Positions 1 to 64,000 of a DNA stretch of 64,000 bases are shown here, one piece after another. A model generated the notes under the pieces. It ran no database searches and was not told where the DNA came from. It saw nothing but the letters and a program-made list of their open reading frames with translations. The translations under genes and the position numbers were made by a program. The DNA comes from a virus. The stretch lies in IMG/VR virus record IMGVR_UViG_3300027754_003462. One strand, written 5' to 3'. Every line of letters begins with the position of its first letter. Position 1 is the stretch's first letter.

Positions 1-1398
1 TTTGGTCAGGTGTCGCTTGGCAAACTTGCAGGTACTGGTAATGTCCCAAATTTGCACATGATCCTTGTCCTCTGCTTTTCGGATACCTCTACCAATCGAC
101 TGGATAACCCTAACAAAACTCTTGCCAGGCTCGATGAGCACCAGATTAAAGATTCGCGGAATGTTAATTCCAACTGCCGCCACACCGTAAGTGGCCACAA
201 TGATTTTGTCTGTTGAGTCTGCAATTTGATCATATTCTTCCTGTCTTTTTGTTCCTTTGGTTGCGCCCGACACAAACACTGCTTTGTCTCCTAGACGTGC
301 AACCAATTCATTGCCAGCGGCAACTCTGTCTACCAGTACCAGGGTGTTGCCTGTTTCGTTTACCCGACGGATCAGGTCGGCCATGGTGTCCAATCGACCC
401 GACTCTTCCAACAAGTACTTGAGTTCACTTTGATACTCTTTGTATTCCACATGGTCCACCAATTGCACAATGTTCACGTGACAGTTGGCCAACACGCCTT
501 GTTGCTGTAGTTCGTTGGCACTGAGTCGGCCAACTACAGGACCAAGCCCCACCAGCAGAGCCTGACTTTCAAACTTTTCTTTGGGAATAGTTCCGGTCAA
601 ACCCCACCGAATTGGCACTCTAGCCATCACACCAGTCAGCAGGGTTTTGAGTGCGTCTGCCTTGGCCATGTGTACTTCGTCTACAATAACGCATACCACA
701 TCTTCCAAGAACTCGTCAATGGTCACTTTGCCTGTGCCTGCCTTGGTGTTCTTCAACAAGATGTTTAGACTTTGCCAAGTACAAATAGTGTGTTGACGTC
801 CATATTCTTTTCTATCTCCAAAATACACACCAACATCTTGTTGCATGTTGATGTAGTCTTTTTCTGTTTGTGTCACTAGACTCTTGTTGGGCACAATCAC
901 AATCGATCGTCCATATGGTGTGACAGCATTTGACAAGGCCGCTGTCATAATAGTCTTACCTGCGCCTGTGGCCACTTCTTGTAGGCACTGTGGATTGGCC
1001 AGGAAGTTGTTCACAATGTCAACTTGATAGTCTCGCATGACAATGGGTTCACCCACAGCAGGGTGTCCTTTGGGCCACGTGATGTGTGCAAACGAGTCTT
1101 CACGTACCTGTTCAAACTCAAACGAGGTAGAGTAGTCTCTTTGATCATCTATCTCAATGTCGTAATCAAACTTTTCAAGGATGGGAACAATCTCTGGCAA
1201 CAAGTTTGTGTATGTACTGCCGCCCAGTTGAAAGTATGCAACCTTGCCGTCCCAGCGTCCCAGTCGCACTGCTGGCATGTAACGTGCGGCCGGGTTTTCG
1301 TATTTGAATGCCGTGACCAAGGCCTTGCGAACGTCAAGATCAAGCCCTTCCAGTTTGATGTTTACTTCGTCTTTAATCTGTATTATGCATCGTTTCAT
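1..1398 (-). CDS. uvsW: UvsW-like superfamily 2 DNA helicase (3' end runs off the window)
   Basis: Absent from the ORF track; translated by hand as MKRCIIQIKDEVNIKLEG...GRWDGK...MRDYQ...VATGAGKT (Walker A)...VDEVH (DExH)...GLTGT...QSIGRGIR (motif VI). Confidence 0.93.
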   Translation of the reverse strand, partial: MKRCIIQIKDEVNIKLEGLDLDVRKALVTAFKYENPAARYMPAVRLGRWDGKVAYFQLGGSTYTNLLPEIVPILEKFDYDIEIDDQRDYSTSFEFEQVREDSFAHITWPKGHPAVGEPIVMRDYQVDIVNNFLANPQCLQEVATGAGKTIMTAALSNAVTPYGRSIVIVPNKSLVTQTEKDYINMQQDVGVYFGDRKEYGRQHTICTWQSLNILLKNTKAGTGKVTIDEFLEDVVCVIVDEVHMAKADALKTLLTGVMARVPIRWGLTGTIPKEKFESQALLVGLGPVVGRLSANELQQQGVLANCHVNIVQLVDHVEYKEYQSELKYLLEESGRLDTMADLIRRVNETGNTLVLVDRVAAGNELVARLGDKAVFVSGATKGTKRQEEYDQIADSTDKIIVATYGVAAVGINIPRIFNLVLIEPGKSFVRVIQSIGRGIRKAEDKDHVQIWDITSTCKFAKRHLTK

Positions 1399-2581
1399 CT
1401 TGTATAGTATACACAGTCCTAGGGCAAAATGCAAGCCTTGCCTGCTCAATTTCTTCCGCTAACTCTGTCAAGACCCCTAGTTGTGCTTGAACAATAGACA
1501 TATTTAATTTTCGATGTGCAGTAAGTTTTGAGATGAACTGGATGCCAGTGTCTCGATGCGTTTGATTGAAAATACTTTTTTGTATCCCCAAAATATATTC
1601 GTGAATTATTGCATTTTGTTTAGTGGTAATGCCGTACTTTAATTTTTCAGCATGTAAAAATTCAATCAATTTATCTTTTTCATGATCTTTGAGTATAGAC
1701 CAATTTAGTCCTTGTGTGTCTGAACTAGTCAATGAACTAATCTGTATGGGTATTAATTTTTTGTTTGCCCAGTCTATTGTTTGGTACACATGACTGATAT
1801 TCAAAATTTGAATTATAAATTTAAAGTACATGCTTGACTTTGGTAAATGTTGTCTAAGTGTATCTACATTGGTAGAAAATTGTTGCCAGGTAGCAGGATA
1901 TCGCATAAAGTCATATGCATCCTTGACTCCGTCTACACTGATGGATATTTCTAAATTGACAATTTGCTTGAGCCTGCTCAACAAGGAAGATGTCAATACA
2001 GATGCATTGGTCACAATCCTACAACCCAATTGCCGCTGTATTATTTTGTCCAGCATTATTAAGTTCTTTTTAAAAATAAAGAATTCGCCCCCGATGAGAC
2101 TTACACTTTCTAAATTTGGCAATTGATCAATTGTGGCCAGTGCAATGTCAGTATTGTCTTGTACTACGACAGAGGTGTCTGATAATCCGGCATTGTTTCT
2201 TTCATTGGCCAAATAGGTACTGGATTTTTCGTCGCACATGTAACAACCAAGATTGCATGTGTTACTGAAAAACACATCTAGTAGTTTAATATCCAGTTTA
2301 TCGCTAGCCCAGGGCTTTTGTAGCAGTTGTTTTCGTATACTGGTAGTGCCAATTTTATCATTTTTTGAACATGCATCGCAACCCGGAACCGGTTCTATGC
2401 CGTTGATTTTGTTGTCACGGAGTTGGGTCATTTCTTCTCCGTGTAAAAAATCTTTCAATGATTCTGATTTGGTTTGAATCCTATATACACATCCTGGTTT
2501 GAATCCTACCTGATTTGTTTTGTAATTTGATTCAATTCTTAATGTGGTAAAAGGTGCTGTACAAAATATCGGGTTGTGCAT
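1373..2581 (-). CDS. Radical SAM protein with N-terminal Cys-containing (Twitch/SPASM-like) domain
   Basis: CNLGCYMC motif, GGE motif, SISVDG, YDFMRYPATW; N-terminal FCTAPF...CDAC. Start moved to MHNPIF, which follows a TAAATA motif. Confidence 0.88.
   Translation of the reverse strand: MHNPIFCTAPFTTLRIESNYKTNQVGFKPGCVYRIQTKSESLKDFLHGEEMTQLRDNKINGIEPVPGCDACSKNDKIGTTSIRKQLLQKPWASDKLDIKLLDVFFSNTCNLGCYMCDEKSSTYLANERNNAGLSDTSVVVQDNTDIALATIDQLPNLESVSLIGGEFFIFKKNLIMLDKIIQRQLGCRIVTNASVLTSSLLSRLKQIVNLEISISVDGVKDAYDFMRYPATWQQFSTNVDTLRQHLPKSSMYFKFIIQILNISHVYQTIDWANKKLIPIQISSLTSSDTQGLNWSILKDHEKDKLIEFLHAEKLKYGITTKQNAIIHEYILGIQKSIFNQTHRDTGIQFISKLTAHRKLNMSIVQAQLGVLTELAEEIEQARLAFCPRTVYTIQDETMHNTD
1406..1434 (-). 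promoter_or_regulatory. Sigma70-type promoter for uvsW, lying inside the 3' end of the radical SAM gene
   Basis: Minus strand reads TTGCAT-17 nt-TATACT with TG before the -10, then 7 nt to the ATG. Confidence 0.6.
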
Positions 2582-2600
2582 AGAAAAATATTTAGTTGTC

Positions 2601-2633
2601 AAAAAGACAGGTACCTTTTTAAGGGTACCTGCC
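2601..2633 (-). terminator. Rho-independent terminator ending the early AAA operon
   Basis: Minus strand GGCAGGTACC-CTTAAAAA-GGTACCTGTC-TTTTT. Confidence 0.8.
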
Positions 2634-2680
2634 ATAAAACCCGGGCCGGAGCCAACCAATGCCCGAGGAAACTTTAAAAG

Positions 2681-2788
2681 TTACTTTGCCACACGCACTA
2701 TCCGAAATCCCATTTGCTTCTGTTCGTCTGCTTCGTCGCGAGTTGCCACAGTAAACAGCAACAAGTCACCATCATAAATTTCGTACAT
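2681..2788 (-). CDS. 35-aa small protein (below the ORF-track cutoff)
   Basis: MYEIYDGDLLLFTVATRDEADEQKQMGFRIVRVAK*; ATG sits 1 nt after the upstream TGA. Confidence 0.7.
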   Translation of the reverse strand: MYEIYDGDLLLFTVATRDEADEQKQMGFRIVRVAK

Positions 2789-2789
2789 G

Positions 2790-2882
2790 TCAATTTCCAA
2801 ACATCAAAATAATAAACGATAAGAGTAGTGCCCAGCCAAGGTGTCCTAACATTAGTAACATTAAGACACCTATCCAAGCCAT
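2790..2882 (-). CDS. 30-aa hydrophobic membrane peptide
   Basis: MAWIGVLMLLMLGHLGWALLLSFIILMFGN*; ATG sits 1 nt after the AAA gene stop and the ORF exactly fills the gap. Confidence 0.65.
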   Translation of the reverse strand: MAWIGVLMLLMLGHLGWALLLSFIILMFGN

Positions 2883-2883
2883 A

Positions 2884-3906
2884 TTAGGCAACCTTCATAC
2901 AAGTTGTCTCTGCAAGGCGTTTCCAATTCAACACTGACATCTTGCGCAAGTCTGCAATCTTAAGAGCCATACGCAAACTCACTTCACGCAAACGGTCCTT
3001 GTTGGTGTGCATGAACTCAATAATGTCGTCTTGCACAGCCTCTTCAAACTCGTAGTCCTGGAACAGCACACCATCTTTGGCAATCTGTTTGATACGCAAC
3101 AAACGGTCACGCATGGTGTCCAGTGTCAAGTCCAGATAGTGACAGCGTGATTGGAGAGCGTCCAAGTGGTCACGTAATTTTTGCGACTTCATCTGATCAA
3201 ACTTAAGGTTGGTAATAAAGATTACTGAGCCTTTGAACTCGAAACGATCTGGGATACCTTCACGGCGCAGGGCACTGGATTCACTCAACCAACTAATGGT
3301 ACGTTTCTTGCCGGAGTCCAATGCACCCTTCAGCAAGTTAAGAGCCACGTCGTCTAGCAAAATGCTATCACAGTCGTCAAACACAATGACACAATTCTCA
3401 TCTGAGTATTTGTACAATGTTTGGAACAAACCAATTGGTGTGGCACTACCTTTAACAACCTCAGCACGGAGACGTTTGCCTGCAAGTTTGTCAAACAAAC
3501 ATGCCTTTTCAATTTCAGTTTCAACGCCGTAACTCTTGCCAACACCCGGAGGGCCGGATACAATCATTGCACGGATGTCACCTGACACCGTGGCTTTGGT
3601 CATCTCTGTCAGGATGTCAAAACGCTCGCGGATACGGTCCATTGCTTGCTCGTCAGTTTCTGCAACAAGGACGGATTTTTCAAAGTGGATGGTGTTGGGT
3701 TGTGTCATGCCGTTAGTGTACTCTATATCAGAAATGTTGTCTACACTAATACGTACCGTATCAGGGCAGTTTGGGAAGGTGCCATTATTTTTCACTGTAA
3801 CATAGTTACCTTTAGCACCAGTTTGGAAACCGTTTACAAGAACGAATTCTTGGTTACGGACGGGTCGGTTGCGGTATGTACCTTTTACAACGCGGATTGC
3901 ACTCAT
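2884..3906 (-). CDS. AAA+ ATPase (early gene)
   Basis: GPPGVGKS Walker A, IVFDDCD Walker B, IFITN sensor, LQSR arginine finger; AGGAG RBS. Confidence 0.88.
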   Translation of the reverse strand: MSAIRVVKGTYRNRPVRNQEFVLVNGFQTGAKGNYVTVKNNGTFPNCPDTVRISVDNISDIEYTNGMTQPNTIHFEKSVLVAETDEQAMDRIRERFDILTEMTKATVSGDIRAMIVSGPPGVGKSYGVETEIEKACLFDKLAGKRLRAEVVKGSATPIGLFQTLYKYSDENCVIVFDDCDSILLDDVALNLLKGALDSGKKRTISWLSESSALRREGIPDRFEFKGSVIFITNLKFDQMKSQKLRDHLDALQSRCHYLDLTLDTMRDRLLRIKQIAKDGVLFQDYEFEEAVQDDIIEFMHTNKDRLREVSLRMALKIADLRKMSVLNWKRLAETTCMKVA

Positions 3907-3951
3907 AGTTGGCTCCTTTTTGTGCGGGTTTATCTTACTGTCTATGTGTAT

Positions 3952-4004
3952 ATTATAGCAAATGATGATTTATTGGTCAAGTACAGCAAAAGTATTACTT
4001 TTGC
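3952..4004 (-). promoter_or_regulatory. Early sigma70 promoter with upstream palindrome
   Basis: TTGACC-17 nt-TATAAT with extended -10 TGn; GCAAAAGTAATACTTTTGC palindrome at 3986-4004. Confidence 0.9.
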
Positions 4005-4216
4005 GTAATTTCATCAACTTTTTGAGTGTATTCTAAACGGCTCAATACCAGTTGGTACATGCAATATACCAAAAGTGTAATACTTCCTACTGACAGTATT
4101 TTAGAGATTTCATCTGCGGTTAAACCTGTTAACAAAAGTTGTACACCAACTGATACGGTACAAATCACAGCAAGAACCCCTGCTGTCTGTAATGCGGCTT
4201 TGAGTTTTAAATTCAT
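3995..4216 (-). CDS. Small two-TM membrane protein (early)
   Basis: 73 aa with two hydrophobic stretches; own promoter and AAGGA RBS. Confidence 0.75.
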   Translation of the reverse strand: MNLKLKAALQTAGVLAVICTVSVGVQLLLTGLTADEISKILSVGSITLLVYCMYQLVLSRLEYTQKVDEITQK

Positions 4217-4242
4217 ATATTCCTTTGTTTCTTTATGTGTAT

Positions 4243-4288
4243 ATTATAGCAAAAGGCCGATTAGTTGTCAATTACAGCAAAAGTATTA
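4243..4288 (-). promoter_or_regulatory. Early sigma70 promoter
   Basis: TTGACA-17 nt-TATAAT perfect consensus; upstream TAATACTTTTGC half-palindrome. Confidence 0.92.
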
Positions 4289-4516
4289 CCGTTGGAAATC
4301 AACCAGTCGCTTGACAAGAATTCCGTGCTCAGCGTCCATTTCCTCGTTAGAAACGTAGAAGTCTGTGGTAGGGTCATAATAACGACCTTCTCGGGGATCG
4401 TAATACAGCACCCGTCCTGATGCATACTTGAATGGACCTTCTAGTCCGGCACGTGGGCCATACTTTTGGCGCATCAGATCTGTTTCAAACTTGTCTGCAA
4501 TAATTCGGTATCCCAT
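4286..4516 (-). CDS. Small hypothetical early protein
   Basis: 76 aa, GLEGPF...GRVLYYDPREGRYYDPTTDFY; own promoter and RBS. Confidence 0.8.
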   Translation of the reverse strand: MGYRIIADKFETDLMRQKYGPRAGLEGPFKYASGRVLYYDPREGRYYDPTTDFYVSNEEMDAEHGILVKRLVDFQR

Positions 4517-4545
4517 GTCAGCCCCTTTTTGCTTTGTATGCCACT

Positions 4546-4597
4546 ATTGTAGCAAAATGGGAATTATTGGTCAATTACACAAAAAGTATTACTTTTT
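4546..4597 (-). promoter_or_regulatory. Early sigma70 promoter with upstream palindrome
   Basis: TTGACC-17 nt-TACAAT; AAAAAGTAATACTTTTT palindrome at 4581-4597. Confidence 0.88.
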
Positions 4598-5321
4598 ACT
4601 GCCACAGTTGTTGTATCACAGGGTCATGCACTTGAGCAGGTTTGGGGTTGCCGTGGAACACAACCACACTGGTGCCGGGTTGAATTCGAACCCCGGAGTT
4701 GGGCTTGAGGTGTTTTCTTTTTGCAAAATCATAGCCGCCATCCAGGCACTGCCAGCGATAACTTTCAAAACGAAAGTCATCAAAGAAACGTCGTTGATTC
4801 ACATCAAGTGCCGCACCTATGTAGTCTTGATCTCCGGGATAACTTTTGATTGTGGCTTTGAAATCAGCCTGTGAGAACCGATCCCATATCCAGGCAAAAC
4901 GATCAACATTGAACCACATCATGCTGGAGTTCATGGTCACTGTGTCACGACGCTGTAGGTATCTGAAGTCTCTGATGGTCCAGAGATAATCTGTAGTGTG
5001 CTCAGGTATCCAATCTAGTGAGTCGGCAATTACCACATCCAGGTCAAGATACAACATATTTCCTGCAAAGTGAGCAGGATTAAACAACTGCATTTTGTAC
5101 CACCATGACCTTTTGGGCCCAGATATGCCCCAGTCTTCCAGGATATGTTTGACCATGTGTGGAGGTACTGATCTGTCATGTTCTGTGTACACATGCAAAC
5201 GAACTTCTGCAGTCAGATGCCGGCACAGCATGTTGTACAATCGTTCTACATATTGCCAGTCATATCCCGATCCGTGTATGACGCAGGCACAGTCAATGCG
5301 TCCAGGGTTCTTTTTTGACAT
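4596..5321 (-). CDS. GT-A fold glycosyltransferase (GT8-like)
   Basis: WWYK, YLDLD (DxD), NSS, GDQD and FHGNPKP motifs. Confidence 0.8.
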   Translation of the reverse strand: MSKKNPGRIDCACVIHGSGYDWQYVERLYNMLCRHLTAEVRLHVYTEHDRSVPPHMVKHILEDWGISGPKRSWWYKMQLFNPAHFAGNMLYLDLDVVIADSLDWIPEHTTDYLWTIRDFRYLQRRDTVTMNSSMMWFNVDRFAWIWDRFSQADFKATIKSYPGDQDYIGAALDVNQRRFFDDFRFESYRWQCLDGGYDFAKRKHLKPNSGVRIQPGTSVVVFHGNPKPAQVHDPVIQQLWQ

Positions 5322-5956
5322 CAGAATTGAAAAATAATTTGGTATTCGTCCAAGATGGGGAAATGGCCTTGAGACTCAAGATACTCAACTACGGCTCGAC
5401 CTTTTCCGGTACGCTGATTGTTGTTGACCCAACGCGAGTTGTCATCTATGGCCACTACTGCACCTGCACGAATAAATGGTTCGATAATTTCAAATTCTTT
5501 TAAATGATGATCAGCACTTGCAGTATCGTTATTCCAATCCACATCATAACTGTCCAAGTAAAACAAATCCACTTGATCCAAATCAGTTAACGATTCAAGC
5601 CAGGCCACGCTGTCGCTGTGTGTGACTGAGAACTTGTGGCTGGTGATAGTGTTTCTTGCGGCTTCGCAGGCCACTGAATCTATGTCTACACTGCGCATTT
5701 GGCCACCATAAAGATCCACAAACTCTGTAAACAGTCTGGCACTCTGCCCGTCCATCCAGTTGCCCGGGGTTCTCAGTGTGCCTGTTTCAATAATATTAAA
5801 GTTGCTTTGTTTTTGATTCAACAACAATCTAAAAATAACATCAAATCCCACGGCTCTGTTGTAAAGGCCGTCGGCAAGAATTCCCCGGACTCCATCGAAT
5901 TGGATATTTAATAAAGGATAGTAAATTCGTCTGTAGTGATCAAGCCAGGTATTCAT
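5321..5956 (-). CDS. Class I SAM-dependent methyltransferase
   Basis: IIETGT, SVDID, FYLDS, VAIDD and GKG motifs. Confidence 0.75.
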   Translation of the reverse strand: MNTWLDHYRRIYYPLLNIQFDGVRGILADGLYNRAVGFDVIFRLLLNQKQSNFNIIETGTLRTPGNWMDGQSARLFTEFVDLYGGQMRSVDIDSVACEAARNTITSHKFSVTHSDSVAWLESLTDLDQVDLFYLDSYDVDWNNDTASADHHLKEFEIIEPFIRAGAVVAIDDNSRWVNNNQRTGKGRAVVEYLESQGHFPILDEYQIIFQF

Positions 5957-6807
5957 ACGCTTCTTTCTAGTGCTGGTGCCACTCTACTTATCCAGGTGCC
6001 TCGGCGTAGTTCATCTAAAGTATATTCAGTATGACAAATCTGTGCAAGCCACAACTCCCGGTCTCGAGTGTATGGTTGCTCAATGTCTCCAAACCCAACG
6101 CCCACGGGGTATGCCAAACTGGTTGTTTCTACAATGGGCCGCACTCCAGCAATTGCGGCTTGTGTACCTGGGCCCGAATTGTAGTTTACCAAGGCATGAC
6201 AATCATAATGTATGTCATAACTGTCATAGGTATTGGGCAATCGGTTGGGTATTTCTACTGTTACTCCTGGGGGTAAATTGTCGAATGCTACCTTGCATCG
6301 CGGATGTGGCCTCACAGTGATAGGGCGGTCTGTTGAATTCTTCAAGATGTTTAGTGTGCTGTGCAACCAGCCTGTCATGTCCAGGCCAGTTACTTGTAAA
6401 CTACGATTGTGTTGCAAAGCCACAACAATGTTGGGGTTGGATGCAAATTGTGTGGCCAGGCTGATGCGTAATTTTTTAGGCCTGTCCCAATCCAGATTAT
6501 CTACATGTCCATAATAGCCGTCGGCCGTGATATTGTTCACTGCTATCTTCCAGGTATTGCCCCGATACAATGCGCCAATTTCAATTATGATCACTGGCCG
6601 GCCTTGTGATCTATAGTGTTCATACACTGCTTGATTGGCACTCATTCGTCCTGCCCACAGCACTGACCAAATGATAGCCGCATCGCTTGTCATTGAATTT
6701 TCTTGTGTTTGGATGCCACGGGCTTGCAAGCAATCCAATACTGCACTCATAACTGGCTGTGCATTTTTTGCACATTGCAAAGGATAATAGGCTACGTTTT
6801 TGATCAT
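5953..6807 (-). CDS. Putative glycosyltransferase, capsule-biosynthesis (KpsS/KpsC-like) family, paralog 1
   Basis: VVALQ, VRPHP, HALVNYNS...AAIAGVRP. Start moved to MIKNVAYY because the longer ORF overlaps the divergent gene. Confidence 0.6.
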   Translation of the reverse strand: MIKNVAYYPLQCAKNAQPVMSAVLDCLQARGIQTQENSMTSDAAIIWSVLWAGRMSANQAVYEHYRSQGRPVIIIEIGALYRGNTWKIAVNNITADGYYGHVDNLDWDRPKKLRISLATQFASNPNIVVALQHNRSLQVTGLDMTGWLHSTLNILKNSTDRPITVRPHPRCKVAFDNLPPGVTVEIPNRLPNTYDSYDIHYDCHALVNYNSGPGTQAAIAGVRPIVETTSLAYPVGVGFGDIEQPYTRDRELWLAQICHTEYTLDELRRGTWISRVAPALERSV

Positions 6808-6819
6808 AAGTAATTTTTG

Positions 6820-7620
6820 ATGAAGTACACAGTAATTACCACATTCAACGAGTCCGGTTACAAGAAATACGGACAACGCATGATCCAAACCTTTTTGCAG
6901 ACATGGCCAAGCGAAGTTACGCTGGTGATTTATGCAGAAGGTTGTGCGGTAGCAGAAACGGCATCCAATCTTGTGGTTCATGATATTACCATAGCAGATG
7001 CATTGACCACATTCAAAACTGCCTGGGCCGGTGTGCCACGGGCCAATGGAGATGTCAGTGGCGACCCTGTTCGTAGCAAAAGAAAAGATTCCGGTAAAGG
7101 ATTCAAGTGGGACGCCGTGCGTTTTGCTCACAAAGTGTACTCAATATTCCACTGTGCGAGATCTATCGCAACTGATTGGTTGATATGGATGGATGGCGAT
7201 ACTGTGTGCCATAGCACCATTACCTTAGCAGACCTAGCACGTCTGTGCCCAACTGACCGAGACTTATGCTTTTTAGGGCGTCAAGGCAAGTACTCTGAAT
7301 GTGGGTTGTATGCTATGAATCTAATGCGTCCGGGTACAAAAACGTTCTTGCAAAAGTTTCAACGCATGTACGATGATGCTGAACAGGGAATATTCACACT
7401 CAAAGAGTGGCACGATAGTTATGTGTTTGATGATGTACGAAAGCAATGTGTACTAAATGAACTGGATTGGTCCGGTCATTTGATCACCGGTGAAGGCCAT
7501 CCCTTGATCAATTGTGAATGGGGTGCGTACTTGGATCATCTCAAAGGTGCTCGTAAAGATCTAAAACGTAGCAAACAAGCAGACTTAAAAGTTCCGCGCA
7601 CAGAAGCGTATTGGCAATGA
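6820..7620 (+). CDS. GT-A fold glycosyltransferase
   Basis: RFAHKV, WMDGD (DxD), ECG, EWHDS, HLKG. Confidence 0.72.
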   Translation: MKYTVITTFNESGYKKYGQRMIQTFLQTWPSEVTLVIYAEGCAVAETASNLVVHDITIADALTTFKTAWAGVPRANGDVSGDPVRSKRKDSGKGFKWDAVRFAHKVYSIFHCARSIATDWLIWMDGDTVCHSTITLADLARLCPTDRDLCFLGRQGKYSECGLYAMNLMRPGTKTFLQKFQRMYDDAEQGIFTLKEWHDSYVFDDVRKQCVLNELDWSGHLITGEGHPLINCEWGAYLDHLKGARKDLKRSKQADLKVPRTEAYWQ

Positions 7621-8420
7621 CCTGGATATTCTTGAACAAAAACAACGCTGACGAATACATTGAAATGTTTGCGGCTGGGTCTCAAACTGTGCCCACTTGT
7701 TTGGAAACATGGCGTTATGAAGACAGTGATGCTCCGCTAGTACTACGTGGTATCATGAAACACAAGATTATCCGACGCTGTTGGGCAGACCGACGTGATT
7801 TTTACTACATGGATTCGGGTTATCTAGGCAACAGGCCCAGCATGGCTAACCCTAATGGTTGGAAGTTTTATCACAGAATTGTGCCCAATGATCTACAACA
7901 TGGTGCGGTGATTGATAGACCCCCAGATAGATTGCAAAGATTAAACGTCAAGATCCGTCCCAGACAGAATCACTGCAGAGATATACTAATAGTTGCTCCA
8001 GACGAAAAGCCTTGTACATTTTACGGTATTACCTTAGACGAATGGTTAAAGACCACAACGGATACTATCCGGCAATATACCGATCGTCCCATACGCATGA
8101 GAGAACGCCCTGCTTCAAGATGGGATCGCAAAACACAACGACCTGAAGAATGGCTCAACGATGTACATGCCATAGTTACATTCAATTCAACAGCCGCAAC
8201 AGAAGCAGTGCTGGCTGGCGTGCCTACTTTCGTCACAGCACCTGCCAATGCCGCTAGACCTGTGAGCAATACAGATTTAAGTACAATAGAAACACCCTGG
8301 TTCCCGGACAGTGATCAGGTATATAAGTGGGCTTGCCACTTGGCGTATGGACAGTTCCATACTACAGAACTGGCCAATGGCACCGCTGCCGCAATACTCA
8401 AGGAGACTCAACATGCGTGA
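7617..8420 (+). CDS. Putative glycosyltransferase, KpsS/KpsC-like paralog 2
   Basis: YYMDSGY, HAIVTFNS...AVLAGVP, LAYGQF; clearly paralogous to 13141-14142. Confidence 0.6.
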   Translation: MTWIFLNKNNADEYIEMFAAGSQTVPTCLETWRYEDSDAPLVLRGIMKHKIIRRCWADRRDFYYMDSGYLGNRPSMANPNGWKFYHRIVPNDLQHGAVIDRPPDRLQRLNVKIRPRQNHCRDILIVAPDEKPCTFYGITLDEWLKTTTDTIRQYTDRPIRMRERPASRWDRKTQRPEEWLNDVHAIVTFNSTAATEAVLAGVPTFVTAPANAARPVSNTDLSTIETPWFPDSDQVYKWACHLAYGQFHTTELANGTAAAILKETQHA

Positions 8421-9063
8421 ACACTATGGATGGCAATTTCCCGACTTTGAAACACACCTGCCACGGATGATTAAGAAAAGCGTGGACAAAGGCTTGCCGC
8501 CCGAATATCAAATTGCCGTACGACGTCGCAGTATTGAGTTATGTAAAAAACGAGATGTAGCATTGGATATTGGTGCCAACGTGGGATTATGGTCACGTGA
8601 TCTTGTGAAAAGTTTTGGCCGTGTGATAGCATTTGAACCTGTTGGCATATTTAGAGAATGCCTGGAACGCAATGTCGTAGGCGATAACTTTGAAGTGCGT
8701 CCCATTGCGCTGGGCGATCAGGATACGCAGGGCACAATGATCATTACCGAAGACAATTCTGGACATAGTCATCTTGATCCTGCTTCTATGGGCACAGGCG
8801 ATGTACAAGTTGTTCGTCTTGACAACTTGAACTTTCACGACATAAGTTATATCAAAATTGACTGCGAAGGCTATGAGTATCGCATACTGCAAGGTGCCGA
8901 ACAAACCATTCGACGTTGCAGACCCATTGTGGTGATAGAGCAAAAACCACATGATGCTTACAGCAAACAATACGGGCAGTTTGCGGCGGTTGGCTTGCTG
9001 GAAGATTGGGGCATGGTAAAACTAGATCAAGTACGTGATGATTGGATCATGGGGTGGCAATAA
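8413..9063 (+). CDS. FkbM-family methyltransferase
   Basis: ALDIGANVG, AFEP, IKIDCEGYE; start MREHYGW follows AGGAG. Confidence 0.9.
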   Translation: MREHYGWQFPDFETHLPRMIKKSVDKGLPPEYQIAVRRRSIELCKKRDVALDIGANVGLWSRDLVKSFGRVIAFEPVGIFRECLERNVVGDNFEVRPIALGDQDTQGTMIITEDNSGHSHLDPASMGTGDVQVVRLDNLNFHDISYIKIDCEGYEYRILQGAEQTIRRCRPIVVIEQKPHDAYSKQYGQFAAVGLLEDWGMVKLDQVRDDWIMGWQ

Positions 9064-9710
9064 CTGCATTTGATCTAGTGGAAATTAAAGAAGGATGGTA
9101 TTGGCCAAAAGATGATACCAATACCTTGAGATTTCTACTAGAAAATTTTGATTTACCTGATAAAATATCCAGTTATGTTAATAACAAAAAAGTTGTAGTG
9201 CAAGCTGGTGGCAATTGCGGTATATACCCAAAACAATATTCAAAAATTTTTGATGCTGTTTATACGTTTGAACCAGACTGGCTGAATTTTTATTGTTTAG
9301 TAATGAATTGCCCTGAAGAAAATATTATTAAATCTCAAGGATGTCTCGGTAGTGATCCTGGATTGGTAAATCTTCATATCAAATCTAAGAGCAGGGGAAA
9401 AAGTTTTATTAACGGCGTTGGTTTCTATCCGATTTATCTAATAGACAATTTAGGATTAACAGCATGTGACTTAATACACTTGGACATAGAAGGCTATGAA
9501 TATTTTGCTCTTAGCGGTGCTGTGTCTACTATCAATAAATTCAAACCAGTTATAGCCATTGAAATGTGGGATCCGCCTCCAAAAAAATATCTAAATAGAT
9601 TTGGGGACAACATCAATCAAAAAACCAAAGACCTACTGACATCATTGGGTTACACACATGTTAACACCCTGAACGAATCTGACTGGATATACACATGCGA
9701 ACAAAAATAA
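9042..9710 (+). CDS. FkbM-family methyltransferase
   Basis: VQAGGNCG, TFEPD, IHLDIEGYE; true start may be the GTG at 9054. Confidence 0.87.
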   Translation: MDHGVAITAFDLVEIKEGWYWPKDDTNTLRFLLENFDLPDKISSYVNNKKVVVQAGGNCGIYPKQYSKIFDAVYTFEPDWLNFYCLVMNCPEENIIKSQGCLGSDPGLVNLHIKSKSRGKSFINGVGFYPIYLIDNLGLTACDLIHLDIEGYEYFALSGAVSTINKFKPVIAIEMWDPPPKKYLNRFGDNINQKTKDLLTSLGYTHVNTLNESDWIYTCEQK

Positions 9711-10381
9711 TAGTGTTACAAAATAATGATCTGTCTCAAACAGTGGCACAAGATTGCATAGAACAGGCTAGAAAATTTGGAATCCACGCCGAAGTATTTG
9801 ACGCTATAAACGGATTTGATGCGGCTGCGCATCTAGAATTATTAAACATAAATCCACTGGGAAAATTTAAAAAAGGAAGAGTTGGAATAGTTGGGTGTTT
9901 GCTAAGTCATTATTATTTGTGGCTTGATTGTATCAAAGACAATGTTCCTTATCTTGTGCTAGAGCATGATGGATATTTTATCAAGCCATTGCCAGACAAT
10001 ATTTTAGATTCATTTGATGATGTTATCAAATTAGATTCTGGTAACCCTTACAGCGATTCTTATGAACACTGGTTAACAACCCACGAGAATGATACTTCGT
10101 CAACTTACATCATTGAAGATCGCGAAGGTGGCGGGGGAAATCGTGAAACTGCCGCTGGCTGGAATAGCATGGGTGCCTATGCATATATTATCAAACCGCA
10201 TGCGGCAGAAAAACTAGTTGGTTGGGTCAAAGCCAATGGGTTCCTTCCAACTGATTGGCTAATAGGTACAAAAATTGTTAATATAACCCACTACCGGCCT
10301 ACTATTGCAAGATTACACCCACTGTATGCAACAGATGGTAATATTAAAAAATTGTCTACCACAATGAATTTGGAGAAATAA
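9695..10381 (+). CDS. GT25 (LPS biosynthesis-type) glycosyltransferase
   Basis: FDAING, GCLLSH..LW, VLEHDG, GAYAYII...AAEKL. Confidence 0.8.
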   Translation: MRTKIIVLQNNDLSQTVAQDCIEQARKFGIHAEVFDAINGFDAAAHLELLNINPLGKFKKGRVGIVGCLLSHYYLWLDCIKDNVPYLVLEHDGYFIKPLPDNILDSFDDVIKLDSGNPYSDSYEHWLTTHENDTSSTYIIEDREGGGGNRETAAGWNSMGAYAYIIKPHAAEKLVGWVKANGFLPTDWLIGTKIVNITHYRPTIARLHPLYATDGNIKKLSTTMNLEK

Positions 10382-10382
10382 C

Positions 10383-11006
10383 ATGAATAACGAACAAGAT
10401 AAAAGTGCCGAGGATTCTGCTACCTGGGCTCGTAAATGGACCAAAGAACGATATATAGCCAAGCACCGATCTAGTTGGGAAATAGCAGATGCTTATCTCA
10501 ATCAACCCATAGGAAGATTGTTGGATATTGGATGTGGCTTTGCCTGGGAAAGCCGCTGGTTCAATGAAAAGTATGGCACAGAACTTTGGTTGTTGGATGG
10601 AGACTCTAGTACCAATGCTACCAAGCCCGAAACTGCCAGTTACGGTAACTGGAATACAGACTCTAGTGAACTAAAATTTTATCACACCTTTGATTTCTTG
10701 GATTCTAAATTAAAAGAACTAGGTACAAAAAATTACCATCTAGTAGACGCTAATAATATCAACATACCCGATGATGTTAAATTTGATGTTATCACATCGT
10801 GGCTCAGTTGCGGTCATCACTATCCGGTAAAGACCTATATAGATCTCATGCGTCAACACTCGCATGAACATACTAGAATTATTTTAGACATCAGATGCAA
10901 GGGCACAGCCACAAACTACATTGGCGTAGATGGATTTGAAGTTGTGAATGTTGTGAGTAATGCAGGCGGCAAAAAACGTGCTACCGTGGAGATAAAGTTG
11001 TTATGA
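10383..11006 (+). CDS. Class I SAM-dependent methyltransferase
   Basis: LLDIGCG, FDVITSWLSCGHHYP. Confidence 0.8.
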   Translation: MNNEQDKSAEDSATWARKWTKERYIAKHRSSWEIADAYLNQPIGRLLDIGCGFAWESRWFNEKYGTELWLLDGDSSTNATKPETASYGNWNTDSSELKFYHTFDFLDSKLKELGTKNYHLVDANNINIPDDVKFDVITSWLSCGHHYPVKTYIDLMRQHSHEHTRIILDIRCKGTATNYIGVDGFEVVNVVSNAGGKKRATVEIKLL

Positions 11007-11677
11007 CTAGTGCATACTACGAAGAATCAGTTAGACTGGGTCGTGAGTTCCAGGTCAACAACAAGAGTTGGGCTGGATACGACGTTGTAAAATATCAGAA
11101 GTGTATCAAAGATCTGGTGGATCGCTATGGTGCAAAAACTATACTAGACTACGGATGTGGCAAAGGCCTGCAATACAAAGAGCGACTGCCGTATGGCGGC
11201 GGTGCTGGGATTGAGTTACCTGAAGAAGAATGGAAAACGTTTGATGAATATTTAGGTGTTACAGTTTATTGTTATGATCCTTGCGTGGCAGGCTTTGAAC
11301 AACTGCCGCCTGCGGGTACTAAATTTGATGGGGTTATTTGCACACAGGTGCTGAATAGTATTCCTGACGCAGACATGACTTGGGTACGTGAGCGGCTAGA
11401 ATCTTATGCTGAACAGTTTTGTTTTGTTGGTGTAAACTTCCAACGTGAAGCCAAAGGTAAGAAAAGCATGTACGATCCTGCTCACTTTCCGCTGCCAAGA
11501 ACACGAGAGTTCTTCCGTAGTTACTATCAAGACTGGAACTCCAGTGACTTGTTCTGGTGGTGGAAAGATCGTCCTTACTACGACACCTGGTTGGATGAAC
11601 AATTAAATCAGACCTGGCAAGATGTCCCAGATACCTTCAGCGGTAAGTATGAATACATAGAGGTAAATCACCGATGA
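11003..11677 (+). CDS. Class I SAM-dependent methyltransferase
   Basis: ILDYGCGKG, YDP, FDGVICTQVL. Confidence 0.82.
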   Translation: MTSAYYEESVRLGREFQVNNKSWAGYDVVKYQKCIKDLVDRYGAKTILDYGCGKGLQYKERLPYGGGAGIELPEEEWKTFDEYLGVTVYCYDPCVAGFEQLPPAGTKFDGVICTQVLNSIPDADMTWVRERLESYAEQFCFVGVNFQREAKGKKSMYDPAHFPLPRTREFFRSYYQDWNSSDLFWWWKDRPYYDTWLDEQLNQTWQDVPDTFSGKYEYIEVNHR

Positions 11678-12231
11678 TAATAGATCCTGAATATCAAGCA
11701 CAATTGGCTACCATGCACAGCCAAGGTCAATTTGTTAGAGGTGGTAAAACTTTAAAAAGTGTACGACCGTTCTTGGAAAAATATCAACCTACTAGTGTGT
11801 TAGACTTTGGATGTGGCCACGGTGCGCTGATGGCCAGCATACAACAAAAATACCCCAATATGCGTGTGGAAGGTTATGACCCAGGAAATCCTGACCATAA
11901 TCGAGTTCCCAAACGTTCATTCGATGCTGTGGTCAGTGCAGATGTATTTGAGCACATTGAACCCAGCCACCTGGCTGAAACATTACGCATGATCAGCGAC
12001 AAGATGATTGTTGCTGGATGGTTCAGAATTGCCTGCTATCCTGCAAAGAAACACCTGCCTGATGGTCGTAACGCTCACTTGATTGTGGAGTCCCCTGCAT
12101 GGTGGCGGGAACAACTGCTGGCCAACATGGATATCACCATTGTGTCAGAAGCGATCTCTGTAGTTGACAAAAGTCAAAAGTGGCCCGATGTTGTGGGACA
12201 CAACTATGATGTTGTGGTAGAGGTCAAGTAG
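11674..12231 (+). CDS. Class I SAM-dependent methyltransferase
   Basis: VLDFGCGHG, YDPG, DVFEHIEP, LPDGRNAHLI. Confidence 0.85.
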   Translation: MIIDPEYQAQLATMHSQGQFVRGGKTLKSVRPFLEKYQPTSVLDFGCGHGALMASIQQKYPNMRVEGYDPGNPDHNRVPKRSFDAVVSADVFEHIEPSHLAETLRMISDKMIVAGWFRIACYPAKKHLPDGRNAHLIVESPAWWREQLLANMDITIVSEAISVVDKSQKWPDVVGHNYDVVVEVK

Positions 12232-13148
12232 GGCAGGAACTTTTGCCAGATGCGTCCTGCCTGTGCATCTGCGTCTGACCAGTGTGCGGCGGCTAGGTCA
12301 TGCAACCATTGCTCTCGAGCAAATACAGCAGGTGATTCAATTTGAGCAATATCTTGATTGGCCACCGCCCAGGCTACACAACTTGAATCATCCGCAAACA
12401 CAGGTATGCCAGCACACACAGCCGCTACACTGGCACTGCTGTTGAAGAATACTGCGGCATGAGCACCGTTTAGATTGTCTGTCAACTGCGTAATTGCAGG
12501 ATCCGCTATCATGATGCTGGTATCGTTATTGAGTTGTCTTTTGTTCCACTTGTGAAAATCTTCAGATCTATAATCTCCTGGGTGAGGACGTATCATGATC
12601 TGGCGTTGGGTATGTTGTCGAATTTGTCTAATTTTTCCATTAAGCCATGTCATGGGATCCAATGCTTTCATGCTAAAGCCGCCATCACGTTGCATACAAA
12701 TCAAAACATGACCCTGAAGATTTGATTGTGGAGATTTTAATTCAATATGTAATGCTTGTCGGATTTCGTCCCACTTACTTGAGTCGCTGTTATGATTGGC
12801 GTATTCAGCACGATCATAGAACGGTCCATTCAAACTGTAGCGTAGATACCTACTGCCGTCATCCGTATACTTCCAACAACTAGCATCAATACACATGGTA
12901 TCGAGTCCACGTCTACGTTGTTCTGCTATGATTTCTTTGCGTAAGGTTATGTTACGTCCACCGGTGTTGGTGGTTGCCCAGCCCAACATCACTGCCAGAC
13001 GACTGGGTGTGTAAACATAATCTCGTTCAACACGCACTAGGCCTCCTGAACTGGCCACCCCTGTGGCAAAACTTTCAAGACATTGAGTTTTGCGTGTGTG
13101 CTTTTTAACATTGGCCACACTGGAAACATAAACCACACAATCAAGCAT
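12204..13148 (-). CDS. Putative glycosyltransferase, KpsS/KpsC-like paralog 3
   Basis: LICMQRD, IRPHPG, HAAVFFNSS...AVCAGIPVF. Confidence 0.6.
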   Translation of the reverse strand: MLDCVVYVSSVANVKKHTRKTQCLESFATGVASSGGLVRVERDYVYTPSRLAVMLGWATTNTGGRNITLRKEIIAEQRRRGLDTMCIDASCWKYTDDGSRYLRYSLNGPFYDRAEYANHNSDSSKWDEIRQALHIELKSPQSNLQGHVLICMQRDGGFSMKALDPMTWLNGKIRQIRQHTQRQIMIRPHPGDYRSEDFHKWNKRQLNNDTSIMIADPAITQLTDNLNGAHAAVFFNSSASVAAVCAGIPVFADDSSCVAWAVANQDIAQIESPAVFAREQWLHDLAAAHWSDADAQAGRIWQKFLPYLTSTTTS

Positions 13149-14142
13149 TGTTTAATATGCGCCAGGCTGTGCCATCACGCATGTCCACTTCTGTAAATTG
13201 ACAATATGCCATGTGTCGTGCCCAGGCTTCCACTTCCTCTAGGCTGGGTCGGCGCGGGTTTTCTATTTCAGCAAGACTTTGACTACACAACGGTCCGGCC
13301 GCATTTGGACCCAGTGTGATTGCTGGTTTACCATGTAGCAAGGCTTCGCCTGCGGCAATACTGGAGAATGTGACCAAGCAATGCACATCACGATCCAAGG
13401 CCATCTCTATTGTGTCATCAAAAATTCTGGCACTACGACCCTGTTTGGTTCTTACAACAACAGGTCTGTCTGAGTACTTTTTGATTTCTTGTTGTACAGT
13501 CTCCAACCAATCGTCAAGTATGATATCGTAGTTGTTCAGTAACTTTTGACTGGGCGGTGCCAAAAGAATATTTGTGCCCGGGCGCATTTTTTTTGGTCTT
13601 GCATTGGTTTTTTCTAGTCTGTCCCAGGGACGTTCTACAATATCACCAAACCATTGCACATCATTTTTGGTAATTCTGTGATACAGTTTTCTTTTACCGT
13701 TACCAAAGTAGCCAGTGTCAATATAGTAGAAATCTCTTCCTGAGGCGCGGCAGGCATCCATTTGTTTGCGTTTGGTGATGCCACGCAACACCACAGCAGT
13801 TTCTGTGTGTTCTTCTCGGGCCCAGGTGCTGATTTGACCCCCGGCACCTTGTACAAAACTGCTTAGTATGGGATCGTACATATGACCTTTTCTTTCGTAT
13901 CTGTATTCGCTGTCGGTGCTCACTATGTTGTTGACCGGTAGCGCCGCCAATTGTTCACTCAACGTTTGGAGTGTGATACCGTAAGTGGATCCTGCTGGAT
14001 CCACTCGATACTTTAGTATGTTATCAAATATTTCCCGTATCTCAGGAACCACTTGATCTAACACATGCGGTTCGGGCGGAGCAGGAGGTTCTGGCGGCGG
14101 AGGCGGAATATATGATGATTCGTCTTCCTGTTCCCAGATCAT
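13141..14142 (-). CDS. Putative glycosyltransferase, KpsS/KpsC-like paralog 4, with Pro-rich N-terminal extension
   Basis: YYIDTGY, HCLVTFSS...ALLHGKP, MAYCQF; start MIWEQ overlaps the upstream stop (ATGA). Confidence 0.6.
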   Translation of the reverse strand: MIWEQEDESSYIPPPPPEPPAPPEPHVLDQVVPEIREIFDNILKYRVDPAGSTYGITLQTLSEQLAALPVNNIVSTDSEYRYERKGHMYDPILSSFVQGAGGQISTWAREEHTETAVVLRGITKRKQMDACRASGRDFYYIDTGYFGNGKRKLYHRITKNDVQWFGDIVERPWDRLEKTNARPKKMRPGTNILLAPPSQKLLNNYDIILDDWLETVQQEIKKYSDRPVVVRTKQGRSARIFDDTIEMALDRDVHCLVTFSSIAAGEALLHGKPAITLGPNAAGPLCSQSLAEIENPRRPSLEEVEAWARHMAYCQFTEVDMRDGTAWRILNNA

Positions 14143-14828
14143 TCTATTGACCTTTGCTGGCAATATTCAGTTAGTATGCGTTCTCTGTGCCATTCACTAC
14201 CCATGGGAGTGTCAGCAAACTCGTGAAAGCATGGAGTGCCCAGGGTGTAATGCAACAACTTGGCCGCGGGATTAGGCCCGTATTCATCGGGTAACCAGTT
14301 CCATTCTGGCGGCAATTCACCAATGCGAGTATCATCCAACCACGAGAAGCGGTGGAGTTCACTACCTGTGGATCGTTGCACAAACTCAGGAGAAAGTTTA
14401 CGATTGGGAAAACTATTACAATTCCACAAAATAACACTAGACCAATTTTTTCTAGGATAGTCTTCATTTTTAGAACCTAGGTATTTCACAGGCATGCGAG
14501 TCTTGTAGACATGCTTGACCACTTGCACGTCTTTGGTAACATCTTTCATAGCCCAAAGTTCTGCAACATCACCACGCACAATCATGTCACCGTCAATGAA
14601 GATAGCCGAACCCGAAAATCCCATCAAGTACGGCACCAAAAATCTTGTGTAGATAAAGTGATTGCTACCGTCAGTGTGTGTTTCCGAATAGTCCCGGAAC
14701 AGATTCAGTGCTACAGGCACAATACTCACAGGTCTGCTTGCGTGTCTAATAATGCTGTTGACACAGGTGTGATATGCTATGGCCTCACGCGGATCATAGC
14801 CAATAAAGATTGGTATAATGTCTTTCAT
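14139..14828 (-). CDS. GT-A fold glycosyltransferase
   Basis: FIGYDPRE, TRFLVP, FIDGD (DxD), YPRKNWSS, LHYTLGTP. Confidence 0.8.
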   Translation of the reverse strand: MKDIIPIFIGYDPREAIAYHTCVNSIIRHASRPVSIVPVALNLFRDYSETHTDGSNHFIYTRFLVPYLMGFSGSAIFIDGDMIVRGDVAELWAMKDVTKDVQVVKHVYKTRMPVKYLGSKNEDYPRKNWSSVILWNCNSFPNRKLSPEFVQRSTGSELHRFSWLDDTRIGELPPEWNWLPDEYGPNPAAKLLHYTLGTPCFHEFADTPMGSEWHRERILTEYCQQRSIE

Positions 14829-15580
14829 CTGCGCTCGATATCCTCTTCTACACAATTCTCACCGTATTGTATTTCAATTAGTTTGAGTGGTTGGTCAGTT
14901 TCGTTGCACAACATGTGCCATTGATTTTTAGCAATCCAAATATATTCGTGCGGTCCATATGTACCTACCAAGTCGTGATCGCTTGAACTGTCTAGTGTGT
15001 AAACTGCGGCTTCACCTTGGGCCACAAACCAAAACTCTGCACGTTGATCGTGACGTTGCATACTCAAACATGTTTTGGGTGCCACAGTAAGTTCTTTGAG
15101 TTTGGTATGTGTGCCTACTTCGTGTAACACACGATAGTAACCCCAGGCACGTGATGTTTTGGGAGTTTTCCACTCCTCTAATATCCAGGAACTAGAATTG
15201 GCTTTGTCTTCCCCTCCGACCCCAAACACAAATTCCACATCATCAAATACCTGTTCTGGAATGTTTTTGGATGTACGGTCTCCGCCGTTGGCAAACACAA
15301 TTTCATCGTTGGGATATTTTTCCTTGACCTTGCGGATAGCATCAATGCTGGATCCGTCATCGTCGTTGAATTCGATTACTTCCCCAACCATGTGTAGATT
15401 GTCCAACACAATCATGCGTTCGCGCCAGGGCATGAATGGGCGGCCTTTTTTGCGTGTGAGCCACGCATCAGAGTTTAGGCCCACAACCACGTGATCACCC
15501 AGGTGATCAGCATGATTTAGGTAAGAGATATGCCCGGAATGCAGAGGATCAAAGCCACCAGTTACTATGACGATTTTCAT
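14825..15580 (-). CDS. HxGH nucleotidyltransferase (TagD/RfaE domain II-like) fused to a mannose-6-phosphate isomerase-type cupin
   Basis: TGGFDPLHSGH, GLNSD, FANGGDR; C-terminal RAWG...LSMQRH..RAEFW...EIQYG...EEDIER. Confidence 0.85.
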   Translation of the reverse strand: MKIVIVTGGFDPLHSGHISYLNHADHLGDHVVVGLNSDAWLTRKKGRPFMPWRERMIVLDNLHMVGEVIEFNDDDGSSIDAIRKVKEKYPNDEIVFANGGDRTSKNIPEQVFDDVEFVFGVGGEDKANSSSWILEEWKTPKTSRAWGYYRVLHEVGTHTKLKELTVAPKTCLSMQRHDQRAEFWFVAQGEAAVYTLDSSSDHDLVGTYGPHEYIWIAKNQWHMLCNETDQPLKLIEIQYGENCVEEDIERR

Positions 15581-15585
15581 GCAGG

Positions 15586-15591
15586 TATTTA
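15586..15591 (-). promoter_or_regulatory. Putative late promoter core (TAAATA) for the leftward glycan operon
   Basis: TAAATA 5 nt before the ATG; the same hexamer precedes many structural genes in this window. Confidence 0.65.
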
Positions 15592-16041
15592 CACCTGGAT
15601 GTCTTCCATGCCTGCAGTTCTTAGGCGGACCACATGTCCCATTTGCCACTGTTTGGTGTCCAGCCCCTTGAGTATGCCTAACCAGCGATTACGCAGGTAC
15701 GCCACTTCATTGATCAAGGTTTCGTAGTCAATAACTTCGTCTTCGCCGTCCACATACTTTTCAGCATCTCTTGATGTCAGCGCACGAGCGTACCCTTCAA
15801 GATACTTTTGAAAATGTTTTCTACGTATCTTACGCAGTTGGATATTGAGATAGTTTAGTACTGCCTCAATCTCTTGCAGTTGATTGTACCTAAACTCAGT
15901 GATGCCGGGCAAAGCGGTGATATTCTTTTCCACTAGGCCGTAGATCTTGCAGTCCTTTTTGGCATCTTCAAGTTCACGCTCGTAGTGATTTATGAAGTCT
16001 GGGATGGCACCAAGGCTGGCAACTACGCGGCTGTACCACAT
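15589..16041 (-). CDS. uvsY: UvsY-like recombination mediator
   Basis: Helical 150-aa protein with DAEKYVDGE...GLDTKQWQ; located downstream of uvsX. Confidence 0.8.
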   Translation of the reverse strand: MWYSRVVASLGAIPDFINHYERELEDAKKDCKIYGLVEKNITALPGITEFRYNQLQEIEAVLNYLNIQLRKIRRKHFQKYLEGYARALTSRDAEKYVDGEDEVIDYETLINEVAYLRNRWLGILKGLDTKQWQMGHVVRLRTAGMEDIQV

Positions 16042-16304
16042 TAGTTTTCCCAGTCTTCGTCTTCTTCCTCTTCTTCTGACTCATCTTCTTCATCTTCTGC
16101 CGCATAGTCTTTGTCGTTGTCAAGATATGCAGTCAGCGCACGTTTGATGTCTGAATCACCTTTGAAGGCCGCACGAATGTCTTCCACATCACTATCATTG
16201 TCCATCAAGATCTGTATCACAGTTTCCGCAGCTTCGTCACGGTCTACTGTGTTTACAAAACGCTTGAGTTCTCCCCAAATTTCACTGGCTATTGTTTCAC
16301 TCAT
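16041..16304 (-). CDS. Small acidic hypothetical protein
   Basis: 87 aa with D/E-rich tail; coupled between uvsX and uvsY. Confidence 0.75.
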   Translation of the reverse strand: MSETIASEIWGELKRFVNTVDRDEAAETVIQILMDNDSDVEDIRAAFKGDSDIKRALTAYLDNDKDYAAEDEEDESEEEEEDEDWEN

Positions 16305-17355
16305 CTGCTGTTTCCTCCGGAGTACTTACCTCTGCTCTCTGATTTGCAAAGTCTTTCATAACAGTATCGAGACAATTGTCGTCATTGCGTTCCCATGCCT
16401 TACGAAACTTCTTGATCACTTCGCCGTCGCTTGTGGTAAACACCAAACTATTGCCTTCTTTCTTGAGCATGGCTTTCTTCTCAATCAAGTCGGTTAGTCC
16501 CGAATAAGGACTCATTCCAGTTTCGTACGGAATTTTAACTTGTACACCTTCGAAGGGTTTGGCGTAGCGAGTTTTCATTACCTTGCATGCGGCACGAATG
16601 CCCATGACGTCGGTAATCTTGTTACCGTCTTCATCTTCTTTGAGTTTGAGTTTTTTCATGGCAACAACAATCGAACTTGCATAAACAAACCCTTGACCAC
16701 CCGAGATTTTATCGTCAGGATCAAACATGTCTTGACTAGCGTATGTGTGATTGGTACAAACCAAGCCCACATTGTAACTGCCAAACATGTTTACACAGTT
16801 ACGAACCAGTGCAGTAAGTGCTTTGGGTTTACGGCCCATGTCACCTTTCATATCACCCGCATCGAACTGGTTAACGTCAGTAGGGGTAAGCAACATGCCC
16901 AATGAGTCAATAACAAACAACACCTTTGGACGTTCGCCATCTGGTAGTGCTTTGTAGTCGCTCATGAATGTGGAGATTGTTTTGGCCACATCATCGATCA
17001 TGGCCATTGACAATTTCAACAACTTGGTGTCGCTAGTGTCTACCCCAAGATCATGCAACCATTTTTCATCTAGTGCATTTTCACTATCAATCAGCACCAC
17101 ATAGATGCCTTGCTCCTGTGCGTTCTTAATAATGTTCCCAGAACAAATATAACTTTTACCGGCACCCGATTCGCCAGCAAACACAGTAACTTTGCCCAAT
17201 GGTACGCCGCGAGTGAAGTCTCCGCTGATCAGGTAGTTCAAGGCATAGTTGCCTGTTGAGATCCAGTCTGTGGGATCGTTAAATCCAATACTAAGGCCAT
17301 CAATGCTCTTAGTGATTTCCTTGCGGAACTTGCTTACGTCAAATGGTTTTCCCAT
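16297..17355 (-). CDS. uvsX: UvsX/RecA-like recombinase
   Basis: AGESGAGKS, IDSENALD, VIDSLG, NHTY, SGG. Confidence 0.95.
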   Translation of the reverse strand: MGKPFDVSKFRKEITKSIDGLSIGFNDPTDWISTGNYALNYLISGDFTRGVPLGKVTVFAGESGAGKSYICSGNIIKNAQEQGIYVVLIDSENALDEKWLHDLGVDTSDTKLLKLSMAMIDDVAKTISTFMSDYKALPDGERPKVLFVIDSLGMLLTPTDVNQFDAGDMKGDMGRKPKALTALVRNCVNMFGSYNVGLVCTNHTYASQDMFDPDDKISGGQGFVYASSIVVAMKKLKLKEDEDGNKITDVMGIRAACKVMKTRYAKPFEGVQVKIPYETGMSPYSGLTDLIEKKAMLKKEGNSLVFTTSDGEVIKKFRKAWERNDDNCLDTVMKDFANQRAEVSTPEETADE

Positions 17356-17357
17356 GT

Positions 17358-18134
17358 TTACTCCAATGTAATAAAATTATTTTCTATCAGTGAATTCTTA
17401 TAGAACAATTGCCTGTATTGTAACAGATTTTCATCTAGTTTGTCAAAGTTTGCCAGTGGCATTTGGCTACCCACACAGGGCAAACCATGTTGATCACACC
17501 ATGTTTGATATTGTGTTGGCGGTGCCCATGTTTCGGGTCGTGCTACATTCAATTGCAATGTTGTGTATAATTCCGAAAAGTCATTCAAATCAGTATCCAC
17601 AATTGAGTCGTTGTTTTGCCATTTTTGCCAAGTAGATCTACCAAGATTGTTGTAGGCAATAGATATATTGTAAACTCCGAATCCCAATGCCCTTGTACCA
17701 AAACGGTTGGACATTGTGTAATTGGGATCTGGAGTGACTGCTTTGAAATTCAAAGTAGACTCCTCAATAGCATGTATCAATTTATTGATTGCCTCTAGAT
17801 CTCCCGGCAACACATGATCTGCTACAGTAGCAATATTAGGAAAACGTTGATGAAGTTTGACCCACAGTCTGTGTAGATGATTGAGATCATCTTGATTGCC
17901 TGGGTCAAGCTCCATATCAAAATCTGTCAAATGCAATCGATTGTGAACAAAAGATTGTATGCGATCAAAACGTTGTTGTAATTCTTGACTCAGAGAAGCA
18001 TACCCTAGGTCCGACACTGTGTATTGATTTAGAGCACGAGAATTAAGTTGCTCTACAAAATATTCGTAAACACTGTGATCGATAACCGCAAGTTCTATAA
18101 CATCATGAGTTTGAGTCCAGCGCAGTTTTGGCAT
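17358..18134 (-). CDS. Hypothetical protein between gp32 and uvsX
   Basis: Long ORF filling the gap; LNHLHRLW...INKLIHAIE; start uncertain. Confidence 0.7.
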   Translation of the reverse strand: MPKLRWTQTHDVIELAVIDHSVYEYFVEQLNSRALNQYTVSDLGYASLSQELQQRFDRIQSFVHNRLHLTDFDMELDPGNQDDLNHLHRLWVKLHQRFPNIATVADHVLPGDLEAINKLIHAIEESTLNFKAVTPDPNYTMSNRFGTRALGFGVYNISIAYNNLGRSTWQKWQNNDSIVDTDLNDFSELYTTLQLNVARPETWAPPTQYQTWCDQHGLPCVGSQMPLANFDKLDENLLQYRQLFYKNSLIENNFITLE

Positions 18135-18167
18135 ACAATAAAAACAAGGCCCGTAGGCCTTGTTCAA

Positions 18168-19175
18168 TTACTTTTGCTGTCTAGCGCGGATCATGGCCAA
18201 AATGTCTTCGGCCTTTTGTCCACTAGCGGCAGGTTTTGCCACAGGAGCGGTTGGTGCTGGTGCTTCGTCTTCATCAAAGTCGCTGACAGGAGCCGCTACT
18301 TTGAGTGCTGGCTTTGCTGCCACTTCATGAACATCACCGTGTCCATCTACTGCTACAGCAGGTGCCGGAGTTGAACTACCGGCAGGTGCTTGTACACCAG
18401 CAGGACGGAAGTATTGACCCCAACGCTCTGTGTCGTATGGCTGGCCATCAACTGATGCTTCAAACATCTCTTTGATCACCTTCAACTCAACATCAGTTGG
18501 CTTCTTGGGCAAGAATGTGCTCAAGTCAAACAGCCCATGTGCATCAACTGCGGCTTGTTCTGCTTCGGTCAGGGCCGACTCTTTACGAGCCCACTTTGAC
18601 CCATTGTAGTCAGCGAAGCCGCCCTTGGCACCTTTGCTGATACGGAAGTCCAGGCCACGCAAGTAGTCTGTTGGCAATTCTTCCAGTTCAGGATCCATCA
18701 AGGCTCCTTTGATGGTTGTGAAGATTTGTGGACCAATGATGAATCGGCGAATTGGATTCTCAGGTGACTTGTCATCGCTCAAGGGATTCTCACGCACAAA
18801 GCCTTGGAAAATGTAACTGCGTTTCTTCCAGTACTTACGACCCATGTCTTCAAGGCTCTTGTCCTTGAACCAGGTACGAACTTCTGCCAGGATTGGGCAG
18901 GCTTCGTTCCACATTTCCACGCAAGGTACTTGTACCATAACTTGCTTGGAGTCCATCTCTCCTTTGACGCCGTTGAAGGGCAAACGAATCATTGCTCGTT
19001 CTTGCCAGAAGAATGTGTTTTTTGTGTTACCGTCGGGTAGGAAGCGTAATGTGGCAGATGCGCCTTCTTCCATGTTCCAATGTGGGTAAATCGAATTGTC
19101 CCCACCGGTGGATTGCCCACCTTGTTTTGATTCTGCCGCTTGTAAACGTGCGCGAATATCTGCTAATGATGCCAT
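18168..19175 (-). CDS. gp32-like single-stranded DNA-binding protein
   Basis: LRFLPD, Zn-type PCVEMW...CP, YWKKRSY, acidic low-complexity tail. Confidence 0.92.
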   Translation of the reverse strand: MASLADIRARLQAAESKQGGQSTGGDNSIYPHWNMEEGASATLRFLPDGNTKNTFFWQERAMIRLPFNGVKGEMDSKQVMVQVPCVEMWNEACPILAEVRTWFKDKSLEDMGRKYWKKRSYIFQGFVRENPLSDDKSPENPIRRFIIGPQIFTTIKGALMDPELEELPTDYLRGLDFRISKGAKGGFADYNGSKWARKESALTEAEQAAVDAHGLFDLSTFLPKKPTDVELKVIKEMFEASVDGQPYDTERWGQYFRPAGVQAPAGSSTPAPAVAVDGHGDVHEVAAKPALKVAAPVSDFDEDEAPAPTAPVAKPAASGQKAEDILAMIRARQQK

Positions 19176-19357
19176 ATTGTGTTGCCTTTCTATGCGTTAA
19201 TATGATTTTAAAATTTAAGTCTTGCTTAAATGCTGCCTACAAGGTTATTTTAACACAGCCTGTCTGTGTTTCCTACCAGTACGGTAGAGAATTTTGCCTA
19301 ACTAGTTGTTTACGGAAGTGTGCGCTACTACACACACTTCTTTCATGTGTTTATTTA
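19176..19357 (-). promoter_or_regulatory. Structured 5' leader of gp32 with an upstream TAAATA motif
   Basis: Four hairpins (GAAGTGTG/CACACTTC, CTACC/GGTAG, AACACAG/CTGTGTT, ATTTAAG/CTTAAAT), then an AT-rich tract before the RBS. Confidence 0.6.
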
Positions 19358-19359
19358 TG

Positions 19360-22155
19360 TTATTTCAGCAAAGCCAAGGATTTTATTCTTGCCAGCACAG
19401 CATCGCCTTCTTTAAGCCCATCGCCGAGTTTGTCACCAATCTTGCCGCCTGCTAGGCCTCCGATTACACCGCCAACTGGTCCGCCGGTTACAGCACCCAT
19501 TGCTCCACCTGCAATTGCCCCTGGAAGTCCACCAATGGCTCCACCTAGGGCCGCGCCAGCCGCTGGGCCTACTGCTTGTCCGGCCATGTCACCTGCGATA
19601 CCTCCGGCAGCACTGCCTGCCAATGTACCTTTCCACCCATCAGTGAGTTTCCGTGCATTTCGCACAATCTCGTTGTCTTCATCACCGCGAGCCCGCCCAG
19701 GATTCTCATCTGAACCGTGATACAAATTCTGACCGGCACTGTATATTGCATCAGCAGGTGCATTTGCTACGTCAGCGGCAGTTGCTCCAATATCTTTGGC
19801 AGTGTTGGTTATTGGAAGATTTGTTTCTCTTACAAATTTTGGAGTTTCATCAGGAGTGCCCGAATCATTGGCATTAGTGGCCATTTTATTGCCAAGCGTG
19901 GCTCCTACTATTCCTCCAGCAAGTGCTCCTGGAAGTCCGCCAGCGGCAAGGCCACCCATGCTGCCAACGAACCCACCAGCACCGGCACCTGCCAATTTTT
20001 CTCCAGGGTCATCTTCTTCGTCCATGGTTTCATACATGCCGCCACATTCGGCCAGACCGTGTTCAGGACAGTATTCGCCTTCCATGGTCATGTTGCATCC
20101 GGCACCTTCTGTAGCCACTGGCATGGCCATTGGGGCAATAAGGTTTTCATTTACACCTAATTCATCTGCCAGGCGATCGCTGATCCAGTTGTAAGGATCG
20201 CCAGTACGTGCTTTCATTGTGCCATAAGGCATTTCACCATTGTCACTGTAGTAGTCATACAAGGCATGATACAGGTCATCATCAAGGTCACCGTTGGCTT
20301 CGAAGTTTTTGACTTCGTGTTTGAAACGGTTTAGAATGTGCTCTAGTGTTTCGCCTGCACTGTCCATCAAGCGGCTTTCGGCCACTGGCAATCCGGCCAA
20401 GTTACGCAGGCTGTTGATGTCTTCGAATGTGGCCAGGTTGTCACCTTCTGCCGCCACAGCAGGTTGTTGCGCTTTTGTAACACCAATTGTGAACTGTCCC
20501 ATTACCGGTTGGGTAAATAACCACCGCTGGTCTCTAAACATATCAAAGTATGGATTAACTGCTTTGTTCATGTTTTCCCCTGTAAGCGCACCAGGTTGCC
20601 GTAAATAAGGGTCGTTGAGACTCTTGCCCATTTCTCGATACACATCGTCTGCCCACCGCTGGCCTCTGCGTTTGCTGATAGTGATTGAACCATCATCATT
20701 GTATTTGGGCTCAAACTTGTCCTGACCACAATATTGATCTAATGATTTGAGTATTTTTTGAGCATACTGGTTAGTTGCCTGTGGATCTATTTGAGCATCT
20801 AACGCTGGCGCCACTTGTCCTGGTATTGCTTCCGCAATAGGTTGTTGTGGCATAGGATTAGGTGGTACAGCCGCTGCCACAGGAGCAGTTGCGCCTGTTT
20901 GTGGTTCGGCAGGATTGCCCGGAGCGACAGGCTCTGGCAACTCAACGCCCAGTTCGGCCAAGCGGTTCATAACTTCTGTATCGTTCCAGCAGTTGGCTCG
21001 CGGATCTTGATCAGCCAGAGCATGCAGTCGATCAAACAATTCATCGTCACCCACCAAGTCATACAGTTGTTCTGTTGCGTTGGTTGCATCGGGACCAACA
21101 ATGAGTTCTTTGGTCATGAGTGTTTTTAACTTGTCCAATTGCTCAGGAGTTTCTGGCAGGGTCCATGTGCCTTCTGCTAGATTGTTAATCCAGTTTTCAA
21201 AAATATCTGCTTCTTTCATATCTTGTCCTCTTTGCTGAATCTTGGCCAGCAGTGGTAATGCCGCTTCAATACGGCTGTCTATACTCTGTTCAATGAACAG
21301 GGTCTTGATGTTGTCAACAACACCTTCTTGTTCGTTAATGGTGGCTGGATGCCACGATTCGAAATACTTTGCGTAGCCACGGCCTGAGGCCATGTGCTTG
21401 AGATTTTCACGTAAGGTTTGATAGTAGACTTGTGCTTCTGTTACTAGTTCTTGTGTGACACCTTCCAAGATACGATTGGCACTTGCTCTATTGAACCGGC
21501 TTAACACAGCAATTTCGGTTACTGTTTCTGAGATGTGACAGCCGCGAATGTCATAGGGCTTGCCACCTTGGCGCACATGTTCCAACATGGCTCTGGCACC
21601 ACTTAGACTTTTAAATCCCAGTTTGAACTTTTCACCCTCGGCTGTTTCGATAAACATCCGGTCAATGTGGCGATAACGTGCATCACCTTCGCCCAAGGGC
21701 TGACTGTGTACAATTTGTAATCGGGCTTGAGTAGGCTCGCCTGCGTAACTGACTTTGCGAGTGCCATAGTAGCCTTCAAACAGGCCCTCTTGTATGGCTG
21801 CCATGCCTTGCATGGTGTGCTTGAGTTGGTTGATGTCCGCTATGCTGTGTGTCCAACGATTGCTGGTGGCCTTTTGATTCAGGTGCTGTAAGAAGTCAAA
21901 GAACTCTGACTTGTCATCACCTTCCATGGTACGACCTAGATTGTCCCCGTACATGATCTTCATCTCATTGTCGCTGTCCAGCACAATGACCATGGTGCCG
22001 TAGTTCTTGCCTGCGCCGGAAATGTAGTCAAATGTAAATGTTTTGGCATCTTCTGCGTTGGAGGGCTTGCCCATTCGGTCCAGCATTTCGGGGTGGAAAT
22101 TGCGTGTGGCCAGCAAATCCAGCAGTTGTTGTGATATAGAGTTTGTTGTTGCCAT
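19360..22155 (-). CDS. Large putative virion or head-internal protein with C-terminal glycine-zipper modules
   Basis: 931 aa; TAAATA 7 nt before the ATG; CNMT...CPEHG...C motif; GxxxG arrays. Confidence 0.7.
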   Translation of the reverse strand: MATTNSISQQLLDLLATRNFHPEMLDRMGKPSNAEDAKTFTFDYISGAGKNYGTMVIVLDSDNEMKIMYGDNLGRTMEGDDKSEFFDFLQHLNQKATSNRWTHSIADINQLKHTMQGMAAIQEGLFEGYYGTRKVSYAGEPTQARLQIVHSQPLGEGDARYRHIDRMFIETAEGEKFKLGFKSLSGARAMLEHVRQGGKPYDIRGCHISETVTEIAVLSRFNRASANRILEGVTQELVTEAQVYYQTLRENLKHMASGRGYAKYFESWHPATINEQEGVVDNIKTLFIEQSIDSRIEAALPLLAKIQQRGQDMKEADIFENWINNLAEGTWTLPETPEQLDKLKTLMTKELIVGPDATNATEQLYDLVGDDELFDRLHALADQDPRANCWNDTEVMNRLAELGVELPEPVAPGNPAEPQTGATAPVAAAVPPNPMPQQPIAEAIPGQVAPALDAQIDPQATNQYAQKILKSLDQYCGQDKFEPKYNDDGSITISKRRGQRWADDVYREMGKSLNDPYLRQPGALTGENMNKAVNPYFDMFRDQRWLFTQPVMGQFTIGVTKAQQPAVAAEGDNLATFEDINSLRNLAGLPVAESRLMDSAGETLEHILNRFKHEVKNFEANGDLDDDLYHALYDYYSDNGEMPYGTMKARTGDPYNWISDRLADELGVNENLIAPMAMPVATEGAGCNMTMEGEYCPEHGLAECGGMYETMDEEDDPGEKLAGAGAGGFVGSMGGLAAGGLPGALAGGIVGATLGNKMATNANDSGTPDETPKFVRETNLPITNTAKDIGATAADVANAPADAIYSAGQNLYHGSDENPGRARGDEDNEIVRNARKLTDGWKGTLAGSAAGGIAGDMAGQAVGPAAGAALGGAIGGLPGAIAGGAMGAVTGGPVGGVIGGLAGGKIGDKLGDGLKEGDAVLARIKSLALLK

Positions 22156-22173
22156 GGTAGTATATTTAGCGCA

Positions 22174-23763
22174 TCATCGCATCAAAGCAATGAAGGGAAA
22201 AGGTTCGATTATGTTATCAGTGTGGTCTTTTAGGTAGGAATTAAGGTCTGCATGATAAGATTGTAACAACATCAGCATACGGGTCACAAGCAGGCCTGCC
22301 ATCACAAGATCATCTGTTTCTCCGATCTTGGCCGCGTAACTGGAACCGGCAGCCACAAATGTTTTTAGTTCAGTTATCAGGGGTTTTGAGTAGATCTTCA
22401 TACGCCCAGATTCTATTAGAATTTTGAACTTGTTGCAGGCCACAATCTTGCTCTTGTTGGTAGTGGTAAATCCCTTGCGGATTCTGCGTCCGTTTGAACT
22501 TTGTACTGAATTGTCGCTGAGGAAATAGCCCGGGATATTTTCTTCTCCGTATTCTGCAATGGAGATCAAGGCTGCTTCACCCAAGGTATTGTTTTCCACT
22601 GAGTAGTAGATTTTCTTTTCATCCTTGACCACTGAGTGTATTTCTTTGATGATGTCTGCTAGGATTCGGATCTGTGTGGGCACATCCGTTCGGTTGTGGC
22701 GCCATTCGGCCACTTGTTCAGTGGTTTCTGCTTCAAATACTTGTATGGCCGAAGGATCGCCACCTGTACCCAGGCTAGGATCAAGTGCCACAATGTACAT
22801 CTTGTCCTGGTCAATGGGGCGATACCAGCGTACTTGTCCAGTCTTGTGTGTGGGTTCTTGACCTTCCAGTTCCAATAACTTGATAGGAGCGATCAATGTT
22901 TCGTCGTTGATAACAAAGTCACAGTCCATCTCTCGACGGAAACGTTCGTCGCCTAGTTGGCTACGCTGTTCTGCGGCCCAGGCATCGTCACGGTCTGGGT
23001 GCTCACGCCAAAAGGCACGAAATGCCCGAAAGCCGTTGATGCCCAGGCCATCGGCTCGTGGGTTGCCAAACTCATCTTCTGTCTTGTTGGCACCCTTCCA
23101 GATGTAGGCAAACTGATCTTCGTCTGAGTTGGGCGTGCTAGTGATAATTGCTTTACCACCTGTGCTCAGTGTGGGTGTGATAGATGTCCAGAACTCTTTG
23201 GCAATTGTGGGTCTCACAAACGCAAACTCGTCTAGATACAGCAAGGTAATACTCATACCACGACCGGTATTTTCAGTTGTTGTTTGACTTACAATACGTG
23301 ATCCGTTGTCAAACTCTAACGAGCCTTTGTTGTAACTGGTGGCACCTGCTCTAATATGATTAGGGCATAGTTCATAGGCATAGCGAATACGTTGCATGAT
23401 CTCTTGTGCGCCCAGATATTTGTGTGCGGCAATAAGAATAGTAGCATCAGGTATAAACATAGCATACCATAACAGGTAACCTGCGGCTGACGTTGACTTA
23501 CCGGTTTGTCGAGGCATCAGCGAAATTGAGAAACGATTGTTGTGATAGTTTGCAATCAGTCTCTGTTGATATTCAAAAGCATGATACAACATTTTGCCAC
23601 GAACAGGATGTTGAATATGAAAAAAGTTGTCCATGAAGTACATAGGGCCGGTCACAGGATCTGCGCACCGAGCAAAGTCTTCAAGTTCTGATTCAGTGAA
23701 TGTTTCTCGACGATGTGGTGCTTTGACCAGTACAGTATCAAGCGTATTTTTTGCGCCAATCAT
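22174..23763 (-). CDS. Terminase large subunit (gp17-like)
   Basis: PRQTGKS Walker A, LYLDEFAF Walker B, ITSTPN, ALDPS nuclease motif, DDLVMA. Confidence 0.95.
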   Translation of the reverse strand: MIGAKNTLDTVLVKAPHRRETFTESELEDFARCADPVTGPMYFMDNFFHIQHPVRGKMLYHAFEYQQRLIANYHNNRFSISLMPRQTGKSTSAAGYLLWYAMFIPDATILIAAHKYLGAQEIMQRIRYAYELCPNHIRAGATSYNKGSLEFDNGSRIVSQTTTENTGRGMSITLLYLDEFAFVRPTIAKEFWTSITPTLSTGGKAIITSTPNSDEDQFAYIWKGANKTEDEFGNPRADGLGINGFRAFRAFWREHPDRDDAWAAEQRSQLGDERFRREMDCDFVINDETLIAPIKLLELEGQEPTHKTGQVRWYRPIDQDKMYIVALDPSLGTGGDPSAIQVFEAETTEQVAEWRHNRTDVPTQIRILADIIKEIHSVVKDEKKIYYSVENNTLGEAALISIAEYGEENIPGYFLSDNSVQSSNGRRIRKGFTTTNKSKIVACNKFKILIESGRMKIYSKPLITELKTFVAAGSSYAAKIGETDDLVMAGLLVTRMLMLLQSYHADLNSYLKDHTDNIIEPFPFIALMR

Positions 23764-24514
23764 CCAATATTCTTTCTGCAAACATTTTGTGTCCTTGTGG
23801 GCCAGCATGCATGTAATCTCTGGCATACTCTACTTCTTCTCGACTGCGAGCAAAATAATCGTGTGCGTCGTAGGTCAAACAGGGTATTCCTAAATTTTGA
23901 CAAAGAGCCTGAACTGCCAATTTGTTCTTTGCGTTATTTAAGTCTTGATTACCTTCATTTGTCATCCAGTGCTTGAGAATCACATCAGCACCGAACTCAC
24001 CGTCAGTGGTATTGGGCATCATTGTATGCATTTCAGGTTTGCCTGTTGCTCTAATAATATCAAATCTGTTTTTAGGTGGAGCGGCCATGACAACCAACTC
24101 CGGGCGTAACACTGGCAACCAGAACTTTGCCAACATAAAACAAGTGTCTGCGCTGGTACCGCCCCAGGCCAAGTTGTATGATGTCATGTTGAGTTCATTG
24201 CCCAATATGGTCGGCCAGATTGTGTCAAGTGGCAGTCCAATGCCCACTGTGTAACTACAGCCCAGTGCAACCACCGACTTGACTCCAAACTCAAATTCTT
24301 GGCATCTGAATCCATACTTGTTTATCTTGTATGTGATTGCATTGGGCTTGTCCCAACCTTTGGCCTGAAAATATTCACGGTGTGCAGGATCTTGTATCAT
24401 GCGCTCGTAACTTTCTTTAGTGTCTGTTGGCAGCCAATCTAGTGTTCGTCCGGCACATGATATCCCCGGGTGCCACGGTGGTGCCAATGGCAGTGAATCT
24501 TTAAACGAATCCAT
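23738..24514 (-). CDS. SGNH-hydrolase-like protein
   Basis: LGCSYTVG, NLAWGG, ARDYMHAG (DxxH). Confidence 0.65.
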   Translation of the reverse strand: MDSFKDSLPLAPPWHPGISCAGRTLDWLPTDTKESYERMIQDPAHREYFQAKGWDKPNAITYKINKYGFRCQEFEFGVKSVVALGCSYTVGIGLPLDTIWPTILGNELNMTSYNLAWGGTSADTCFMLAKFWLPVLRPELVVMAAPPKNRFDIIRATGKPEMHTMMPNTTDGEFGADVILKHWMTNEGNQDLNNAKNKLAVQALCQNLGIPCLTYDAHDYFARSREEVEYARDYMHAGPQGHKMFAERILDDWRKKYA

Positions 24515-25658
24515 GTTTGATTCCTTCTGCAAGTTCTGACCATAGGTCAACAAAATGCGTTGTTTTGTTTAGTTCAGTTTCTATTTTTTGATGAAACTTC
24601 AACACCTCAGGTTTATACTTGTTGATATCTTTGACATAAGTGTTATCCTGTAACTGCTTGCGATAGTTTTGTAGCGTGTGTATTCCTAAATTAATGTGGT
24701 GGCCCCAGCGTTCTGTCACTTGATCAATTTGAGACATTGCCTGCAATCGCAGTTGTTCAGGCAGTCGTCTTGCATCTAGATCATAAGGATGCATGAGTTC
24801 GCACCAGTAAATTTCTAAAGATCGGGCTGTACAGAATTCATAATATGAAATCAAATCAAATGCATTGTATATGCTGTAGGCCGGGTGTGCTTTGATTGTT
24901 TGTGAATCTTGATTCATAGTGTCAAGGTTGGCAGTTAGTGTTGTCCATTGTGCTCCGTTGCGAACATATTCAAACTTGTCAGCCTCAACATTGTCAAAAC
25001 TCACCATCCACTCCACACGTGGCCAAGTCTTGAGTTTTTGGTATATAGGGTTTGTGACAATGTTCACACTGAGATTGGTTGTGACCATGACATTGACTTT
25101 GTTGGGATCAAGGTGATCTAAAAAATCAGCCAGGCCTTTTTGCAATAGTGGTTCTCCGCCACCTAGACTGAGTCCGTGTATGTTATGGCCTTGTGTTTTT
25201 GCAAGTGCAATCAAGTCCTCATGCTCATTTTTAACATGATTGATAGGTATTTTCTTGACGCTTTGCCAGGCTGTGCTGGTTTCAGGATTACAATACACAC
25301 AAGATAAGTTACACAAATTACTCCAGTTGACCACAAGATGTTGTAATTCAAAAAAATCTAAATCTTTGTCAATCTCTGTTAGTGTACTTTGGTCAGCATG
25401 GCGCACCGTCCTGCCACTTGAACCTGTTGTTTCTTCAAGACTTTTGCACCAACTGCATCCTGGGTGCCATTCACCACGAGCCATGGTTTCTCTCATGCTT
25501 GTTAATATAGGGCCTCGAATGATGTTTTGTATTGTGTCTTTTTTGTTGTTTCCCACCATCTCTACACAATGGAAACAAGGACTAACATGCCCGGATTGAT
25601 CAATGTTCAAACTGGTCCAAGGCGCTGAGCAAAATGTAGGGCTGTCAGTTATTTGCAT
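24501..25658 (-). CDS. Radical SAM protein with N-terminal Twitch/SPASM-like domain
   Basis: FCSAPW...PC...CSWC; CNLSCVYC; GGEPL. Confidence 0.9.
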   Translation of the reverse strand: MQITDSPTFCSAPWTSLNIDQSGHVSPCFHCVEMVGNNKKDTIQNIIRGPILTSMRETMARGEWHPGCSWCKSLEETTGSSGRTVRHADQSTLTEIDKDLDFFELQHLVVNWSNLCNLSCVYCNPETSTAWQSVKKIPINHVKNEHEDLIALAKTQGHNIHGLSLGGGEPLLQKGLADFLDHLDPNKVNVMVTTNLSVNIVTNPIYQKLKTWPRVEWMVSFDNVEADKFEYVRNGAQWTTLTANLDTMNQDSQTIKAHPAYSIYNAFDLISYYEFCTARSLEIYWCELMHPYDLDARRLPEQLRLQAMSQIDQVTERWGHHINLGIHTLQNYRKQLQDNTYVKDINKYKPEVLKFHQKIETELNKTTHFVDLWSELAEGIKHGFV

Positions 25659-26788
25659 AGGAATTCCAATTCTGGCCATAGTCGTACAAAATCTCCCGAT
25701 TTGTCTGGATGGAACACAGTTTCGTTGTCATGAATATGTTTACGAAAGTTTTGTTGTATCTCAGGATTGGGCTCTGATTGACTGTACTTGTCTCTTGCTT
25801 GATCAAAGAACTGTCGCTCTGCTGGGGTAGCAATGTCCATCTCATAGAATCGATCGATTTCCCGGCTGGCCAACTCAGCCACTTCGGGTCCATGTTGGAA
25901 CGGATCAAGATAATCTGGTTGGAATAAATTTTGCCACAGCACTGTGGTGCCAGTATCTTGGGCAAACTGCCTAAACTCACAAAGTCGTGTGGCACTGTAA
26001 ATATTGTATACAGCGTGTATGCCGCCCCAATGGCCATTGTTCTTCATGAGATATTTAACTGTTTGTATATTGTGTTGCAACAACTTCCAGTCAGCACCGT
26101 GACGTACATATTCTAGTCTATCACCCGTGTTGTCAAAACTCATGGACCAGCCTACATTACGTCTCTGGGTAAGTTTTTTAAATATTTTATTTTTTTCCAG
26201 ATCAACATTCATATTTGTGATCAGTGTTACTATGGCACTTTCAGGAATGACATCTAGCAAGCGTTCGTTTTCGGGCAATAATAATGGTTCGCCTCCGACC
26301 AAGGCCACTTCGTGTATGTGTTCATGATGTTGCTCAAGAAAGTCACACACTTGTTCATAGTAGGGTCTTGTGCCTGATCGGAATGGCACGTTTTTTATAC
26401 TAGCCCATTTACTAGAACAACCGGGCCCACAGTAGTTACAACTCAAGTTACAGGTTGTGTTCCAACGCACATCAAATATCACAGGATAGTGATATCGGTC
26501 ACCTGCTAGGGCATAATCAAAGTTGGGATTCACACGGTTGTGCCAGGCACGTTCCGAGTCTGCGCCAAAGCGTTCGGCTTTTACACAATTACTGCAATAC
26601 TCATGCGGCTGACCTTGTGCTAGGCTGGCACGTATTTCTGCCATTAAATCAGTGTTTAAGATTTCTTCAATGGTGTTGGCATTGAGGTTACCCAACATGT
26701 TGGGATTGCCTGCGCAACAGGTTTTGACATTGCCTTGGGGATTGATGTGCAGGCCACGCCAGGGTGCCGCACAGTAGAAATTGCTCAT
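25649..26788 (-). CDS. Radical SAM protein with N-terminal Twitch/SPASM-like domain
   Basis: YCAAPW...TCC...CSNC; CNLSCNYC; GGEPL. Confidence 0.9.
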   Translation of the reverse strand: MSNFYCAAPWRGLHINPQGNVKTCCAGNPNMLGNLNANTIEEILNTDLMAEIRASLAQGQPHEYCSNCVKAERFGADSERAWHNRVNPNFDYALAGDRYHYPVIFDVRWNTTCNLSCNYCGPGCSSKWASIKNVPFRSGTRPYYEQVCDFLEQHHEHIHEVALVGGEPLLLPENERLLDVIPESAIVTLITNMNVDLEKNKIFKKLTQRRNVGWSMSFDNTGDRLEYVRHGADWKLLQHNIQTVKYLMKNNGHWGGIHAVYNIYSATRLCEFRQFAQDTGTTVLWQNLFQPDYLDPFQHGPEVAELASREIDRFYEMDIATPAERQFFDQARDKYSQSEPNPEIQQNFRKHIHDNETVFHPDKSGDFVRLWPELEFLCK

Positions 26789-26823
26789 GTAGTATTTACA
26801 TGCCCAATTTTGCGATGCTACAT

Positions 26824-26901
26824 TTACACCGGGCTGTAGGGATTACGATGTCGATCGTATCCATCGTCGGGCGGTAATACCGGGTACTCGTTATTCCGCA
26901 T
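26824..26901 (-). CDS. 25-aa Pro/Asp/Tyr-rich peptide
   Basis: MRNNEYPVLPPDDGYDRHRNPYSPV*; ATG overlaps the end of the nuclease gene. Confidence 0.5.
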   Translation of the reverse strand: MRNNEYPVLPPDDGYDRHRNPYSPV

Positions 26902-27709
26902 TGCGACCACACCGGGCACGTTTGGCATTGGTCAATGCACCAAAATCCACTGGCCATTCTTTGCCAGGTTGTACTTCCGTAACACCTGGGGGAAACTTAT
27001 AGTCAACCCCTGCTACTTTTTCTATTTCTGCAATGGGCCGGCGGAACACAGTCAAGTCGTTGCCCAGGTTAACATAGGGCTTGGTATGTGGGAATACCCA
27101 ACCTGCGGCCTGCTTGGTTGTGTTGTTGATAACAATCTTGTAGAAGCCATGTGGTACAATAACACCGTTGCCAATTGTGGGGTCACCGGCACCATACAAT
27201 GCACCTACATAAATTGTGAAAGGTTGGTTTAGTTGCACCGTCCATCCGCGAACTGCTGTTTCCAACAGTTTCCAAATACCACGATTTAATGATCCGTGTT
27301 GCGGATACATGTTGGTCATCAAGAAACTTTCATATTCCACTTGTGCTGACCAACTCAAGTCACCGTCAGGAGCGGCATGTCCTTTGTCGTAGCCTGTGCC
27401 TGCATAGTCATCTGGTCTGGCACCTGTGCCACCTAGGCTTTGGTCTGCTACAAATGCATTAGTGCGCGGAAAGCATCCTAGTGCGTTTTGTGGTAGTAGT
27501 GTATATGCCACATAAGCAGGAATCTTAACAGGTGCATCATATGCCACAAGATACGCTTCACGGCAAATTGCTTGTACCGGACGATTGACTATGGCAAATC
27601 CATAAGGTGAGTGTACTTGACATGCCTGTACAGGATTAGGAGCACGTTGATCCCAGGCTTGTGCTAGTCCTGCTGTGAGTAGCAAGACCACGGTTAATAT
27701 TTTTTTCAT
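26891..27709 (-). CDS. DNA/RNA non-specific endonuclease (NucA/EndA-like) with signal peptide
   Basis: GYDKGH, ESFLMTNMYPQ...LNRGIW..LE, VPHGFYKI; N-terminus MKKILTVVLLLTAGLAQA. Confidence 0.9.
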   Translation of the reverse strand: MKKILTVVLLLTAGLAQAWDQRAPNPVQACQVHSPYGFAIVNRPVQAICREAYLVAYDAPVKIPAYVAYTLLPQNALGCFPRTNAFVADQSLGGTGARPDDYAGTGYDKGHAAPDGDLSWSAQVEYESFLMTNMYPQHGSLNRGIWKLLETAVRGWTVQLNQPFTIYVGALYGAGDPTIGNGVIVPHGFYKIVINNTTKQAAGWVFPHTKPYVNLGNDLTVFRRPIAEIEKVAGVDYKFPPGVTEVQPGKEWPVDFGALTNAKRARCGRNAE

Positions 27710-27741
27710 TGTGTAGCCTTTTGTAATATGCTACTATTTAG

Positions 27742-28122
27742 TTAGTAACCGTTGAAGGGTTTTACTGGGCTGGTGTGATTGACCGAGGCTGGTTCTAAAC
27801 TGTTGGGGGTACTTATCTGTACCTTTTTAACAGGCAGGCCGGCCATTTTCAATGCTTGATCAATAACTGGCTCTACTGAGGCATTGAATCCAGCAATCAC
27901 AGCATCTTCGCCAAATGCGGCTTGTGCTGACCAAGCAGGCATGTTGGGTATGGGATCTTGTGTGCCGGCATCACTTCTGGCTCGAGCCATGGCCACACCC
28001 AGACGATATATTTGATAAGGGTCACTGGACTGCACCCCTGGTAACACAAACACATGATTCATGGGATCTGCCAGTTCAGGAGGCAATGTTGCTTCTTCAG
28101 TGATAAATTCTCGTGCTCTCAT
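27742..28122 (-). CDS. Putative head-internal protein
   Basis: N-terminus MRAREFITE; paralog of the neighbouring gene (shared R..MAxA and S.E...VN.TSP...F.GY). Confidence 0.65.
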   Translation of the reverse strand: MRAREFITEEATLPPELADPMNHVFVLPGVQSSDPYQIYRLGVAMARARSDAGTQDPIPNMPAWSAQAAFGEDAVIAGFNASVEPVIDQALKMAGLPVKKVQISTPNSLEPASVNHTSPVKPFNGY

Positions 28123-28490
28123 CAGTAGCCTTTAAATGCTTCAATGGGACTAGTGGTGTTTACCGCAGGATGTTCTTCACTGTCAAAATCGCCGTGATTT
28201 AGATCTTCATAATCTGCCCCAGCTGCCTTGTATGCTTGTATGAGCATTCGTTGCTCAACTTCAGTATAAGGGCTTGCTGTGCGTTTTTTTCCTACCCAAC
28301 TCTTGCCATCCATCTTGATTGGTTTATTAGATCCGTCGGCCATGGCCACGGCCATCATCACACGATTGAGAGTATAGTCACTGTTGGCTTTTTCACTGTC
28401 ACTAAACAAATTAAGGCCCACCGTGGCACTTTGATTACGGGTGCTTAATTTTCCCTGACGCATTTCAGTAACAAACTCTTGTGCTCGCAC
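28122..28490 (-). CDS. Putative head-internal protein
   Basis: GTG start, MRAQEFVTE; paralog of 27742-28122. Confidence 0.65.
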   Translation of the reverse strand: MRAQEFVTEMRQGKLSTRNQSATVGLNLFSDSEKANSDYTLNRVMMAVAMADGSNKPIKMDGKSWVGKKRTASPYTEVEQRMLIQAYKAAGADYEDLNHGDFDSEEHPAVNTTSPIEAFKGY

Positions 28491-28492
28491 GA

Positions 28493-28822
28493 TTAACTCG
28501 AAGTTGAGCCGTACACACCACTTGTGCCGGATGTGGCAGTACCTAGTGCTGTGGCTGTGAATGCATTGCCTGTAACAATGTTAAGGTAGTTGCCGGCTCC
28601 GATATAGTACTGTTGCACGGTATTACCTGGTACCACAATGGCATTGGCATACAAGTTGCCTGTGGGCATGGTGGTGTTCACCGGCACACCATTGGCCTGT
28701 ATGTATTGAGTTTGTGTCAAACTAACTTGGAATGTAACGTTGGCCAACGTGGTAGCAATTTCTACCTTGTCTGTAGTCCAAGCCACGTTGGATACAGCGT
28801 TGACAACTTGAACAGCAGGCAT
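28493..28822 (-). CDS. Small beta-rich putative structural protein
   Basis: 109 aa rich in T/N/V/G; coupled in a late operon. Confidence 0.65.
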   Translation of the reverse strand: MPAVQVVNAVSNVAWTTDKVEIATTLANVTFQVSLTQTQYIQANGVPVNTTMPTGNLYANAIVVPGNTVQQYYIGAGNYLNIVTGNAFTATALGTATSGTSGVYGSTSS

Positions 28823-28992
28823 TATTTTGTGTCCTTGGGTGGTTCACTCACAACTGGTTGAAACAAGTTGCGTGTTTGATCCAACACACCGGGAATGTAC
28901 ACTGGTTGTTGTTTGTAACCGCCAGTGGCAGGACTATGTGGATTGATAACAGGGGGTGTTGTCAATGCTGTGGTAAAAGGTTGTGTGGTCAT
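28822..28992 (-). CDS. 56-aa hypothetical protein
   Basis: MTTQPFTTALTTPPVINPHSP...; GGAG RBS, fills the gap; the longer ORF call overlaps the upstream gene. Confidence 0.6.
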   Translation of the reverse strand: MTTQPFTTALTTPPVINPHSPATGGYKQQPVYIPGVLDQTRNLFQPVVSEPPKDTK

Positions 28993-28993
28993 A

Positions 28994-31942
28994 TTATACT
29001 CCGTATTGTCCTTTGTATTGTTTCCAAAGATTAGCAGTGGAAGCAAGAATGCCTTCGTCAATATCTTTTTTCTTGACAGCATTTGTGCCTGGAATTTTTT
29101 CTCCAACTTTGACGTCATTATCTGCAAGGCCTTTTGTAAACAAGTTGCCTTCTTCAGTTTTTTCTTCGTCAACTTCTTTTTTCTTGACACCGGCCATTTC
29201 CATCATTCTATGAAGTTCTTGATCATCTTCGTATGTGTGTTGACGCTCGTCCTGGCTGGCAATCACAGGAATAGTTGTTTGTCCAGTTGATTTAGGACCG
29301 TTTAATCCACCCGAATATTCAAAACTATCTTGTGCAGTTTCAGTGTTGGTAGGATAATCAGGTGAATTTTGGCTTACAACGTCATCGCCATAGGCTTCGT
29401 CAACTGTTTCGCAGCCGCAGTCTTCTTGACCACATGCATCGCACACTTCGTCGTCGTGGCCATGATCATCATCAACTGCTTGACGTATTTGATCAGCAAT
29501 GCCTTCTGCACCGTGTACTTCTATTTCGGCGCCAGGTGCTTGGCCGCCCATGTCATGATCGCCGCCTAGGCCGGCATTTTTCAACAACTCGCCCAGTTTC
29601 ATGGCATCGTCATCAGTGGCAGTCACAGTCACGCTCCGACTTGGGCCGCCTGTGGCGTCAGTGTTCATGCTCATGCTGATATTCATGCTTTCAGAGATCA
29701 TGCTTTCTAGTTCACGATTCATGGAGTCATAAATGCCTTGTCCAAACCCGAAGCCACTTGATGCTGTGGGAGTGTCAGTTCCGCCTTGCTCTTTGACTTT
29801 CTTTTTCTTCTCGTCGTATTCAATGTCTTTGGTGACTTTCTTGCCGGCTTTTTCTGCTTTGGTATCTTCGGATCCACGCTTCTTGCCGTGAATGCCATCT
29901 TTCTTTTTCTCATCATACTCAATGTCTTTGGCAACCTTGCGGCCTGCACGTTCAGCACGGTTGTCACGGGTAGAAGTTTTTTCTTCGCCCATGGCCATTT
30001 CGTCGTCCTCTTGGTTCTGCATGTAGTCGTCCACAGCAGTCATCATGCTTTCGATCTTGGCCAACTTGGATTGTACCCATTCTGGCAGGTTGTCATTGTC
30101 GCCCAGGATCTTTTCCAGGGCTTGTGCATGACGCACCACAGTTTTAATACTGTCTTTGGCCATGTCGCCTTCTTGATCATACTCACCACGATCTATGATA
30201 TCAAGATCACCTTCCGCCATGTCTTGTTTTAAGGCTTGCACAACAGCAGTTAACAAATCATTGAATGTTAATTTGGGATTGACCAAGGCACCGGGAACAA
30301 TAGTTTTGTCGCCGTATACAAGGTCAACGTCGTCAAAATAAAGTGGAGAATTTCTTGGCAAACCGGCGTTTTTTTCTAACCAGTTTGTAAGTTTCTTTAC
30401 ATCCTGAGTTTCTTTGTAGTAACCAGCGACGTTTCCAAGATCGGCTTCGTTGGTTTTGCGACCGCCTTTGTGTTTGGTAGCCTTGCTGGTCACACGCTCA
30501 GGGCCTTTGTCAGCACCTTTTGGACGACCGCGTCCGCGCTTTTCACCTGCGGCTGGCTCATCACTATCAGCACCTACTGAATAACCTGTGTTGGGATCAA
30601 CTCTGCGTGTTACTCTGCGGCCGCCAGGAACTTCTTGTGTGTCATGCTTGTCACCGTGTGTGACATCGCCAACTTTGCGTTTGCGCATTTCATCACGGGC
30701 GCTGTCCACAGTCGGAAAGCCTTCGTCAGCCACTTGCTTGTTGCCGCCTTTGCGCAACATAGCAAAGTCGTTGGCATCTAGTTTGCCGTTCTTGTTCATG
30801 TCAATTTTCTTTTGCTTGGGACTAAGTGCGCTTTTGATGGCTTCAGCAGCCACGTCACCCAACATCTCATCAACTTCTTTCTTGGCGCCGGCAATCTTGT
30901 CGGCAAAAGTAATTTTGTCTTTGGGAGGTGCAAGTTTAGCAAATGACTTTTGTTTAGGTGTCATTGGCGCACCGTCTTCTTCAGCCATGGCAGCATTTCT
31001 CATTTTTGCTGGCATCTGTGATGCTAACTTTTGAGCATGCATTTTATCGTTCATATTGGCTTTATGGACACTGGTTTTATTGGATAAATCTGCATAGTGT
31101 TGGCTTGCTTTATTGTACCCAGGAATCAATGCCATTTCAGGATCATCACTTTGTTTAACCAATTTACTTTTTATACGGTCAACTTCATTATCAAATTTTA
31201 CACTACGTCGGTTTGCCGCATTTCTAGTTCTGTTTAGCAACTCAGAACTTAGTTCATCAAGTTCTTGTGGCTTCTTGCCAGTTTGTGGCATGCCCATCTT
31301 GCGTTGCAAGTCTTTGCGCATGGATTGATCGTCACCATGGCCCAGGCGGTTCATCACAGCGCCGCCAACTTTCTTGACTGCACTGCCAACTCGCTTGGCC
31401 ACATCACCCATGCCCTCGTCCATGTCTTTTTGTTTTTTACGCAAGGCACTATTGAACTTGTCATCTAGTCTATTGTATTTGTCAGATGCTTTTTGATCTC
31501 GGCGATCGTCAGCATCAGCATATTTCATACCTGCCTTGTCCCTTGCACGTTTTAATAGGTCAGTACTGAGTTCATTGACTTGGTCTTTATCATACTTGTC
31601 ATACTTGGCACGAACTGGATCCAGTGCCTTGCCTTCACGTCCAGCCTTGGCCAGGGCCTGCATGCCTTCTTTGCCATACTTCTCATAGCCTTTGGCCGCA
31701 CGGCTCATGCCTTCTTCTTCTAGTTTGCCAGATTTTTTCATCTTTTGGAACTGAGCACCCGCCACACGCTCACCAGCGGCCTTGCTACCGTATTCTTTGC
31801 CGGCTTTTTTTGCCAAGGCATCAAACCCAGTGGTCTTGTTGTTGTGCTTGCCCATGTCACGTTCATTTAACTGACCGTGTGTGGTTTCTGGCTTCTCGCG
31901 AATTGCGTTTAGTTTGTCGTTGAGATTGTAAAAAAATGTCAT
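28994..31942 (-). CDS. Large charged modular protein, putative prohead core/internal polyprotein
   Basis: 982 aa K/D/E-rich, modules delimited by LNE, LEE, VNELS, MDEG, LDELS, VDE, MAEG; GAGG RBS. Confidence 0.7.
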   Translation of the reverse strand: MTFFYNLNDKLNAIREKPETTHGQLNERDMGKHNNKTTGFDALAKKAGKEYGSKAAGERVAGAQFQKMKKSGKLEEEGMSRAAKGYEKYGKEGMQALAKAGREGKALDPVRAKYDKYDKDQVNELSTDLLKRARDKAGMKYADADDRRDQKASDKYNRLDDKFNSALRKKQKDMDEGMGDVAKRVGSAVKKVGGAVMNRLGHGDDQSMRKDLQRKMGMPQTGKKPQELDELSSELLNRTRNAANRRSVKFDNEVDRIKSKLVKQSDDPEMALIPGYNKASQHYADLSNKTSVHKANMNDKMHAQKLASQMPAKMRNAAMAEEDGAPMTPKQKSFAKLAPPKDKITFADKIAGAKKEVDEMLGDVAAEAIKSALSPKQKKIDMNKNGKLDANDFAMLRKGGNKQVADEGFPTVDSARDEMRKRKVGDVTHGDKHDTQEVPGGRRVTRRVDPNTGYSVGADSDEPAAGEKRGRGRPKGADKGPERVTSKATKHKGGRKTNEADLGNVAGYYKETQDVKKLTNWLEKNAGLPRNSPLYFDDVDLVYGDKTIVPGALVNPKLTFNDLLTAVVQALKQDMAEGDLDIIDRGEYDQEGDMAKDSIKTVVRHAQALEKILGDNDNLPEWVQSKLAKIESMMTAVDDYMQNQEDDEMAMGEEKTSTRDNRAERAGRKVAKDIEYDEKKKDGIHGKKRGSEDTKAEKAGKKVTKDIEYDEKKKKVKEQGGTDTPTASSGFGFGQGIYDSMNRELESMISESMNISMSMNTDATGGPSRSVTVTATDDDAMKLGELLKNAGLGGDHDMGGQAPGAEIEVHGAEGIADQIRQAVDDDHGHDDEVCDACGQEDCGCETVDEAYGDDVVSQNSPDYPTNTETAQDSFEYSGGLNGPKSTGQTTIPVIASQDERQHTYEDDQELHRMMEMAGVKKKEVDEEKTEEGNLFTKGLADNDVKVGEKIPGTNAVKKKDIDEGILASTANLWKQYKGQYGV

Positions 31943-31946
31943 TGTA

Positions 31947-32552
31947 TTATCCTCTTGGGTTTGCGCCAGTGGCTGGGCGGGGTTGACGCTTGATATTGGT
32001 CATGGGGCTCTTGTTACCCATTGGCAATTCATTTGTGGTTTTGGCAGGAGGTGTCTTGCCCCCGGCCACGGTAAAATTACTACGATATGCATTTTTCAAG
32101 ACTTCGTGATCGTACGGACCAGTTGCATAGTCTTTGCTCAAGGCTCGTTGTTCTGCATCAGGAGCAGGGTATGGTGAATCTAACAAATCTTTATTTTGAT
32201 CTGCAATCTTTTCACTTTCAATGTCGAGACTTTCTTCATATGGAGTGGACATCATCACAATGCGATTGGGATCCAGCCCAAGAATCTGTGCCAGTTGTTT
32301 GATTTGTGGCTCAATGGCTGGATACTTGAATTCCACATCCACAATCTTCATTGGCTGATTGGGAAACGCTGGAAAATCAGGGATCACTCGACGAACCGGT
32401 GTGCTCTTGGCATTTGACATATTGACAATGTCAAATTGAGCACATTTATCTCGGAGTTCTTTGAAAAAGCCATCGGGCACATCACCCACCACTTTGATGC
32501 GGTAGTTGTATGTACGTTCGCTTTCGGCTAGGTATTTGGCAAATGGTTTCAT
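31947..32552 (-). CDS. Putative head-associated protein
   Basis: N-terminus MKPFAKYLAE; TAAATA upstream at 32571-32576. Confidence 0.7.
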   Translation of the reverse strand: MKPFAKYLAESERTYNYRIKVVGDVPDGFFKELRDKCAQFDIVNMSNAKSTPVRRVIPDFPAFPNQPMKIVDVEFKYPAIEPQIKQLAQILGLDPNRIVMMSTPYEESLDIESEKIADQNKDLLDSPYPAPDAEQRALSKDYATGPYDHEVLKNAYRSNFTVAGGKTPPAKTTNELPMGNKSPMTNIKRQPRPATGANPRG

Positions 32553-32573
32553 ATTCAGTATCCTGTTGTATAT

Positions 32574-33080
32574 TTATTCTTTTTGCGTGTTTTGGCTTTT
32601 GCCAATAATACGTTCCAGCAGATCATTGCGGCTTAGAACCACGCCGTGTGCTGTTTGTGCGGCGGCCATGCCCTCAGGATCTTTGGCATCCAGGGCTTGT
32701 TGTTGTTGATCTAGACGCATTTTTTTCATCTGTAGATCAATCATTTTGAGTTTCTTGTCCAGTTTGGCAGTCTTGGCTGTGATAGCATGACCCAGCATGT
32801 TTGATGCTACTGAAAAGATTTCACTGGCAAAGCGTGAATCAACTTGAAAACCAAGATCCATGAGATCTTTGTAACTGCCTGTTGCCAGGCCGGCAAGTTC
32901 ATCCATTTCGGTATCTGTTGCTTCAAGCCCACGCACAGCAGGCAAAGCATTGTCTACTTTGTCAATGGCTTCGTCCAGGGCTAGTAGTGTTTCTCTATTG
33001 GTAGGAAGTGTGGGCAGAGCAAGGTCTACTTCTTCCTCGGTGTGTGGGAGATCAAAAAGGTCTTCAAGTTTACGAGTCAT
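32574..33080 (-). CDS. Putative terminase small subunit (gp16-like)
   Basis: MTRKLEDLFDL, helical and coiled-coil character, C-terminal SRNDLL; late motif upstream. Confidence 0.5.
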   Translation of the reverse strand: MTRKLEDLFDLPHTEEEVDLALPTLPTNRETLLALDEAIDKVDNALPAVRGLEATDTEMDELAGLATGSYKDLMDLGFQVDSRFASEIFSVASNMLGHAITAKTAKLDKKLKMIDLQMKKMRLDQQQQALDAKDPEGMAAAQTAHGVVLSRNDLLERIIGKSQNTQKE

Positions 33081-33096
33081 GCCAATATTTAGTGGC

Positions 33097-33528
33097 TCAC
33101 GCTCGACCGTTGTGAAACATGTCTTGTTCGGTTATGACTCTGAATGTGAGTCCGTTGCGTCGGGCCCATTTGGTCGCCGCGTCCCATTTGGCATAGTTGA
33201 TGGCAACTATAGCACGTTCTTTTGAACTCATTTTTGACTCAATTACGCTTTGTTTTTTGGGTTTGATTTCAATCAATTCGGCTCGCATTTGATTGCCTCT
33301 AGTGCGATATGTTATTAAAAAATCTGGGATATACTGTGTCATCTTGCCTGTCAAGGGATGACGATAAGGGATAGCAATTGATTCACTGGCCCACTGTAGT
33401 ACAGCATCATTTGAGTCGCAGAACTTCATGAAACTAAATTCCCAACCAGATCTGTAGCGGGGCTCGCCGTTGCCCACATACTTGGCACGGTTCACTACTG
33501 TATATGTGCCTTGTGCCCAGTGTGCCAT
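33097..33528 (-). CDS. Head completion nuclease (gp4-like, TnsA-type PD-(D/E)xK)
   Basis: YRSGWE..FMKFCD, WASE...IPY, YIPDF, IEIKP, NYAKW.AA. Confidence 0.92.
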   Translation of the reverse strand: MAHWAQGTYTVVNRAKYVGNGEPRYRSGWEFSFMKFCDSNDAVLQWASESIAIPYRHPLTGKMTQYIPDFLITYRTRGNQMRAELIEIKPKKQSVIESKMSSKERAIVAINYAKWDAATKWARRNGLTFRVITEQDMFHNGRA

Positions 33529-33890
33529 TATTGTCTGACGTTTCTAGCCGCGTAGTAGTTGGGTGCTACTGGTATGCCCACTCCCAACAAGGTAGCACGG
33601 CTTCTGATACTGTTGAGATAGTAGGCCATGTTGATGTTGAGATCCAATTGCTCACCGCTGGCCTGGAATGTTTGCAACAGGGTCAATGGAGGAATATTAG
33701 TGTCTTGTGCCACTCTAAATAAACTGGCAGTAAAGTTATCTGCGGCTTGTTTTGTGGTCATCACACTCTTGAAGTAACTGTTGACTATGTCATAGTCACC
33801 CACAGGAATGTTCACATCATAGTCATAGAATGCATCAAACACTCGTACTGTTTGATCAATGTTGTAGTTGGTGTAATTAATGCTGGCCAT
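33528..33890 (-). CDS. Hypothetical structural-region protein
   Basis: 120-aa ORF coupled to the gp4-like gene. Confidence 0.7.
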   Translation of the reverse strand: MASINYTNYNIDQTVRVFDAFYDYDVNIPVGDYDIVNSYFKSVMTTKQAADNFTASLFRVAQDTNIPPLTLLQTFQASGEQLDLNINMAYYLNSIRSRATLLGVGIPVAPNYYAARNVRQ

Positions 33891-33910
33891 AATTAGTAAT
33901 TACCTAAAAA

Positions 33911-35038
33911 TCACTTTGGAGTAGGATAATACATACCACTGGCTCGTCCAGGAATCTGTCGCATGGCAGCTGGTACTGCTCCTTTGACCACATTTGTTCC
34001 CAGAGCCACTGCTTCGTTGACAGCAATACTCTTGAGATTTTTACCTTTAAACGTATTGTAGGTTGTGCCGGCTTTTTGTATAGCACCAATGATGCCCAAT
34101 GGTCCACCACTTTGTAAGTCTTCTATGATACCTCCTGCGGCATCCAACAGGCCACCTTGTCCCATGAAGTTGGCACGACTGCCCGGACGACTGATTGGAC
34201 TCAGTGTTTGATCATAGTGAGAGGGATCAGCAAAGCCTTTGATATTCTGATCTGGCCTACCTTTGCCAATGGCCCCTGCATAGTATTTCACAGTTTCATA
34301 AGCAATGGTCATGCTGTTCTGCATGGTGCCAGCACCTTCTGCATAGGAGTACTGATCATGTGAGTAATTGGTGATTAGTGGATTGACCAACACATAAGTT
34401 GCTGTTTTGTGTTGATCCATGCCAGTGATCTGAATATCAAGAAAGAACGGAGCCTTGCCCGAAGGACCTGATGTACCATCATTGTAGGCTTCACCAATAT
34501 AGCCCCAGTCGTTGACATTGCCCACACGTTGGTTGGCATAGATGTCACGAATATTGTATCCAAATCCTGTGACTTTATTGGCGCTTTCACCAAGGCTGCC
34601 GTTGTTGCCATTTTCCAATACTTCATTGTAACTTTGGCTGGCATCTTTGTAGTAGTAGTTGTAGTAGGCGTACCACATCTTGCGCACATTGTCCCCAGCA
34701 TCATCGTGAAATACCACAGTGACAGGATCATAATTGATCTTGGTCTGTACCACACGCTTGCGATTGTATTGATTGAGAGTTTCGTTGGCAATTGTGAACT
34801 TGGGCAAGTCCACAGTCTTTACCACATAACTCAATGATGAATTGCCTTGCACTCCAAGATAGGCAGCCAGGCCAGGAACACCTGCAAAGTTAAGAGTAAA
34901 ACTAACGTGGAAAAGGAACTTGTACCGAGGTTTAAGTTCAAATGAGTTGGGAGTAAACACCTTGCTTGCGTGAGTGTAATCACGCAAGGCATTGACTTCA
35001 GTAAATCCTTGAAAGAATTGTTGACCAAATGTTGGCAT
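33911..35038 (-). CDS. Tail-tube-fold protein (gp19/gp54-like baseplate-tube junction)
   Basis: VKTVDLPKF...NQYNRKR...YDPVTVVFHDD...YY; adjacent to the tube gene. Confidence 0.75.
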   Translation of the reverse strand: MPTFGQQFFQGFTEVNALRDYTHASKVFTPNSFELKPRYKFLFHVSFTLNFAGVPGLAAYLGVQGNSSLSYVVKTVDLPKFTIANETLNQYNRKRVVQTKINYDPVTVVFHDDAGDNVRKMWYAYYNYYYKDASQSYNEVLENGNNGSLGESANKVTGFGYNIRDIYANQRVGNVNDWGYIGEAYNDGTSGPSGKAPFFLDIQITGMDQHKTATYVLVNPLITNYSHDQYSYAEGAGTMQNSMTIAYETVKYYAGAIGKGRPDQNIKGFADPSHYDQTLSPISRPGSRANFMGQGGLLDAAGGIIEDLQSGGPLGIIGAIQKAGTTYNTFKGKNLKSIAVNEAVALGTNVVKGAVPAAMRQIPGRASGMYYPTPK

Positions 35039-35048
35039 TGCCTAGCCC

Positions 35049-35699
35049 TTAGGCGCCTAGGCCAACACCTGTTACTGAACCACCGATGGTGCGTCCAAGT
35101 CCGGTGGCAATAGCACCAATACCACCATCGTTCACACTGGTCTTGGTCTGTGCGGCGTTGTCATAAGCAATGTTCAAATTGATTGTGACACCTTCGTTGG
35201 TACCATAGTTGAGTTCACCGTAGTCAGCACCCTTCAGGTAGCAACCATACAGTTCCCAGTTCTCAAGAACTGTAGGTGTGTCTGCACCATTGCCACCATC
35301 AAGAATTTGAATTGTGGTCATAAACTTGTAGTCAATACCAGCCGCGGCTGATGCTTGTTCCAAGAAGTCCAGTTGTTTCTGCATTTGTTCACCAACCAGT
35401 GTCATAACACTGCCTGATGCATCATCACGTACTGAACATGCGATATCAGCCCAGGTATGACGTCCGGCCAACTTCAGCGTTGAGTTGTAAATTGGTAATG
35501 CGATTTCTTCAAATGTTAGATTGGGTCTTGCCACGCTGACAACTTGTTTGGTCATTTCTGTTGTGCTATTAGTTACACCAAAATTTTGAAACAATACTCT
35601 AAATCTGTATTTGAGTTTGGGCATCAACAGGCCCTGGGCGCTCGCGGATTGATCGCTTGCTAACGGTACTGTCATTCTGTTTAGTGATGCGCTTGCCAT
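35049..35699 (-). CDS. Tail tube protein (gp19-like)
   Basis: PKLKYRFRV, ARPNLTF, AGRHTW, RDD, WELYGC, YDNA; downstream of the sheath gene; GGAG RBS. Confidence 0.88.
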   Translation of the reverse strand: MASASLNRMTVPLASDQSASAQGLLMPKLKYRFRVLFQNFGVTNSTTEMTKQVVSVARPNLTFEEIALPIYNSTLKLAGRHTWADIACSVRDDASGSVMTLVGEQMQKQLDFLEQASAAAGIDYKFMTTIQILDGGNGADTPTVLENWELYGCYLKGADYGELNYGTNEGVTINLNIAYDNAAQTKTSVNDGGIGAIATGLGRTIGGSVTGVGLGA

Positions 35700-35729
35700 T
35701 TGTTATCTCCTATATGTTTATTTACCTGA

Positions 35730-35754
35730 AACGAGGCCTGAAAAATCAGGCCCC
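35730..35754 (-). terminator. GC hairpin between sheath and tube genes (terminator or processing site)
   Basis: GGGGCCTGA-TTTT-TCAGGCCTC; a TAAATA motif follows at 35719-35724. Confidence 0.55.
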
Positions 35755-35761
35755 AGTTTCA

Positions 35762-38700
35762 TTATTGTCCGGCAGCAATTGCCCCAGTGTTCTTGATACG
35801 CAGGGGAATGTAGATGAATTCCACTGCTTTCACTGGCTCAATAGCAACGTCTACCCACAATTCATTGCGGTCAATACGTGCAGGAGTGTTATTGCTCAAG
35901 TCACAAACAACCAGGTAGTCATACAAGGCACGCTTGGCAACCAAGTCAATCATCAGGCTATTAACACTGTTGGTGATTTGATTGCGTGTGATTGTGTCAT
36001 TGGGTTCAAACAAGTACAGTTTACCAATCTCTTCCAGGCGTCCACGCAAGAAACACACCAGGCGTGCCACGTTGATACGATCCAGTGCTGTGGTTGTGGC
36101 AGTGGTGGTCTTGTTACCAAAGTTGGTGATACCAATTCCGGGAATGAACGTGATTGGGTTGATATTGCGCTCATACAGGATGTCACGTACTGATTGACTC
36201 ACGCCAATTTGTGTAAACTCACCTGTGGTGGCTTCAATATAACCAATTGCCAAGGCATTGTCCACAACACCACGACGTGTGCCTGCTGGCGCCAACCATG
36301 GATAACTTGCGGCATCACTGCGCAAGATTGTGCGTACCATCATGTGGCTTGGTGGTTGAACAACTGTGTTTCCGCCAAGATCTGTGGTCTGACAACTGGG
36401 GTAGAACACACCGCAATAGTTGCTGGTCAAGATGTTGCCATCGCCATTGGGTTGCCCCAGGCCATTGTTGTTGGTAGCAAACGCCACCAGGCTTGTGCCA
36501 TCTGGGCCCAGGCGCATGGGTGTGTCACCAACCACAAACAGAGTGTTGTTGCGTTCGTTGCTGAGTGCAATCATGTTTGGTGTCAACTCTGGATAAGCAG
36601 GTGTGGCAATGATATTGTATTGGTTCTGTTCTTCACGTGCTGCCACGCTGGTGTCAATACCTGACTTGAGTGCCTCCACAATAATTTGACGCTGTGCCAA
36701 GCGACCTGACCACATGCTGCCATTGGATTTGTTGCCACTTGCTGTGAGCCATGTGCTGAGATCTATCAGATTCCAGTATGCAGTATTGCTTGGTGCTGTG
36801 CCGGCTGAGGTGGCCACGGCACAAACGTAGATGCCATTGCTGTAACTCACAAAGTCATTCACAGCATAGGCTGTGGTTGCTGAATAAGCATCAATTGCAT
36901 AGTCAGTGGCTGTGGTTGTAAAGTAGTCTTGTTGCCAAGTCTTGACATTATAACCAGAACGACGTGTGTTAAACAACAAGGTACCTTGTGGATACAGTGC
37001 AGGGTTAGGTGCATCTGGATCTAGATAATCGCTGGTCAACAAACTCACGATGCTTGGCAATGCATCTGCTGAAGGGTCTGTGGTGCCGTTTGTGCTCCAA
37101 CGTGCATCTGCAAACAGGATACCATTTTGTGTGGTTTGATCTGTGGTGTCAATTTCTACCCACTGTTCAACACCGCTGACTGCTTGCCAACGATACAGTT
37201 TGGGATAGTTTTCCAGATCGGATGTGTCAATCCACAAGTCTCCGTATACCAACGGACTCAATGATGTGTCAGTTTGTGTGGTAGGTGCTGTGGCACTGAT
37301 GATGGGTCCGGTAGCATTACAATCAGTTAGATCGTAACCACGAACATCATTGGTAACGTTTTGGTAACCCTGCCAGGCGCCATCATCTTGAATCATGATA
37401 TCAGCTGCATCAACTGCACTGTAATACCACAAACGACCATCTGCTGGATATGAGTCTGGCGCAGTAGAACTGGCTGTGTATTCAAACAATGGTGTTGAAA
37501 CAAAGTTACTGAGTTTGAGTCCTGTGCCACTTACTGGGTTTTGTACTTGATCAGGAGCGCCTACTGCAAAACCAGCAATTGTAACTGGGGTACCGGATAC
37601 ATTTCTTAAAAATATTGTGCCGCCGGCTGAATGAGTAAACACAATGTTACCTGCTGAGTTAACACTGGCTGTAACATAAGGATTTGCAATAGCCGATACA
37701 GCAGTGATGAAATCACTTACTGTGCCGGTTCCGCCAATGGTAGCAGTAGCGGTAGATAGCGTGGTTGATCCAGGCACCGTGGCATTGACAGCAAAACTAT
37801 TACCTACAGTAAATGCCGCTCCTGTAGGTACGGTAGTGCCAGTTATTATTGTGGCGCCTGCCGCATAACGTTCTTCAATTGTGAATGCCGCGGTAGGAAT
37901 AATGGTACTCCAATCAAAAGTAGTCCAAGCCACATAAGTAGTGCCTGCTGGAATGTTCTTTCCGCCGCCTGTGGGATCAAGTGAATAAATTGCGGTGATA
38001 TCACCGGTATAGGCAGGGCAAGATTGTGTGATAAAAGTTCCAAGGGCGGCACTGTATTGCTTGACTATCAACTGCAATCCGTTGTTGGCACTACTCATGT
38101 TTTGCCACACAGAACCTGTGGGTCTTGCATTTAATGGATCAATAGTAGCACCTGAAATCCATTTGGGTTGTTCATAACTGTAACCTGGGAAGTATTCTGG
38201 AGCAGGATACTGGCTTGCAGTAATACCCAACTGAGTCAGCAACGCAGTTCCCAAGTTAGGGCCGGCCACAACTTCAATAAAGCCATCACTGTTCAATGTG
38301 GAACCGTCTGTACCTGCGGCACTGGTAGCATACAGATACAATTGATTGCTCACTGCCCGAGCAGTAACGCCAGTGATAGCGGCACTATTAATAACCGCAA
38401 CAAATCCTGCCACAGTGTTGGTTGCACCAACTGTGACTGTGGTGCCGTTGATGATCATGTTGGCACCCACAGTCAAGGTAGTGGTAACTGCATTGGTTCC
38501 TGCCACTGTGGGCCATGAAGTTTTCCAGGCATTGCTACCAACTTGATTCCAGGTGTTGTCGTATTTTTTGTAATAAACAAAAGCATATGCATCTACTGCC
38601 GACACAGCATAGTCACCAATACTGCCAATGGTTGCCAATGGTGTGGCATCAGCAATTGGGTCTGACCCGTCGCCTCCCACTGTGTCTGTTGTGTCTGTGA

Positions 38701-39190
38701 TTATGGTAGGAGTTTGTAGGTCAAATGTTTCTGTGGTGGCATTCCATTCAAACAGGCCCCAAGTAGAAAGGCCTGTGTCCAACCAGTAGGTGCCGTTGGC
38801 CGGGGTGCCCAATGGACGAGTCAAACTGGCTGTGAGTGCTGTCAAATCAACATCAGCACGTTGGATATAAGCGCGGTTTGTCACACCCAAGGCAGAGTAA
38901 GCGGCCAGCAAGCCGTATTCGTTGAGTTCGTATCCGTTGATAGGAGTACCAGTTGTGGTGTTGTAGAAGAATGGCACACCAAAGGTGGCTGCTAAATCAC
39001 GCTGGCTGGTGATCAAATATGTTTTGTTTGCATTAGCGGCAAGAGTACCGGCTGCTACAGTGATTCCATCACTGGATACTTTGTTTTGCGCTGTGGCAAC
39101 CACAAAGTAGGGTACTGTGTTAACGGCTGAGGGTACGTATTGACTCTCGTCAATTACTGTTACTTCTACGCCTGGTGATGTTAAAGCCAT
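35762..39190 (-). CDS. Contractile tail sheath protein (gp18-like) with large insertion domains
   Basis: MALTSPGVEVTVIDES; C-terminal PWLAPAGTRRG, LYERNINPI, ALDRINVARL, FEPND, IEPVKAVEFIYI. Confidence 0.95.
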   Translation of the reverse strand: MALTSPGVEVTVIDESQYVPSAVNTVPYFVVATAQNKVSSDGITVAAGTLAANANKTYLITSQRDLAATFGVPFFYNTTTGTPINGYELNEYGLLAAYSALGVTNRAYIQRADVDLTALTASLTRPLGTPANGTYWLDTGLSTWGLFEWNATTETFDLQTPTIITDTTDTVGGDGSDPIADATPLATIGSIGDYAVSAVDAYAFVYYKKYDNTWNQVGSNAWKTSWPTVAGTNAVTTTLTVGANMIINGTTVTVGATNTVAGFVAVINSAAITGVTARAVSNQLYLYATSAAGTDGSTLNSDGFIEVVAGPNLGTALLTQLGITASQYPAPEYFPGYSYEQPKWISGATIDPLNARPTGSVWQNMSSANNGLQLIVKQYSAALGTFITQSCPAYTGDITAIYSLDPTGGGKNIPAGTTYVAWTTFDWSTIIPTAAFTIEERYAAGATIITGTTVPTGAAFTVGNSFAVNATVPGSTTLSTATATIGGTGTVSDFITAVSAIANPYVTASVNSAGNIVFTHSAGGTIFLRNVSGTPVTIAGFAVGAPDQVQNPVSGTGLKLSNFVSTPLFEYTASSTAPDSYPADGRLWYYSAVDAADIMIQDDGAWQGYQNVTNDVRGYDLTDCNATGPIISATAPTTQTDTSLSPLVYGDLWIDTSDLENYPKLYRWQAVSGVEQWVEIDTTDQTTQNGILFADARWSTNGTTDPSADALPSIVSLLTSDYLDPDAPNPALYPQGTLLFNTRRSGYNVKTWQQDYFTTTATDYAIDAYSATTAYAVNDFVSYSNGIYVCAVATSAGTAPSNTAYWNLIDLSTWLTASGNKSNGSMWSGRLAQRQIIVEALKSGIDTSVAAREEQNQYNIIATPAYPELTPNMIALSNERNNTLFVVGDTPMRLGPDGTSLVAFATNNNGLGQPNGDGNILTSNYCGVFYPSCQTTDLGGNTVVQPPSHMMVRTILRSDAASYPWLAPAGTRRGVVDNALAIGYIEATTGEFTQIGVSQSVRDILYERNINPITFIPGIGITNFGNKTTTATTTALDRINVARLVCFLRGRLEEIGKLYLFEPNDTITRNQITNSVNSLMIDLVAKRALYDYLVVCDLSNNTPARIDRNELWVDVAIEPVKAVEFIYIPLRIKNTGAIAAGQ

Positions 39191-39285
39191 AATGGTTTCC
39201 TTTTCAAGTTGTAGATATTTATTGGCAAACGCCAAAAACACCCAGTTTGAACAACCTACATGTAGGTTCGTGTGCTAAATACCCC

Positions 39286-39630
39286 ATGAGACCGTTTTGT
39301 AAAGTGTGTGGGGTGTTGCCTCGTGCAGTGGCCTATCACAAATATGACCGTGTGTACTATAGATCCATGTGTACTGCTTGCCAACGTCGAGGTCGCAAAC
39401 AAAAGGCGCCGGTGCCTCGTTGGCAATTGGATGGTTACAAGAAAAAACCTGCATGTGACAAATGCGGGTTCAAAGCACGATATTCCAGTCAATTGTTTGT
39501 GTTTCACCTGGACGGTGATCTAAACAACAGCAATCAACGCAATCTACGAACTGTGTGTTTGAACTGCGGTGTAGAGGTCAAGCGTAGTGACGTTACTTGG
39601 CGTCGGGGAGATCTTGAGCCGGACTTGTGA
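39286..39630 (+). CDS. Zinc-finger/HNH-like small protein
   Basis: CKVC, CTAC, CDKC, HLDGDLNN...NLRTVCLNC; TAAATA 4 nt before the ATG. Confidence 0.75.
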   Translation: MRPFCKVCGVLPRAVAYHKYDRVYYRSMCTACQRRGRKQKAPVPRWQLDGYKKKPACDKCGFKARYSSQLFVFHLDGDLNNSNQRNLRTVCLNCGVEVKRSDVTWRRGDLEPDL

Positions 39631-40255
39631 CCAATGATTTGACTTGCTGGTAGAGATCGTCTAGGGTGCCGTTGTTGTCTAATAACACATCGAAGTCCGT
39701 GCCGACCCAGGCAGTTTCACTAGCATGGATGCCAAATTTTTCTAATTTTCTGTGACTAATTGACCAGGTTGAGTTGCCGTTGGCACCACGATTTACACTC
39801 ACCGCCGCATCATACCAAGAGGGTTCGGGCCCACGAGTCACTCTAATAACCCGGCCACCTGCACTTTTGATAGCCTTGATTTCGTTGGGAAAACGGCAGT
39901 CTGAAATCACCACATCATCTTGGCTGTGACGCAGTTTGTTTTCTAAACTGGCAATCCAGATATCGTCATGAAATCCGGCTCTGCACACTTCTGTGCCCCA
40001 GTATTGCAAGATCCAACGTGGAGTTAAAGTGGGCATGTGCAAGCGTTCGGCCCACCATGGATCCACTTGCTCACGCCACTCTCGGGCTTGTTTTGTGCGC
40101 CCTTCAAGCATGGTTCTGTCCCAACCAAACACCTGTGCCACAGCATCTTTAAGAGTTGATGCAAATGATTCCCTACGAAAATGATGTAAATTAACAAGAT
40201 AGTCAGCAATAGTATCTTTGCCCGACCCTATAAATCCGCAGATGCCAATGATCAT
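39593..40255 (-). CDS. Deoxynucleoside monophosphate kinase (gp1-like)
   Basis: IIGICGFIGSGKDT, FASTLKD, TPRWILQYWGTEVCR, ISDCRFPNE, HASE. Confidence 0.92.
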   Translation of the reverse strand: MIIGICGFIGSGKDTIADYLVNLHHFRRESFASTLKDAVAQVFGWDRTMLEGRTKQAREWREQVDPWWAERLHMPTLTPRWILQYWGTEVCRAGFHDDIWIASLENKLRHSQDDVVISDCRFPNEIKAIKSAGGRVIRVTRGPEPSWYDAAVSVNRGANGNSTWSISHRKLEKFGIHASETAWVGTDFDVLLDNNGTLDDLYQQVKSLVTSPAQDLPDAK

Positions 40256-40256
40256 A

Positions 40257-40919
40257 TTAATCCTTTTTAAAAATATCTAAATCAGTTTTATTTGTCCGCA
40301 GTCCCATGATATTGACACTGTATCTAGGATAGTGACTTGCGTTTGCTGTTGAATGTGGAGTGTTTGCCCAGTCGAACCAATGCACATCTCCGGCTTGCCA
40401 GTGTGTGTATGTGCATGTTCCATAAATGTAAAACTGCCCAGGGCGCCAATCTTCCAGCATCACAACCAACTTCACAATGTCAGCAGGATCACTATCAGGA
40501 TATACCATGTCCAACTTGTCAATGTGTTGATTAAACACCTGTCCGGTACGCTGTACATGCACTCGTGTTTTTTCTTGCTCTAGTGCAAACTGTGCAGACA
40601 ACTGCTTGATATTGGGCACCCTGTCCAAATCATCAAACACATCTGTCAGTTCCATTTCAGGGTTTCCCCCACCCTGCACAATATCATATTCTTCTTGTTC
40701 TATGTGAGGGCTCAGACTTGTGGGTCTTGGCGTTGCCACGGTACTTTTTCTGTTGCGCCAGGTCATGGGTCGAGTGTGCCGCTTGATATACTCAAGTTCT
40801 TGGGCCCAGGTGTTTTGGTAACGTCCTAGTATTCGAAACCACTCACCGGGCTTGTCGATTCTCGTATCATCAAAATGATATTTACTTTGATTTTTTGTGT
40901 ATTCCCAATTGCTTTTCAT
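40257..40919 (-). CDS. Putative 2OG-Fe(II)/cupin hydroxylase
   Basis: HID...PHSTAN...R facial-triad pattern. Confidence 0.65.
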   Translation of the reverse strand: MKSNWEYTKNQSKYHFDDTRIDKPGEWFRILGRYQNTWAQELEYIKRHTRPMTWRNRKSTVATPRPTSLSPHIEQEEYDIVQGGGNPEMELTDVFDDLDRVPNIKQLSAQFALEQEKTRVHVQRTGQVFNQHIDKLDMVYPDSDPADIVKLVVMLEDWRPGQFYIYGTCTYTHWQAGDVHWFDWANTPHSTANASHYPRYSVNIMGLRTNKTDLDIFKKD

Positions 40920-41440
40920 TTGAGTTCTGTTACTTTGAGATGTTGAAGTGTTGCTTGCAACATGCCTATTTGTCTACGGCAGTCTTCTAGGGCATGGTGG
41001 CTGGTGGGAGGGATTGGTAGTTCAGGCCACAGACTAAACACTGTGCGGCTATCTCGAACCATATAGTATTTCCAAGGCAGGGCTTTGCCATAACTCTTGT
41101 AGGCATGCTCAAGAATCGTGCAATCAAACGTGGGCCCTTGACAATACAAAAATTTACTAGTCCAGATGAGTTTGCCTAACTCATCTAGAGCCTGATCTAA
41201 CGGAACACGATCATCCTCAGCAAATGCTTCTTCTCTAGCATGGGTAGGTTGGGTTGCCCACCAATTTAAAGTACTGTCATCGATAGTTCGATTTTCTTGA
41301 CTTTCTAATGAAACCCTGGCGTAGTAATATTGTTTATAATACCCAGAACCCAAGGGATCAAATGATTGGGCGGCTATAGTTAAGATGGTGGCAGCAGGTG
41401 CCACCCCAATGGTTTCGATGTCGATCATTAGTGAACTCAT
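40916..41440 (-). CDS. DEDDh 3'-5' exonuclease (DexA-like)
   Basis: MIDIET, GPTFD, RDSRT, HHALED. Confidence 0.88.
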   Translation of the reverse strand: MSSLMIDIETIGVAPAATILTIAAQSFDPLGSGYYKQYYYARVSLESQENRTIDDSTLNWWATQPTHAREEAFAEDDRVPLDQALDELGKLIWTSKFLYCQGPTFDCTILEHAYKSYGKALPWKYYMVRDSRTVFSLWPELPIPPTSHHALEDCRRQIGMLQATLQHLKVTELK

Positions 41441-41446
41441 ATTAAC

Positions 41447-41475
41447 ATTATACGTTAACATCTAAAAAATATCAA
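41447..41475 (-). promoter_or_regulatory. Sigma70 promoter for the exonuclease/hydroxylase/kinase operon
   Basis: TTGATA-17 nt-TATAAT, then 6 nt to the ATG; no SD sequence. Confidence 0.75.
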
Positions 41476-41553
41476 CTGTTATGGTAAATAAAGGTGCCAA
41501 TCGCGATACTGGACATATCCACCGGCTCTAACAGTTTATGAGGAACTATCAGC

Positions 41554-42117
41554 ATGAATACTTATCCACCTAACTATTACGTTTATGCATATCTGCGTAA
41601 ATCAGATCTAACTCCATACTATATCGGAAAAGGCAAAGGATACAGAGCCTGGGCCAAACAGCACAATGTCAAAATTCCTACTGATGCTAATAGAATTGTG
41701 ATAGTAGAATCCAATCTTACCAATATCGGTGCTCTTGCAATTGAGCGACAATTGATAAGATGGTATGGTCGCAAAGATTTAGAGACAGGAATACTTCGAA
41801 ATTTAACCGACGGCGGAGACGGCACGTTTAATCTTGTTCCGTCGGAAAAAAGAAAATTGGCTTGTATTAAATCTAATCAAGAACGAGTATGGACCGAAGA
41901 GTCAAAAAATAAACTGCGGGCATTTAATTTAGGAAAGAAGCAAACTGCTGAATCTAATTTTAAACGAAGCCAAACTCTTAAAGGTAGAGCGTTCACTGAG
42001 GAGCACAAACTAAAAATAAGCCAAGGTCAAAAAGGTAGAGTGCAGTCTGCTGAAACCAAGGCAATTATTAGTGCAAAGAAACGGGCACGAGATGCGGCCC
42101 GTAAATTGCTTAATTAA
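41554..42117 (+). mobile_element. Free-standing GIY-YIG homing endonuclease with NUMOD3-like repeats
   Basis: YYVYAY...YYIGKG...R...E...N.TDGGDG; repeated [17 protein letters not shown] and SAETKAIIS segments. Confidence 0.9.
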
Positions 42118-42878
42118 CCAATCACCCAAGTAAGTGGCTGACTTGCATCCACGTACATTTTGAGTTCTTCAATTTTGGCATCCATCATGGCTTGCCCTTC
42201 GCTCTTCATTGCGGCACCGTTTAGTTGCCCGCCACCTTGTGGTCCAGCAATGGTCGAGAACTTTTCACGTGCTTCACCAATGATCATTTTACAAGCACCA
42301 ACCATGTAATCCCGAATCCACTGCTGAATTTGGTAGTCACTCAGCAACTGGATTTCAGGTTTGGTCTGATACACCCAGAGCAGGACATTTTCGCCAGTGC
42401 CTTTTGGATCACGAATCAGTTGCAGTTTCTTGGTCACAGGATTCCAGGTATAGTTCATGTATGCACCAAACATGCGTCCAGCAAGTTCAACATACTGTGA
42501 GTAGAAGTCGTATGTGGCCAAGCCACCTGCCACGTTGAAGTTCATAAGGTAAACGTTGATACTTGCCTGTGCAAACGGATCAAAATTTGATGCAAACGGT
42601 CCTGTTGAGTCGCCAAATGTTCTGCGAAAAATTTGACGTACACTTTGCACTTCCTGTGGCAAAGTATAAATGTTGAGATCTCGAATCAACTCCATGAAGA
42701 TGTAGGCTTCTTCATAGGCATTTTGAGCACGTTGGCGATAAACGCCTAGAGTACGCTGATATGCCGCTTCGTAGTGTGCAGGGTCTAATTCAAGATCAAT
42801 GATTTGATCACCCATGGTCAATTTGCAATACTCAATAAGATTTTGCTTTAACTCGGGTAAGGTATTTTGTTCAGCCAT
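42114..42878 (-). CDS. Neck protein (gp13-like)
   Basis: [38 protein letters not shown]...G. Confidence 0.88.
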
Positions 42879-42902
42879 TGGGGAGACTCCGTTCCCCCTT
42901 AT

Positions 42903-44030
42903 TTACCAGGCTTTAAGTATGATCAAGTTCTCAGTACCCCGGGCATTCCAGGGTGTTTCTGTAGTGGTTAGATCCCGGTAGATCTTTCTAGAGGCTGGCT
43001 TGCCTGCGGCCTGTATGGCTCGGACAACATCTGCTGGTTTGCGCACAGTTTTTTGCAGTGTTTCCACAGTACTGTAACCAATAATGCTGTTGTTCTTGAT
43101 GGTAAATGCCTGTGTATGGCTGTCTGCTACCACATGAATCAACTTGCGTTTCTTGGTATCGTACAACCAGGCTTCGGCCTTGTCCACTAGACTTGCGGCT
43201 GGCAGTCCTTTGAGTTTGAGTTCCACAAACTCTGCTGTGTGTTTGAACTTGGCCGCACGTTTCTCTGGGGGTACTGTCCGGACCTTGCGTGGCTTGCGTT
43301 CCACTTTCTTGATCTGAACATAAGCACCGCAGTCGTTGATCACCGCTTCGCAAAACTTTACGCAATTACGCAATTGAATCTTGGTCAGGTACGAGTATGC
43401 TTCCACCAGCAATGGATCCTTGCCCGCCACTGCCTCTTCAAACTCTGCCAGTTTGCGTTTCCAACGATTGGAGATTTCACTGGTCATTTGTGGCGCCACG
43501 TTCATACCACGGATTACCATGATAGGCTTGTAGTCTGCTGACATCTTGGCACCGGCCATCATGAATTCATCAAACATGCCATCCAACTCAGCCGCACACT
43601 CGCCAACTTTTTCTCTCAGGCGATCTTGTATGTTAGGCCGGGCTGGTCCTTCTTGGGCTGGCTCAGCATCCGCCTCAACTGTTTGTTTGCTGGATAAAAT
43701 TTCTTTTAGCAAGTTGTCCAGTTTGATCTGTTCTGTTTCGCTTAACTCTAATCCCACCATCTTCATGCGACATAACCAGCCTGTGGTTAGGCGTATAGCC
43801 GAATCTGGAATGCTTTTTAGTACTCGCACATCTGCCTTGCGATCCTGCGACTCCAAGTAGTTCACAATCATTTCACGAGCATCTTTTTTGCCGTAAAAAT
43901 AGTTGTACCAACTGAATGCTTTGCTCAGGGCACTGATGCGATTTTCTGTGGGTTGTGTTTTCCACGGAGGCTCTCCACCCATGACATTGGTATCAGAACT
44001 ACGGGGGTTCAGCAGTTTAATGGGTTTCAT
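42903..44030 (-). CDS. Hypothetical early protein
   Basis: 375-aa ORF with its own sigma70 promoter and AGGAG RBS. Confidence 0.8.
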   Translation of the reverse strand: MKPIKLLNPRSSDTNVMGGEPPWKTQPTENRISALSKAFSWYNYFYGKKDAREMIVNYLESQDRKADVRVLKSIPDSAIRLTTGWLCRMKMVGLELSETEQIKLDNLLKEILSSKQTVEADAEPAQEGPARPNIQDRLREKVGECAAELDGMFDEFMMAGAKMSADYKPIMVIRGMNVAPQMTSEISNRWKRKLAEFEEAVAGKDPLLVEAYSYLTKIQLRNCVKFCEAVINDCGAYVQIKKVERKPRKVRTVPPEKRAAKFKHTAEFVELKLKGLPAASLVDKAEAWLYDTKKRKLIHVVADSHTQAFTIKNNSIIGYSTVETLQKTVRKPADVVRAIQAAGKPASRKIYRDLTTTETPWNARGTENLIILKAW

Positions 44031-44057
44031 CAGGGCTCCTTTAGTGGTAATACAGTA

Positions 44058-44086
44058 ATTATAGCACTTTGGGATTTATTGGTCAA
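44058..44086 (-). promoter_or_regulatory. Early sigma70 promoter
   Basis: TTGACC-AATAAATCCCAAAGTGC-TATAAT; spacer begins like the spacers at 3952 and 4546. Confidence 0.88.
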
Positions 44087-44103
44087 CCGCCCATAAATAC
44101 TGC

Positions 44104-44814
44104 ATGATCTTCAATGATAGCAAATATACACGTTGGTATAATCAACTCGTCGGGCAAGCAGGGGCTCGAATTTTGCCACGAGATGTTTATACAGAGAAAC
44201 ATCATATTGTTCCCCAAAGCCTCGGAGGAAACAATAGCATAGACAATCTGGTTAGGCTTACTGCCCGTGAGCATTTTGTTTGCCATTGGTTGCTTACCAA
44301 GATGGTTACCGGAGTAAATCAAAAAAAAATGGCCTATGCTTGTAAGCGAATGATGCATAGCAAAAATTCTAGCCAACCCAGATATCAAATTACATCAAGA
44401 ATATACGAGAACCTTAAGATTCAATTAAATGTAATGCTTAAAAATAGGCAGTTCAGTGAGTCTTGGAAAGAAAAATTAAAACAAGCGGCTAGAAAACGTG
44501 CTGACAATGAAAGTATCGATGCCAAAGAAATTAGAAGAAAAACTATGATTAGTGTCAATAAATCGCGCAAAGGTGAGAAACGATTAGCCACCACAGGTGA
44601 CAAAAATCACATGTTTGGAATAAGACTAACTGGAGAGAGCAATCACTTTTTTGGAAAGAAACACACAGAAGAAACTCTTGCAAAACTTAAAGTCCCAAAA
44701 CCTAAATTTCAATGTCAACATTGTAAGACAGTTGTAGGTGGCCAATCAAATTTAATACGCTGGCACAACGACAATTGTAAATTAATTTTAGGAGAATTAA
44801 AATTCCACGCCTGA
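44104..44814 (+). mobile_element. Free-standing HNH homing endonuclease
   Basis: EKHHIVPQSLGG.N...NLVRLTAREHFVCHWLL; NHFFGKKHTEET (NUMOD3-like); C-terminal CQHC...RWHNDNC. Confidence 0.92.
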
Positions 44815-46175
44815 GCATGTACCGGCCCAACCGGACTCGAGATTATCAATTCCTTGACCGCATCATAAGTGAGCAATACACTGTAGGTGGCCTCGACATT
44901 TTCCTGCACCGATACATGGGACCGCAAACCGGAGGCGAAGATAGTGCATTTTCGGGCAACGGTGATGCCACCCAGCCCACTTATGATAACTTGGATCCTT
45001 TGAACATCCAAGATCTCCTGTTGTTAGAAAACCGTGACAGAATTTACGATCCAGACGTGTATTGCATGCGTGGCGTGTACAATCATCAAGACATTGACTT
45101 TGATCTAACACAATTTGGCCTGTTCTTGAACAACGATACGTTGTTCATCACATTCCACTTCAACGACATGATTGACATATTAGGACGTAAAATCATGAAC
45201 GGTGACGTGCTAGAAGTGCCCAATCTAAAAGATTACTATCCATTGAACCCGTCTATTCCCCAGCCATTACCTCGTTACTATGTGGTGCAAGATGCTGACT
45301 ATGCCACAGAGGGCATGAGCCAAACCTGGTTGCCACACACCTGGCGTGTGAAGGCCACACCAATGACCAACAATCAAGAGTTCAAAGACATACTCAAGAA
45401 ACCTGTGGTCAGCGAAAATATCTGGGACAACGGCAACTTCTATCCCACTGGCTGGATTACCAACTACGGCGATGTGTACTATCAAGCCCGACAAAACGTA
45501 CCTGCTGGTACAGACATCACAAACACTGACTACTGGCAATTGTATACTCCACTTACACAAAGCGATGTGTTCAGCACTCGTCCCAAAGACAATCAAATCA
45601 ACGATGCCATACTCACACAGGCAGATGTAGAGGTTCCACTAAGTGGTTACGATGTCAAACCGCTGTATGTTGTGCCTACCCTGGACAACGGACAACCAGC
45701 CAATCCAATTGGTCTAACAAACCAGAGTGGCGACACAGTGGATGGTACACAAGGTGGCATGAATGTCACATCAAAGGCCGATGGCTATACCGTGGGCTAC
45801 TTGTCCGGTGATGGGGTTCCGCCAAATGGGCTGCCAGTTACTTCAGGAGTACAATTCCCATTGGGTGCTGTGGCCGGCGACTACTGCTTGCGAGTGGATT
45901 ACTTTCCCAATCGACTGTTCCGCTACGACAGCCGACGTTGGGTCAAAATTGAGGACAAAGTGCGAACAAATCTCAACAACGGGCCTACCAATGATACTTT
46001 ACGGTCGGGCTTTGTCAACAATACATACACTACGTCCACAACAGATCTTGGTAATATCCCACAACGTCAGAGTCTCAGCCAGATACTGAGACCACGTGCA
46101 GACAATGGAGACCAGAAAGGTTTTCAGGATCCCAATCCGCCACCTGATACACAACCGGGCCAGAAATCGAGTTAA
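44802..46175 (+). CDS. Neck/head-closure protein (gp14-like), probable ATT start
   Basis: IQDLLLLENRDR.YD, FDLTQFGLFL, GDVLEVP, WLPHTWR; an in-frame ATT-CCA-CGC-CTG-AGC precedes the ATG at 44817, with GGAG 7 nt upstream of the ATT. Confidence 0.82.
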   Translation: MPRLSMYRPNRTRDYQFLDRIISEQYTVGGLDIFLHRYMGPQTGGEDSAFSGNGDATQPTYDNLDPLNIQDLLLLENRDRIYDPDVYCMRGVYNHQDIDFDLTQFGLFLNNDTLFITFHFNDMIDILGRKIMNGDVLEVPNLKDYYPLNPSIPQPLPRYYVVQDADYATEGMSQTWLPHTWRVKATPMTNNQEFKDILKKPVVSENIWDNGNFYPTGWITNYGDVYYQARQNVPAGTDITNTDYWQLYTPLTQSDVFSTRPKDNQINDAILTQADVEVPLSGYDVKPLYVVPTLDNGQPANPIGLTNQSGDTVDGTQGGMNVTSKADGYTVGYLSGDGVPPNGLPVTSGVQFPLGAVAGDYCLRVDYFPNRLFRYDSRRWVKIEDKVRTNLNNGPTNDTLRSGFVNNTYTTSTTDLGNIPQRQSLSQILRPRADNGDQKGFQDPNPPPDTQPGQKSS

Positions 46176-46177
46176 TC

Positions 46178-47584
46178 ATGAGTCAAATGTTTTTTTACGA
46201 TGCGCAAATACGCAGATTTTTATTGCAGTTCACACGAATTGTCAGCAACTTTCAAATTGAATATGGCAACGAAACAGATGGCGTGAACAATGCCGCACTA
46301 ATACGTGTGCCTGTTCGTTACGGAGATGCTAGTCGTAATGCTCAAGTTATTATCCAGGAGAATAGTCGCAACTCAATGCCAGCCTCACCGCTGATGACGT
46401 TCTACGTATCAAGTTTAGATTATGATCGTCCCAGAATGCAAGAGCCGTATCATGTGAGCAAAATTCAAGTTCGCCAACGTGCTTATGATACCGAAACTGA
46501 CTCATTTGAAACCACCCAAGGCAATGCGTTCACAGTAGAGCGACTGATGCCTGTGCCTTATAAACTAGGAATTACACTGGACATCTGGACAAGCAATACC
46601 AATCAAAAAATGCAGTTGTTGGAACAAATACTGACCTTGTTCAATCCCAGTCTGGAAGTGCAAAGCACCGACAACTTTATTGACTGGACTAGCCTGAGTG
46701 TGGTTGATCTAGAGTCAGTGACCTGGACGTCAAGAACTGTGCCAATTGGTACTGAAAATCCCATTGACATGGCCACTATCAAGTTTAGCCTGCCCATATG
46801 GATTAGTTCACCGGCCAAGGTCAAGAAACTGGGCGTGGTAGAACGTGTGATCATGAGCATGTATGATGCGCAAGGTGATCTAAGCAATGCGGTCACAGAC
46901 AATGACTTGTTGTTGGGCACCAGAGTCATAGTCACTCCTTGGAATTATGAAACTGTGGTAATTGGCAATCAAATACAATGCTTGCAAGGCCGTACTATTG
47001 TGCCCAATGGTGCCAATGATGATTTGACCCCCACAGCAATTGTAGCAGGCAGTAGCCTGTTATGGCCGGCTGTGATCAGTGCCTACGGTGTGTTACGCCC
47101 GGGTATCAGTCAAATACGTCTGGATCAAGAGGATGGTACTACAATTGTGGGAACCATTGTGATCAATCCCAACGATGATCGATTGTTGATTTATGATATT
47201 GATCAAGACACAGCACCACAAAACACCTTGGATCCTATCACTGCCATTATTGATCCACTAATATCTGGTCCCAATTATGGATTGCCTGCACCGGCTGTGG
47301 GTCAACGCTATTTGTTAACTGACGCAACTGGCGCAACAATCAACACATATCCTCCAGAAGCATGGCAAGGTGCTGTGGGACAACAGTTGGTAGCAAGTGC
47401 CAATGATGTGATTGAATGGACTGGTATCTACTGGCGAATTGTTTTTAACAGTGTGGCTCAAGCGGCAACTGTTCAATATGTCACAAACATTACCACAGGT
47501 GTTCAATACGAATGGACTGGTGTCGAATGGGTCAAGAGTTATCAAGGTGTGTATGTTGGAGGCACATGGAGTCTAGTGCTTTGA
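46178..47584 (+). CDS. Tail sheath stabiliser/terminator (gp15-like) with C-terminal extension
   Basis: FFYDAQIRR, VPVRYG, MPVPY.L...LDIW...QLLEQIL.LFNP. Confidence 0.88.
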   Translation: MSQMFFYDAQIRRFLLQFTRIVSNFQIEYGNETDGVNNAALIRVPVRYGDASRNAQVIIQENSRNSMPASPLMTFYVSSLDYDRPRMQEPYHVSKIQVRQRAYDTETDSFETTQGNAFTVERLMPVPYKLGITLDIWTSNTNQKMQLLEQILTLFNPSLEVQSTDNFIDWTSLSVVDLESVTWTSRTVPIGTENPIDMATIKFSLPIWISSPAKVKKLGVVERVIMSMYDAQGDLSNAVTDNDLLLGTRVIVTPWNYETVVIGNQIQCLQGRTIVPNGANDDLTPTAIVAGSSLLWPAVISAYGVLRPGISQIRLDQEDGTTIVGTIVINPNDDRLLIYDIDQDTAPQNTLDPITAIIDPLISGPNYGLPAPAVGQRYLLTDATGATINTYPPEAWQGAVGQQLVASANDVIEWTGIYWRIVFNSVAQAATVQYVTNITTGVQYEWTGVEWVKSYQGVYVGGTWSLVL

Positions 47585-47994
47585 AGGCAGTGGGAGTGTG
47601 GTTCCGCAGTCGGGACACCAAACGCTATCTCTATCTCTTGAGAAACGACGTCAAGCATCCGGGTGCCTGGGGCCTGCCTGGCGGCAAGATCGAAACTGGC
47701 GAAACCTTGCTAGGTGGGATGGAACGTGAGTGTATTGAAGAACTGGGTTTCTTTCCCACTTACTTGAGATTGATACCCTTGGAAAAGTTTACATCAGCAG
47801 ATTTGGCTTTTGAATATCACACCTGGATATGTGTTGTGGACACTGAATTTGTGCCTAGACTCAACTATGAGCACTTGGGATATGCCTGGATTGACGCTGG
47901 CACTTGGCCCAAGCCCATGCATCCTGGGTTATGGAATACCATGAATATTGACGCTGTGCAACAAAAAATTCAGCAGATAGAACAGACTTTATAG
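47566..47994 (+). CDS. NUDIX hydrolase
   Basis: WGLPGGKIETGET....ERECIEELG Nudix box; GGAGG RBS. Confidence 0.9.
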   Translation: MESSALKAVGVWFRSRDTKRYLYLLRNDVKHPGAWGLPGGKIETGETLLGGMERECIEELGFFPTYLRLIPLEKFTSADLAFEYHTWICVVDTEFVPRLNYEHLGYAWIDAGTWPKPMHPGLWNTMNIDAVQQKIQQIEQTL

Positions 47995-48936
47995 TCTGCC
48001 GACCACAATCTCAATTGTACCTGACACGCCGTCAAAGTTTTCCAATGCTTTGCCGATCACTGTGCCCATGGCAGGTGCGGCACTGGCTTGTGCATATCCA
48101 TTGCCGGCTGTGACCATCATGTCACCTTTGCGTATGGTACCTGTTACTGACGTTGGCACACGACCTTGAAGAGCCACTGCCACCTTGTGTTCGCTTTCAA
48201 GCACACTGTTCATCAAGTGAGCAGGGTTGGTAGATACAACTCCGGCTACTCGCGGATCAGCATTGGTAGTTGATATAGTAACTTCATTTTTGCCACCAAA
48301 AATCAACACAGTGCCTGGTGCGTATTCAGCGTCGGTTGAATAAAGTTCTGCTAAGTCAGCGTACTGTGCTGTGGTTGCTTTGCCAAACACAGTGTTAAAA
48401 TAAACTGTTGAGTTACCGATATTGCCAACACCGTTGGCATTGTTGTTGACAATATTACCGGCACTAACGTTGCCAGTTGATACGGTTAAACTTGAGCCTG
48501 TGATGGCCGCGCCTGTAATTGCGCCAGTTGCAGAAATCAATCCACCTGTCAAGATGTTGCCACCAGTTACGTTAGCAGTTACTGATACAACTGCACCCAA
48601 ATGACTCGAACCGGTGATAGTACCGGTTGCTGATACTAAGCCACCTGTCAACACATTACCACCAGTTACGTTGGCTGTTGCCGAAATCACTCCACCTGTC
48701 AATACATTACCACCGGTTATGTTGGCAGCACTGGTTATGGTTGATGTTGCTGATATCAACCCACCAGTGAGCAAGTTACCACCGGTTACGTTGCCTGAGA
48801 ATGTCGCAGTAGAAACAACCAGCGTGCCAATGATGTTTCCGCCGTAGATGTTGCCTGTAGCGGAGATAATACCGGCACTGGATATGATATTACCTGTTGC
48901 TGATATTCCTGTTGTGCCGTCTAGTGATAATGCCAT
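47989..48936 (-). CDS. Short repetitive fibre protein with C-terminal intramolecular chaperone (peptidase G2-like)
   Basis: NITGGN repeats; TTAQYADLAE...PGTV...GVVST.P...VAL.GRVP...IGKALE. Confidence 0.8.
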   Translation of the reverse strand: MALSLDGTTGISATGNIISSAGIISATGNIYGGNIIGTLVVSTATFSGNVTGGNLLTGGLISATSTITSAANITGGNVLTGGVISATANVTGGNVLTGGLVSATGTITGSSHLGAVVSVTANVTGGNILTGGLISATGAITGAAITGSSLTVSTGNVSAGNIVNNNANGVGNIGNSTVYFNTVFGKATTAQYADLAELYSTDAEYAPGTVLIFGGKNEVTISTTNADPRVAGVVSTNPAHLMNSVLESEHKVAVALQGRVPTSVTGTIRKGDMMVTAGNGYAQASAAPAMGTVIGKALENFDGVSGTIEIVVGRL

Positions 48937-48957
48937 TCTAATTAGTCCTTGCTGTAT

Positions 48958-51900
48958 TTATGGTGCGTAAACATATAGCGTCGAAGCATCGGGCACTGTA
49001 ATGTTGTATCCAGTTGCAATTGTAACCGGACCCAATAGCAGTGCATTTACAGCATTTGCCACAGTTACGTTGGCTTCCAGAGTCTTTGGCCCTGCAAATG
49101 ACCCATACATGGTCAAACTGCCCAGATTAATAACCACAGTGTTTGATGCCCCGCCCACGCTCATGGCAATATTGCCCGAAGCAGCCGGAATAGTGATATT
49201 TGTAGAACCGTTTGCAATTCTGTCCGCAGTACCTGCGCTGAGTCCGGTTAAAAACGCACCATTTCCAACATAATAATTAGCAGTAATATTGCCAGTTGCT
49301 GAAATTTGTCCAGCAGTTAAAATGTTACCACCAGTGATGTTGGCTGTAACTGATACCACAGCACCCAGATGACTTGTGCCAGTTACTGTGCCTGTTGCTG
49401 ATATTAGTCCGCCGGTTAATAAATTGCCGCCAGTGGTATTGCCACTAACAGTGACCGAAGTCAGTGTGCCAACACTTGTGATGTTTGGTTGTGCGGCGGT
49501 GGTCACTGTGCCAGCAGTGGTTGCGCTTGTTGCTGTGGTTGCACTGCCCACAGTTAACGATGAGGCAGTGCCCGTCAATCCAGTTCCTGCACCACTAAAT
49601 GATGATCCAGTTATAGTACCTGTGGCTGATATCAGGCCACCCGTCAACAAGTTACCACCGGTTACGTTAGCAGTTACGCTTACTACAGCACCCAAATGAC
49701 TTGTGCCAGTAATAGTACCAGCGGCACTGATCAGGCCACCTGTCAAGATATTACCACCCGTAACGTTACCTGTGGCACTAAGTGTGGTTCCAGAAATTAC
49801 GTTAGCGCCTGAAATATTACCACCCGACCCGCTGGTAATGATATTTCCACCTGTAACGTTGCCTGTGGCACTAACAAGTCCACCTGTTAGTACGTTGCCA
49901 CCTGTAACGTTGGCAGCACTTGTGATTGTTGAAGTGGCTGATATTAATCCTCCAGTTAAGATGTTACCACCTGTGATGTTAGCCACCGCTGATACAATGG
50001 CGCCGGATAACAAGTTACCGCCAGTTATGTTGGCTGTGGCACTTACAAGCCCACCTGTCAGCAAGTTACCACCTGTGATGTTGGCTGTTACTGATACAAC
50101 TGCACCCTGGTGACTTGTGCCAGTGATAGTACCGGCTGCTGATACTAAGCCACCTGTCAGCAAGTTGCCACCTGTGATGTTGGCAGCACTTGTGATTGTT
50201 GATGTGGCACTTACAAGCCCACCTGTCAGCAAGTTACCACCTGTGATGTTGGCTGCCGATATAATGTTTCCACTTGCTGAAACAATACCAGTTACATATT
50301 CACCAGTTGTAGCAAACACCGCCACATTACTTGTTCCACCGACTCCAACAGAGACATTGCCACCTGAACTCACAACGCTGACGTTTGATGTACCACTGAC
50401 TATCTGTGTAGGAGTTCCGGTAGCAATACCAGTTAACTGTGATCCGTTACCAATAAAGAAGTTACCAGAGACGTTACCAGTTGCACTTATAAGTCCAGCA
50501 GTTAAGATATTGCCACCAGTTACGTTGGCTGTGACTGATACCACAGCACCCAAATGACTTGTGCCAGTTACAGTACCTGCGGCACTGATCAGTCCACCTG
50601 TTAATAAATTACTACCTGTGATGTTGGCAGCACTTATGATTGTTGATGTTGCTGATATTAATCCAGCAGTTAATAGGTTGCCACCAGAAACGTTGGCTGT
50701 TACAGCCAAACTGCCCAGTGTACCAACTGAAGTGATAGCAGTTTGTGCGGCAGTGGTCAATGTGCCAGTCAAGTTGGTGGCACTAACTAGAGTCGCACCA
50801 GTCAAGTTACCTGCTGTAATGTTACCAGTTACTGCCAGTGATGTCAGAGTTCCAACACTAGTGATATTACCTTGTGCCGCTGTGGTCACTGTACCTGCTG
50901 TGGTTGCTGATGTAGCAGTGGTTGCACTGCCCACAGTCAACGATGAAGCAGTACCGGTCAATCCAGTTCCTGCACCACTAAACGATGATGCGGTCACAGC
51001 ACCTGTGGCCGATATTAGGCCTGCTGTTCTTATGTTGCCACCTTGTATGTTGCCAGTAACGCTCAAAATACCAGTAGGTATATTGGTTTGTCCTGTGCCA
51101 TTCACATTTAGATTGATGTTGCCGTTGGCTGAGGTATTGACCCACAACTCGCCCCCGTTAACGATGTTGCCAGTTAAACTTATGTTGCCTGCACTAATGA
51201 TTGCACCAGTTGCCGAAATCAATCCAGCAGTTAGTAAGTTTCCACCGGTTACATTACCGGTTGCGGTGATCAATCCAGCTGTCAACAAGTTACCACCTGT
51301 TATGTTGGCAGCACTTGTAATGGTTGATGTAGCACTGAGTAGGCCACCAGTGAGCAAGTTGCCCCCAGTGATATTGCCTGTACCACTAGCAACACCAGAT
51401 CCAAACAACAAATTACCCGCAGTTATATTACCCGTGGTTGATACTGGGTTTGTACCCAAGGCAGCCAGGTTGGCCACAACGTTGGCATTGCCATAACTTG
51501 AGGCGATCCCAGTCAGTTGTGAACCATTGCCAATGAAAACATTGCCAGAAATGTTACCGGTTGCTGATATCAGCCCACCTGTCAACAAGTTACCACCTGT
51601 GACGTTGGCAGCAGCCGAGATTAGGCCACCAGTTAGTAAGTTACCGCCGGTAATATTTGCTGATACACTTACCACAGCACCCAAATGACTTGAACCAGTT
51701 ACAGTACCAGTTGCTGAGACTAATCCACCAGTTAAGACATTGCCACCAATGATGTTGGCACCACTGGTAATAGTCGATGTAGCACTTATTAAACCACCTG
51801 TCAATACATTGCCGCCGGTTACGTTGGCTGTGGCACTTATTAATCCAGCAGTTAATACATTGCCACCTGTGATATTTGCCGCTGACGTAATAGTTGATGT

Positions 51901-54900
51901 GGCTGATATCAATCCACCAGTTAGTAAATTACCACCTGTGATGTTGCCCACAGCACTGGCTGTGGTTGCAATCTGTGCGGCATTCAAATAGGCTGTGCCC
52001 CAGTAATTACTAGGACCACCAAAAGCCAAAGTGGCGTTGGCTGCGGGTGTGACAGCAATATTACTTTGCCAACTTGTGGTGGTGTTGTTGAATCTCCAGG
52101 TGGCCAAGTTGTTGTTACCAACATCTAGACCAGCATTGTTCAGTGCGGCACCTGTGTTTTGATTGTTACCAACAGTGATGTTGAGATCATTGGTGGTAAT
52201 TGTGTTTGAATTGATGGTTGTGGTATTGCCGTAAACTGTCAGATTACCATAGATAATGGCATCGCCTGTGTTGCCAGTTCCGATACTCAATGATCCGCCT
52301 GTGACCGCACCCACTGCCGAAACTTGTCCAGCAGTCAATATATTACCACCGGTTATATTGGCAGCACTTGTGATTGTTGATGTTGCCGATATCAATCCAG
52401 CGGTTAGCAAGTTGCCACCGGTGATGTTGGCAGTTGCTGATACAATAGCCGCAGATAATAAATTTCCACCAGTTACGTTGGCTGTGACACTTACCACAGC
52501 ACCCAAATGACTCGAACCAGTGATAGTACCGGTTGCTGATACTAAACCGCCTGTTAATAAATTACCACCAGTTACATTGGCGGCACTTGTGATTGTTGAT
52601 GTAGCACTTACTAGGCCACCTGTCAATACATTACCACCAGTTACATTGGCAGTAACACTTACTACTGTGCCCAGGAAACTTGAACCAGTTACTGTACCTG
52701 TTGCTGATATTATGCCAGCAGTTAATACATTACCACCTGTAACGTTACCTGTTGCTGATACCAATCCAGCAGTTAATAAGTTACCGCCAGTTACGTTACC
52801 GGCCACGCTGAGTGCTGAGCCGCTGGTGTTGGCAATGGCAACAATGGTATTGCCAGTGTAACTCACTGTAGTGTTACCAGCGTTTGCGCCAATGGTCAAT
52901 GTGCTGTTGCCTGCCACCCCACTAAAAATAGTCACGTTACTGGTGGAGTTGGCAACACCGTTGGCAGCAAGATTGATTGATTTGGTATTGGCACTGGATG
53001 TTGCACCTGTGCCAATGTTTAGAGTTTGTGTGGCAGTGGACTGACCAATTAAAATATTGCCGGTTTGTGTTGCGCCACCAATGGTTGTGGCGCCTGTGGT
53101 TGCATTGGTTCCAAGTAATGTAGTTGTTGACGATGTACCAACTAAACTGATGGTACTGGTTGCAATAAGGGTACTATTTGCAGATAAAGCCGTGACGCTG
53201 AGTGTTCCACTGATCGATGGACTTGCACTTAACACAACACTGCCGGATCCGGTCGCTGTGCTAAAATCAGTGAGACCAGACTCCCAATCAGCGGCGGTGG
53301 TCAGTGCTGTTCCAATACAGGTACACATTGCAGTTGTACCTGCAAGCACTGTGATAACTGCATTTAATCCTGACGACTGAACTGTTACACTTCCAGTGCT
53401 GTTGTTAACAATATGGAATGTCCAACCTGTTTGTAATGTACTCGTTACTGGCAATACAACTGTTTGTGTAGTTGCTCCAGTAAATTGCTGATAATACGAA
53501 CTTGTATTATCTAATGTAGTTGTTCCGGCTGCGGTTACAGTCGAAGTGTAGCCCATTAATGCTGCCATCGCAGCCGGAGCAGAAGTTTTTCCTGTTCCGC
53601 CGTAAGCAAGTCCAACTGCGTTTGCTGACCAAGTACCAGTTGTGAGATTTCCAACACCTGTGATATTGGTTTGACTGGCTGTGGTCAATGTACCTGCGAC
53701 GCTTGTGCCCGACAGGTTACCGCCTGTGATGTTACCAGTGGCAGATATCAGGCCGCCTGTTAATAAGTTACCACCAGTAATGTTGCCTGTACCACTAGTA
53801 ATACCTGCCCCAAAAAACAAATTGCCCGCAGTCACGTTACCTGTAGTTGATACTGGATTTGATCCCAAGGCAGCCAAGTTGGCCACAACGTTGGCATTGC
53901 CATATGTTCCAGTAATACCAGTCAGTTGCGAGCCATTACCAATGAACACATTGCCACTAATATTACCAGCGGCACTTATCAGGCCACCAGTCAAGATGTT
54001 ACCACCAGTGACATTGGCTGCTGAAGTTATGGTTGAGGTGGCTGAAATTAATCCACCCGTTAAGAGGTTACCACCAGTGACATTGGCTGCCGAAGTTATG
54101 GTTGATGTGGCACTGATCAATCCACTAGTGAGTAAGTTACCACCAGTGATGTTGCCTGTACCACTAGTAATACCTGATCCAAACAACAAATTACCCGCAG
54201 TTATGTTACCTGTGGTTGATACTGGGTTAGATCCCAAAGCAGCCAAGTTGGCCACAACATTGGCGTTGCCATAACTTGAGGCGATACCAGTCAGTTGTGA
54301 GCCGTTACCAATGAACACATTGCCACTAATATTACCAGCGGCACTTATCAATCCGCCTGTTAAAAAGTTTCCGCCTGTGGCGTTGGCCGTAACAGCCAGT
54401 GAACCTAATGTGCCAACGCTTGTGATATTGGTTTGACTGGCGGTGGTCAATGTACCTGCAATGCTTGTGCCCGACAAATTGCCGGCTGTGATATTGCCAG
54501 TGGCACTTATCAATCCGGCAGTTAAGATGTTACCACCTGTGATGTTACCGCTTGCACTAACAACAGCCGCAGTTATCTGAGTTGCACCGCCGGCACCTGT
54601 CAATACTGTTTGTCCACCTGCTGGATTGGTTAGCACAAGTGCTGTGGCATTGGCACTAATTGTACTGTTACCCAAATAGATTGTGCTGTTGCTCAACCAC
54701 AAATCTCGCCAACGTTGTGTGTTTGAACCCAGATCATACGTGATGTTGGCAGCCGGCAATATGTTACCGATTATGTTGCCGCTGATGCTTAATCCACCTG
54801 TCAATAAGTTGCCACCAGTGATGTTACCTGTTACACTTACCACTGCGCCCAAATGACTTGTACCAGTAATTGTGCTTGCGGCACTTATTACACCACCAGT

Positions 54901-55473
54901 CAAGATGTTGCCACCAGTTACGTTGGCAGTGGCACTGATCAATCCACTGGTGTTTAGGCTACCTGCTGAAACATTTCCGGCGCTGACATTGGCCACTGTG
55001 GTATTACCACTAACACTTAAAGTTCCTGTAGCACTGATTGCACCACCTGTTAATAAGTTACCGCCAACAACGTTGGAGGTGGCACTTAAATTATTGCCAG
55101 TAATATTGCCTGACGCACTTACGACACCTGTGATGTATTCACCTGTTGTGGCAAATACTGCCACGTTGCCAGTTCCGCCCACACCCACTGTGACGTTACC
55201 ACCCGAACTTACTACTGTGACGTTAGAGGTACCGCTGGATATGTTACTAGGGTTAGTAGTGATGCCAGTTAATAGCGCACCGTTACCTAAGATGTAGTTG
55301 CCAGACACGTTGCCAACAGCACTGATGTATCCGTTTGATACCAGTGTGTTGGCCGTGATAACGTTGGCTGTGGACAGTATGCGTGTCCAGGTGTTGCCGA
55401 CGTTGGAGAACTGATACGTTATGTTGTTGACAACAGCAGTTTGCCCGTTTGTCGGCGATACTGGGAAGGCCAT
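48958..55473 (-). CDS. Very long repetitive fibre protein (2171 aa)
   Basis: N-terminus MAFPVSPTNGQ; dozens of N(I/V)TGGN(L/I/V)LT(G/A)GL(I/V)SA repeats. Confidence 0.85.
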   Translation of the reverse strand: MAFPVSPTNGQTAVVNNITYQFSNVGNTWTRILSTANVITANTLVSNGYISAVGNVSGNYILGNGALLTGITTNPSNISSGTSNVTVVSSGGNVTVGVGGTGNVAVFATTGEYITGVVSASGNITGNNLSATSNVVGGNLLTGGAISATGTLSVSGNTTVANVSAGNVSAGSLNTSGLISATANVTGGNILTGGVISAASTITGTSHLGAVVSVTGNITGGNLLTGGLSISGNIIGNILPAANITYDLGSNTQRWRDLWLSNSTIYLGNSTISANATALVLTNPAGGQTVLTGAGGATQITAAVVSASGNITGGNILTAGLISATGNITAGNLSGTSIAGTLTTASQTNITSVGTLGSLAVTANATGGNFLTGGLISAAGNISGNVFIGNGSQLTGIASSYGNANVVANLAALGSNPVSTTGNITAGNLLFGSGITSGTGNITGGNLLTSGLISATSTITSAANVTGGNLLTGGLISATSTITSAANVTGGNILTGGLISAAGNISGNVFIGNGSQLTGITGTYGNANVVANLAALGSNPVSTTGNVTAGNLFFGAGITSGTGNITGGNLLTGGLISATGNITGGNLSGTSVAGTLTTASQTNITGVGNLTTGTWSANAVGLAYGGTGKTSAPAAMAALMGYTSTVTAAGTTTLDNTSSYYQQFTGATTQTVVLPVTSTLQTGWTFHIVNNSTGSVTVQSSGLNAVITVLAGTTAMCTCIGTALTTAADWESGLTDFSTATGSGSVVLSASPSISGTLSVTALSANSTLIATSTISLVGTSSTTTLLGTNATTGATTIGGATQTGNILIGQSTATQTLNIGTGATSSANTKSINLAANGVANSTSNVTIFSGVAGNSTLTIGANAGNTTVSYTGNTIVAIANTSGSALSVAGNVTGGNLLTAGLVSATGNVTGGNVLTAGIISATGTVTGSSFLGTVVSVTANVTGGNVLTGGLVSATSTITSAANVTGGNLLTGGLVSATGTITGSSHLGAVVSVTANVTGGNLLSAAIVSATANITGGNLLTAGLISATSTITSAANITGGNILTAGQVSAVGAVTGGSLSIGTGNTGDAIIYGNLTVYGNTTTINSNTITTNDLNITVGNNQNTGAALNNAGLDVGNNNLATWRFNNTTTSWQSNIAVTPAANATLAFGGPSNYWGTAYLNAAQIATTASAVGNITGGNLLTGGLISATSTITSAANITGGNVLTAGLISATANVTGGNVLTGGLISATSTITSGANIIGGNVLTGGLVSATGTVTGSSHLGAVVSVSANITGGNLLTGGLISAAANVTGGNLLTGGLISATGNISGNVFIGNGSQLTGIASSYGNANVVANLAALGTNPVSTTGNITAGNLLFGSGVASGTGNITGGNLLTGGLLSATSTITSAANITGGNLLTAGLITATGNVTGGNLLTAGLISATGAIISAGNISLTGNIVNGGELWVNTSANGNINLNVNGTGQTNIPTGILSVTGNIQGGNIRTAGLISATGAVTASSFSGAGTGLTGTASSLTVGSATTATSATTAGTVTTAAQGNITSVGTLTSLAVTGNITAGNLTGATLVSATNLTGTLTTAAQTAITSVGTLGSLAVTANVSGGNLLTAGLISATSTIISAANITGSNLLTGGLISAAGTVTGTSHLGAVVSVTANVTGGNILTAGLISATGNVSGNFFIGNGSQLTGIATGTPTQIVSGTSNVSVVSSGGNVSVGVGGTSNVAVFATTGEYVTGIVSASGNIISAANITGGNLLTGGLVSATSTITSAANITGGNLLTGGLVSAAGTITGTSHQGAVVSVTANITGGNLLTGGLVSATANITGGNLLSGAIVSAVANITGGNILTGGLISATSTITSAANVTGGNVLTGGLVSATGNVTGGNIITSGSGGNISGANVISGTTLSATGNVTGGNILTGGLISAAGTITGTSHLGAVVSVTANVTGGNLLTGGLISATGTITGSSFSGAGTGLTGTASSLTVGSATTATSATTAGTVTTAAQPNITSVGTLTSVTVSGNTTGGNLLTGGLISATGTVTGTSHLGAVVSVTANITGGNILTAGQISATGNITANYYVGNGAFLTGLSAGTADRIANGSTNITIPAASGNIAMSVGGASNTVVINLGSLTMYGSFAGPKTLEANVTVANAVNALLLGPVTIATGYNITVPDASTLYVYAP

Positions 55474-55483
55474 TCTCTATCCT

Positions 55484-56779
55484 TTATTGCATACTTATCA
55501 CGATTTCGATAGTGCCTTCGCCGCCGTCAAAGTTCTCCAATGCTTTACCAATCACGGTACCCACAGCAGGATTGGCTTCGGCTCGCGCACGTCCATTTCC
55601 AGCAGATACCATCAAATCGCCTTTGGCGATAGTACCAGTCACCTGAGTTGGCACACGTCCAGCCAGGGCCACAGCAGTCACGTGAGCCCCGTTCAGAGTG
55701 GAGTTCATCAAGTGAGCAGGGCTAGTAGACACTACGCCTGCAACCCGCTTGCTAGAATCATGTGTACTTAGTGTTACTTCTTGCGCACCATCAAAATCCA
55801 ACACAGTTCCGGGTGTGTAAACAGCATCGCCCAGGTAATTTTCAGCCAAGTCAGCGTATTGTGCTGTGGTTGCTTTGCCAAATATGGTGTTGAAGTAAAG
55901 ACTGGTTGAACCAATGTTACCCACACCATTGCCGTTCGCGTTGACTATATTACCCACAGTGATTGTACCAGTTGATACTGTCAAGTTGCCACCTGTGATG
56001 TTACCAGTTACCGATACCACAGCGCCCAAATGACTCGAACCAGTCACAGTACCAGTTGAACTGATCAGACCACCTGTCAAGATGTTGCCACCTGTGATGT
56101 TGCCACTTGCGCTGTAACTTGCGGCTTGACTTGAACCACCCAATGATAACAAACCAGCGGTTAATATGTTGCCACCTGTGATGTTGGCGGCTGATGTGAT
56201 TGTTGATGTAGCACTTATCAAGCCAGCAGTTAATACGTTACCGCCAGTGACGTTGCCGCTTACACTAGTTACACCAGTGATAAAAGCACCAGTAGTAGCA
56301 AACACAGCCACGTTTGCAGTACCACCGATTGTGATGTTGGCATTGCCGCTGGCTGACTGAATATCAATCAGCGTGGTTCCATTTTGGATACGATCGCCTA
56401 AGATATTACCAGTTAGTGTAGCATTACCAGTCACAGTCAAGTCACCGGTGATACTCAAACCAGTGCCGTACCATACACCAACGTTGGCTGTGCCAGCCAC
56501 TGTGTGTGTGATATTGCCGCCAGAACCGTTAACTTTGACGTTTGATGTTCCGTTTATGATTTGAGTGGCATCTACACCTGTTAATTGTGATCCGTTGCCT
56601 ATGAAGTAATTGCCAGTGATATTACCTGTTGCACTCACTGTTGTGGCGTTGTTGGTTATAAAACTTCCCAGGGTATTTGCTGTAACTTTGTAAGTTGCAC
56701 CACTATAGTCTGCAGGAACTACCGTAGCCCCATCAATAGTATTGGTGTTTGATAATGCTGATATGGTTGTTGTTGCCAT
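55484..56779 (-). CDS. Fibre protein with C-terminal intramolecular chaperone
   Basis: Same repeat family; TTAQYADLAE C-terminal domain. Confidence 0.8.
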   Translation of the reverse strand: MATTTISALSNTNTIDGATVVPADYSGATYKVTANTLGSFITNNATTVSATGNITGNYFIGNGSQLTGVDATQIINGTSNVKVNGSGGNITHTVAGTANVGVWYGTGLSITGDLTVTGNATLTGNILGDRIQNGTTLIDIQSASGNANITIGGTANVAVFATTGAFITGVTSVSGNVTGGNVLTAGLISATSTITSAANITGGNILTAGLLSLGGSSQAASYSASGNITGGNILTGGLISSTGTVTGSSHLGAVVSVTGNITGGNLTVSTGTITVGNIVNANGNGVGNIGSTSLYFNTIFGKATTAQYADLAENYLGDAVYTPGTVLDFDGAQEVTLSTHDSSKRVAGVVSTSPAHLMNSTLNGAHVTAVALAGRVPTQVTGTIAKGDLMVSAGNGRARAEANPAVGTVIGKALENFDGGEGTIEIVISMQ

Positions 56780-57712
56780 TATAAATTTCCTTAAATTAAC
56801 ACTAACTCTTGGCCGTCAATGGTTGTAAGATACAATCCACTGATGGTTGTGAGATACACCACAGCACTCATTTCCCAACCCCCGGCTATTTGCCATCCTG
56901 ATCCGATAGTTAAACTCATGATATTTCCTTATATTCTGCCTACTACAATTTCTATTGTGCCTTCTGCACCGTCAAAATCTTCTAGTGCTTTGCCGATTAC
57001 TGCGCCTGATAAAGGCTCGGCTTCTGCTCTAGCACGACCATCTCCAGCGGATACCATCATATCGCCTTTGGCAATTGGTCCAATAACTTGAGTTGGCACA
57101 CGACCTGTTAGAGCCACTGCTACCTTGTGTTCACTTTCCAATGTTGCGTTCATCAAGTGAGCAGGGTTGGTACTGACTACGCCAGCAACTCGACGACTTG
57201 AATCTGTCGTACTTATTGTGACTTCTTGAGCACCGCCAAATACCAGCACGGTACCTGGAGCATAATCGGCGTCGGAAGCATATACTTCAGCCAAGTCAGC
57301 GTATTGTGCTGTGGTTGCTTTGCCAAATATGGTGTTGAAGTAAAGACTGGTTGAACCAATGTTACCCACACCATTACCATTGGCATTCACAATGTTGCCC
57401 ACCGTAACTGTACCAGTTGACACTGTCAAGTTGCCACCTGTGATGTTGCCACTTGCGCTGTAACTTGCGGCTTGACTTGAACCACCCAATGATAACAAAC
57501 CAGCGGTTAATATGTTGCCACCTGTGATATTGGCTGTGACGGATACCACAGCGCCCAAATGACTCGAACCAGTGATAGTACCGGTTGCTGATACTAAGCC
57601 ACCTGTCAATACATTACCACCTGTGATGTTGCCACTTGCGCTGTAACTTGCGGCTTGACTTGAACCACCCAATGATAACAAACCAGCGGTTAATATGTTG
57701 CCACCTGTGATG
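55846..57712. repeat. Near-identical DNA blocks shared between fibre paralogs
   Basis: An ~85 bp block (CCAAGTCAGCGTATTGTGCTG...CCCACACCATT) at ~55846 and ~57291; an ~95 bp block (CCACCTGTGATGTTGCCACTTGCGCTG...) at ~56088, ~57434 and ~57618. Confidence 0.85.
56791..56919 (-). CDS. 42-aa putative small virion protein (missed by the ORF track)
   Basis: MSLTIGSGWQIAGGWEMSAVVYLTTISGLYLTTIDGQELVLI*; AAGGA RBS; fills the gap. Confidence 0.75.
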   Translation of the reverse strand: MSLTIGSGWQIAGGWEMSAVVYLTTISGLYLTTIDGQELVLI

Positions 57713-60700
57713 TTGCCACTAGCACTGATCAACCCGGTTATATAAACACCTGAGGTAGCAAATACTGCCACGTTTGATGTGCCGGCAATTGTGATGTTGG
57801 CATTGCCGTTTAATGTTTGAATATCAATCAGTGTTGTACCATTTTGGATACGATCGCCCAGGATGTTACCACTCAGTGTGGCATTGCCTGACACACTCAA
57901 GTCACCTGTAATTGCCACAGCGCCTGAACTGATCACCATCACGTTTGATGTTCCATTCACTGATGTTGTGACGTTACCACCAGAACCGTTTACTGTAACA
58001 TTTGATGTGCCGTTGTTGATGTTGCTTACTGAGGTGATAATACCAGTCAGTGTAGCACCGTTGCCATAGTAGTTTGTGGCGTATACATCGCGGAATACCT
58101 GGGCCGAACTACCAATATCGTATGTGGTATTGGCATTGACCAATAGGCTACCTGAGATTGATACATTGGCTACCACGCCACCTGCAAATGCCGGACTTGA
58201 TATGTCGACCCAGTAATTAGACGTTCCATCATTGATATACTCATACAATACATCAGTTGTGGAGTTGTACCACTGCCATCCAGTTGTTGCACTGGCAGGA
58301 GGTGTTCCAGATGCTGTGAAGTTTACAATTGCTATACCGTTGGCATAGTAGTAGTTTGTTGCTGTAACGTTGCCACCACGGATGTTGCCTGTGGCACTTA
58401 TGATGCCAGCAGTCAACAAGTTGCCACCTGTGATGTTGGCAGTTGCTGATACCAGGCCACCTGTCAATACATTACCACCTGTGATGTTGGCAGCACTAGT
58501 GATAGTCGAGGTTGCACTGATCAATCCAGCAGTCAACAAGTTGCCACCTGTGATGTTGGCAGCCGAAGTAATAGTTGATGTTGCTGAGATCAAGCCAGCA
58601 GTGAGTACATTACCACCGGTTATGTTGGCAGTTGCCGATACTTGACCGGCTGTTGTTACATTGCCGCCAACAACGTTGGCTGCTGATGTTATTGTTGAAG
58701 TGGCAGATATCAATCCACCTGTCAACACATTGCCACCGGTTACGTTGGCAGTTGCCGAAATCAATCCTGCTGTGAGCAAATTGCCACCAGTGATGTTGGC
58801 AGCACTGGTTATGGTTGATGTTGCCGAAATCAATCCAGCAGTTAATACATTACCACCAGTGATGTTGGCAGCTGAAGTGATGGTTGATGTTGCCGAAATC
58901 AATCCAGCAGTTAATACATTACCACCTGTGATGTTGGCAGCACTGGTTATGGTTGATGTTGCCGAAATCAATCCAGCGGTCAACAGGTTGCCACCTGTGA
59001 CGTTGCCACTTGCACTTAGTACACCTGTGATGTATTCACCTGAGGTGGCAAATACTGCCACATTGCCTGTTCCGCCCACACCCACAGTAATATTGCCACC
59101 TGAACTTACTACAGTGACATTTGATGTGCCGTTGTTGATGTTGGCTACACTGGTGATCACCCCAGTCAAGAAATAACCATTACCTAAAACATAATTACCA
59201 GTAACGTTGCCGGTTGCACTTAGCACCCCCCCAGTAAAGAAGTTACCGGCAGTGATATTACCACTTCCTGAAATTGATCCACCTGAGCCATTGGTGTTGA
59301 TATTATTTGCAGTTATGTTGCCTGTGGCTGATATTTGGCCACCTGTCAACACATTGCCACCAGTTATGTTGCCAGTGGCTGATACTAATCCACCAGTTAA
59401 TACATTACCACCTGTGACATTGGCTGTGACGGATACCACAGCGCCCAAATGACTCGAACCAGTGATAGTACCGGTTGCTGATACTAAGCCACCTGTTAAA
59501 ATGTTACCACCAGTTACGTTGGCAGTGGCACTTACTAATCCACCAGTTAATACATTACCACCTGTGATGTTGGCTGCTGAAGTGATTGTACTAGTGGCTG
59601 AAATCAGGCCACCAGTTAATACATTGCCACCTGTGATGTTGGCTGCACTTGTGATTGTACTGGTAGCACTTATCAGGCCACCTGTAAGTATGTTACCACC
59701 TGTGATGTTGCCAGCGGCACTTACTATTGTTCCGGCATTAATAAATGAACTTACGGCTAGACTTGTACCATTTGCCACACCAATGTTTGGCGTTGTAAGG
59801 TTGGCACTTGTTTTGACGCTGATGTTACCACCACCGTCGAACGCTGTGGTAACACCATCAACTTTGGCATTGAATACCGATCCAATTAAACTTAAACCAG
59901 CACTGGTGTTAGCAGTGTATGACCCTGCGGCAGAGAACTGTGACCAGGTAATTGCTGTGGTGCCCATTGTTCCAGCGGCATCAGCAGTACATACCCAACC
60001 TGTGTCAGCATTGGTTGAACCTGTTTCAACGAATGTAAATGCCCCAGGAACCTCAGCCCAGACGTTCATGTCCACAGCACGTGTCAACACTGTGGCACTG
60101 GTGTAGGTGTAGATACCGTTGTTTGCCGCTGCCACTTCATTTTTAACCAACACACGAGTGCCAACTGTGGCAATGCTTGAACCGTCAATTGTGGTGTATG
60201 TGCCGGTTGTGGTCAATGTGGCGCCCACACCTGCGGTGCCGTTGTTGTATGTTATTGTACCACTGGATGCTGTGGCCAGGGTGCCTGTCGTGGCTGCCAG
60301 AACCGATGCCTTGGGATCAAGACCTTGAGCCACATTGTCAACGTAGACTTTTGTTGCGGCGTCTTGATCAGCAACTGGATCTGCCAGGTTGTTGATGTAT
60401 CTATTGCTCATCAACACGTTGCCCACAGGATTCACTGTGATATCTCCGCTTCCAGTGCTGAGGGTTAGACCAGTAGCGCCAACAACGTTGGCAGTCAATA
60501 CATTGCCGCCTGTGATATTGCCAGTTGCTGATATCAAGCCACCTGTTCTAATATTGCCACCGGTTATGTTGGCAGTTGCTGAAATCAATCCACCTGTCAA
60601 CACATTGCCACCAGTTACATTGGCAGTTGCCGAAATCAATCCACCTGTTAGTACATTGCCACCAGTGATGTTGGCAGCTGAAGTGATGGTTGATGTTGCC

Positions 60701-62604
60701 GAAATCAATCCAGCAGTCAATACATTACCACCTGTGATGTTGGCAGCTGAAGTGATGGTTGATGTTGCCGAAATCAATCCAGCAGTTAATACATTGCCAC
60801 CTGTGATGTTGGCTGTGGCACTAACAACACCACCTGTTAGGACATTACCACCAGTTATATTGGCAGATGAAGTGATAGTTGATGTTGCTGAAATCAACCC
60901 AGCAGTTAGTACGTTACCACCAGTTACATTACCACTTGCACTTAGTACACCTGTGATGTATTCACCTGAGGTGGCAAATACTGCCACATTGCCTGTTCCG
61001 CCCACACCCACTGTGACATTGCCACCTGAACTTACTACAGTGACATTTGATGTGCCGTTGTTGATGTTGGCCACTGATGTGATAACTCCAGTTAATAGCG
61101 CACCATTACCTAAGATGTAGTTGCCGGTTACGTTACCAGTAGTTGAAATATTTCCACCAATCACGTTGGCAGTGGCACTCACTAGTCCACCAGTTAATAC
61201 GTTACCACCTGTAATGTTTGCCGCACTTGTGATTGTACTAGTAGCTGAAACTAAACCACCGGTTAGCACATTACCACCAGTTACATTGGCTGTGGCACTG
61301 ATTAGGCCACCTGTTAGTACATTACCACCAGTGATATTGGCGGCACTGGTTATGGTTGATGTGGCCGAGATCAAGCCTGCTGTGAGCAAGTTACCACCTG
61401 TGACGTTACCAGTTACCGATGCAAGTCCACCTGACAGCAAGTTGCCACCTGTGACATTGGCAGTTGCTGATATCAGGCCACCAGTTAGTACATTACCACC
61501 TGTGATGTTGGCTGCTGAAGTGATTGTACTAGTGGCTGAAATCAGGCCAGCAGTTAATACGTTACCACCTGTGATGTTGGCAGCACTGGTTATGGTTGAT
61601 GTGGCTGATATTAGGCCAGCAGTCAACACATTACCACCTGTAATGTTGGCAGTTGCTGATATCAGGCCACCAGTTAGTACATTACCACCTGTGATGTTGG
61701 CTGCTGAAGTGATAGTTGATGTTGCTGATATTAGTCCACCAGTTAATATGTTACCGCCTGTGATGTTGGCAGTTGCACTTACTAAACCGCCAGTTAATAC
61801 ATTACCACTGGCAACGTTGGCGGTGCCCACACTGACCGCAGTGGCATTAGAAGTGATTGTTTGAGCACCTAGTTTGATGCTAGTTCCAGACAGGTACAAA
61901 TCCCGCCAGGCTTGTGTGGCACTGCCCAGGTCATATGTGATGTTGGCACTGGGCAATAAATTACCCAAAACATTACCAACAACGCTCAAATTACCCGCAG
62001 TGATAGTGCCAGCGGCTGATACCACGCCGCCAGTTAAGACGTTGCCGCCGGTTACATTGGCTGTGACTGATACCACAGCACCCAAGTGACTTGTGCCAGT
62101 TATGGTACCTGTGGCACTAATCAATCCACCAGTTAAAATGTTGCCGCCGGTTATGTTACCGGCCGCTGAACTTGTTCCGTTCGTGGCCAAATTGCCACCT
62201 GTAATTGTACCCGATGCACTCAATACGCCTGTGATGTATTCACCTGTTGTGGCAAACACTGCCACGTTGGCAGTTCCACCAACAGTGATAAAAATGTTGG
62301 CATTGGCAGTGGCCGCTATGTTTGAGTTACCTGAGGAGATTGGGAAACCGGCACTGGCAGCCGAGACCCCGGTAAGTTGTGAGCCGTTACCAATAAAGAA
62401 ATTGCCGGTGCCTACAGTGATGTTGCCCACAGCCGAAATTGTGGTACCTACTGTGAGTGCTCCATTCACAGCAATTGTGTTGGCTGTGATAACGTTGGCT
62501 GTGGATAAAATTCTGGTCCACGAATTGGTTGCGCTAGAGTATTGGTAAGATACTTGGTTTACTACCGTTACTTGTCCGTTTGTGGGTGATGCTGGGAAGG
62601 CCAT
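56929..62604 (-). CDS. Long repetitive fibre protein (1891 aa) with C-terminal intramolecular chaperone
   Basis: N-terminus MAFPASPTNGQ; DAATKVYVD...RVLVKNE...NGIY fibre module; YADLAE C-terminal domain; AGGAG RBS. Confidence 0.87.
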   Translation of the reverse strand: MAFPASPTNGQVTVVNQVSYQYSSATNSWTRILSTANVITANTIAVNGALTVGTTISAVGNITVGTGNFFIGNGSQLTGVSAASAGFPISSGNSNIAATANANIFITVGGTANVAVFATTGEYITGVLSASGTITGGNLATNGTSSAAGNITGGNILTGGLISATGTITGTSHLGAVVSVTANVTGGNVLTGGVVSAAGTITAGNLSVVGNVLGNLLPSANITYDLGSATQAWRDLYLSGTSIKLGAQTITSNATAVSVGTANVASGNVLTGGLVSATANITGGNILTGGLISATSTITSAANITGGNVLTGGLISATANITGGNVLTAGLISATSTITSAANITGGNVLTAGLISATSTITSAANITGGNVLTGGLISATANVTGGNLLSGGLASVTGNVTGGNLLTAGLISATSTITSAANITGGNVLTGGLISATANVTGGNVLTGGLVSATSTITSAANITGGNVLTGGLVSATANVIGGNISTTGNVTGNYILGNGALLTGVITSVANINNGTSNVTVVSSGGNVTVGVGGTGNVAVFATSGEYITGVLSASGNVTGGNVLTAGLISATSTITSSANITGGNVLTGGVVSATANITGGNVLTAGLISATSTITSAANITGGNVLTAGLISATSTITSAANITGGNVLTGGLISATANVTGGNVLTGGLISATANITGGNIRTGGLISATGNITGGNVLTANVVGATGLTLSTGSGDITVNPVGNVLMSNRYINNLADPVADQDAATKVYVDNVAQGLDPKASVLAATTGTLATASSGTITYNNGTAGVGATLTTTGTYTTIDGSSIATVGTRVLVKNEVAAANNGIYTYTSATVLTRAVDMNVWAEVPGAFTFVETGSTNADTGWVCTADAAGTMGTTAITWSQFSAAGSYTANTSAGLSLIGSVFNAKVDGVTTAFDGGGNISVKTSANLTTPNIGVANGTSLAVSSFINAGTIVSAAGNITGGNILTGGLISATSTITSAANITGGNVLTGGLISATSTITSAANITGGNVLTGGLVSATANVTGGNILTGGLVSATGTITGSSHLGAVVSVTANVTGGNVLTGGLVSATGNITGGNVLTGGQISATGNITANNINTNGSGGSISGSGNITAGNFFTGGVLSATGNVTGNYVLGNGYFLTGVITSVANINNGTSNVTVVSSGGNITVGVGGTGNVAVFATSGEYITGVLSASGNVTGGNLLTAGLISATSTITSAANITGGNVLTAGLISATSTITSAANITGGNVLTAGLISATSTITSAANITGGNLLTAGLISATANVTGGNVLTGGLISATSTITSAANVVGGNVTTAGQVSATANITGGNVLTAGLISATSTITSAANITGGNLLTAGLISATSTITSAANITGGNVLTGGLVSATANITGGNLLTAGIISATGNIRGGNVTATNYYYANGIAIVNFTASGTPPASATTGWQWYNSTTDVLYEYINDGTSNYWVDISSPAFAGGVVANVSISGSLLVNANTTYDIGSSAQVFRDVYATNYYGNGATLTGIITSVSNINNGTSNVTVNGSGGNVTTSVNGTSNVMVISSGAVAITGDLSVSGNATLSGNILGDRIQNGTTLIDIQTLNGNANITIAGTSNVAVFATSGVYITGLISASGNITGGNILTAGLLSLGGSSQAASYSASGNITGGNVLTGGLVSATGTITGSSHLGAVVSVTANITGGNILTAGLLSLGGSSQAASYSASGNITGGNLTVSTGTVTVGNIVNANGNGVGNIGSTSLYFNTIFGKATTAQYADLAEVYASDADYAPGTVLVFGGAQEVTISTTDSSRRVAGVVSTNPAHLMNATLESEHKVAVALTGRVPTQVIGPIAKGDMMVSAGDGRARAEAEPLSGAVIGKALEDFDGAEGTIEIVVGRI

Positions 62605-62679
62605 AATTTCTCCTGTTGGTCTTTTCTACTGCTACTACTTATACCAAAACAAAATATTTTTGTGACAAGCATTTTACTA

Positions 62680-63348
62680 CTAATTTCCTAGGTTTTCTTG
62701 CTCTGCAAGCCATTCTTCACGGGTCAATTTTCGAGATTGGTCTTGTTTTTGTTGTTCTAACCACTGTTCTCGAGTCATCACTTGCGTATTTATTGTGGCC
62801 GATTGCTCTCGCAACCACTCCTCTGTGGTCATAGTGCGAGTCACTGTGACCAAGTTTGTTGGTGTTGCGCTGTGTACCGTTTTGACTTCGATCTGCGAGG
62901 CCAACCACTGTTCTCGAGTCATGGGTGTGTTTGATTGTTGCTGTTGTGCCAACCACTCATCAGCGGTCATTTTTGTTTGTTCTGCCAACCATGCTTCAAC
63001 TGATATTGTGGGTGTTGTTGTTTGCTCCGCGGTCTGTTCATGGTCTGGCGAATAACGTGGATATTTTGTTTTTACTGCACGTATTCTAGCAGCCATTTCT
63101 GCGGGAAACACCCCAGCATGGTACAAGGCATCCAGTTGTTCTTGTATAGTTGGGTACTCTCTAGCACGATTTCTTTGATATTCCGCCCAGTCATAGGCCT
63201 GTTGCAAACGCTGTTGTTCTTGATATATTTGTTCCGCAGTGACTGGAGCAGTCGCAGGCCGGTGCCAGGTTATGGTCTGATCATACATGCTCACGCTGAC
63301 TTCTGCGTCAGGTACCAAACTTTGAATAGCATGAAATACGGTTATCAT
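62680..63348 (-). CDS. Tail-fibre assembly chaperone-like protein with C-terminal Trp repeats
   Basis: YQRNRAREYPTIQEQLDALYH...VKTKYP; follows a fibre gene. Confidence 0.65.
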   Translation of the reverse strand: MITVFHAIQSLVPDAEVSVSMYDQTITWHRPATAPVTAEQIYQEQQRLQQAYDWAEYQRNRAREYPTIQEQLDALYHAGVFPAEMAARIRAVKTKYPRYSPDHEQTAEQTTTPTISVEAWLAEQTKMTADEWLAQQQQSNTPMTREQWLASQIEVKTVHSATPTNLVTVTRTMTTEEWLREQSATINTQVMTREQWLEQQKQDQSRKLTREEWLAEQENLGN

Positions 63349-64000
63349 GATGCGGCAATCTCCTGGGCTATCAACCAGATATTTGTGCTGGTCAGTGTGC
63401 TACTGGTATTGGATACTCGTTGCTGTAATTTATAAGTTACCGCACCTGTTGTTCCCGGTGCATCTAGATAACTGTAAGATATAGCACCTGATGCACCAAT
63501 ACCACCAGTTGATACTGTTGTACCAACTGTTTGCACTTGCAAACTAGTACTGGGTGATCTAATCAATTGTGTATCAGCAGTGACGTTTGCTCCTGCCAAT
63601 GCACTAAACTCACTGGTACCAGTGGCCAAAATCAGCACTTTGCTGGTTGCGCTTGAAGGAGTAATAGTTACGTTTGCATAAGTGACATCAACATAGGATC
63701 CACTGTTTGTTACACTGCCGCCCAGGCTTGAACTCATCACCGTTTGTACCACGGCACCCAAGGGCATGTTGTATGCTGGTAATCTGTTGTTGATGTAGAG
63801 ATTTTGTGTGTAAGTGTTGCGAAAATACACACTGCTGGTACCAATGTCATAGGTAACGTTGGCTATTGGTATCAGTGTGCCAGAAATTGCCACGTTGGCT
63901 ACCACTCCCCCGGCAAAGGCAGGGCTGGTGGTATCTACCCAATAGTCACTGGTACCATCATCAAGATATTGATACAATACATCATTCACGGTATCGTACC
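63345..64000 (-). CDS. Tail fibre protein, C-terminal part (5' end outside the window)
   Basis: WYD..NDVLYQY.DDGTS.YWVD; GAVVQTV...ITPSSATSKVLI...LDAPGTTGAVTYKLQ...EIAA. Confidence 0.8.
   Translation of the reverse strand, partial: YDTVNDVLYQYLDDGTSDYWVDTTSPAFAGGVVANVAISGTLIPIANVTYDIGTSSVYFRNTYTQNLYINNRLPAYNMPLGAVVQTVMSSSLGGSVTNSGSYVDVTYANVTITPSSATSKVLILATGTSEFSALAGANVTADTQLIRSPSTSLQVQTVGTTVSTGGIGASGAISYSYLDAPGTTGAVTYKLQQRVSNTSSTLTSTNIWLIAQEIAAS

Follow-up and report, generated by a model that had tools for sequence, protein, structure and literature searches.

In an uncultured giant phage from freshwater, a small minus-strand hairpin near the 3′ end of an early operon displays in its loop a sequence complementary to the ribosome-binding site (RBS) of the AAA-type ATPase gene that would open the same transcript. 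This complementarity is conserved among related phages, it covaries (RBS and 3′ element change together, in about 13 classes and about 120 loci), and it is linked exclusively to the AAA gene. Judged by this comparison of sequences, the conserved interaction between RBS and 3′ element is to be taken as real, with an unusually strong natural covariation, and we think it quite likely that the hairpin is the seed module of a 3′-UTR anti-RBS element that blocks translation of the AAA gene, which would thereby be placed under negative autoregulation.

The DNA analyzed here (the window) is a stretch of 64,000 nt of the IMG/VR record IMGVR_UViG_3300027754_003462. No relative of the locus was found by blastn among 50,697 phage records; the clade is known from metagenomes only. 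The early region on the minus strand carries three near-consensus sigma70 promoters, at 4574, 4271 and 3980, each of them followed by a gene. The one preceding the AAA gene (3952..3980, minus strand; TTGACC, 17 nt, TG-TATAAT) is of the extended -10 type with 11/12 matches and leaves a 5′UTR of about 40 nt; of 126 related loci, 125 have an equivalent promoter no more than 130 nt 5′ of the AAA start codon. The target, i.e., the AAA-gene RBS with its spacer, GGAGCCAACU, occupies 3907..3916 (minus strand) and ends one base before the AUG, its 9-mer GGAGCCAAC (3916-3908) being directly 5′ of the start codon at 3906. The gene proposed to be regulated (2884..3906, minus strand) encodes an AAA-type ATPase of 340 aa with a strong match to phrog_1250 (E = 2e-83), a family of unknown function, and a weak one to Pfam AAA, while a sequence search of the PDB with this protein found no relative. 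Between the gene and the element lie two micro-ORFs (2681..2882, minus strand), one hydrophobic of 30 aa (2882-2790) and another of 35 aa (2788-2681). A weak internal promoter-like site at 2800-2771 (9/12 matches) was rejected, as shuffled sequences score equally well.

The last stop codon (2683-2681) is followed by a 3′UTR of about 80 nt, comprising in succession a small AU hairpin, the hairpin with the complementary loop (hairpin 1), a U-rich linker and the terminator hairpin. Hairpin 1 (2640..2668, minus strand), which a preliminary description had correctly located and read just before the terminator, consists of a 7-bp stem and a 14-nt loop (CCUCGGGC, loop AUUGGUUGGCUCCG, GCCCGGG), and its loop presents the anti-RBS GGUUGGCUCC (2648..2657, minus strand), complementary to GGAGCCAACU. 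As also claimed there, the loop 9-mer GUUGGCUCC (2656-2648) complements GGAGCCAAC at 3916-3908 in all its positions, and counting an adjacent G·U pair the duplex reaches 10 bp. The linker UUUUAU (2634..2639, minus strand) separates hairpin 1 from the intrinsic operon terminator (2600..2633, minus strand), a 10-bp hairpin with a U tail whose stem covaries according to RNAalifold; this U tail overlaps the TTGACA of the next promoter-like site. In most related loci (e.g., L001:5300-5340) the U tail runs straight into TTGAC and then into a promoter-like block, TTGACTT-N-TTGTTGCAATAAGTATATACT, whereas the window (2570-2601) and one relative, L021, have a different sequence there. The window contains one further good minus-strand terminator, at 18144, without such an element, and an Rfam search of the region 2400-4100 (E up to 1) returned no family, the only match being a spurious one to a lncRNA. 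The opposite reading of the loop, as an RBS on the plus strand (GGAGCCAACCAAUG), was rejected because other loci have loop variants that lack the AUG.

Within the window alone the complementarity does not go beyond chance, since the expected count of the 9-mer match is 0.49 and at least two copies occur in 9 of 100 shuffles; the preliminary description had itself cautioned that a 9-nt match can arise by chance. Among 218 candidate starts in the window the AAA RBS is the top-ranked partner of the loop, and cofolding of the 5′UTR with the 3′ element gives a ddG of -14.2 kcal/mol. In the predicted fold of the element the terminal GG and CC of the anti-RBS pair together (4 of its 10 bases are paired), leaving UUGGCU unpaired.

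It is the comparison with related phages that gives weight to the match. Searching with the AAA protein retrieved homologues in hundreds of IMG/VR contigs, and three scans yielded 133 distinct genes of 72-97% identity. In the major class, hereafter class A, to which the window belongs, the RBS GGAGCCAAC is invariant (104 loci), and it is swapped as a block in the other classes. Both sites, the GGAGCCAAC RBS and a single GUUGGCUCC in a loop before the terminator, are kept in 99 of the 99 class-A loci with enough downstream sequence, while the five class-A loci lacking the element end 0-547 nt past the AAA stop. Across 94 distinct class-A elements all 10 positions of GGUUGGCUCC are at least 98% conserved and the 5′ part of the loop varies. 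The stem of hairpin 1 exists in several variants (CCCGGGC/GCCCGGG, CCUGGGC/GCCCAGG, CCUAGGC/GCCUAGG, CCCCGGGG/CCCCGGG and GGAUCGC/GCGAUCC), and by RNAalifold 10 of 14 pairs show compensatory changes; class A often has an AGUUU 5′ of hairpin 1. It is relative to the terminator that the anti-RBS keeps a fixed position, and not relative to the AAA stop, which lies 5 to 2084 nt away among the relatives; the micro-ORFs are not a conserved part of the system.

A scan with a 15-mer pattern of the loop gave 61 matches in hairpin context, the other 19 being GC-rich chance matches, and every hairpin-context match with more than 810 nt of upstream sequence has an AAA gene on the same strand: the element is restricted to the vicinity of that gene. 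Since in 116 of 122 loci the AAA gene and the element are not separated by a strong terminator, and given the upstream promoter in 125 of 126, a fold-back in cis would be possible almost everywhere; promoter and terminator signals indicate that both sites are on one transcript. Some loci carry additional motifs of a similar kind. In six of them (L195, L196, L200, L209, L214 and L064) a second anti-SD-like motif, CUCCUUUUU, is found 5′ of hairpin 1 and complements AAAAAGGAG of the same RBS, and in the group of L072 and L112 a small anti-SD-like hairpin, UAACC-CUCCAA-GGUUA, immediately precedes hairpin 1.

Cultured phages with a distant relative of the AAA gene (Pseudomonas phage PA5oct and Vibrio phages; 36-40% identity) lack a convincing element, and in Vibrio phages D506 and 1.244.A nothing was found. 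In PA5oct an 8-nt stretch, AUGCUACU, located 20 nt past the stop of the AAA homologue, complements AGUAGCAU of the RBS region; it was rejected as an element, being part of a local hairpin and at chance level. The PA5oct record carries RNA-seq-based ncRNA annotations near the AAA homologue.

The preliminary description had proposed to look in relatives for compensatory changes between loop and RBS, and these are abundant. Some 12 RBS classes besides A have their own exact complement, of 7-11 nt, just 5′ of the terminator. Thus, the RBS GGGCUAGUAA of class B is matched by the 3′ element UUACUAGCCC, and GGGCUAGAAA of class B′ by UUUCUAGCCC; class C combines GGAGCGAAA with UUUCGCUCC, class D GGAGUUGGC with GCCAACUCC, and class E (CA)GGAGCUAA(C) with (G)UUAGCUCC(UG); GGAGCAA faces UUGCUCC in class F, UGGAGCAACA faces UGUUGCUCCA in class G, ACGACACGGA faces UCCGUGUUGU in class H, and AGGAGCCAACC faces GGUUGGCUCCU in class A+, the RBSs of classes I and J being likewise matched by their own 3′ elements. 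Relative to class A, class D has four base pairs flipped through transitions, and one locus (L356) that retains the loop has an RBS reading GGAGCCAAU, i.e., a G·U intermediate. When the 13 classes are placed on the AAA protein tree at least 12 changes are needed (17 by FastTree). A single locus, L176, has an RBS with no recognizable partner.

The energies follow the same pattern. Cognate duplexes average -17.4 kcal/mol against -10.6 +/- 3.3 for pairings between non-cognate classes, and the cognate partner is the best one for 12 of 16 RBS types, classes A and E cross-reacting in silico. Each RBS paired with the 60 nt preceding its own terminator gives a median of -21.9, as compared with -12.1 +/- 3.1 for shuffled sequence, values that are conservative because the first terminator was located automatically and match-blind, to define the 3′ region without bias, and in about 15 loci hairpin 1 or coding hairpins were taken instead. 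By a rough estimate, two stretches of 21 and 40 nt would share a 9-nt match with p ~0.002 per class. As a control, the RBS spacer of the neighboring early gene (the homologues of 4286-4516) drifts freely in the same loci in which the loop stays constant.

Conserved in this way are the complementarity and its closeness to the terminator, with no single fold. The anti-RBS lies within a large loop in classes A, A+, Ap, B, B′ and D, is single-stranded and directly 5′ of a hairpin in classes C, E, F, G, I and J, and in class H precedes the terminator hairpin itself, no other hairpin being present; this alternation between loop and single strand according to class argues for selection on the complementarity and not on one particular structure. 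In all classes except H a U-rich linker (a tract of 3-5 U) follows and then the terminator hairpin with its U tail, and in classes F, G, H and I the element begins only 5-15 nt past the AAA stop. The succession of seed, hairpin, U-rich linker and terminator is the layout of a typical 3′UTR-derived sRNA.

This architecture, together with the GGAGCC motif common at early RBSs of the clade, could speak for a wider role, namely an sRNA that shuts off early translation in trans at many RBSs. The preliminary description had put forward such a general shut-off, with two targets in addition to the AAA gene, and both pairings are literally there: the loop pairs over 9 nt, with three G·U pairs, to the RBS of 4286-4516 (GGGGCUGAC), and over 6 nt to that of 42903-44030. 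Neither holds as a target, however. The spacers of both RBSs vary freely among homologues while the loop is fixed, those of 42903-44030 keeping only the generic GGAGCC, and the duplex energies (-14.3 and -15.3 kcal/mol, respectively) are only about 2 sd off a background of -8.9 +/- 3.2. With both extra targets failing, a general shut-off of early translation is not supported, and we consider it improbable. The homologues of 42903-44030 (L259-L338) have the RBS AAGGAGCC, in a few cases GGAGTC, with a free spacer in the roughly two-thirds of the loci that could be read; in the remaining ones the start was not captured, their protein match beginning only at residue 2-4. The early genes of the clade may prefer GGAGCC as an extended SD. 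Two further points favor the wider role: the complementarity is kept in four loci despite a terminator-plus-promoter cassette, described below, and an early gene of 131 aa upstream of the AAA gene keeps a GGAGCCA[AC] RBS in 15 of 16 loci. This gene, located immediately 5′ of the AAA gene and equipped with a promoter of its own (L048:3556-3951 and 15 other loci, all of class A), has GGAGCCAAC, GGAGCCAAA or GGAGCCAC as RBS in these 15 loci and GGAGTCAAA in the other one, and from its sequence is a possible second target of the same loop. On the other side, only three RBS-located copies of the 9-mer exist in a 97%-complete relative, the 349-kb IMG/VR contig of L048. That contig contains GGAGCCAAC 19 times, against 0 for the reversed control; these copies were rejected as so many targets, as most are in-frame Gly-Ala-Asn codons in repetitive fibre-like genes at about 91-113 kb.

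Other explanations concern the pairing itself. T4 RegB cuts GGAG in early Shine-Dalgarno (SD) sequences, and the duplex could be genuine but serve the mRNA, by stabilizing it through contact of its 5′ and 3′ ends, by shielding GGAG from a RegB-like nuclease of the phage, which is T4-like, or by providing an RNase III site. The covariation fits this equally well, and in the hbs mRNA of B. subtilis a 5′/3′-UTR interaction controls RNase access (PMC5737220). Nevertheless, the duplex spans the SD and the spacer to the AUG in every class, so that an mRNA protected in this manner would be untranslatable too, and by itself it is too short for a classical RNase III substrate, for which reasons we give this explanation little probability. 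In formal terms, two complementary sites on the same strand are also an inverted repeat of the DNA, and the two copies could be a pair of protein-binding or recombination sites that never form an RNA duplex, but this is very unlikely: without exception, the position of one copy is exactly that of the SD-AUG spacer and the other immediately precedes an intrinsic terminator of the same strand, the length (7-11 nt) and the register differ by class, the second copy is found either within a loop or flanking a hairpin, homologous exchange would need longer repeats, and the passage from class A to class D through four transitions is compatible with G·U intermediates. At the duplex edges, the comparison of RNA with DNA counted 8 G·U as against 10 A·C mismatches, which speaks for neither. 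Finally, hairpin 1 could be the first half of an ordinary tandem terminator, its loop resembling an anti-SD by chance, as would suit the chance-level 9-mer match in the window and the UUUUAU that follows the stem. We find this hardly credible in view of about 13 independent matched classes and of a loop 10-mer invariant across 94 distinct elements whose 5′ loop part is variable. As a terminator, hairpin 1 would combine a 7-bp stem and a 14-nt loop with only 4 U after it, and the scan offers just a 5-bp alternative hairpin.

The reading that we favor, repression of the AAA gene by its own 3′ element, would proceed as follows. The early transcript would start at the sigma70 promoter at 3980, placing the AAA RBS about 30 nt from the 5′ end, and would end at the terminator (2633-2600), with GGUUGGCUCC displayed just before it. 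Ribosomes would load while transcription of the operon continues, and the site would close once the 3′ end is made. Pairing would probably nucleate at the exposed UUGGCU, the class-specific part, and then extend over the SD, so that GGUUGGCUCC would be paired with the Shine-Dalgarno and with the whole spacer up to the AUG; since the duplex would cover all of this, the simplest effect would be exclusion of the 30S subunit, and the expected outcome is that the AAA ATPase limits its own synthesis. It is from the geometry of the duplex alone that we infer repression rather than protection, and the kinetics, the processing and the balance between cis and trans action are likewise only suggested by sequence. 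The fold-back element or 3′UTR-derived RNA of the preliminary description is thus upheld as regards its pairing with the AAA RBS, which the covariation backs, with repression as the probable consequence. In predictions, weak points of this off-switch are the shortness of the duplex (7-11 bp) and the loop of the major class, partly closed in its fold.

Action in cis on the own mRNA probably contributes, and there is about an even chance that a 3′ fragment, protected by the terminator, also acts in trans on other copies. Support for the latter comes from the sRNA-like body of the element, from the second early gene with a GGAGCCA[AC] RBS in a subset of loci, and from the four loci in which the element still matches although a terminator-promoter-gene cassette stands between it and the AAA gene. 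This cassette (L022:4633-4720, L028, L013 and L008) is placed just past the AAA stop and is near-identical in class-A and class-B backgrounds; it comprises a terminator (UAACCCUGU-CUAGC-ACAGGGUUA-UUUUU), a promoter (TTGACT...TAAACT) and a gene starting MSYTSVDGWYDH, and it looks like a mobile moron exchanged between lineages. A more speculative extension, which we hold to be rather unlikely, is that of a phage-encoded, trans-acting 3′UTR-derived RNA for which the roughly 13 RBS/anti-RBS classes would be address codes, each lineage silencing its own AAA copy. Were this true, close co-infecting phages would cross-silence or escape each other, in the manner of P1/P7 c4 heteroimmunity, virulent giant phages would have their first described case of a specificity system based on an sRNA, and it would offer a ready-made, partly orthogonal set of translational switches.

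The regulation of bacterial genes by their 3′UTRs rests on a handful of examples, and we know of no long-range pairing between an RBS and a 3′UTR backed by a dozen natural compensatory switches. Here, the mutate-and-compensate experiment has already been done by evolution, in an abundant clade of uncultured freshwater giant phages. For phage biology, the element is a candidate RNA-only means of limiting an early gene product, besides the protein factors RegA and RegB; for RNA biology, it would be a clean system in which to address the question of cis or trans action of such elements, and for synthetic biology, a family of short matched RBS/anti-RBS pairs. Furthermore, the AAA ATPase (phrog_1250), whose function is unknown, would be marked as a protein of tightly controlled dose in these phages.

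A search of the literature found no description of such a 3′-end anti-RBS element in phages. A phage parallel is the c4 antisense RNA of immI in phages P1 and P7, from the work of Citron and Schuster in 1990, where RNA and target RBS reportedly come from one transcription unit and the loops are said to pair with the RBS region, matched changes between related phages giving specificity groups. The specificity classes defined here by matched changes are alike, but the element lies downstream of its target; c4 is reported to be upstream, to undergo tRNA-like processing and to control an antirepressor in temperate phages.

In B. subtilis, aSD-like sequences hundreds of nucleotides downstream have been described to form a duplex in cis with the RBS, which prevents initiation and favors decay; this is a general constraint, such sequences being depleted from genes (PMC12697547). 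Unlike such sequences, that of the phages is positively conserved and gene-specific.

The preliminary description had compared the element with hok, an analogy that turns out to be loose. What is shared with hok/Sok is that the two ends of one mRNA pair over a long range and a translationally inert state results, the latter as a proposal for the phage. In hok, the partner of fbi is tac, a separate box (ucb) masks the SD, and 3′ trimming removes fbi and activates the mRNA, the system including a toxin and the antisense RNA Sok (PMC9841398). The 3′ element of the phage, in contrast, would pair directly with the SD and the spacer, with no separate masking box, and its anti-RBS sits inside a protective terminator hairpin, 5′ of the 10 bp of the latter, from where 3′ trimming could not remove it. 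Moreover, the phage system has neither toxin nor antisense RNA: the partner gene is that of an ATPase, and the micro-ORFs are not conserved.

A closer resemblance is found with OppZ and CarZ of Vibrio cholerae, which are cut from the 3′ ends of operons and repress RBSs in these same operons (PMC7398697). There as here, the element is situated between the last stop codon and the Rho-independent terminator of the operon, and its seed is complementary to the RBS of a gene of that operon; in addition, the hairpin, the U-rich stretch and the U tail of the phage element resemble the body of an Hfq-type sRNA. OppZ and CarZ are released by RNase E, bound by Hfq and act in trans, OppZ also triggering Rho termination (PMC7398697), and their seed is a free 5′ end, unlike that of the major phage class, located in a hairpin loop. 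In the phage, hints of such a release and Hfq binding are limited to the AGUUU frequent 5′ of the class-A hairpin 1, the U-rich linker and the U tail.

Finally, in the icaR mRNA of Staphylococcus aureus a 3′UTR anti-SD motif, UCCCCUG, pairs with the SD of its own mRNA and blocks formation of the initiation complex (PMC3868564). The phage element has in common with it that a motif of the 3′UTR complements the SD at the other end of the mRNA and, as proposed here from sequence, the same molecular event. Nevertheless, the icaR 3′UTR is long (it was picked from a class of more than 100 nt) and its cleavage by RNase III has been demonstrated (PMC3868564), whereas that of the phage measures about 80 nt, and there is no sequence relationship between the two. 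The phage seed runs 5-6 nt past the SD into the gene-specific spacer, exists in many covarying specificity classes, and is displayed close to the terminator, either by a loop or at the side of a hairpin. By analogy, the phage element would thus work like the icaR pairing and the autoregulation by OppZ and CarZ, and less like hok.

Follow-up and report, generated by a model that had tools for sequence, protein, structure and literature searches.

Blocks of glycan-related genes without an explained function are already known from large phages. The cyanomyoviruses S-SSM7, P-SSM2 and S-SM2 carry large LPS-like gene clusters (PMC3037559), and S-SCSM2R has 22 genes for cell-wall synthesis or modification, of which 13 encode glycosyltransferases, as well as KdsA and KdsB (PMC12801897). 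Published readings of these clusters lean to a change of the host surface (PMC3037559, PMC12801897). In the virion-glycosylating viruses, which include the mycobacteriophages Che8, Corndog and Myrna, the chlorovirus PBCV-1 and mimivirus (fibrils), soluble glycosyltransferases of the virus itself act in the cytoplasm, where they attach sugars to capsid or tail proteins independently of the host's export machinery. The capsid glycans of chloroviruses carry O-methylated sugars, and methyltransferases also take part in the virion glycan. A further precedent comes from the mycobacteriophages, whose virion glycans are made by viral enzymes (Freeman 2023, as cited in PMC12619734).

Phage sugars can also be placed on DNA. 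GT-A (GT8/WaaJ-like) and GT-B enzymes put diverse sugars on 5hmC, Kdo and heptose among them, with heptose requiring a cytidylyltransferase (bioRxiv 10.1101/2023.12.21.572611), and glycosyl transfer to DNA at a late stage is normal (PMC13326640). The DNA-hypermodification clusters (Pyle et al. bioRxiv 10.1101/2023.12.21.572611; RB69/DLP3 arabinosyl-5hoC, PMC13326640) combine multiple glycosyltransferases with nucleotidyltransferases near replication genes, and always contain either a ThyA homologue or a pair of 5mYOX and a C5-methyltransferase.

The locus described here belongs to an uncultured aquatic giant (jumbo) myovirus of the T4-like lineage. Like the cyanomyovirus clusters, it is found in a big aquatic T4-like phage and combines many glycosyltransferases with sugar-nucleotide genes of unexplained function (PMC3037559, PMC12801897). 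Those clusters, however, are hypervariable island cargo near tRNAs, whereas this island is a core, syntenic feature fixed beside uvsY, is rich in methyltransferases and is organised around pairs of KpsC-like paralogues. Because cyanophage clusters of at least 22 genes have been published, the view in the preliminary description that a pathway of this size would be unusual for a bacteriophage was overstated.

Results

The window, that is, the whole 64,000 nucleotide stretch that was analysed, contains 15 closely packed ORFs (g01 to g15) between positions 4596 and 15580, arranged in three arms (strands are given below as + or −). The preliminary description had listed four GT-A/GT25-type glycosyltransferases, four paralogous ‘KpsS/KpsC-like’ proteins, six SAM methyltransferases including two of the FkbM type, and a nucleotidyltransferase-cupin fusion; all were recovered, giving eight glycosyltransferases (four GT-A and four GT-B), six methyltransferases and one cytidylyltransferase-cupin fusion. 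Start positions were corrected to 15580 for g15, 6807 for g03 and probably 8413 for g06. None of the 15 proteins has a transmembrane-grade hydrophobic segment or the DPPY motif of DNA methyltransferases. Profile searches and hydrophobicity analysis found no lipid-carrier transferase, flippase, polymerase, ligase, exporter or membrane anchor within the island. Its neighbours are recombination and replication genes (ssb, uvsX and uvsY; AAA and helicase), not structural ones.

The proteins encoded by g03 (5953–6807, −), g05 (7611–8420, +), g12 (12204–13148, −) and g13 (13141–14163, −) are mutually similar (BLASTP E 4e-12 to 2e-51), and their predicted GT-B fold is closest to that of the retaining beta-Kdo transferases KpsC, WbbB and KrkA. 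With the AF2 model of g05 (pLDDT 95.7), the top 22 Foldseek matches were all KpsC, WbbB or KrkA, as were the top 15 VIA matches (Z 9.3–12.4, the 12.4 being to KpsC; 212–236 residues aligned), while other GT-B folds gave Z ≤8.9 and T4 beta-glucosyltransferase was not among the top structural matches of the paralogues. The family comprises two subtypes, HP/Q (g03 and g12) and PPS/K (g05 and g13); half of its members, g05 and g13 included, have P...K-P in place of Q...HP. Assignment of g03 and g12 is based on paralogy, profile alignment to KpsC and the RPHP motif (with MQRD also in g12), and that of g13, which has a Pro-rich N-terminal extension of ~95 amino acids and 1857 homologues, on paralogy.

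The HP/Q subtype has the C-terminal-domain motifs (K/R)-x-H-P and N-S...E-A...G-x-P in common with KpsC (GT107, with KpsS), WbbB (GT99) and KrkA, and the multiple paralogues recall the two domains of KpsC. The island paralogues are, however, only ~10% identical to these enzymes, do not match PF05159 and have Ser, Gly or a gap where the Asp nucleophile (KpsC D160) aligns, with no invariant acidic residue in the corresponding loop of the family. They are not bona fide members of GT107 or GT99, and they fail the test of the catalytic Asp that marks true beta-Kdo transferases. The paralogues also differ from KpsC/KpsS in being phage-encoded, soluble and unlinked to kps export genes. The family is represented by 4457 clusters, and the sole match to its profile on the E. 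coli CFT073 chromosome is KpsS.

The GT-A set consists of GT8, GT25, a GT6/GT8-like fold and a PHROG glycosyltransferase. The last is g01 (4596–5321, −), which has a DLD motif, matches phrog_1962 ‘glycosyltransferase’ (E 1.6e-21) and is kept in every relative examined. The product of g04 (6820–7620, +) has a DGD motif, and the best Foldseek matches to its AF2 model (pLDDT 72) are retaining GT-A enzymes, namely alpha-1,3-GalT, glycogenin, LgtC, LARGE1 and GlyE (E about 1e-4). GT25 is represented by g08 (9695–10381, +; PF01755 45.7 bits, cut-off 24) and GT8 by g14 (14139–14855, −; PF01501 28.7 bits, cut-off 24.3; DGD motif), for which the ATG at 14828 is the likely start. In other phages g13 homologues are fused to g14-like GT8 domains, and such GT8 and KpsC-like fusions make up 7 of 150 family representatives, which links g14 to g13.

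Two of the methyltransferases, g06 (8311–9063, +; PF05050 70.2 bits) and its paralogue g07 (9042–9710, +; 32.7 bits; BLASTP 1.4e-17), exceed the FkbM cut-off of 22.7 bits; g06 likely starts at the ATG at 8413, overlapping the g05 stop codon. The other four are class-I SAM methyltransferases. g11 (11674–12231, +) passes the Methyltransf_23 threshold (44.4 bits, cut-off 27), is 40.5% identical to a product of the gp173 region of the Caulobacter phage CcrSC and shares its last 28 nt with the 3′ end of g12. Matches of g09 (10383–11006, +; E 4e-5) and g10 (11003–11677, +; E 3e-5) to Methyltransf_23 are sub-threshold, as is that of the Methyltransf_24-like g02 (5321–5956, −) to PF13578 (E 2e-4), which also matches phrog_24975 (E 2.9e-41).

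The fusion protein g15 (14825–15580, −) joins an RfaE-domain-II-like nucleotidyltransferase (CTP_transf_like, PF01467, 46.7 bits) to a type-II PMI-like cupin (MannoseP_isomer, PF01050, 69.9 bits); its match to TIGR02199 (E 3.7e-21) falls far below the model cut-off. Fusions of this type form a viral family, and the N-terminal domain is 45–52% identical to the ‘TagD-like’ cytidylyltransferase of S-SCSM2R, S-SSM7 and P-TIM68.

Synteny of the island extends over a large clade of uncultured jumbo myoviruses, with the order ssb-uvsX-uvsY-island-AAA-helicase common to nine relatives (57–96% identity), and a sister clade has a reduced version in the same genomic place. Both the order and the sequence of an 11-gene core are kept across the two clades, which speaks for selection and against stuffer DNA. 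By contrast, g02, g07, g08 and g15 have been gained or lost: g02 is present in four and g08 in one of 14 long relatives, and g15 is missing in L007, L064 and L069. Conservation of g07 is poor even in close relatives, and its matches in the long ones, of 26–30% alone, are probably cross-hits to the relatives’ g06 gene. The syntenic relative G001 (331 kb, 95% complete) was searched for DNA-base and sugar genes. It encodes three NDP-sugar epimerase/dehydratases, two DegT aminotransferases and a PfkB kinase, and its only thymidylate synthase is ThyX; no ThyA homologue, cytosine C5-methyltransferase or TGT/DpdA was found, nor was Tet_JBP (Tet/JBP dioxygenase) in a search lacking a positive control.

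Smaller homologous modules (4–7 genes, annotated as hypothetical) occur in other phages. In the Pelagibacter phage Mosig, homologues of g01 (29.5% identity), g04 (31.5%), g14 (43%) and g06/g07 (two copies) form one run with two KpsC-like genes among nucleotide-metabolism genes. Modules are also found in Caulobacter jumbo phages (CcrSC, CcrBL9, CcrColossus and others); that of CcrSC, with one full KpsC-like gene, an adjacent weaker partial match and homologues of g14 and g11, sits in the tail-fibre and lysis region, flanked on one side by tail-fibre/tail genes and on the other by the lysozyme gene.

Late-type motifs had been reported at two operon starts, and both hold up. TAAGTA (6807–6812, +) lies 7 nt before the g04 ATG, and TAAATA (15586–15591, −), which overlaps the stop codon of uvsY, is 6 nt upstream of the g15 ATG. 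In this phage the two hexamers are a genuine promoter-like element: 17 of 44 copies lie 6–40 nt upstream of a same-strand start codon, against 28 of 636 for the 17 one-base variants (Fisher p 7.6e-11). They are enriched ahead of structural (tail and virion) genes but also occur before non-structural ones, namely a nuclease gene and a pair of radical SAM genes; sigma70-like promoters, by contrast, precede the AAA ATPase, small genes and uvsX. The site upstream of g04 is TAAGTA or TAAATA, kept or interconverted, in all 14 relatives, and that upstream of g15 is kept in 10 of 12; in the sister clade lacking g15 the motif precedes g14. Together with a gp55 homologue in G001 (E 6.9e-7), this enrichment and conservation make late expression of the island plausible. 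A sigma70-like promoter upstream of uvsX (17417–17446, −; TTGACA-18-TACAAT with a TG extension) could allow read-through via uvsX and uvsY into g15–g12, and hence early expression. No promoter was found for the g03–g01 arm.

Discussion

From the genes present, the folds and paralogy of their products, their conservation and the statistics of the motifs we infer, tentatively, that the island builds a methylated sugar chain, most likely on one or more virion proteins under assembly in the cytoplasm. The island would be a self-contained cytoplasmic glycan-assembly line. g15 may convert a sugar phosphate, possibly of the heptose type, to an NDP-sugar, and other donors would come from host pools and, in a relative, from phage dehydratases and aminotransferases encoded elsewhere in the genome. 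Sugars would be added stepwise by the four GT-A and four KpsC/WbbB-like GT-B enzymes, with one GT-B subtype perhaps working jointly with the GT8 enzyme, and the six methyltransferases would O-methylate the product. Since the island encodes neither a lipid-carrier transferase nor a flippase, polymerase or exporter, the chain is probably assembled directly on its final acceptor, and the late-type promoter element ahead of two arms makes virion protein the most likely one. The place of the CcrSC module next to tail genes also favours this reading. The functional model is that of the virion-glycosylating viruses, although their enzymes belong to other glycosyltransferase families. Against the model, the island lies amid recombination and replication genes, unlike mycobacteriophage glycosylation genes, which lie within the structural module; further points against it are the possible early read-through from the promoter upstream of uvsX, the failure to find a promoter for the g03–g01 arm and the motif copies ahead of non-structural genes. 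The computation did not support the preliminary claim of a glycan on the particle or host surface as it was worded.

Remodelling of the host envelope is a rather unlikely alternative. The enzymes would extend or cap a host glycolipid, either lipid A-core or a KpsS/KpsC-type lipid-linked Kdo primer, at the cytoplasmic face of the inner membrane, and export by host MsbA or ABC transporters would alter the surface of the infected cell, for example to block adsorption by progeny or competitors. GT8, GT25 and Kdo-transferase-like families act in LPS core synthesis on that face of the membrane; because such enzymes can do without an exporter from the phage, a host glycolipid is a conceivable target. 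Both GT8 and GT25 belong to the classical families of LPS/LOS-core synthesis, the GT-B paralogues resemble capsule and O-antigen Kdo transferases, with KpsS their only match in CFT073, and O-antigens are capped by FkbM/RfbT-type methyltransferases, although the RfbT match here is weak. The published cyanophage readings lean the same way (PMC3037559, PMC12801897). Against this, late-type promoters would leave little time to swap old LPS for new in a lytic infection, and the island lacks a membrane anchor and ligase as well as a carrier transferase and exporter. It is, moreover, core to a T4-like jumbo lineage that looks strictly virulent, whereas seroconversion is known from temperate phages.

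DNA hypermodification, in which a hydroxylated base would be glycosylated and the glycan tailored by the methyltransferases so that the genome is shielded from nucleases, appears improbable. It would fit the adjoining uvsX, uvsY and ssb, the known transfer of Kdo and heptose to 5hmC by phage GT-A and GT-B enzymes (bioRxiv 10.1101/2023.12.21.572611) and the normally late timing of glycosyl transfer to DNA (PMC13326640). The paralogues, however, match KpsC and WbbB, with T4 beta-glucosyltransferase absent from their top matches, and the searches of G001 recovered none of the known enzymes that make a glycosyl-accepting base, neither the thymidylate-synthase homologue of the hmC, hmU and 5hoC routes nor the dioxygenase (given the limits of that search), C5-methyltransferase or TGT/DpdA, which argues against DNA glycosylation and weakens the earlier proviso that DNA might carry the sugars instead.

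There is similarly little likelihood that the island decorates no phage or host macromolecule and yields instead a methylated oligosaccharide or glycoconjugate that stays soluble or is secreted, as a metabolite or a defence-system decoy, or that part of it is non-functional cargo. The variability of g02, g07, g08 and g15 would fit such a reading, but we know of no precedent for it, and the conserved 11-gene core and the very large size of the KpsC-like family argue for a selected function.

Genomic setting and gene content of the island

The 64-kb window belongs to an uncultured jumbo myovirus, since its terminase shares 52% identity with that of the Pseudomonas jumbo phage PA5oct (Atu_ph07 and GAP32 also match), the island is surrounded by genes of T4 type (helicase, AAA ATPase, UvsY, UvsX, gp32-like SSB, terminase, tail sheath and tail tube) and there is no near-identical phage record, a megablast search of 50,697 phage records with the island having given no match. 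IMG/VR contains many relatives (190 loci, among them contigs of 331 kb). The 'moraphage' (PMC12619734) represents a different, Bacteroidota-linked lineage. Two tail proteins are unusually long for their families, the tube protein at 375 aa (33911-35038) and the sheath protein at 1159 aa (35762-39241), both encoded on the minus strand.

Positions 4596-15580 are filled by 15 ORFs (g01-g15) with almost no spacers, arranged in three arms, the plus-strand arm g04 to g11 lying between two minus-strand arms, g03-g02-g01 and g15-g14-g13-g12. The 3' ends of the convergent g11 and g12 share 28 nt (12204-12231), and the two operons are not separated by a terminator-like hairpin. Genes were assigned using Pfam, PHROGs and NCBIfam, the last giving no match for nine of the ten proteins tried. 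g14 is a member of GT8 (28.7 against the Pfam cut-off of 24.3, with DGD at residue 88) and g08 of GT25 (45.7 against 24), while g06 and g07 are FkbM methyltransferases (PF05050; 70.2 and 32.7 bits, respectively, against 22.7). The class-I SAM methyltransferases are g02, g09, g10 and g11, of which g11 alone scores above the cut-off. g01 is a glycosyltransferase by PHROG match, and the folded model of g04 (pLDDT 72) matches retaining GT-A enzymes, including alpha-1,3-GalT, glycogenin, LgtC, LARGE1 and GlyE. In g15 a cytidylyltransferase-like domain, 45-52% identical to cyanophage 'TagD-like' proteins, is fused to a mannose-6-P-isomerase-type cupin, and the whole fusion forms a virus-wide family. 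The remaining four genes (g03, g05, g12 and g13) are paralogous to one another. The Pfam, PHROG and NCBIfam matches, the paralogy and the g04 fold agree in confirming the inventory of the preliminary description, namely four GT-A/GT25-type glycosyltransferases, four KpsS/KpsC-like paralogues, six SAM methyltransferases and a nucleotidyltransferase-cupin fusion.

All 15 proteins are soluble, with no transmembrane segments, and none contains the DNA-methyltransferase DPPY motif. Pfam searches revealed no lipid-carrier pathway genes among them (phosphoglycosyl transferase, flippase/ABC transporter or polymerase/ligase).

Conservation of the island

All island and flanking proteins were compared with the long relatives using tblastn. 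A single fixed order was found, ssb-uvsX-uvsY-(g15)-g14-g13-g12-g11...g04-g03-(g02)-g01-small genes-AAA-helicase, with identities of 57-96% across the syntenic relatives. The variable genes are g02, g07 and g08; g15 is missing in three relatives, g09 and g10 in a few, and the remaining island genes are core. A sister clade (uvsX about 80% and ssb about 60% identical; contigs L094, L097 and L099, up to 270 kb) carries a reduced version of the island, again located between uvsY and the helicase gene, with three KpsC-like genes beside GT8, FkbM and one GT25-like gene; GGTTAAATACTAC stands before its first gene. Smaller homologous modules are present in cultured phages: the Pelagibacter phage Mosig has seven island homologues in one run, and the Caulobacter phage CcrSC has four between its tail-fibre/tail genes and its lysozyme gene. 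The island is a real, conserved feature.

The preliminary description regarded a pathway of this size as unusual for a bacteriophage. Large glycan clusters, as yet unexplained, have been published for big aquatic T4-like phages (PMC3037559, PMC12801897), so the island does not stand out by its size alone. In virion glycosylation of the mycobacteriophage type, the glycosyltransferase genes lie within the structural module and the glycans are on capsid or tail subunits; the island here lies between uvsY and early genes, and the CcrSC homologues follow tail genes.

A KpsC-like GT-B family lacking the Kdo-transferase nucleophile

Modelling of g05 with AlphaFold2 from 95 diverse homologues gave a pLDDT of 95.7. 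The model's top 22 Foldseek matches are all retaining beta-Kdo transferases (KpsC, WbbB and KrkA), which are also the top 15 in VIA-align (Z 9.3-12.4 over 212-236 residues; other GT-B folds score at most 8.9). By fold, the model is nearest to the solved Kdo transferases of GT107/GT99. At the sequence level the matches are weak: the family profile picks up WbbB at E 0.016 across the R-x-HP ... NS..EA..G-P region and, in the one genome searched, the E. coli CFT073 chromosome, KpsS is its sole match, also weak (E 4.4e-4). A phmmer search of the PDB sequences with g12 alone returned noise only. The four paralogues are not ordinary GT107/GT99 members, none of them matching PF05159 (Capsule_synth) at E <=0.1.

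The active site differs too. The catalytic nucleophile, D160 in KpsC and D232 in WbbB, lies in E. coli KpsC in a QTFND loop. The D160 column holds Ser in 29 of 41 sequences, Gly in six and otherwise a gap, with an alignment register that is uncertain by one to two residues; the loop has no invariant acidic residue in the profile alignments, the gap being two residues, and the catalytic Asp of GT107/GT99 was therefore not found in the paralogues. As the nucleophile of its nearest structural relatives is absent, the family may use new glycosyltransferase chemistry.

Two subtypes can be distinguished. In that of g03 and g12 (41 of the 95 sequences) a Gln in the active-site loop and an H-P are invariant; in that of g05 and g13 (54 of the 95) these positions are occupied by P-P-S and K-P. 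The phage has two paralogues of each subtype. Natural fusions of a g14-like GT8 with a KpsC-like part were found in 7 of 150 representative proteins, the KpsC-like part matching g13 in six and g05 in one. These fusions mirror the overlapping g14-g13 gene pair, which suggests that g14 and g13 act as a unit.

The family comprises 4457 representative clusters (50% identity) at E <=0.001 and is also found joined to GT4-type domains; g13 alone has 1857 homologues, many of them 73-89% identical. Among the structural relatives of the g05 model are proteins of the Caulobacter phage CcrColossus and of the giant alga virus TetV-1. In BFVD, four proteins of Tetraselmis virus 1 have the g05-model fold, two of them annotated as capsule polysaccharide biosynthesis protein.

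The island is distinctive in being core, syntenic and rich in methyltransferases, and in its use of two subtypes of a KpsC-like GT-B family that lacks the nucleophile of the Kdo transferases. No paper describing a KpsC-like island was found, and literature searches on phage Kdo transferases and on jumbo phages with FkbM returned nothing relevant.

Promoters and expression timing

Two of the operons had been described as starting directly after late-type motifs, TAAGTA before g04 (6807-6812, plus strand) and TAAATA before g15 (15586-15591, minus strand). The exact T4 late promoter TATAAATA has no copy in the 64 kb, and the two shorter motifs stand in its place. They are enriched 6-40 nt upstream of same-strand start codons (TAAATA, 10/29 copies; TAAGTA, 7/15), giving 17/44 together against 28/636 for 17 one-base variants (Fisher p 7.6e-11). 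Genes with one of the motifs before them include that of a 931-aa virion protein, several in the tail region and two giant ORFs. The element is conserved before g04 in 14/14 relatives, with switches between TAAGTA and TAAATA, and before g15 in 10/12; in the sister clade it stands before g14, there the first gene of the arm. Besides this element upstream of virion genes, a homologue of the sigma factor gp55 was found in the syntenic relative IMGVR_UViG_3300023174_000039 (G001; 331 kb, 95% complete) using T4 gp55 as query (E 6.9e-7); the 64-kb window has no gp55 homologue. No promoter was identified before the g03-g01 arm. Late expression of the island is a well-motivated prediction from motif evidence.

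TAAGTA copies before g02, g06 and g11 were rejected as promoter evidence, being either not conserved in relatives or next to a doubtful start codon, and the late-type pattern was not found in the Mosig module. On the minus strand, the two giant ORFs (2171 aa and 1891 aa) have the TAAGTA form before them, at 55497 and 62641, and most of the smaller tail-region genes are preceded by TAAATA.

Near-consensus sigma70-like promoters precede the AAA ATPase gene, two small genes and uvsX. The three that drive the small ORFs and the ATPase gene are in tandem at 3952-4592 on the minus strand (TTGAC[AC]-17-TA[TC]AAT with TG), each preceded by a shared element, GTAATACTTTTGCTGTA; the fourth, before uvsX, is at 17417-17446. 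Transcription from the uvsX promoter may read through into the g15-g12 arm.

The minus strand also encodes, at 1373-2659, 24501-25679 and 25649-26788, three radical SAM paralogues that belong to phrog_14086 and match QueE-like proteins weakly, and a TAAATA motif lies directly before the latter pair, upstream of the terminase gene.

Target of the glycan

Virion proteins seem a better guess for the acceptor than a host glycolipid, given the predicted late timing and the lytic lifestyle, and are put forward at somewhat less than even confidence. The GT8, GT25 and Kdo-transferase-like families are those of LPS-core enzymes, which act on the cytoplasmic face of the membrane. Modification of a host glycolipid by such enzymes would require no phage-encoded exporter, but the timing and lifestyle favour virion proteins and we consider the glycolipid unlikely. 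Glycosylation of the phage DNA has a precedent in phage glycosyltransferases that place Kdo and heptose on 5hmC (bioRxiv 10.1101/2023.12.21.572611), and glycosylation of 5hoC requires a ThyA homologue (PMC13326640). G001 lacks enzymes that would supply an acceptor base, with no ThyA homologue (PF00303), Tet/JBP (PF12851, a search that had no positive control), C5-methyltransferase (PF00145) or TGT, and DNA is therefore rated as a very improbable target. A 7-deazaguanine DNA route, prompted by FolE and the QueE-like radical SAM matches, was set aside because TGT/DpdA was not found in G001.

Returning to virion proteins as acceptor, we tentatively propose, as a doubtful and more far-reaching reading, that the KpsC-like proteins constitute a large, mostly viral, undescribed GT-B family of two co-occurring subtypes, one of them physically coupled to GT8, which, acting together with the methyltransferases and GT-A enzymes of the island, would build an O-methylated glycan resembling LPS core straight onto virion proteins. 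No earlier such system would be known among phages of Gram-negative aquatic bacteria, and it would be a widespread one (jumbo phages, pelagiphages, Caulobacter phages and a giant alga virus). If the product coats the particle, shielding or adhesion by virion glycans would be a trait not only of mycobacteriophages and algal viruses but also of abundant freshwater and marine phages, and adsorption, grazing, aggregation and carbon flux would be affected. A literature search on phiCbK glycosylation found nothing on virion glycans. The question can be put directly to the bench, since smaller homologous modules sit in the cultured phages CcrSC, CcrColossus and Mosig.

Donor supply

CMP-Kdo synthetase (PF02348) is absent from G001, so that any Kdo would be host-derived. 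Outside the island, G001 has genes for three NDP-sugar dehydratase/epimerases and two DegT aminotransferases, as well as one for a PfkB kinase that adjoins an epimerase gene; the sugar-nucleotide genes are at about 201-243 kb (loci L086-L088). The PfkB kinase and the RfaE-domain-II-like g15 hint at a supply of NDP-heptose, which may serve as a lead. ThyX and GTP cyclohydrolase I are encoded at the same loci.
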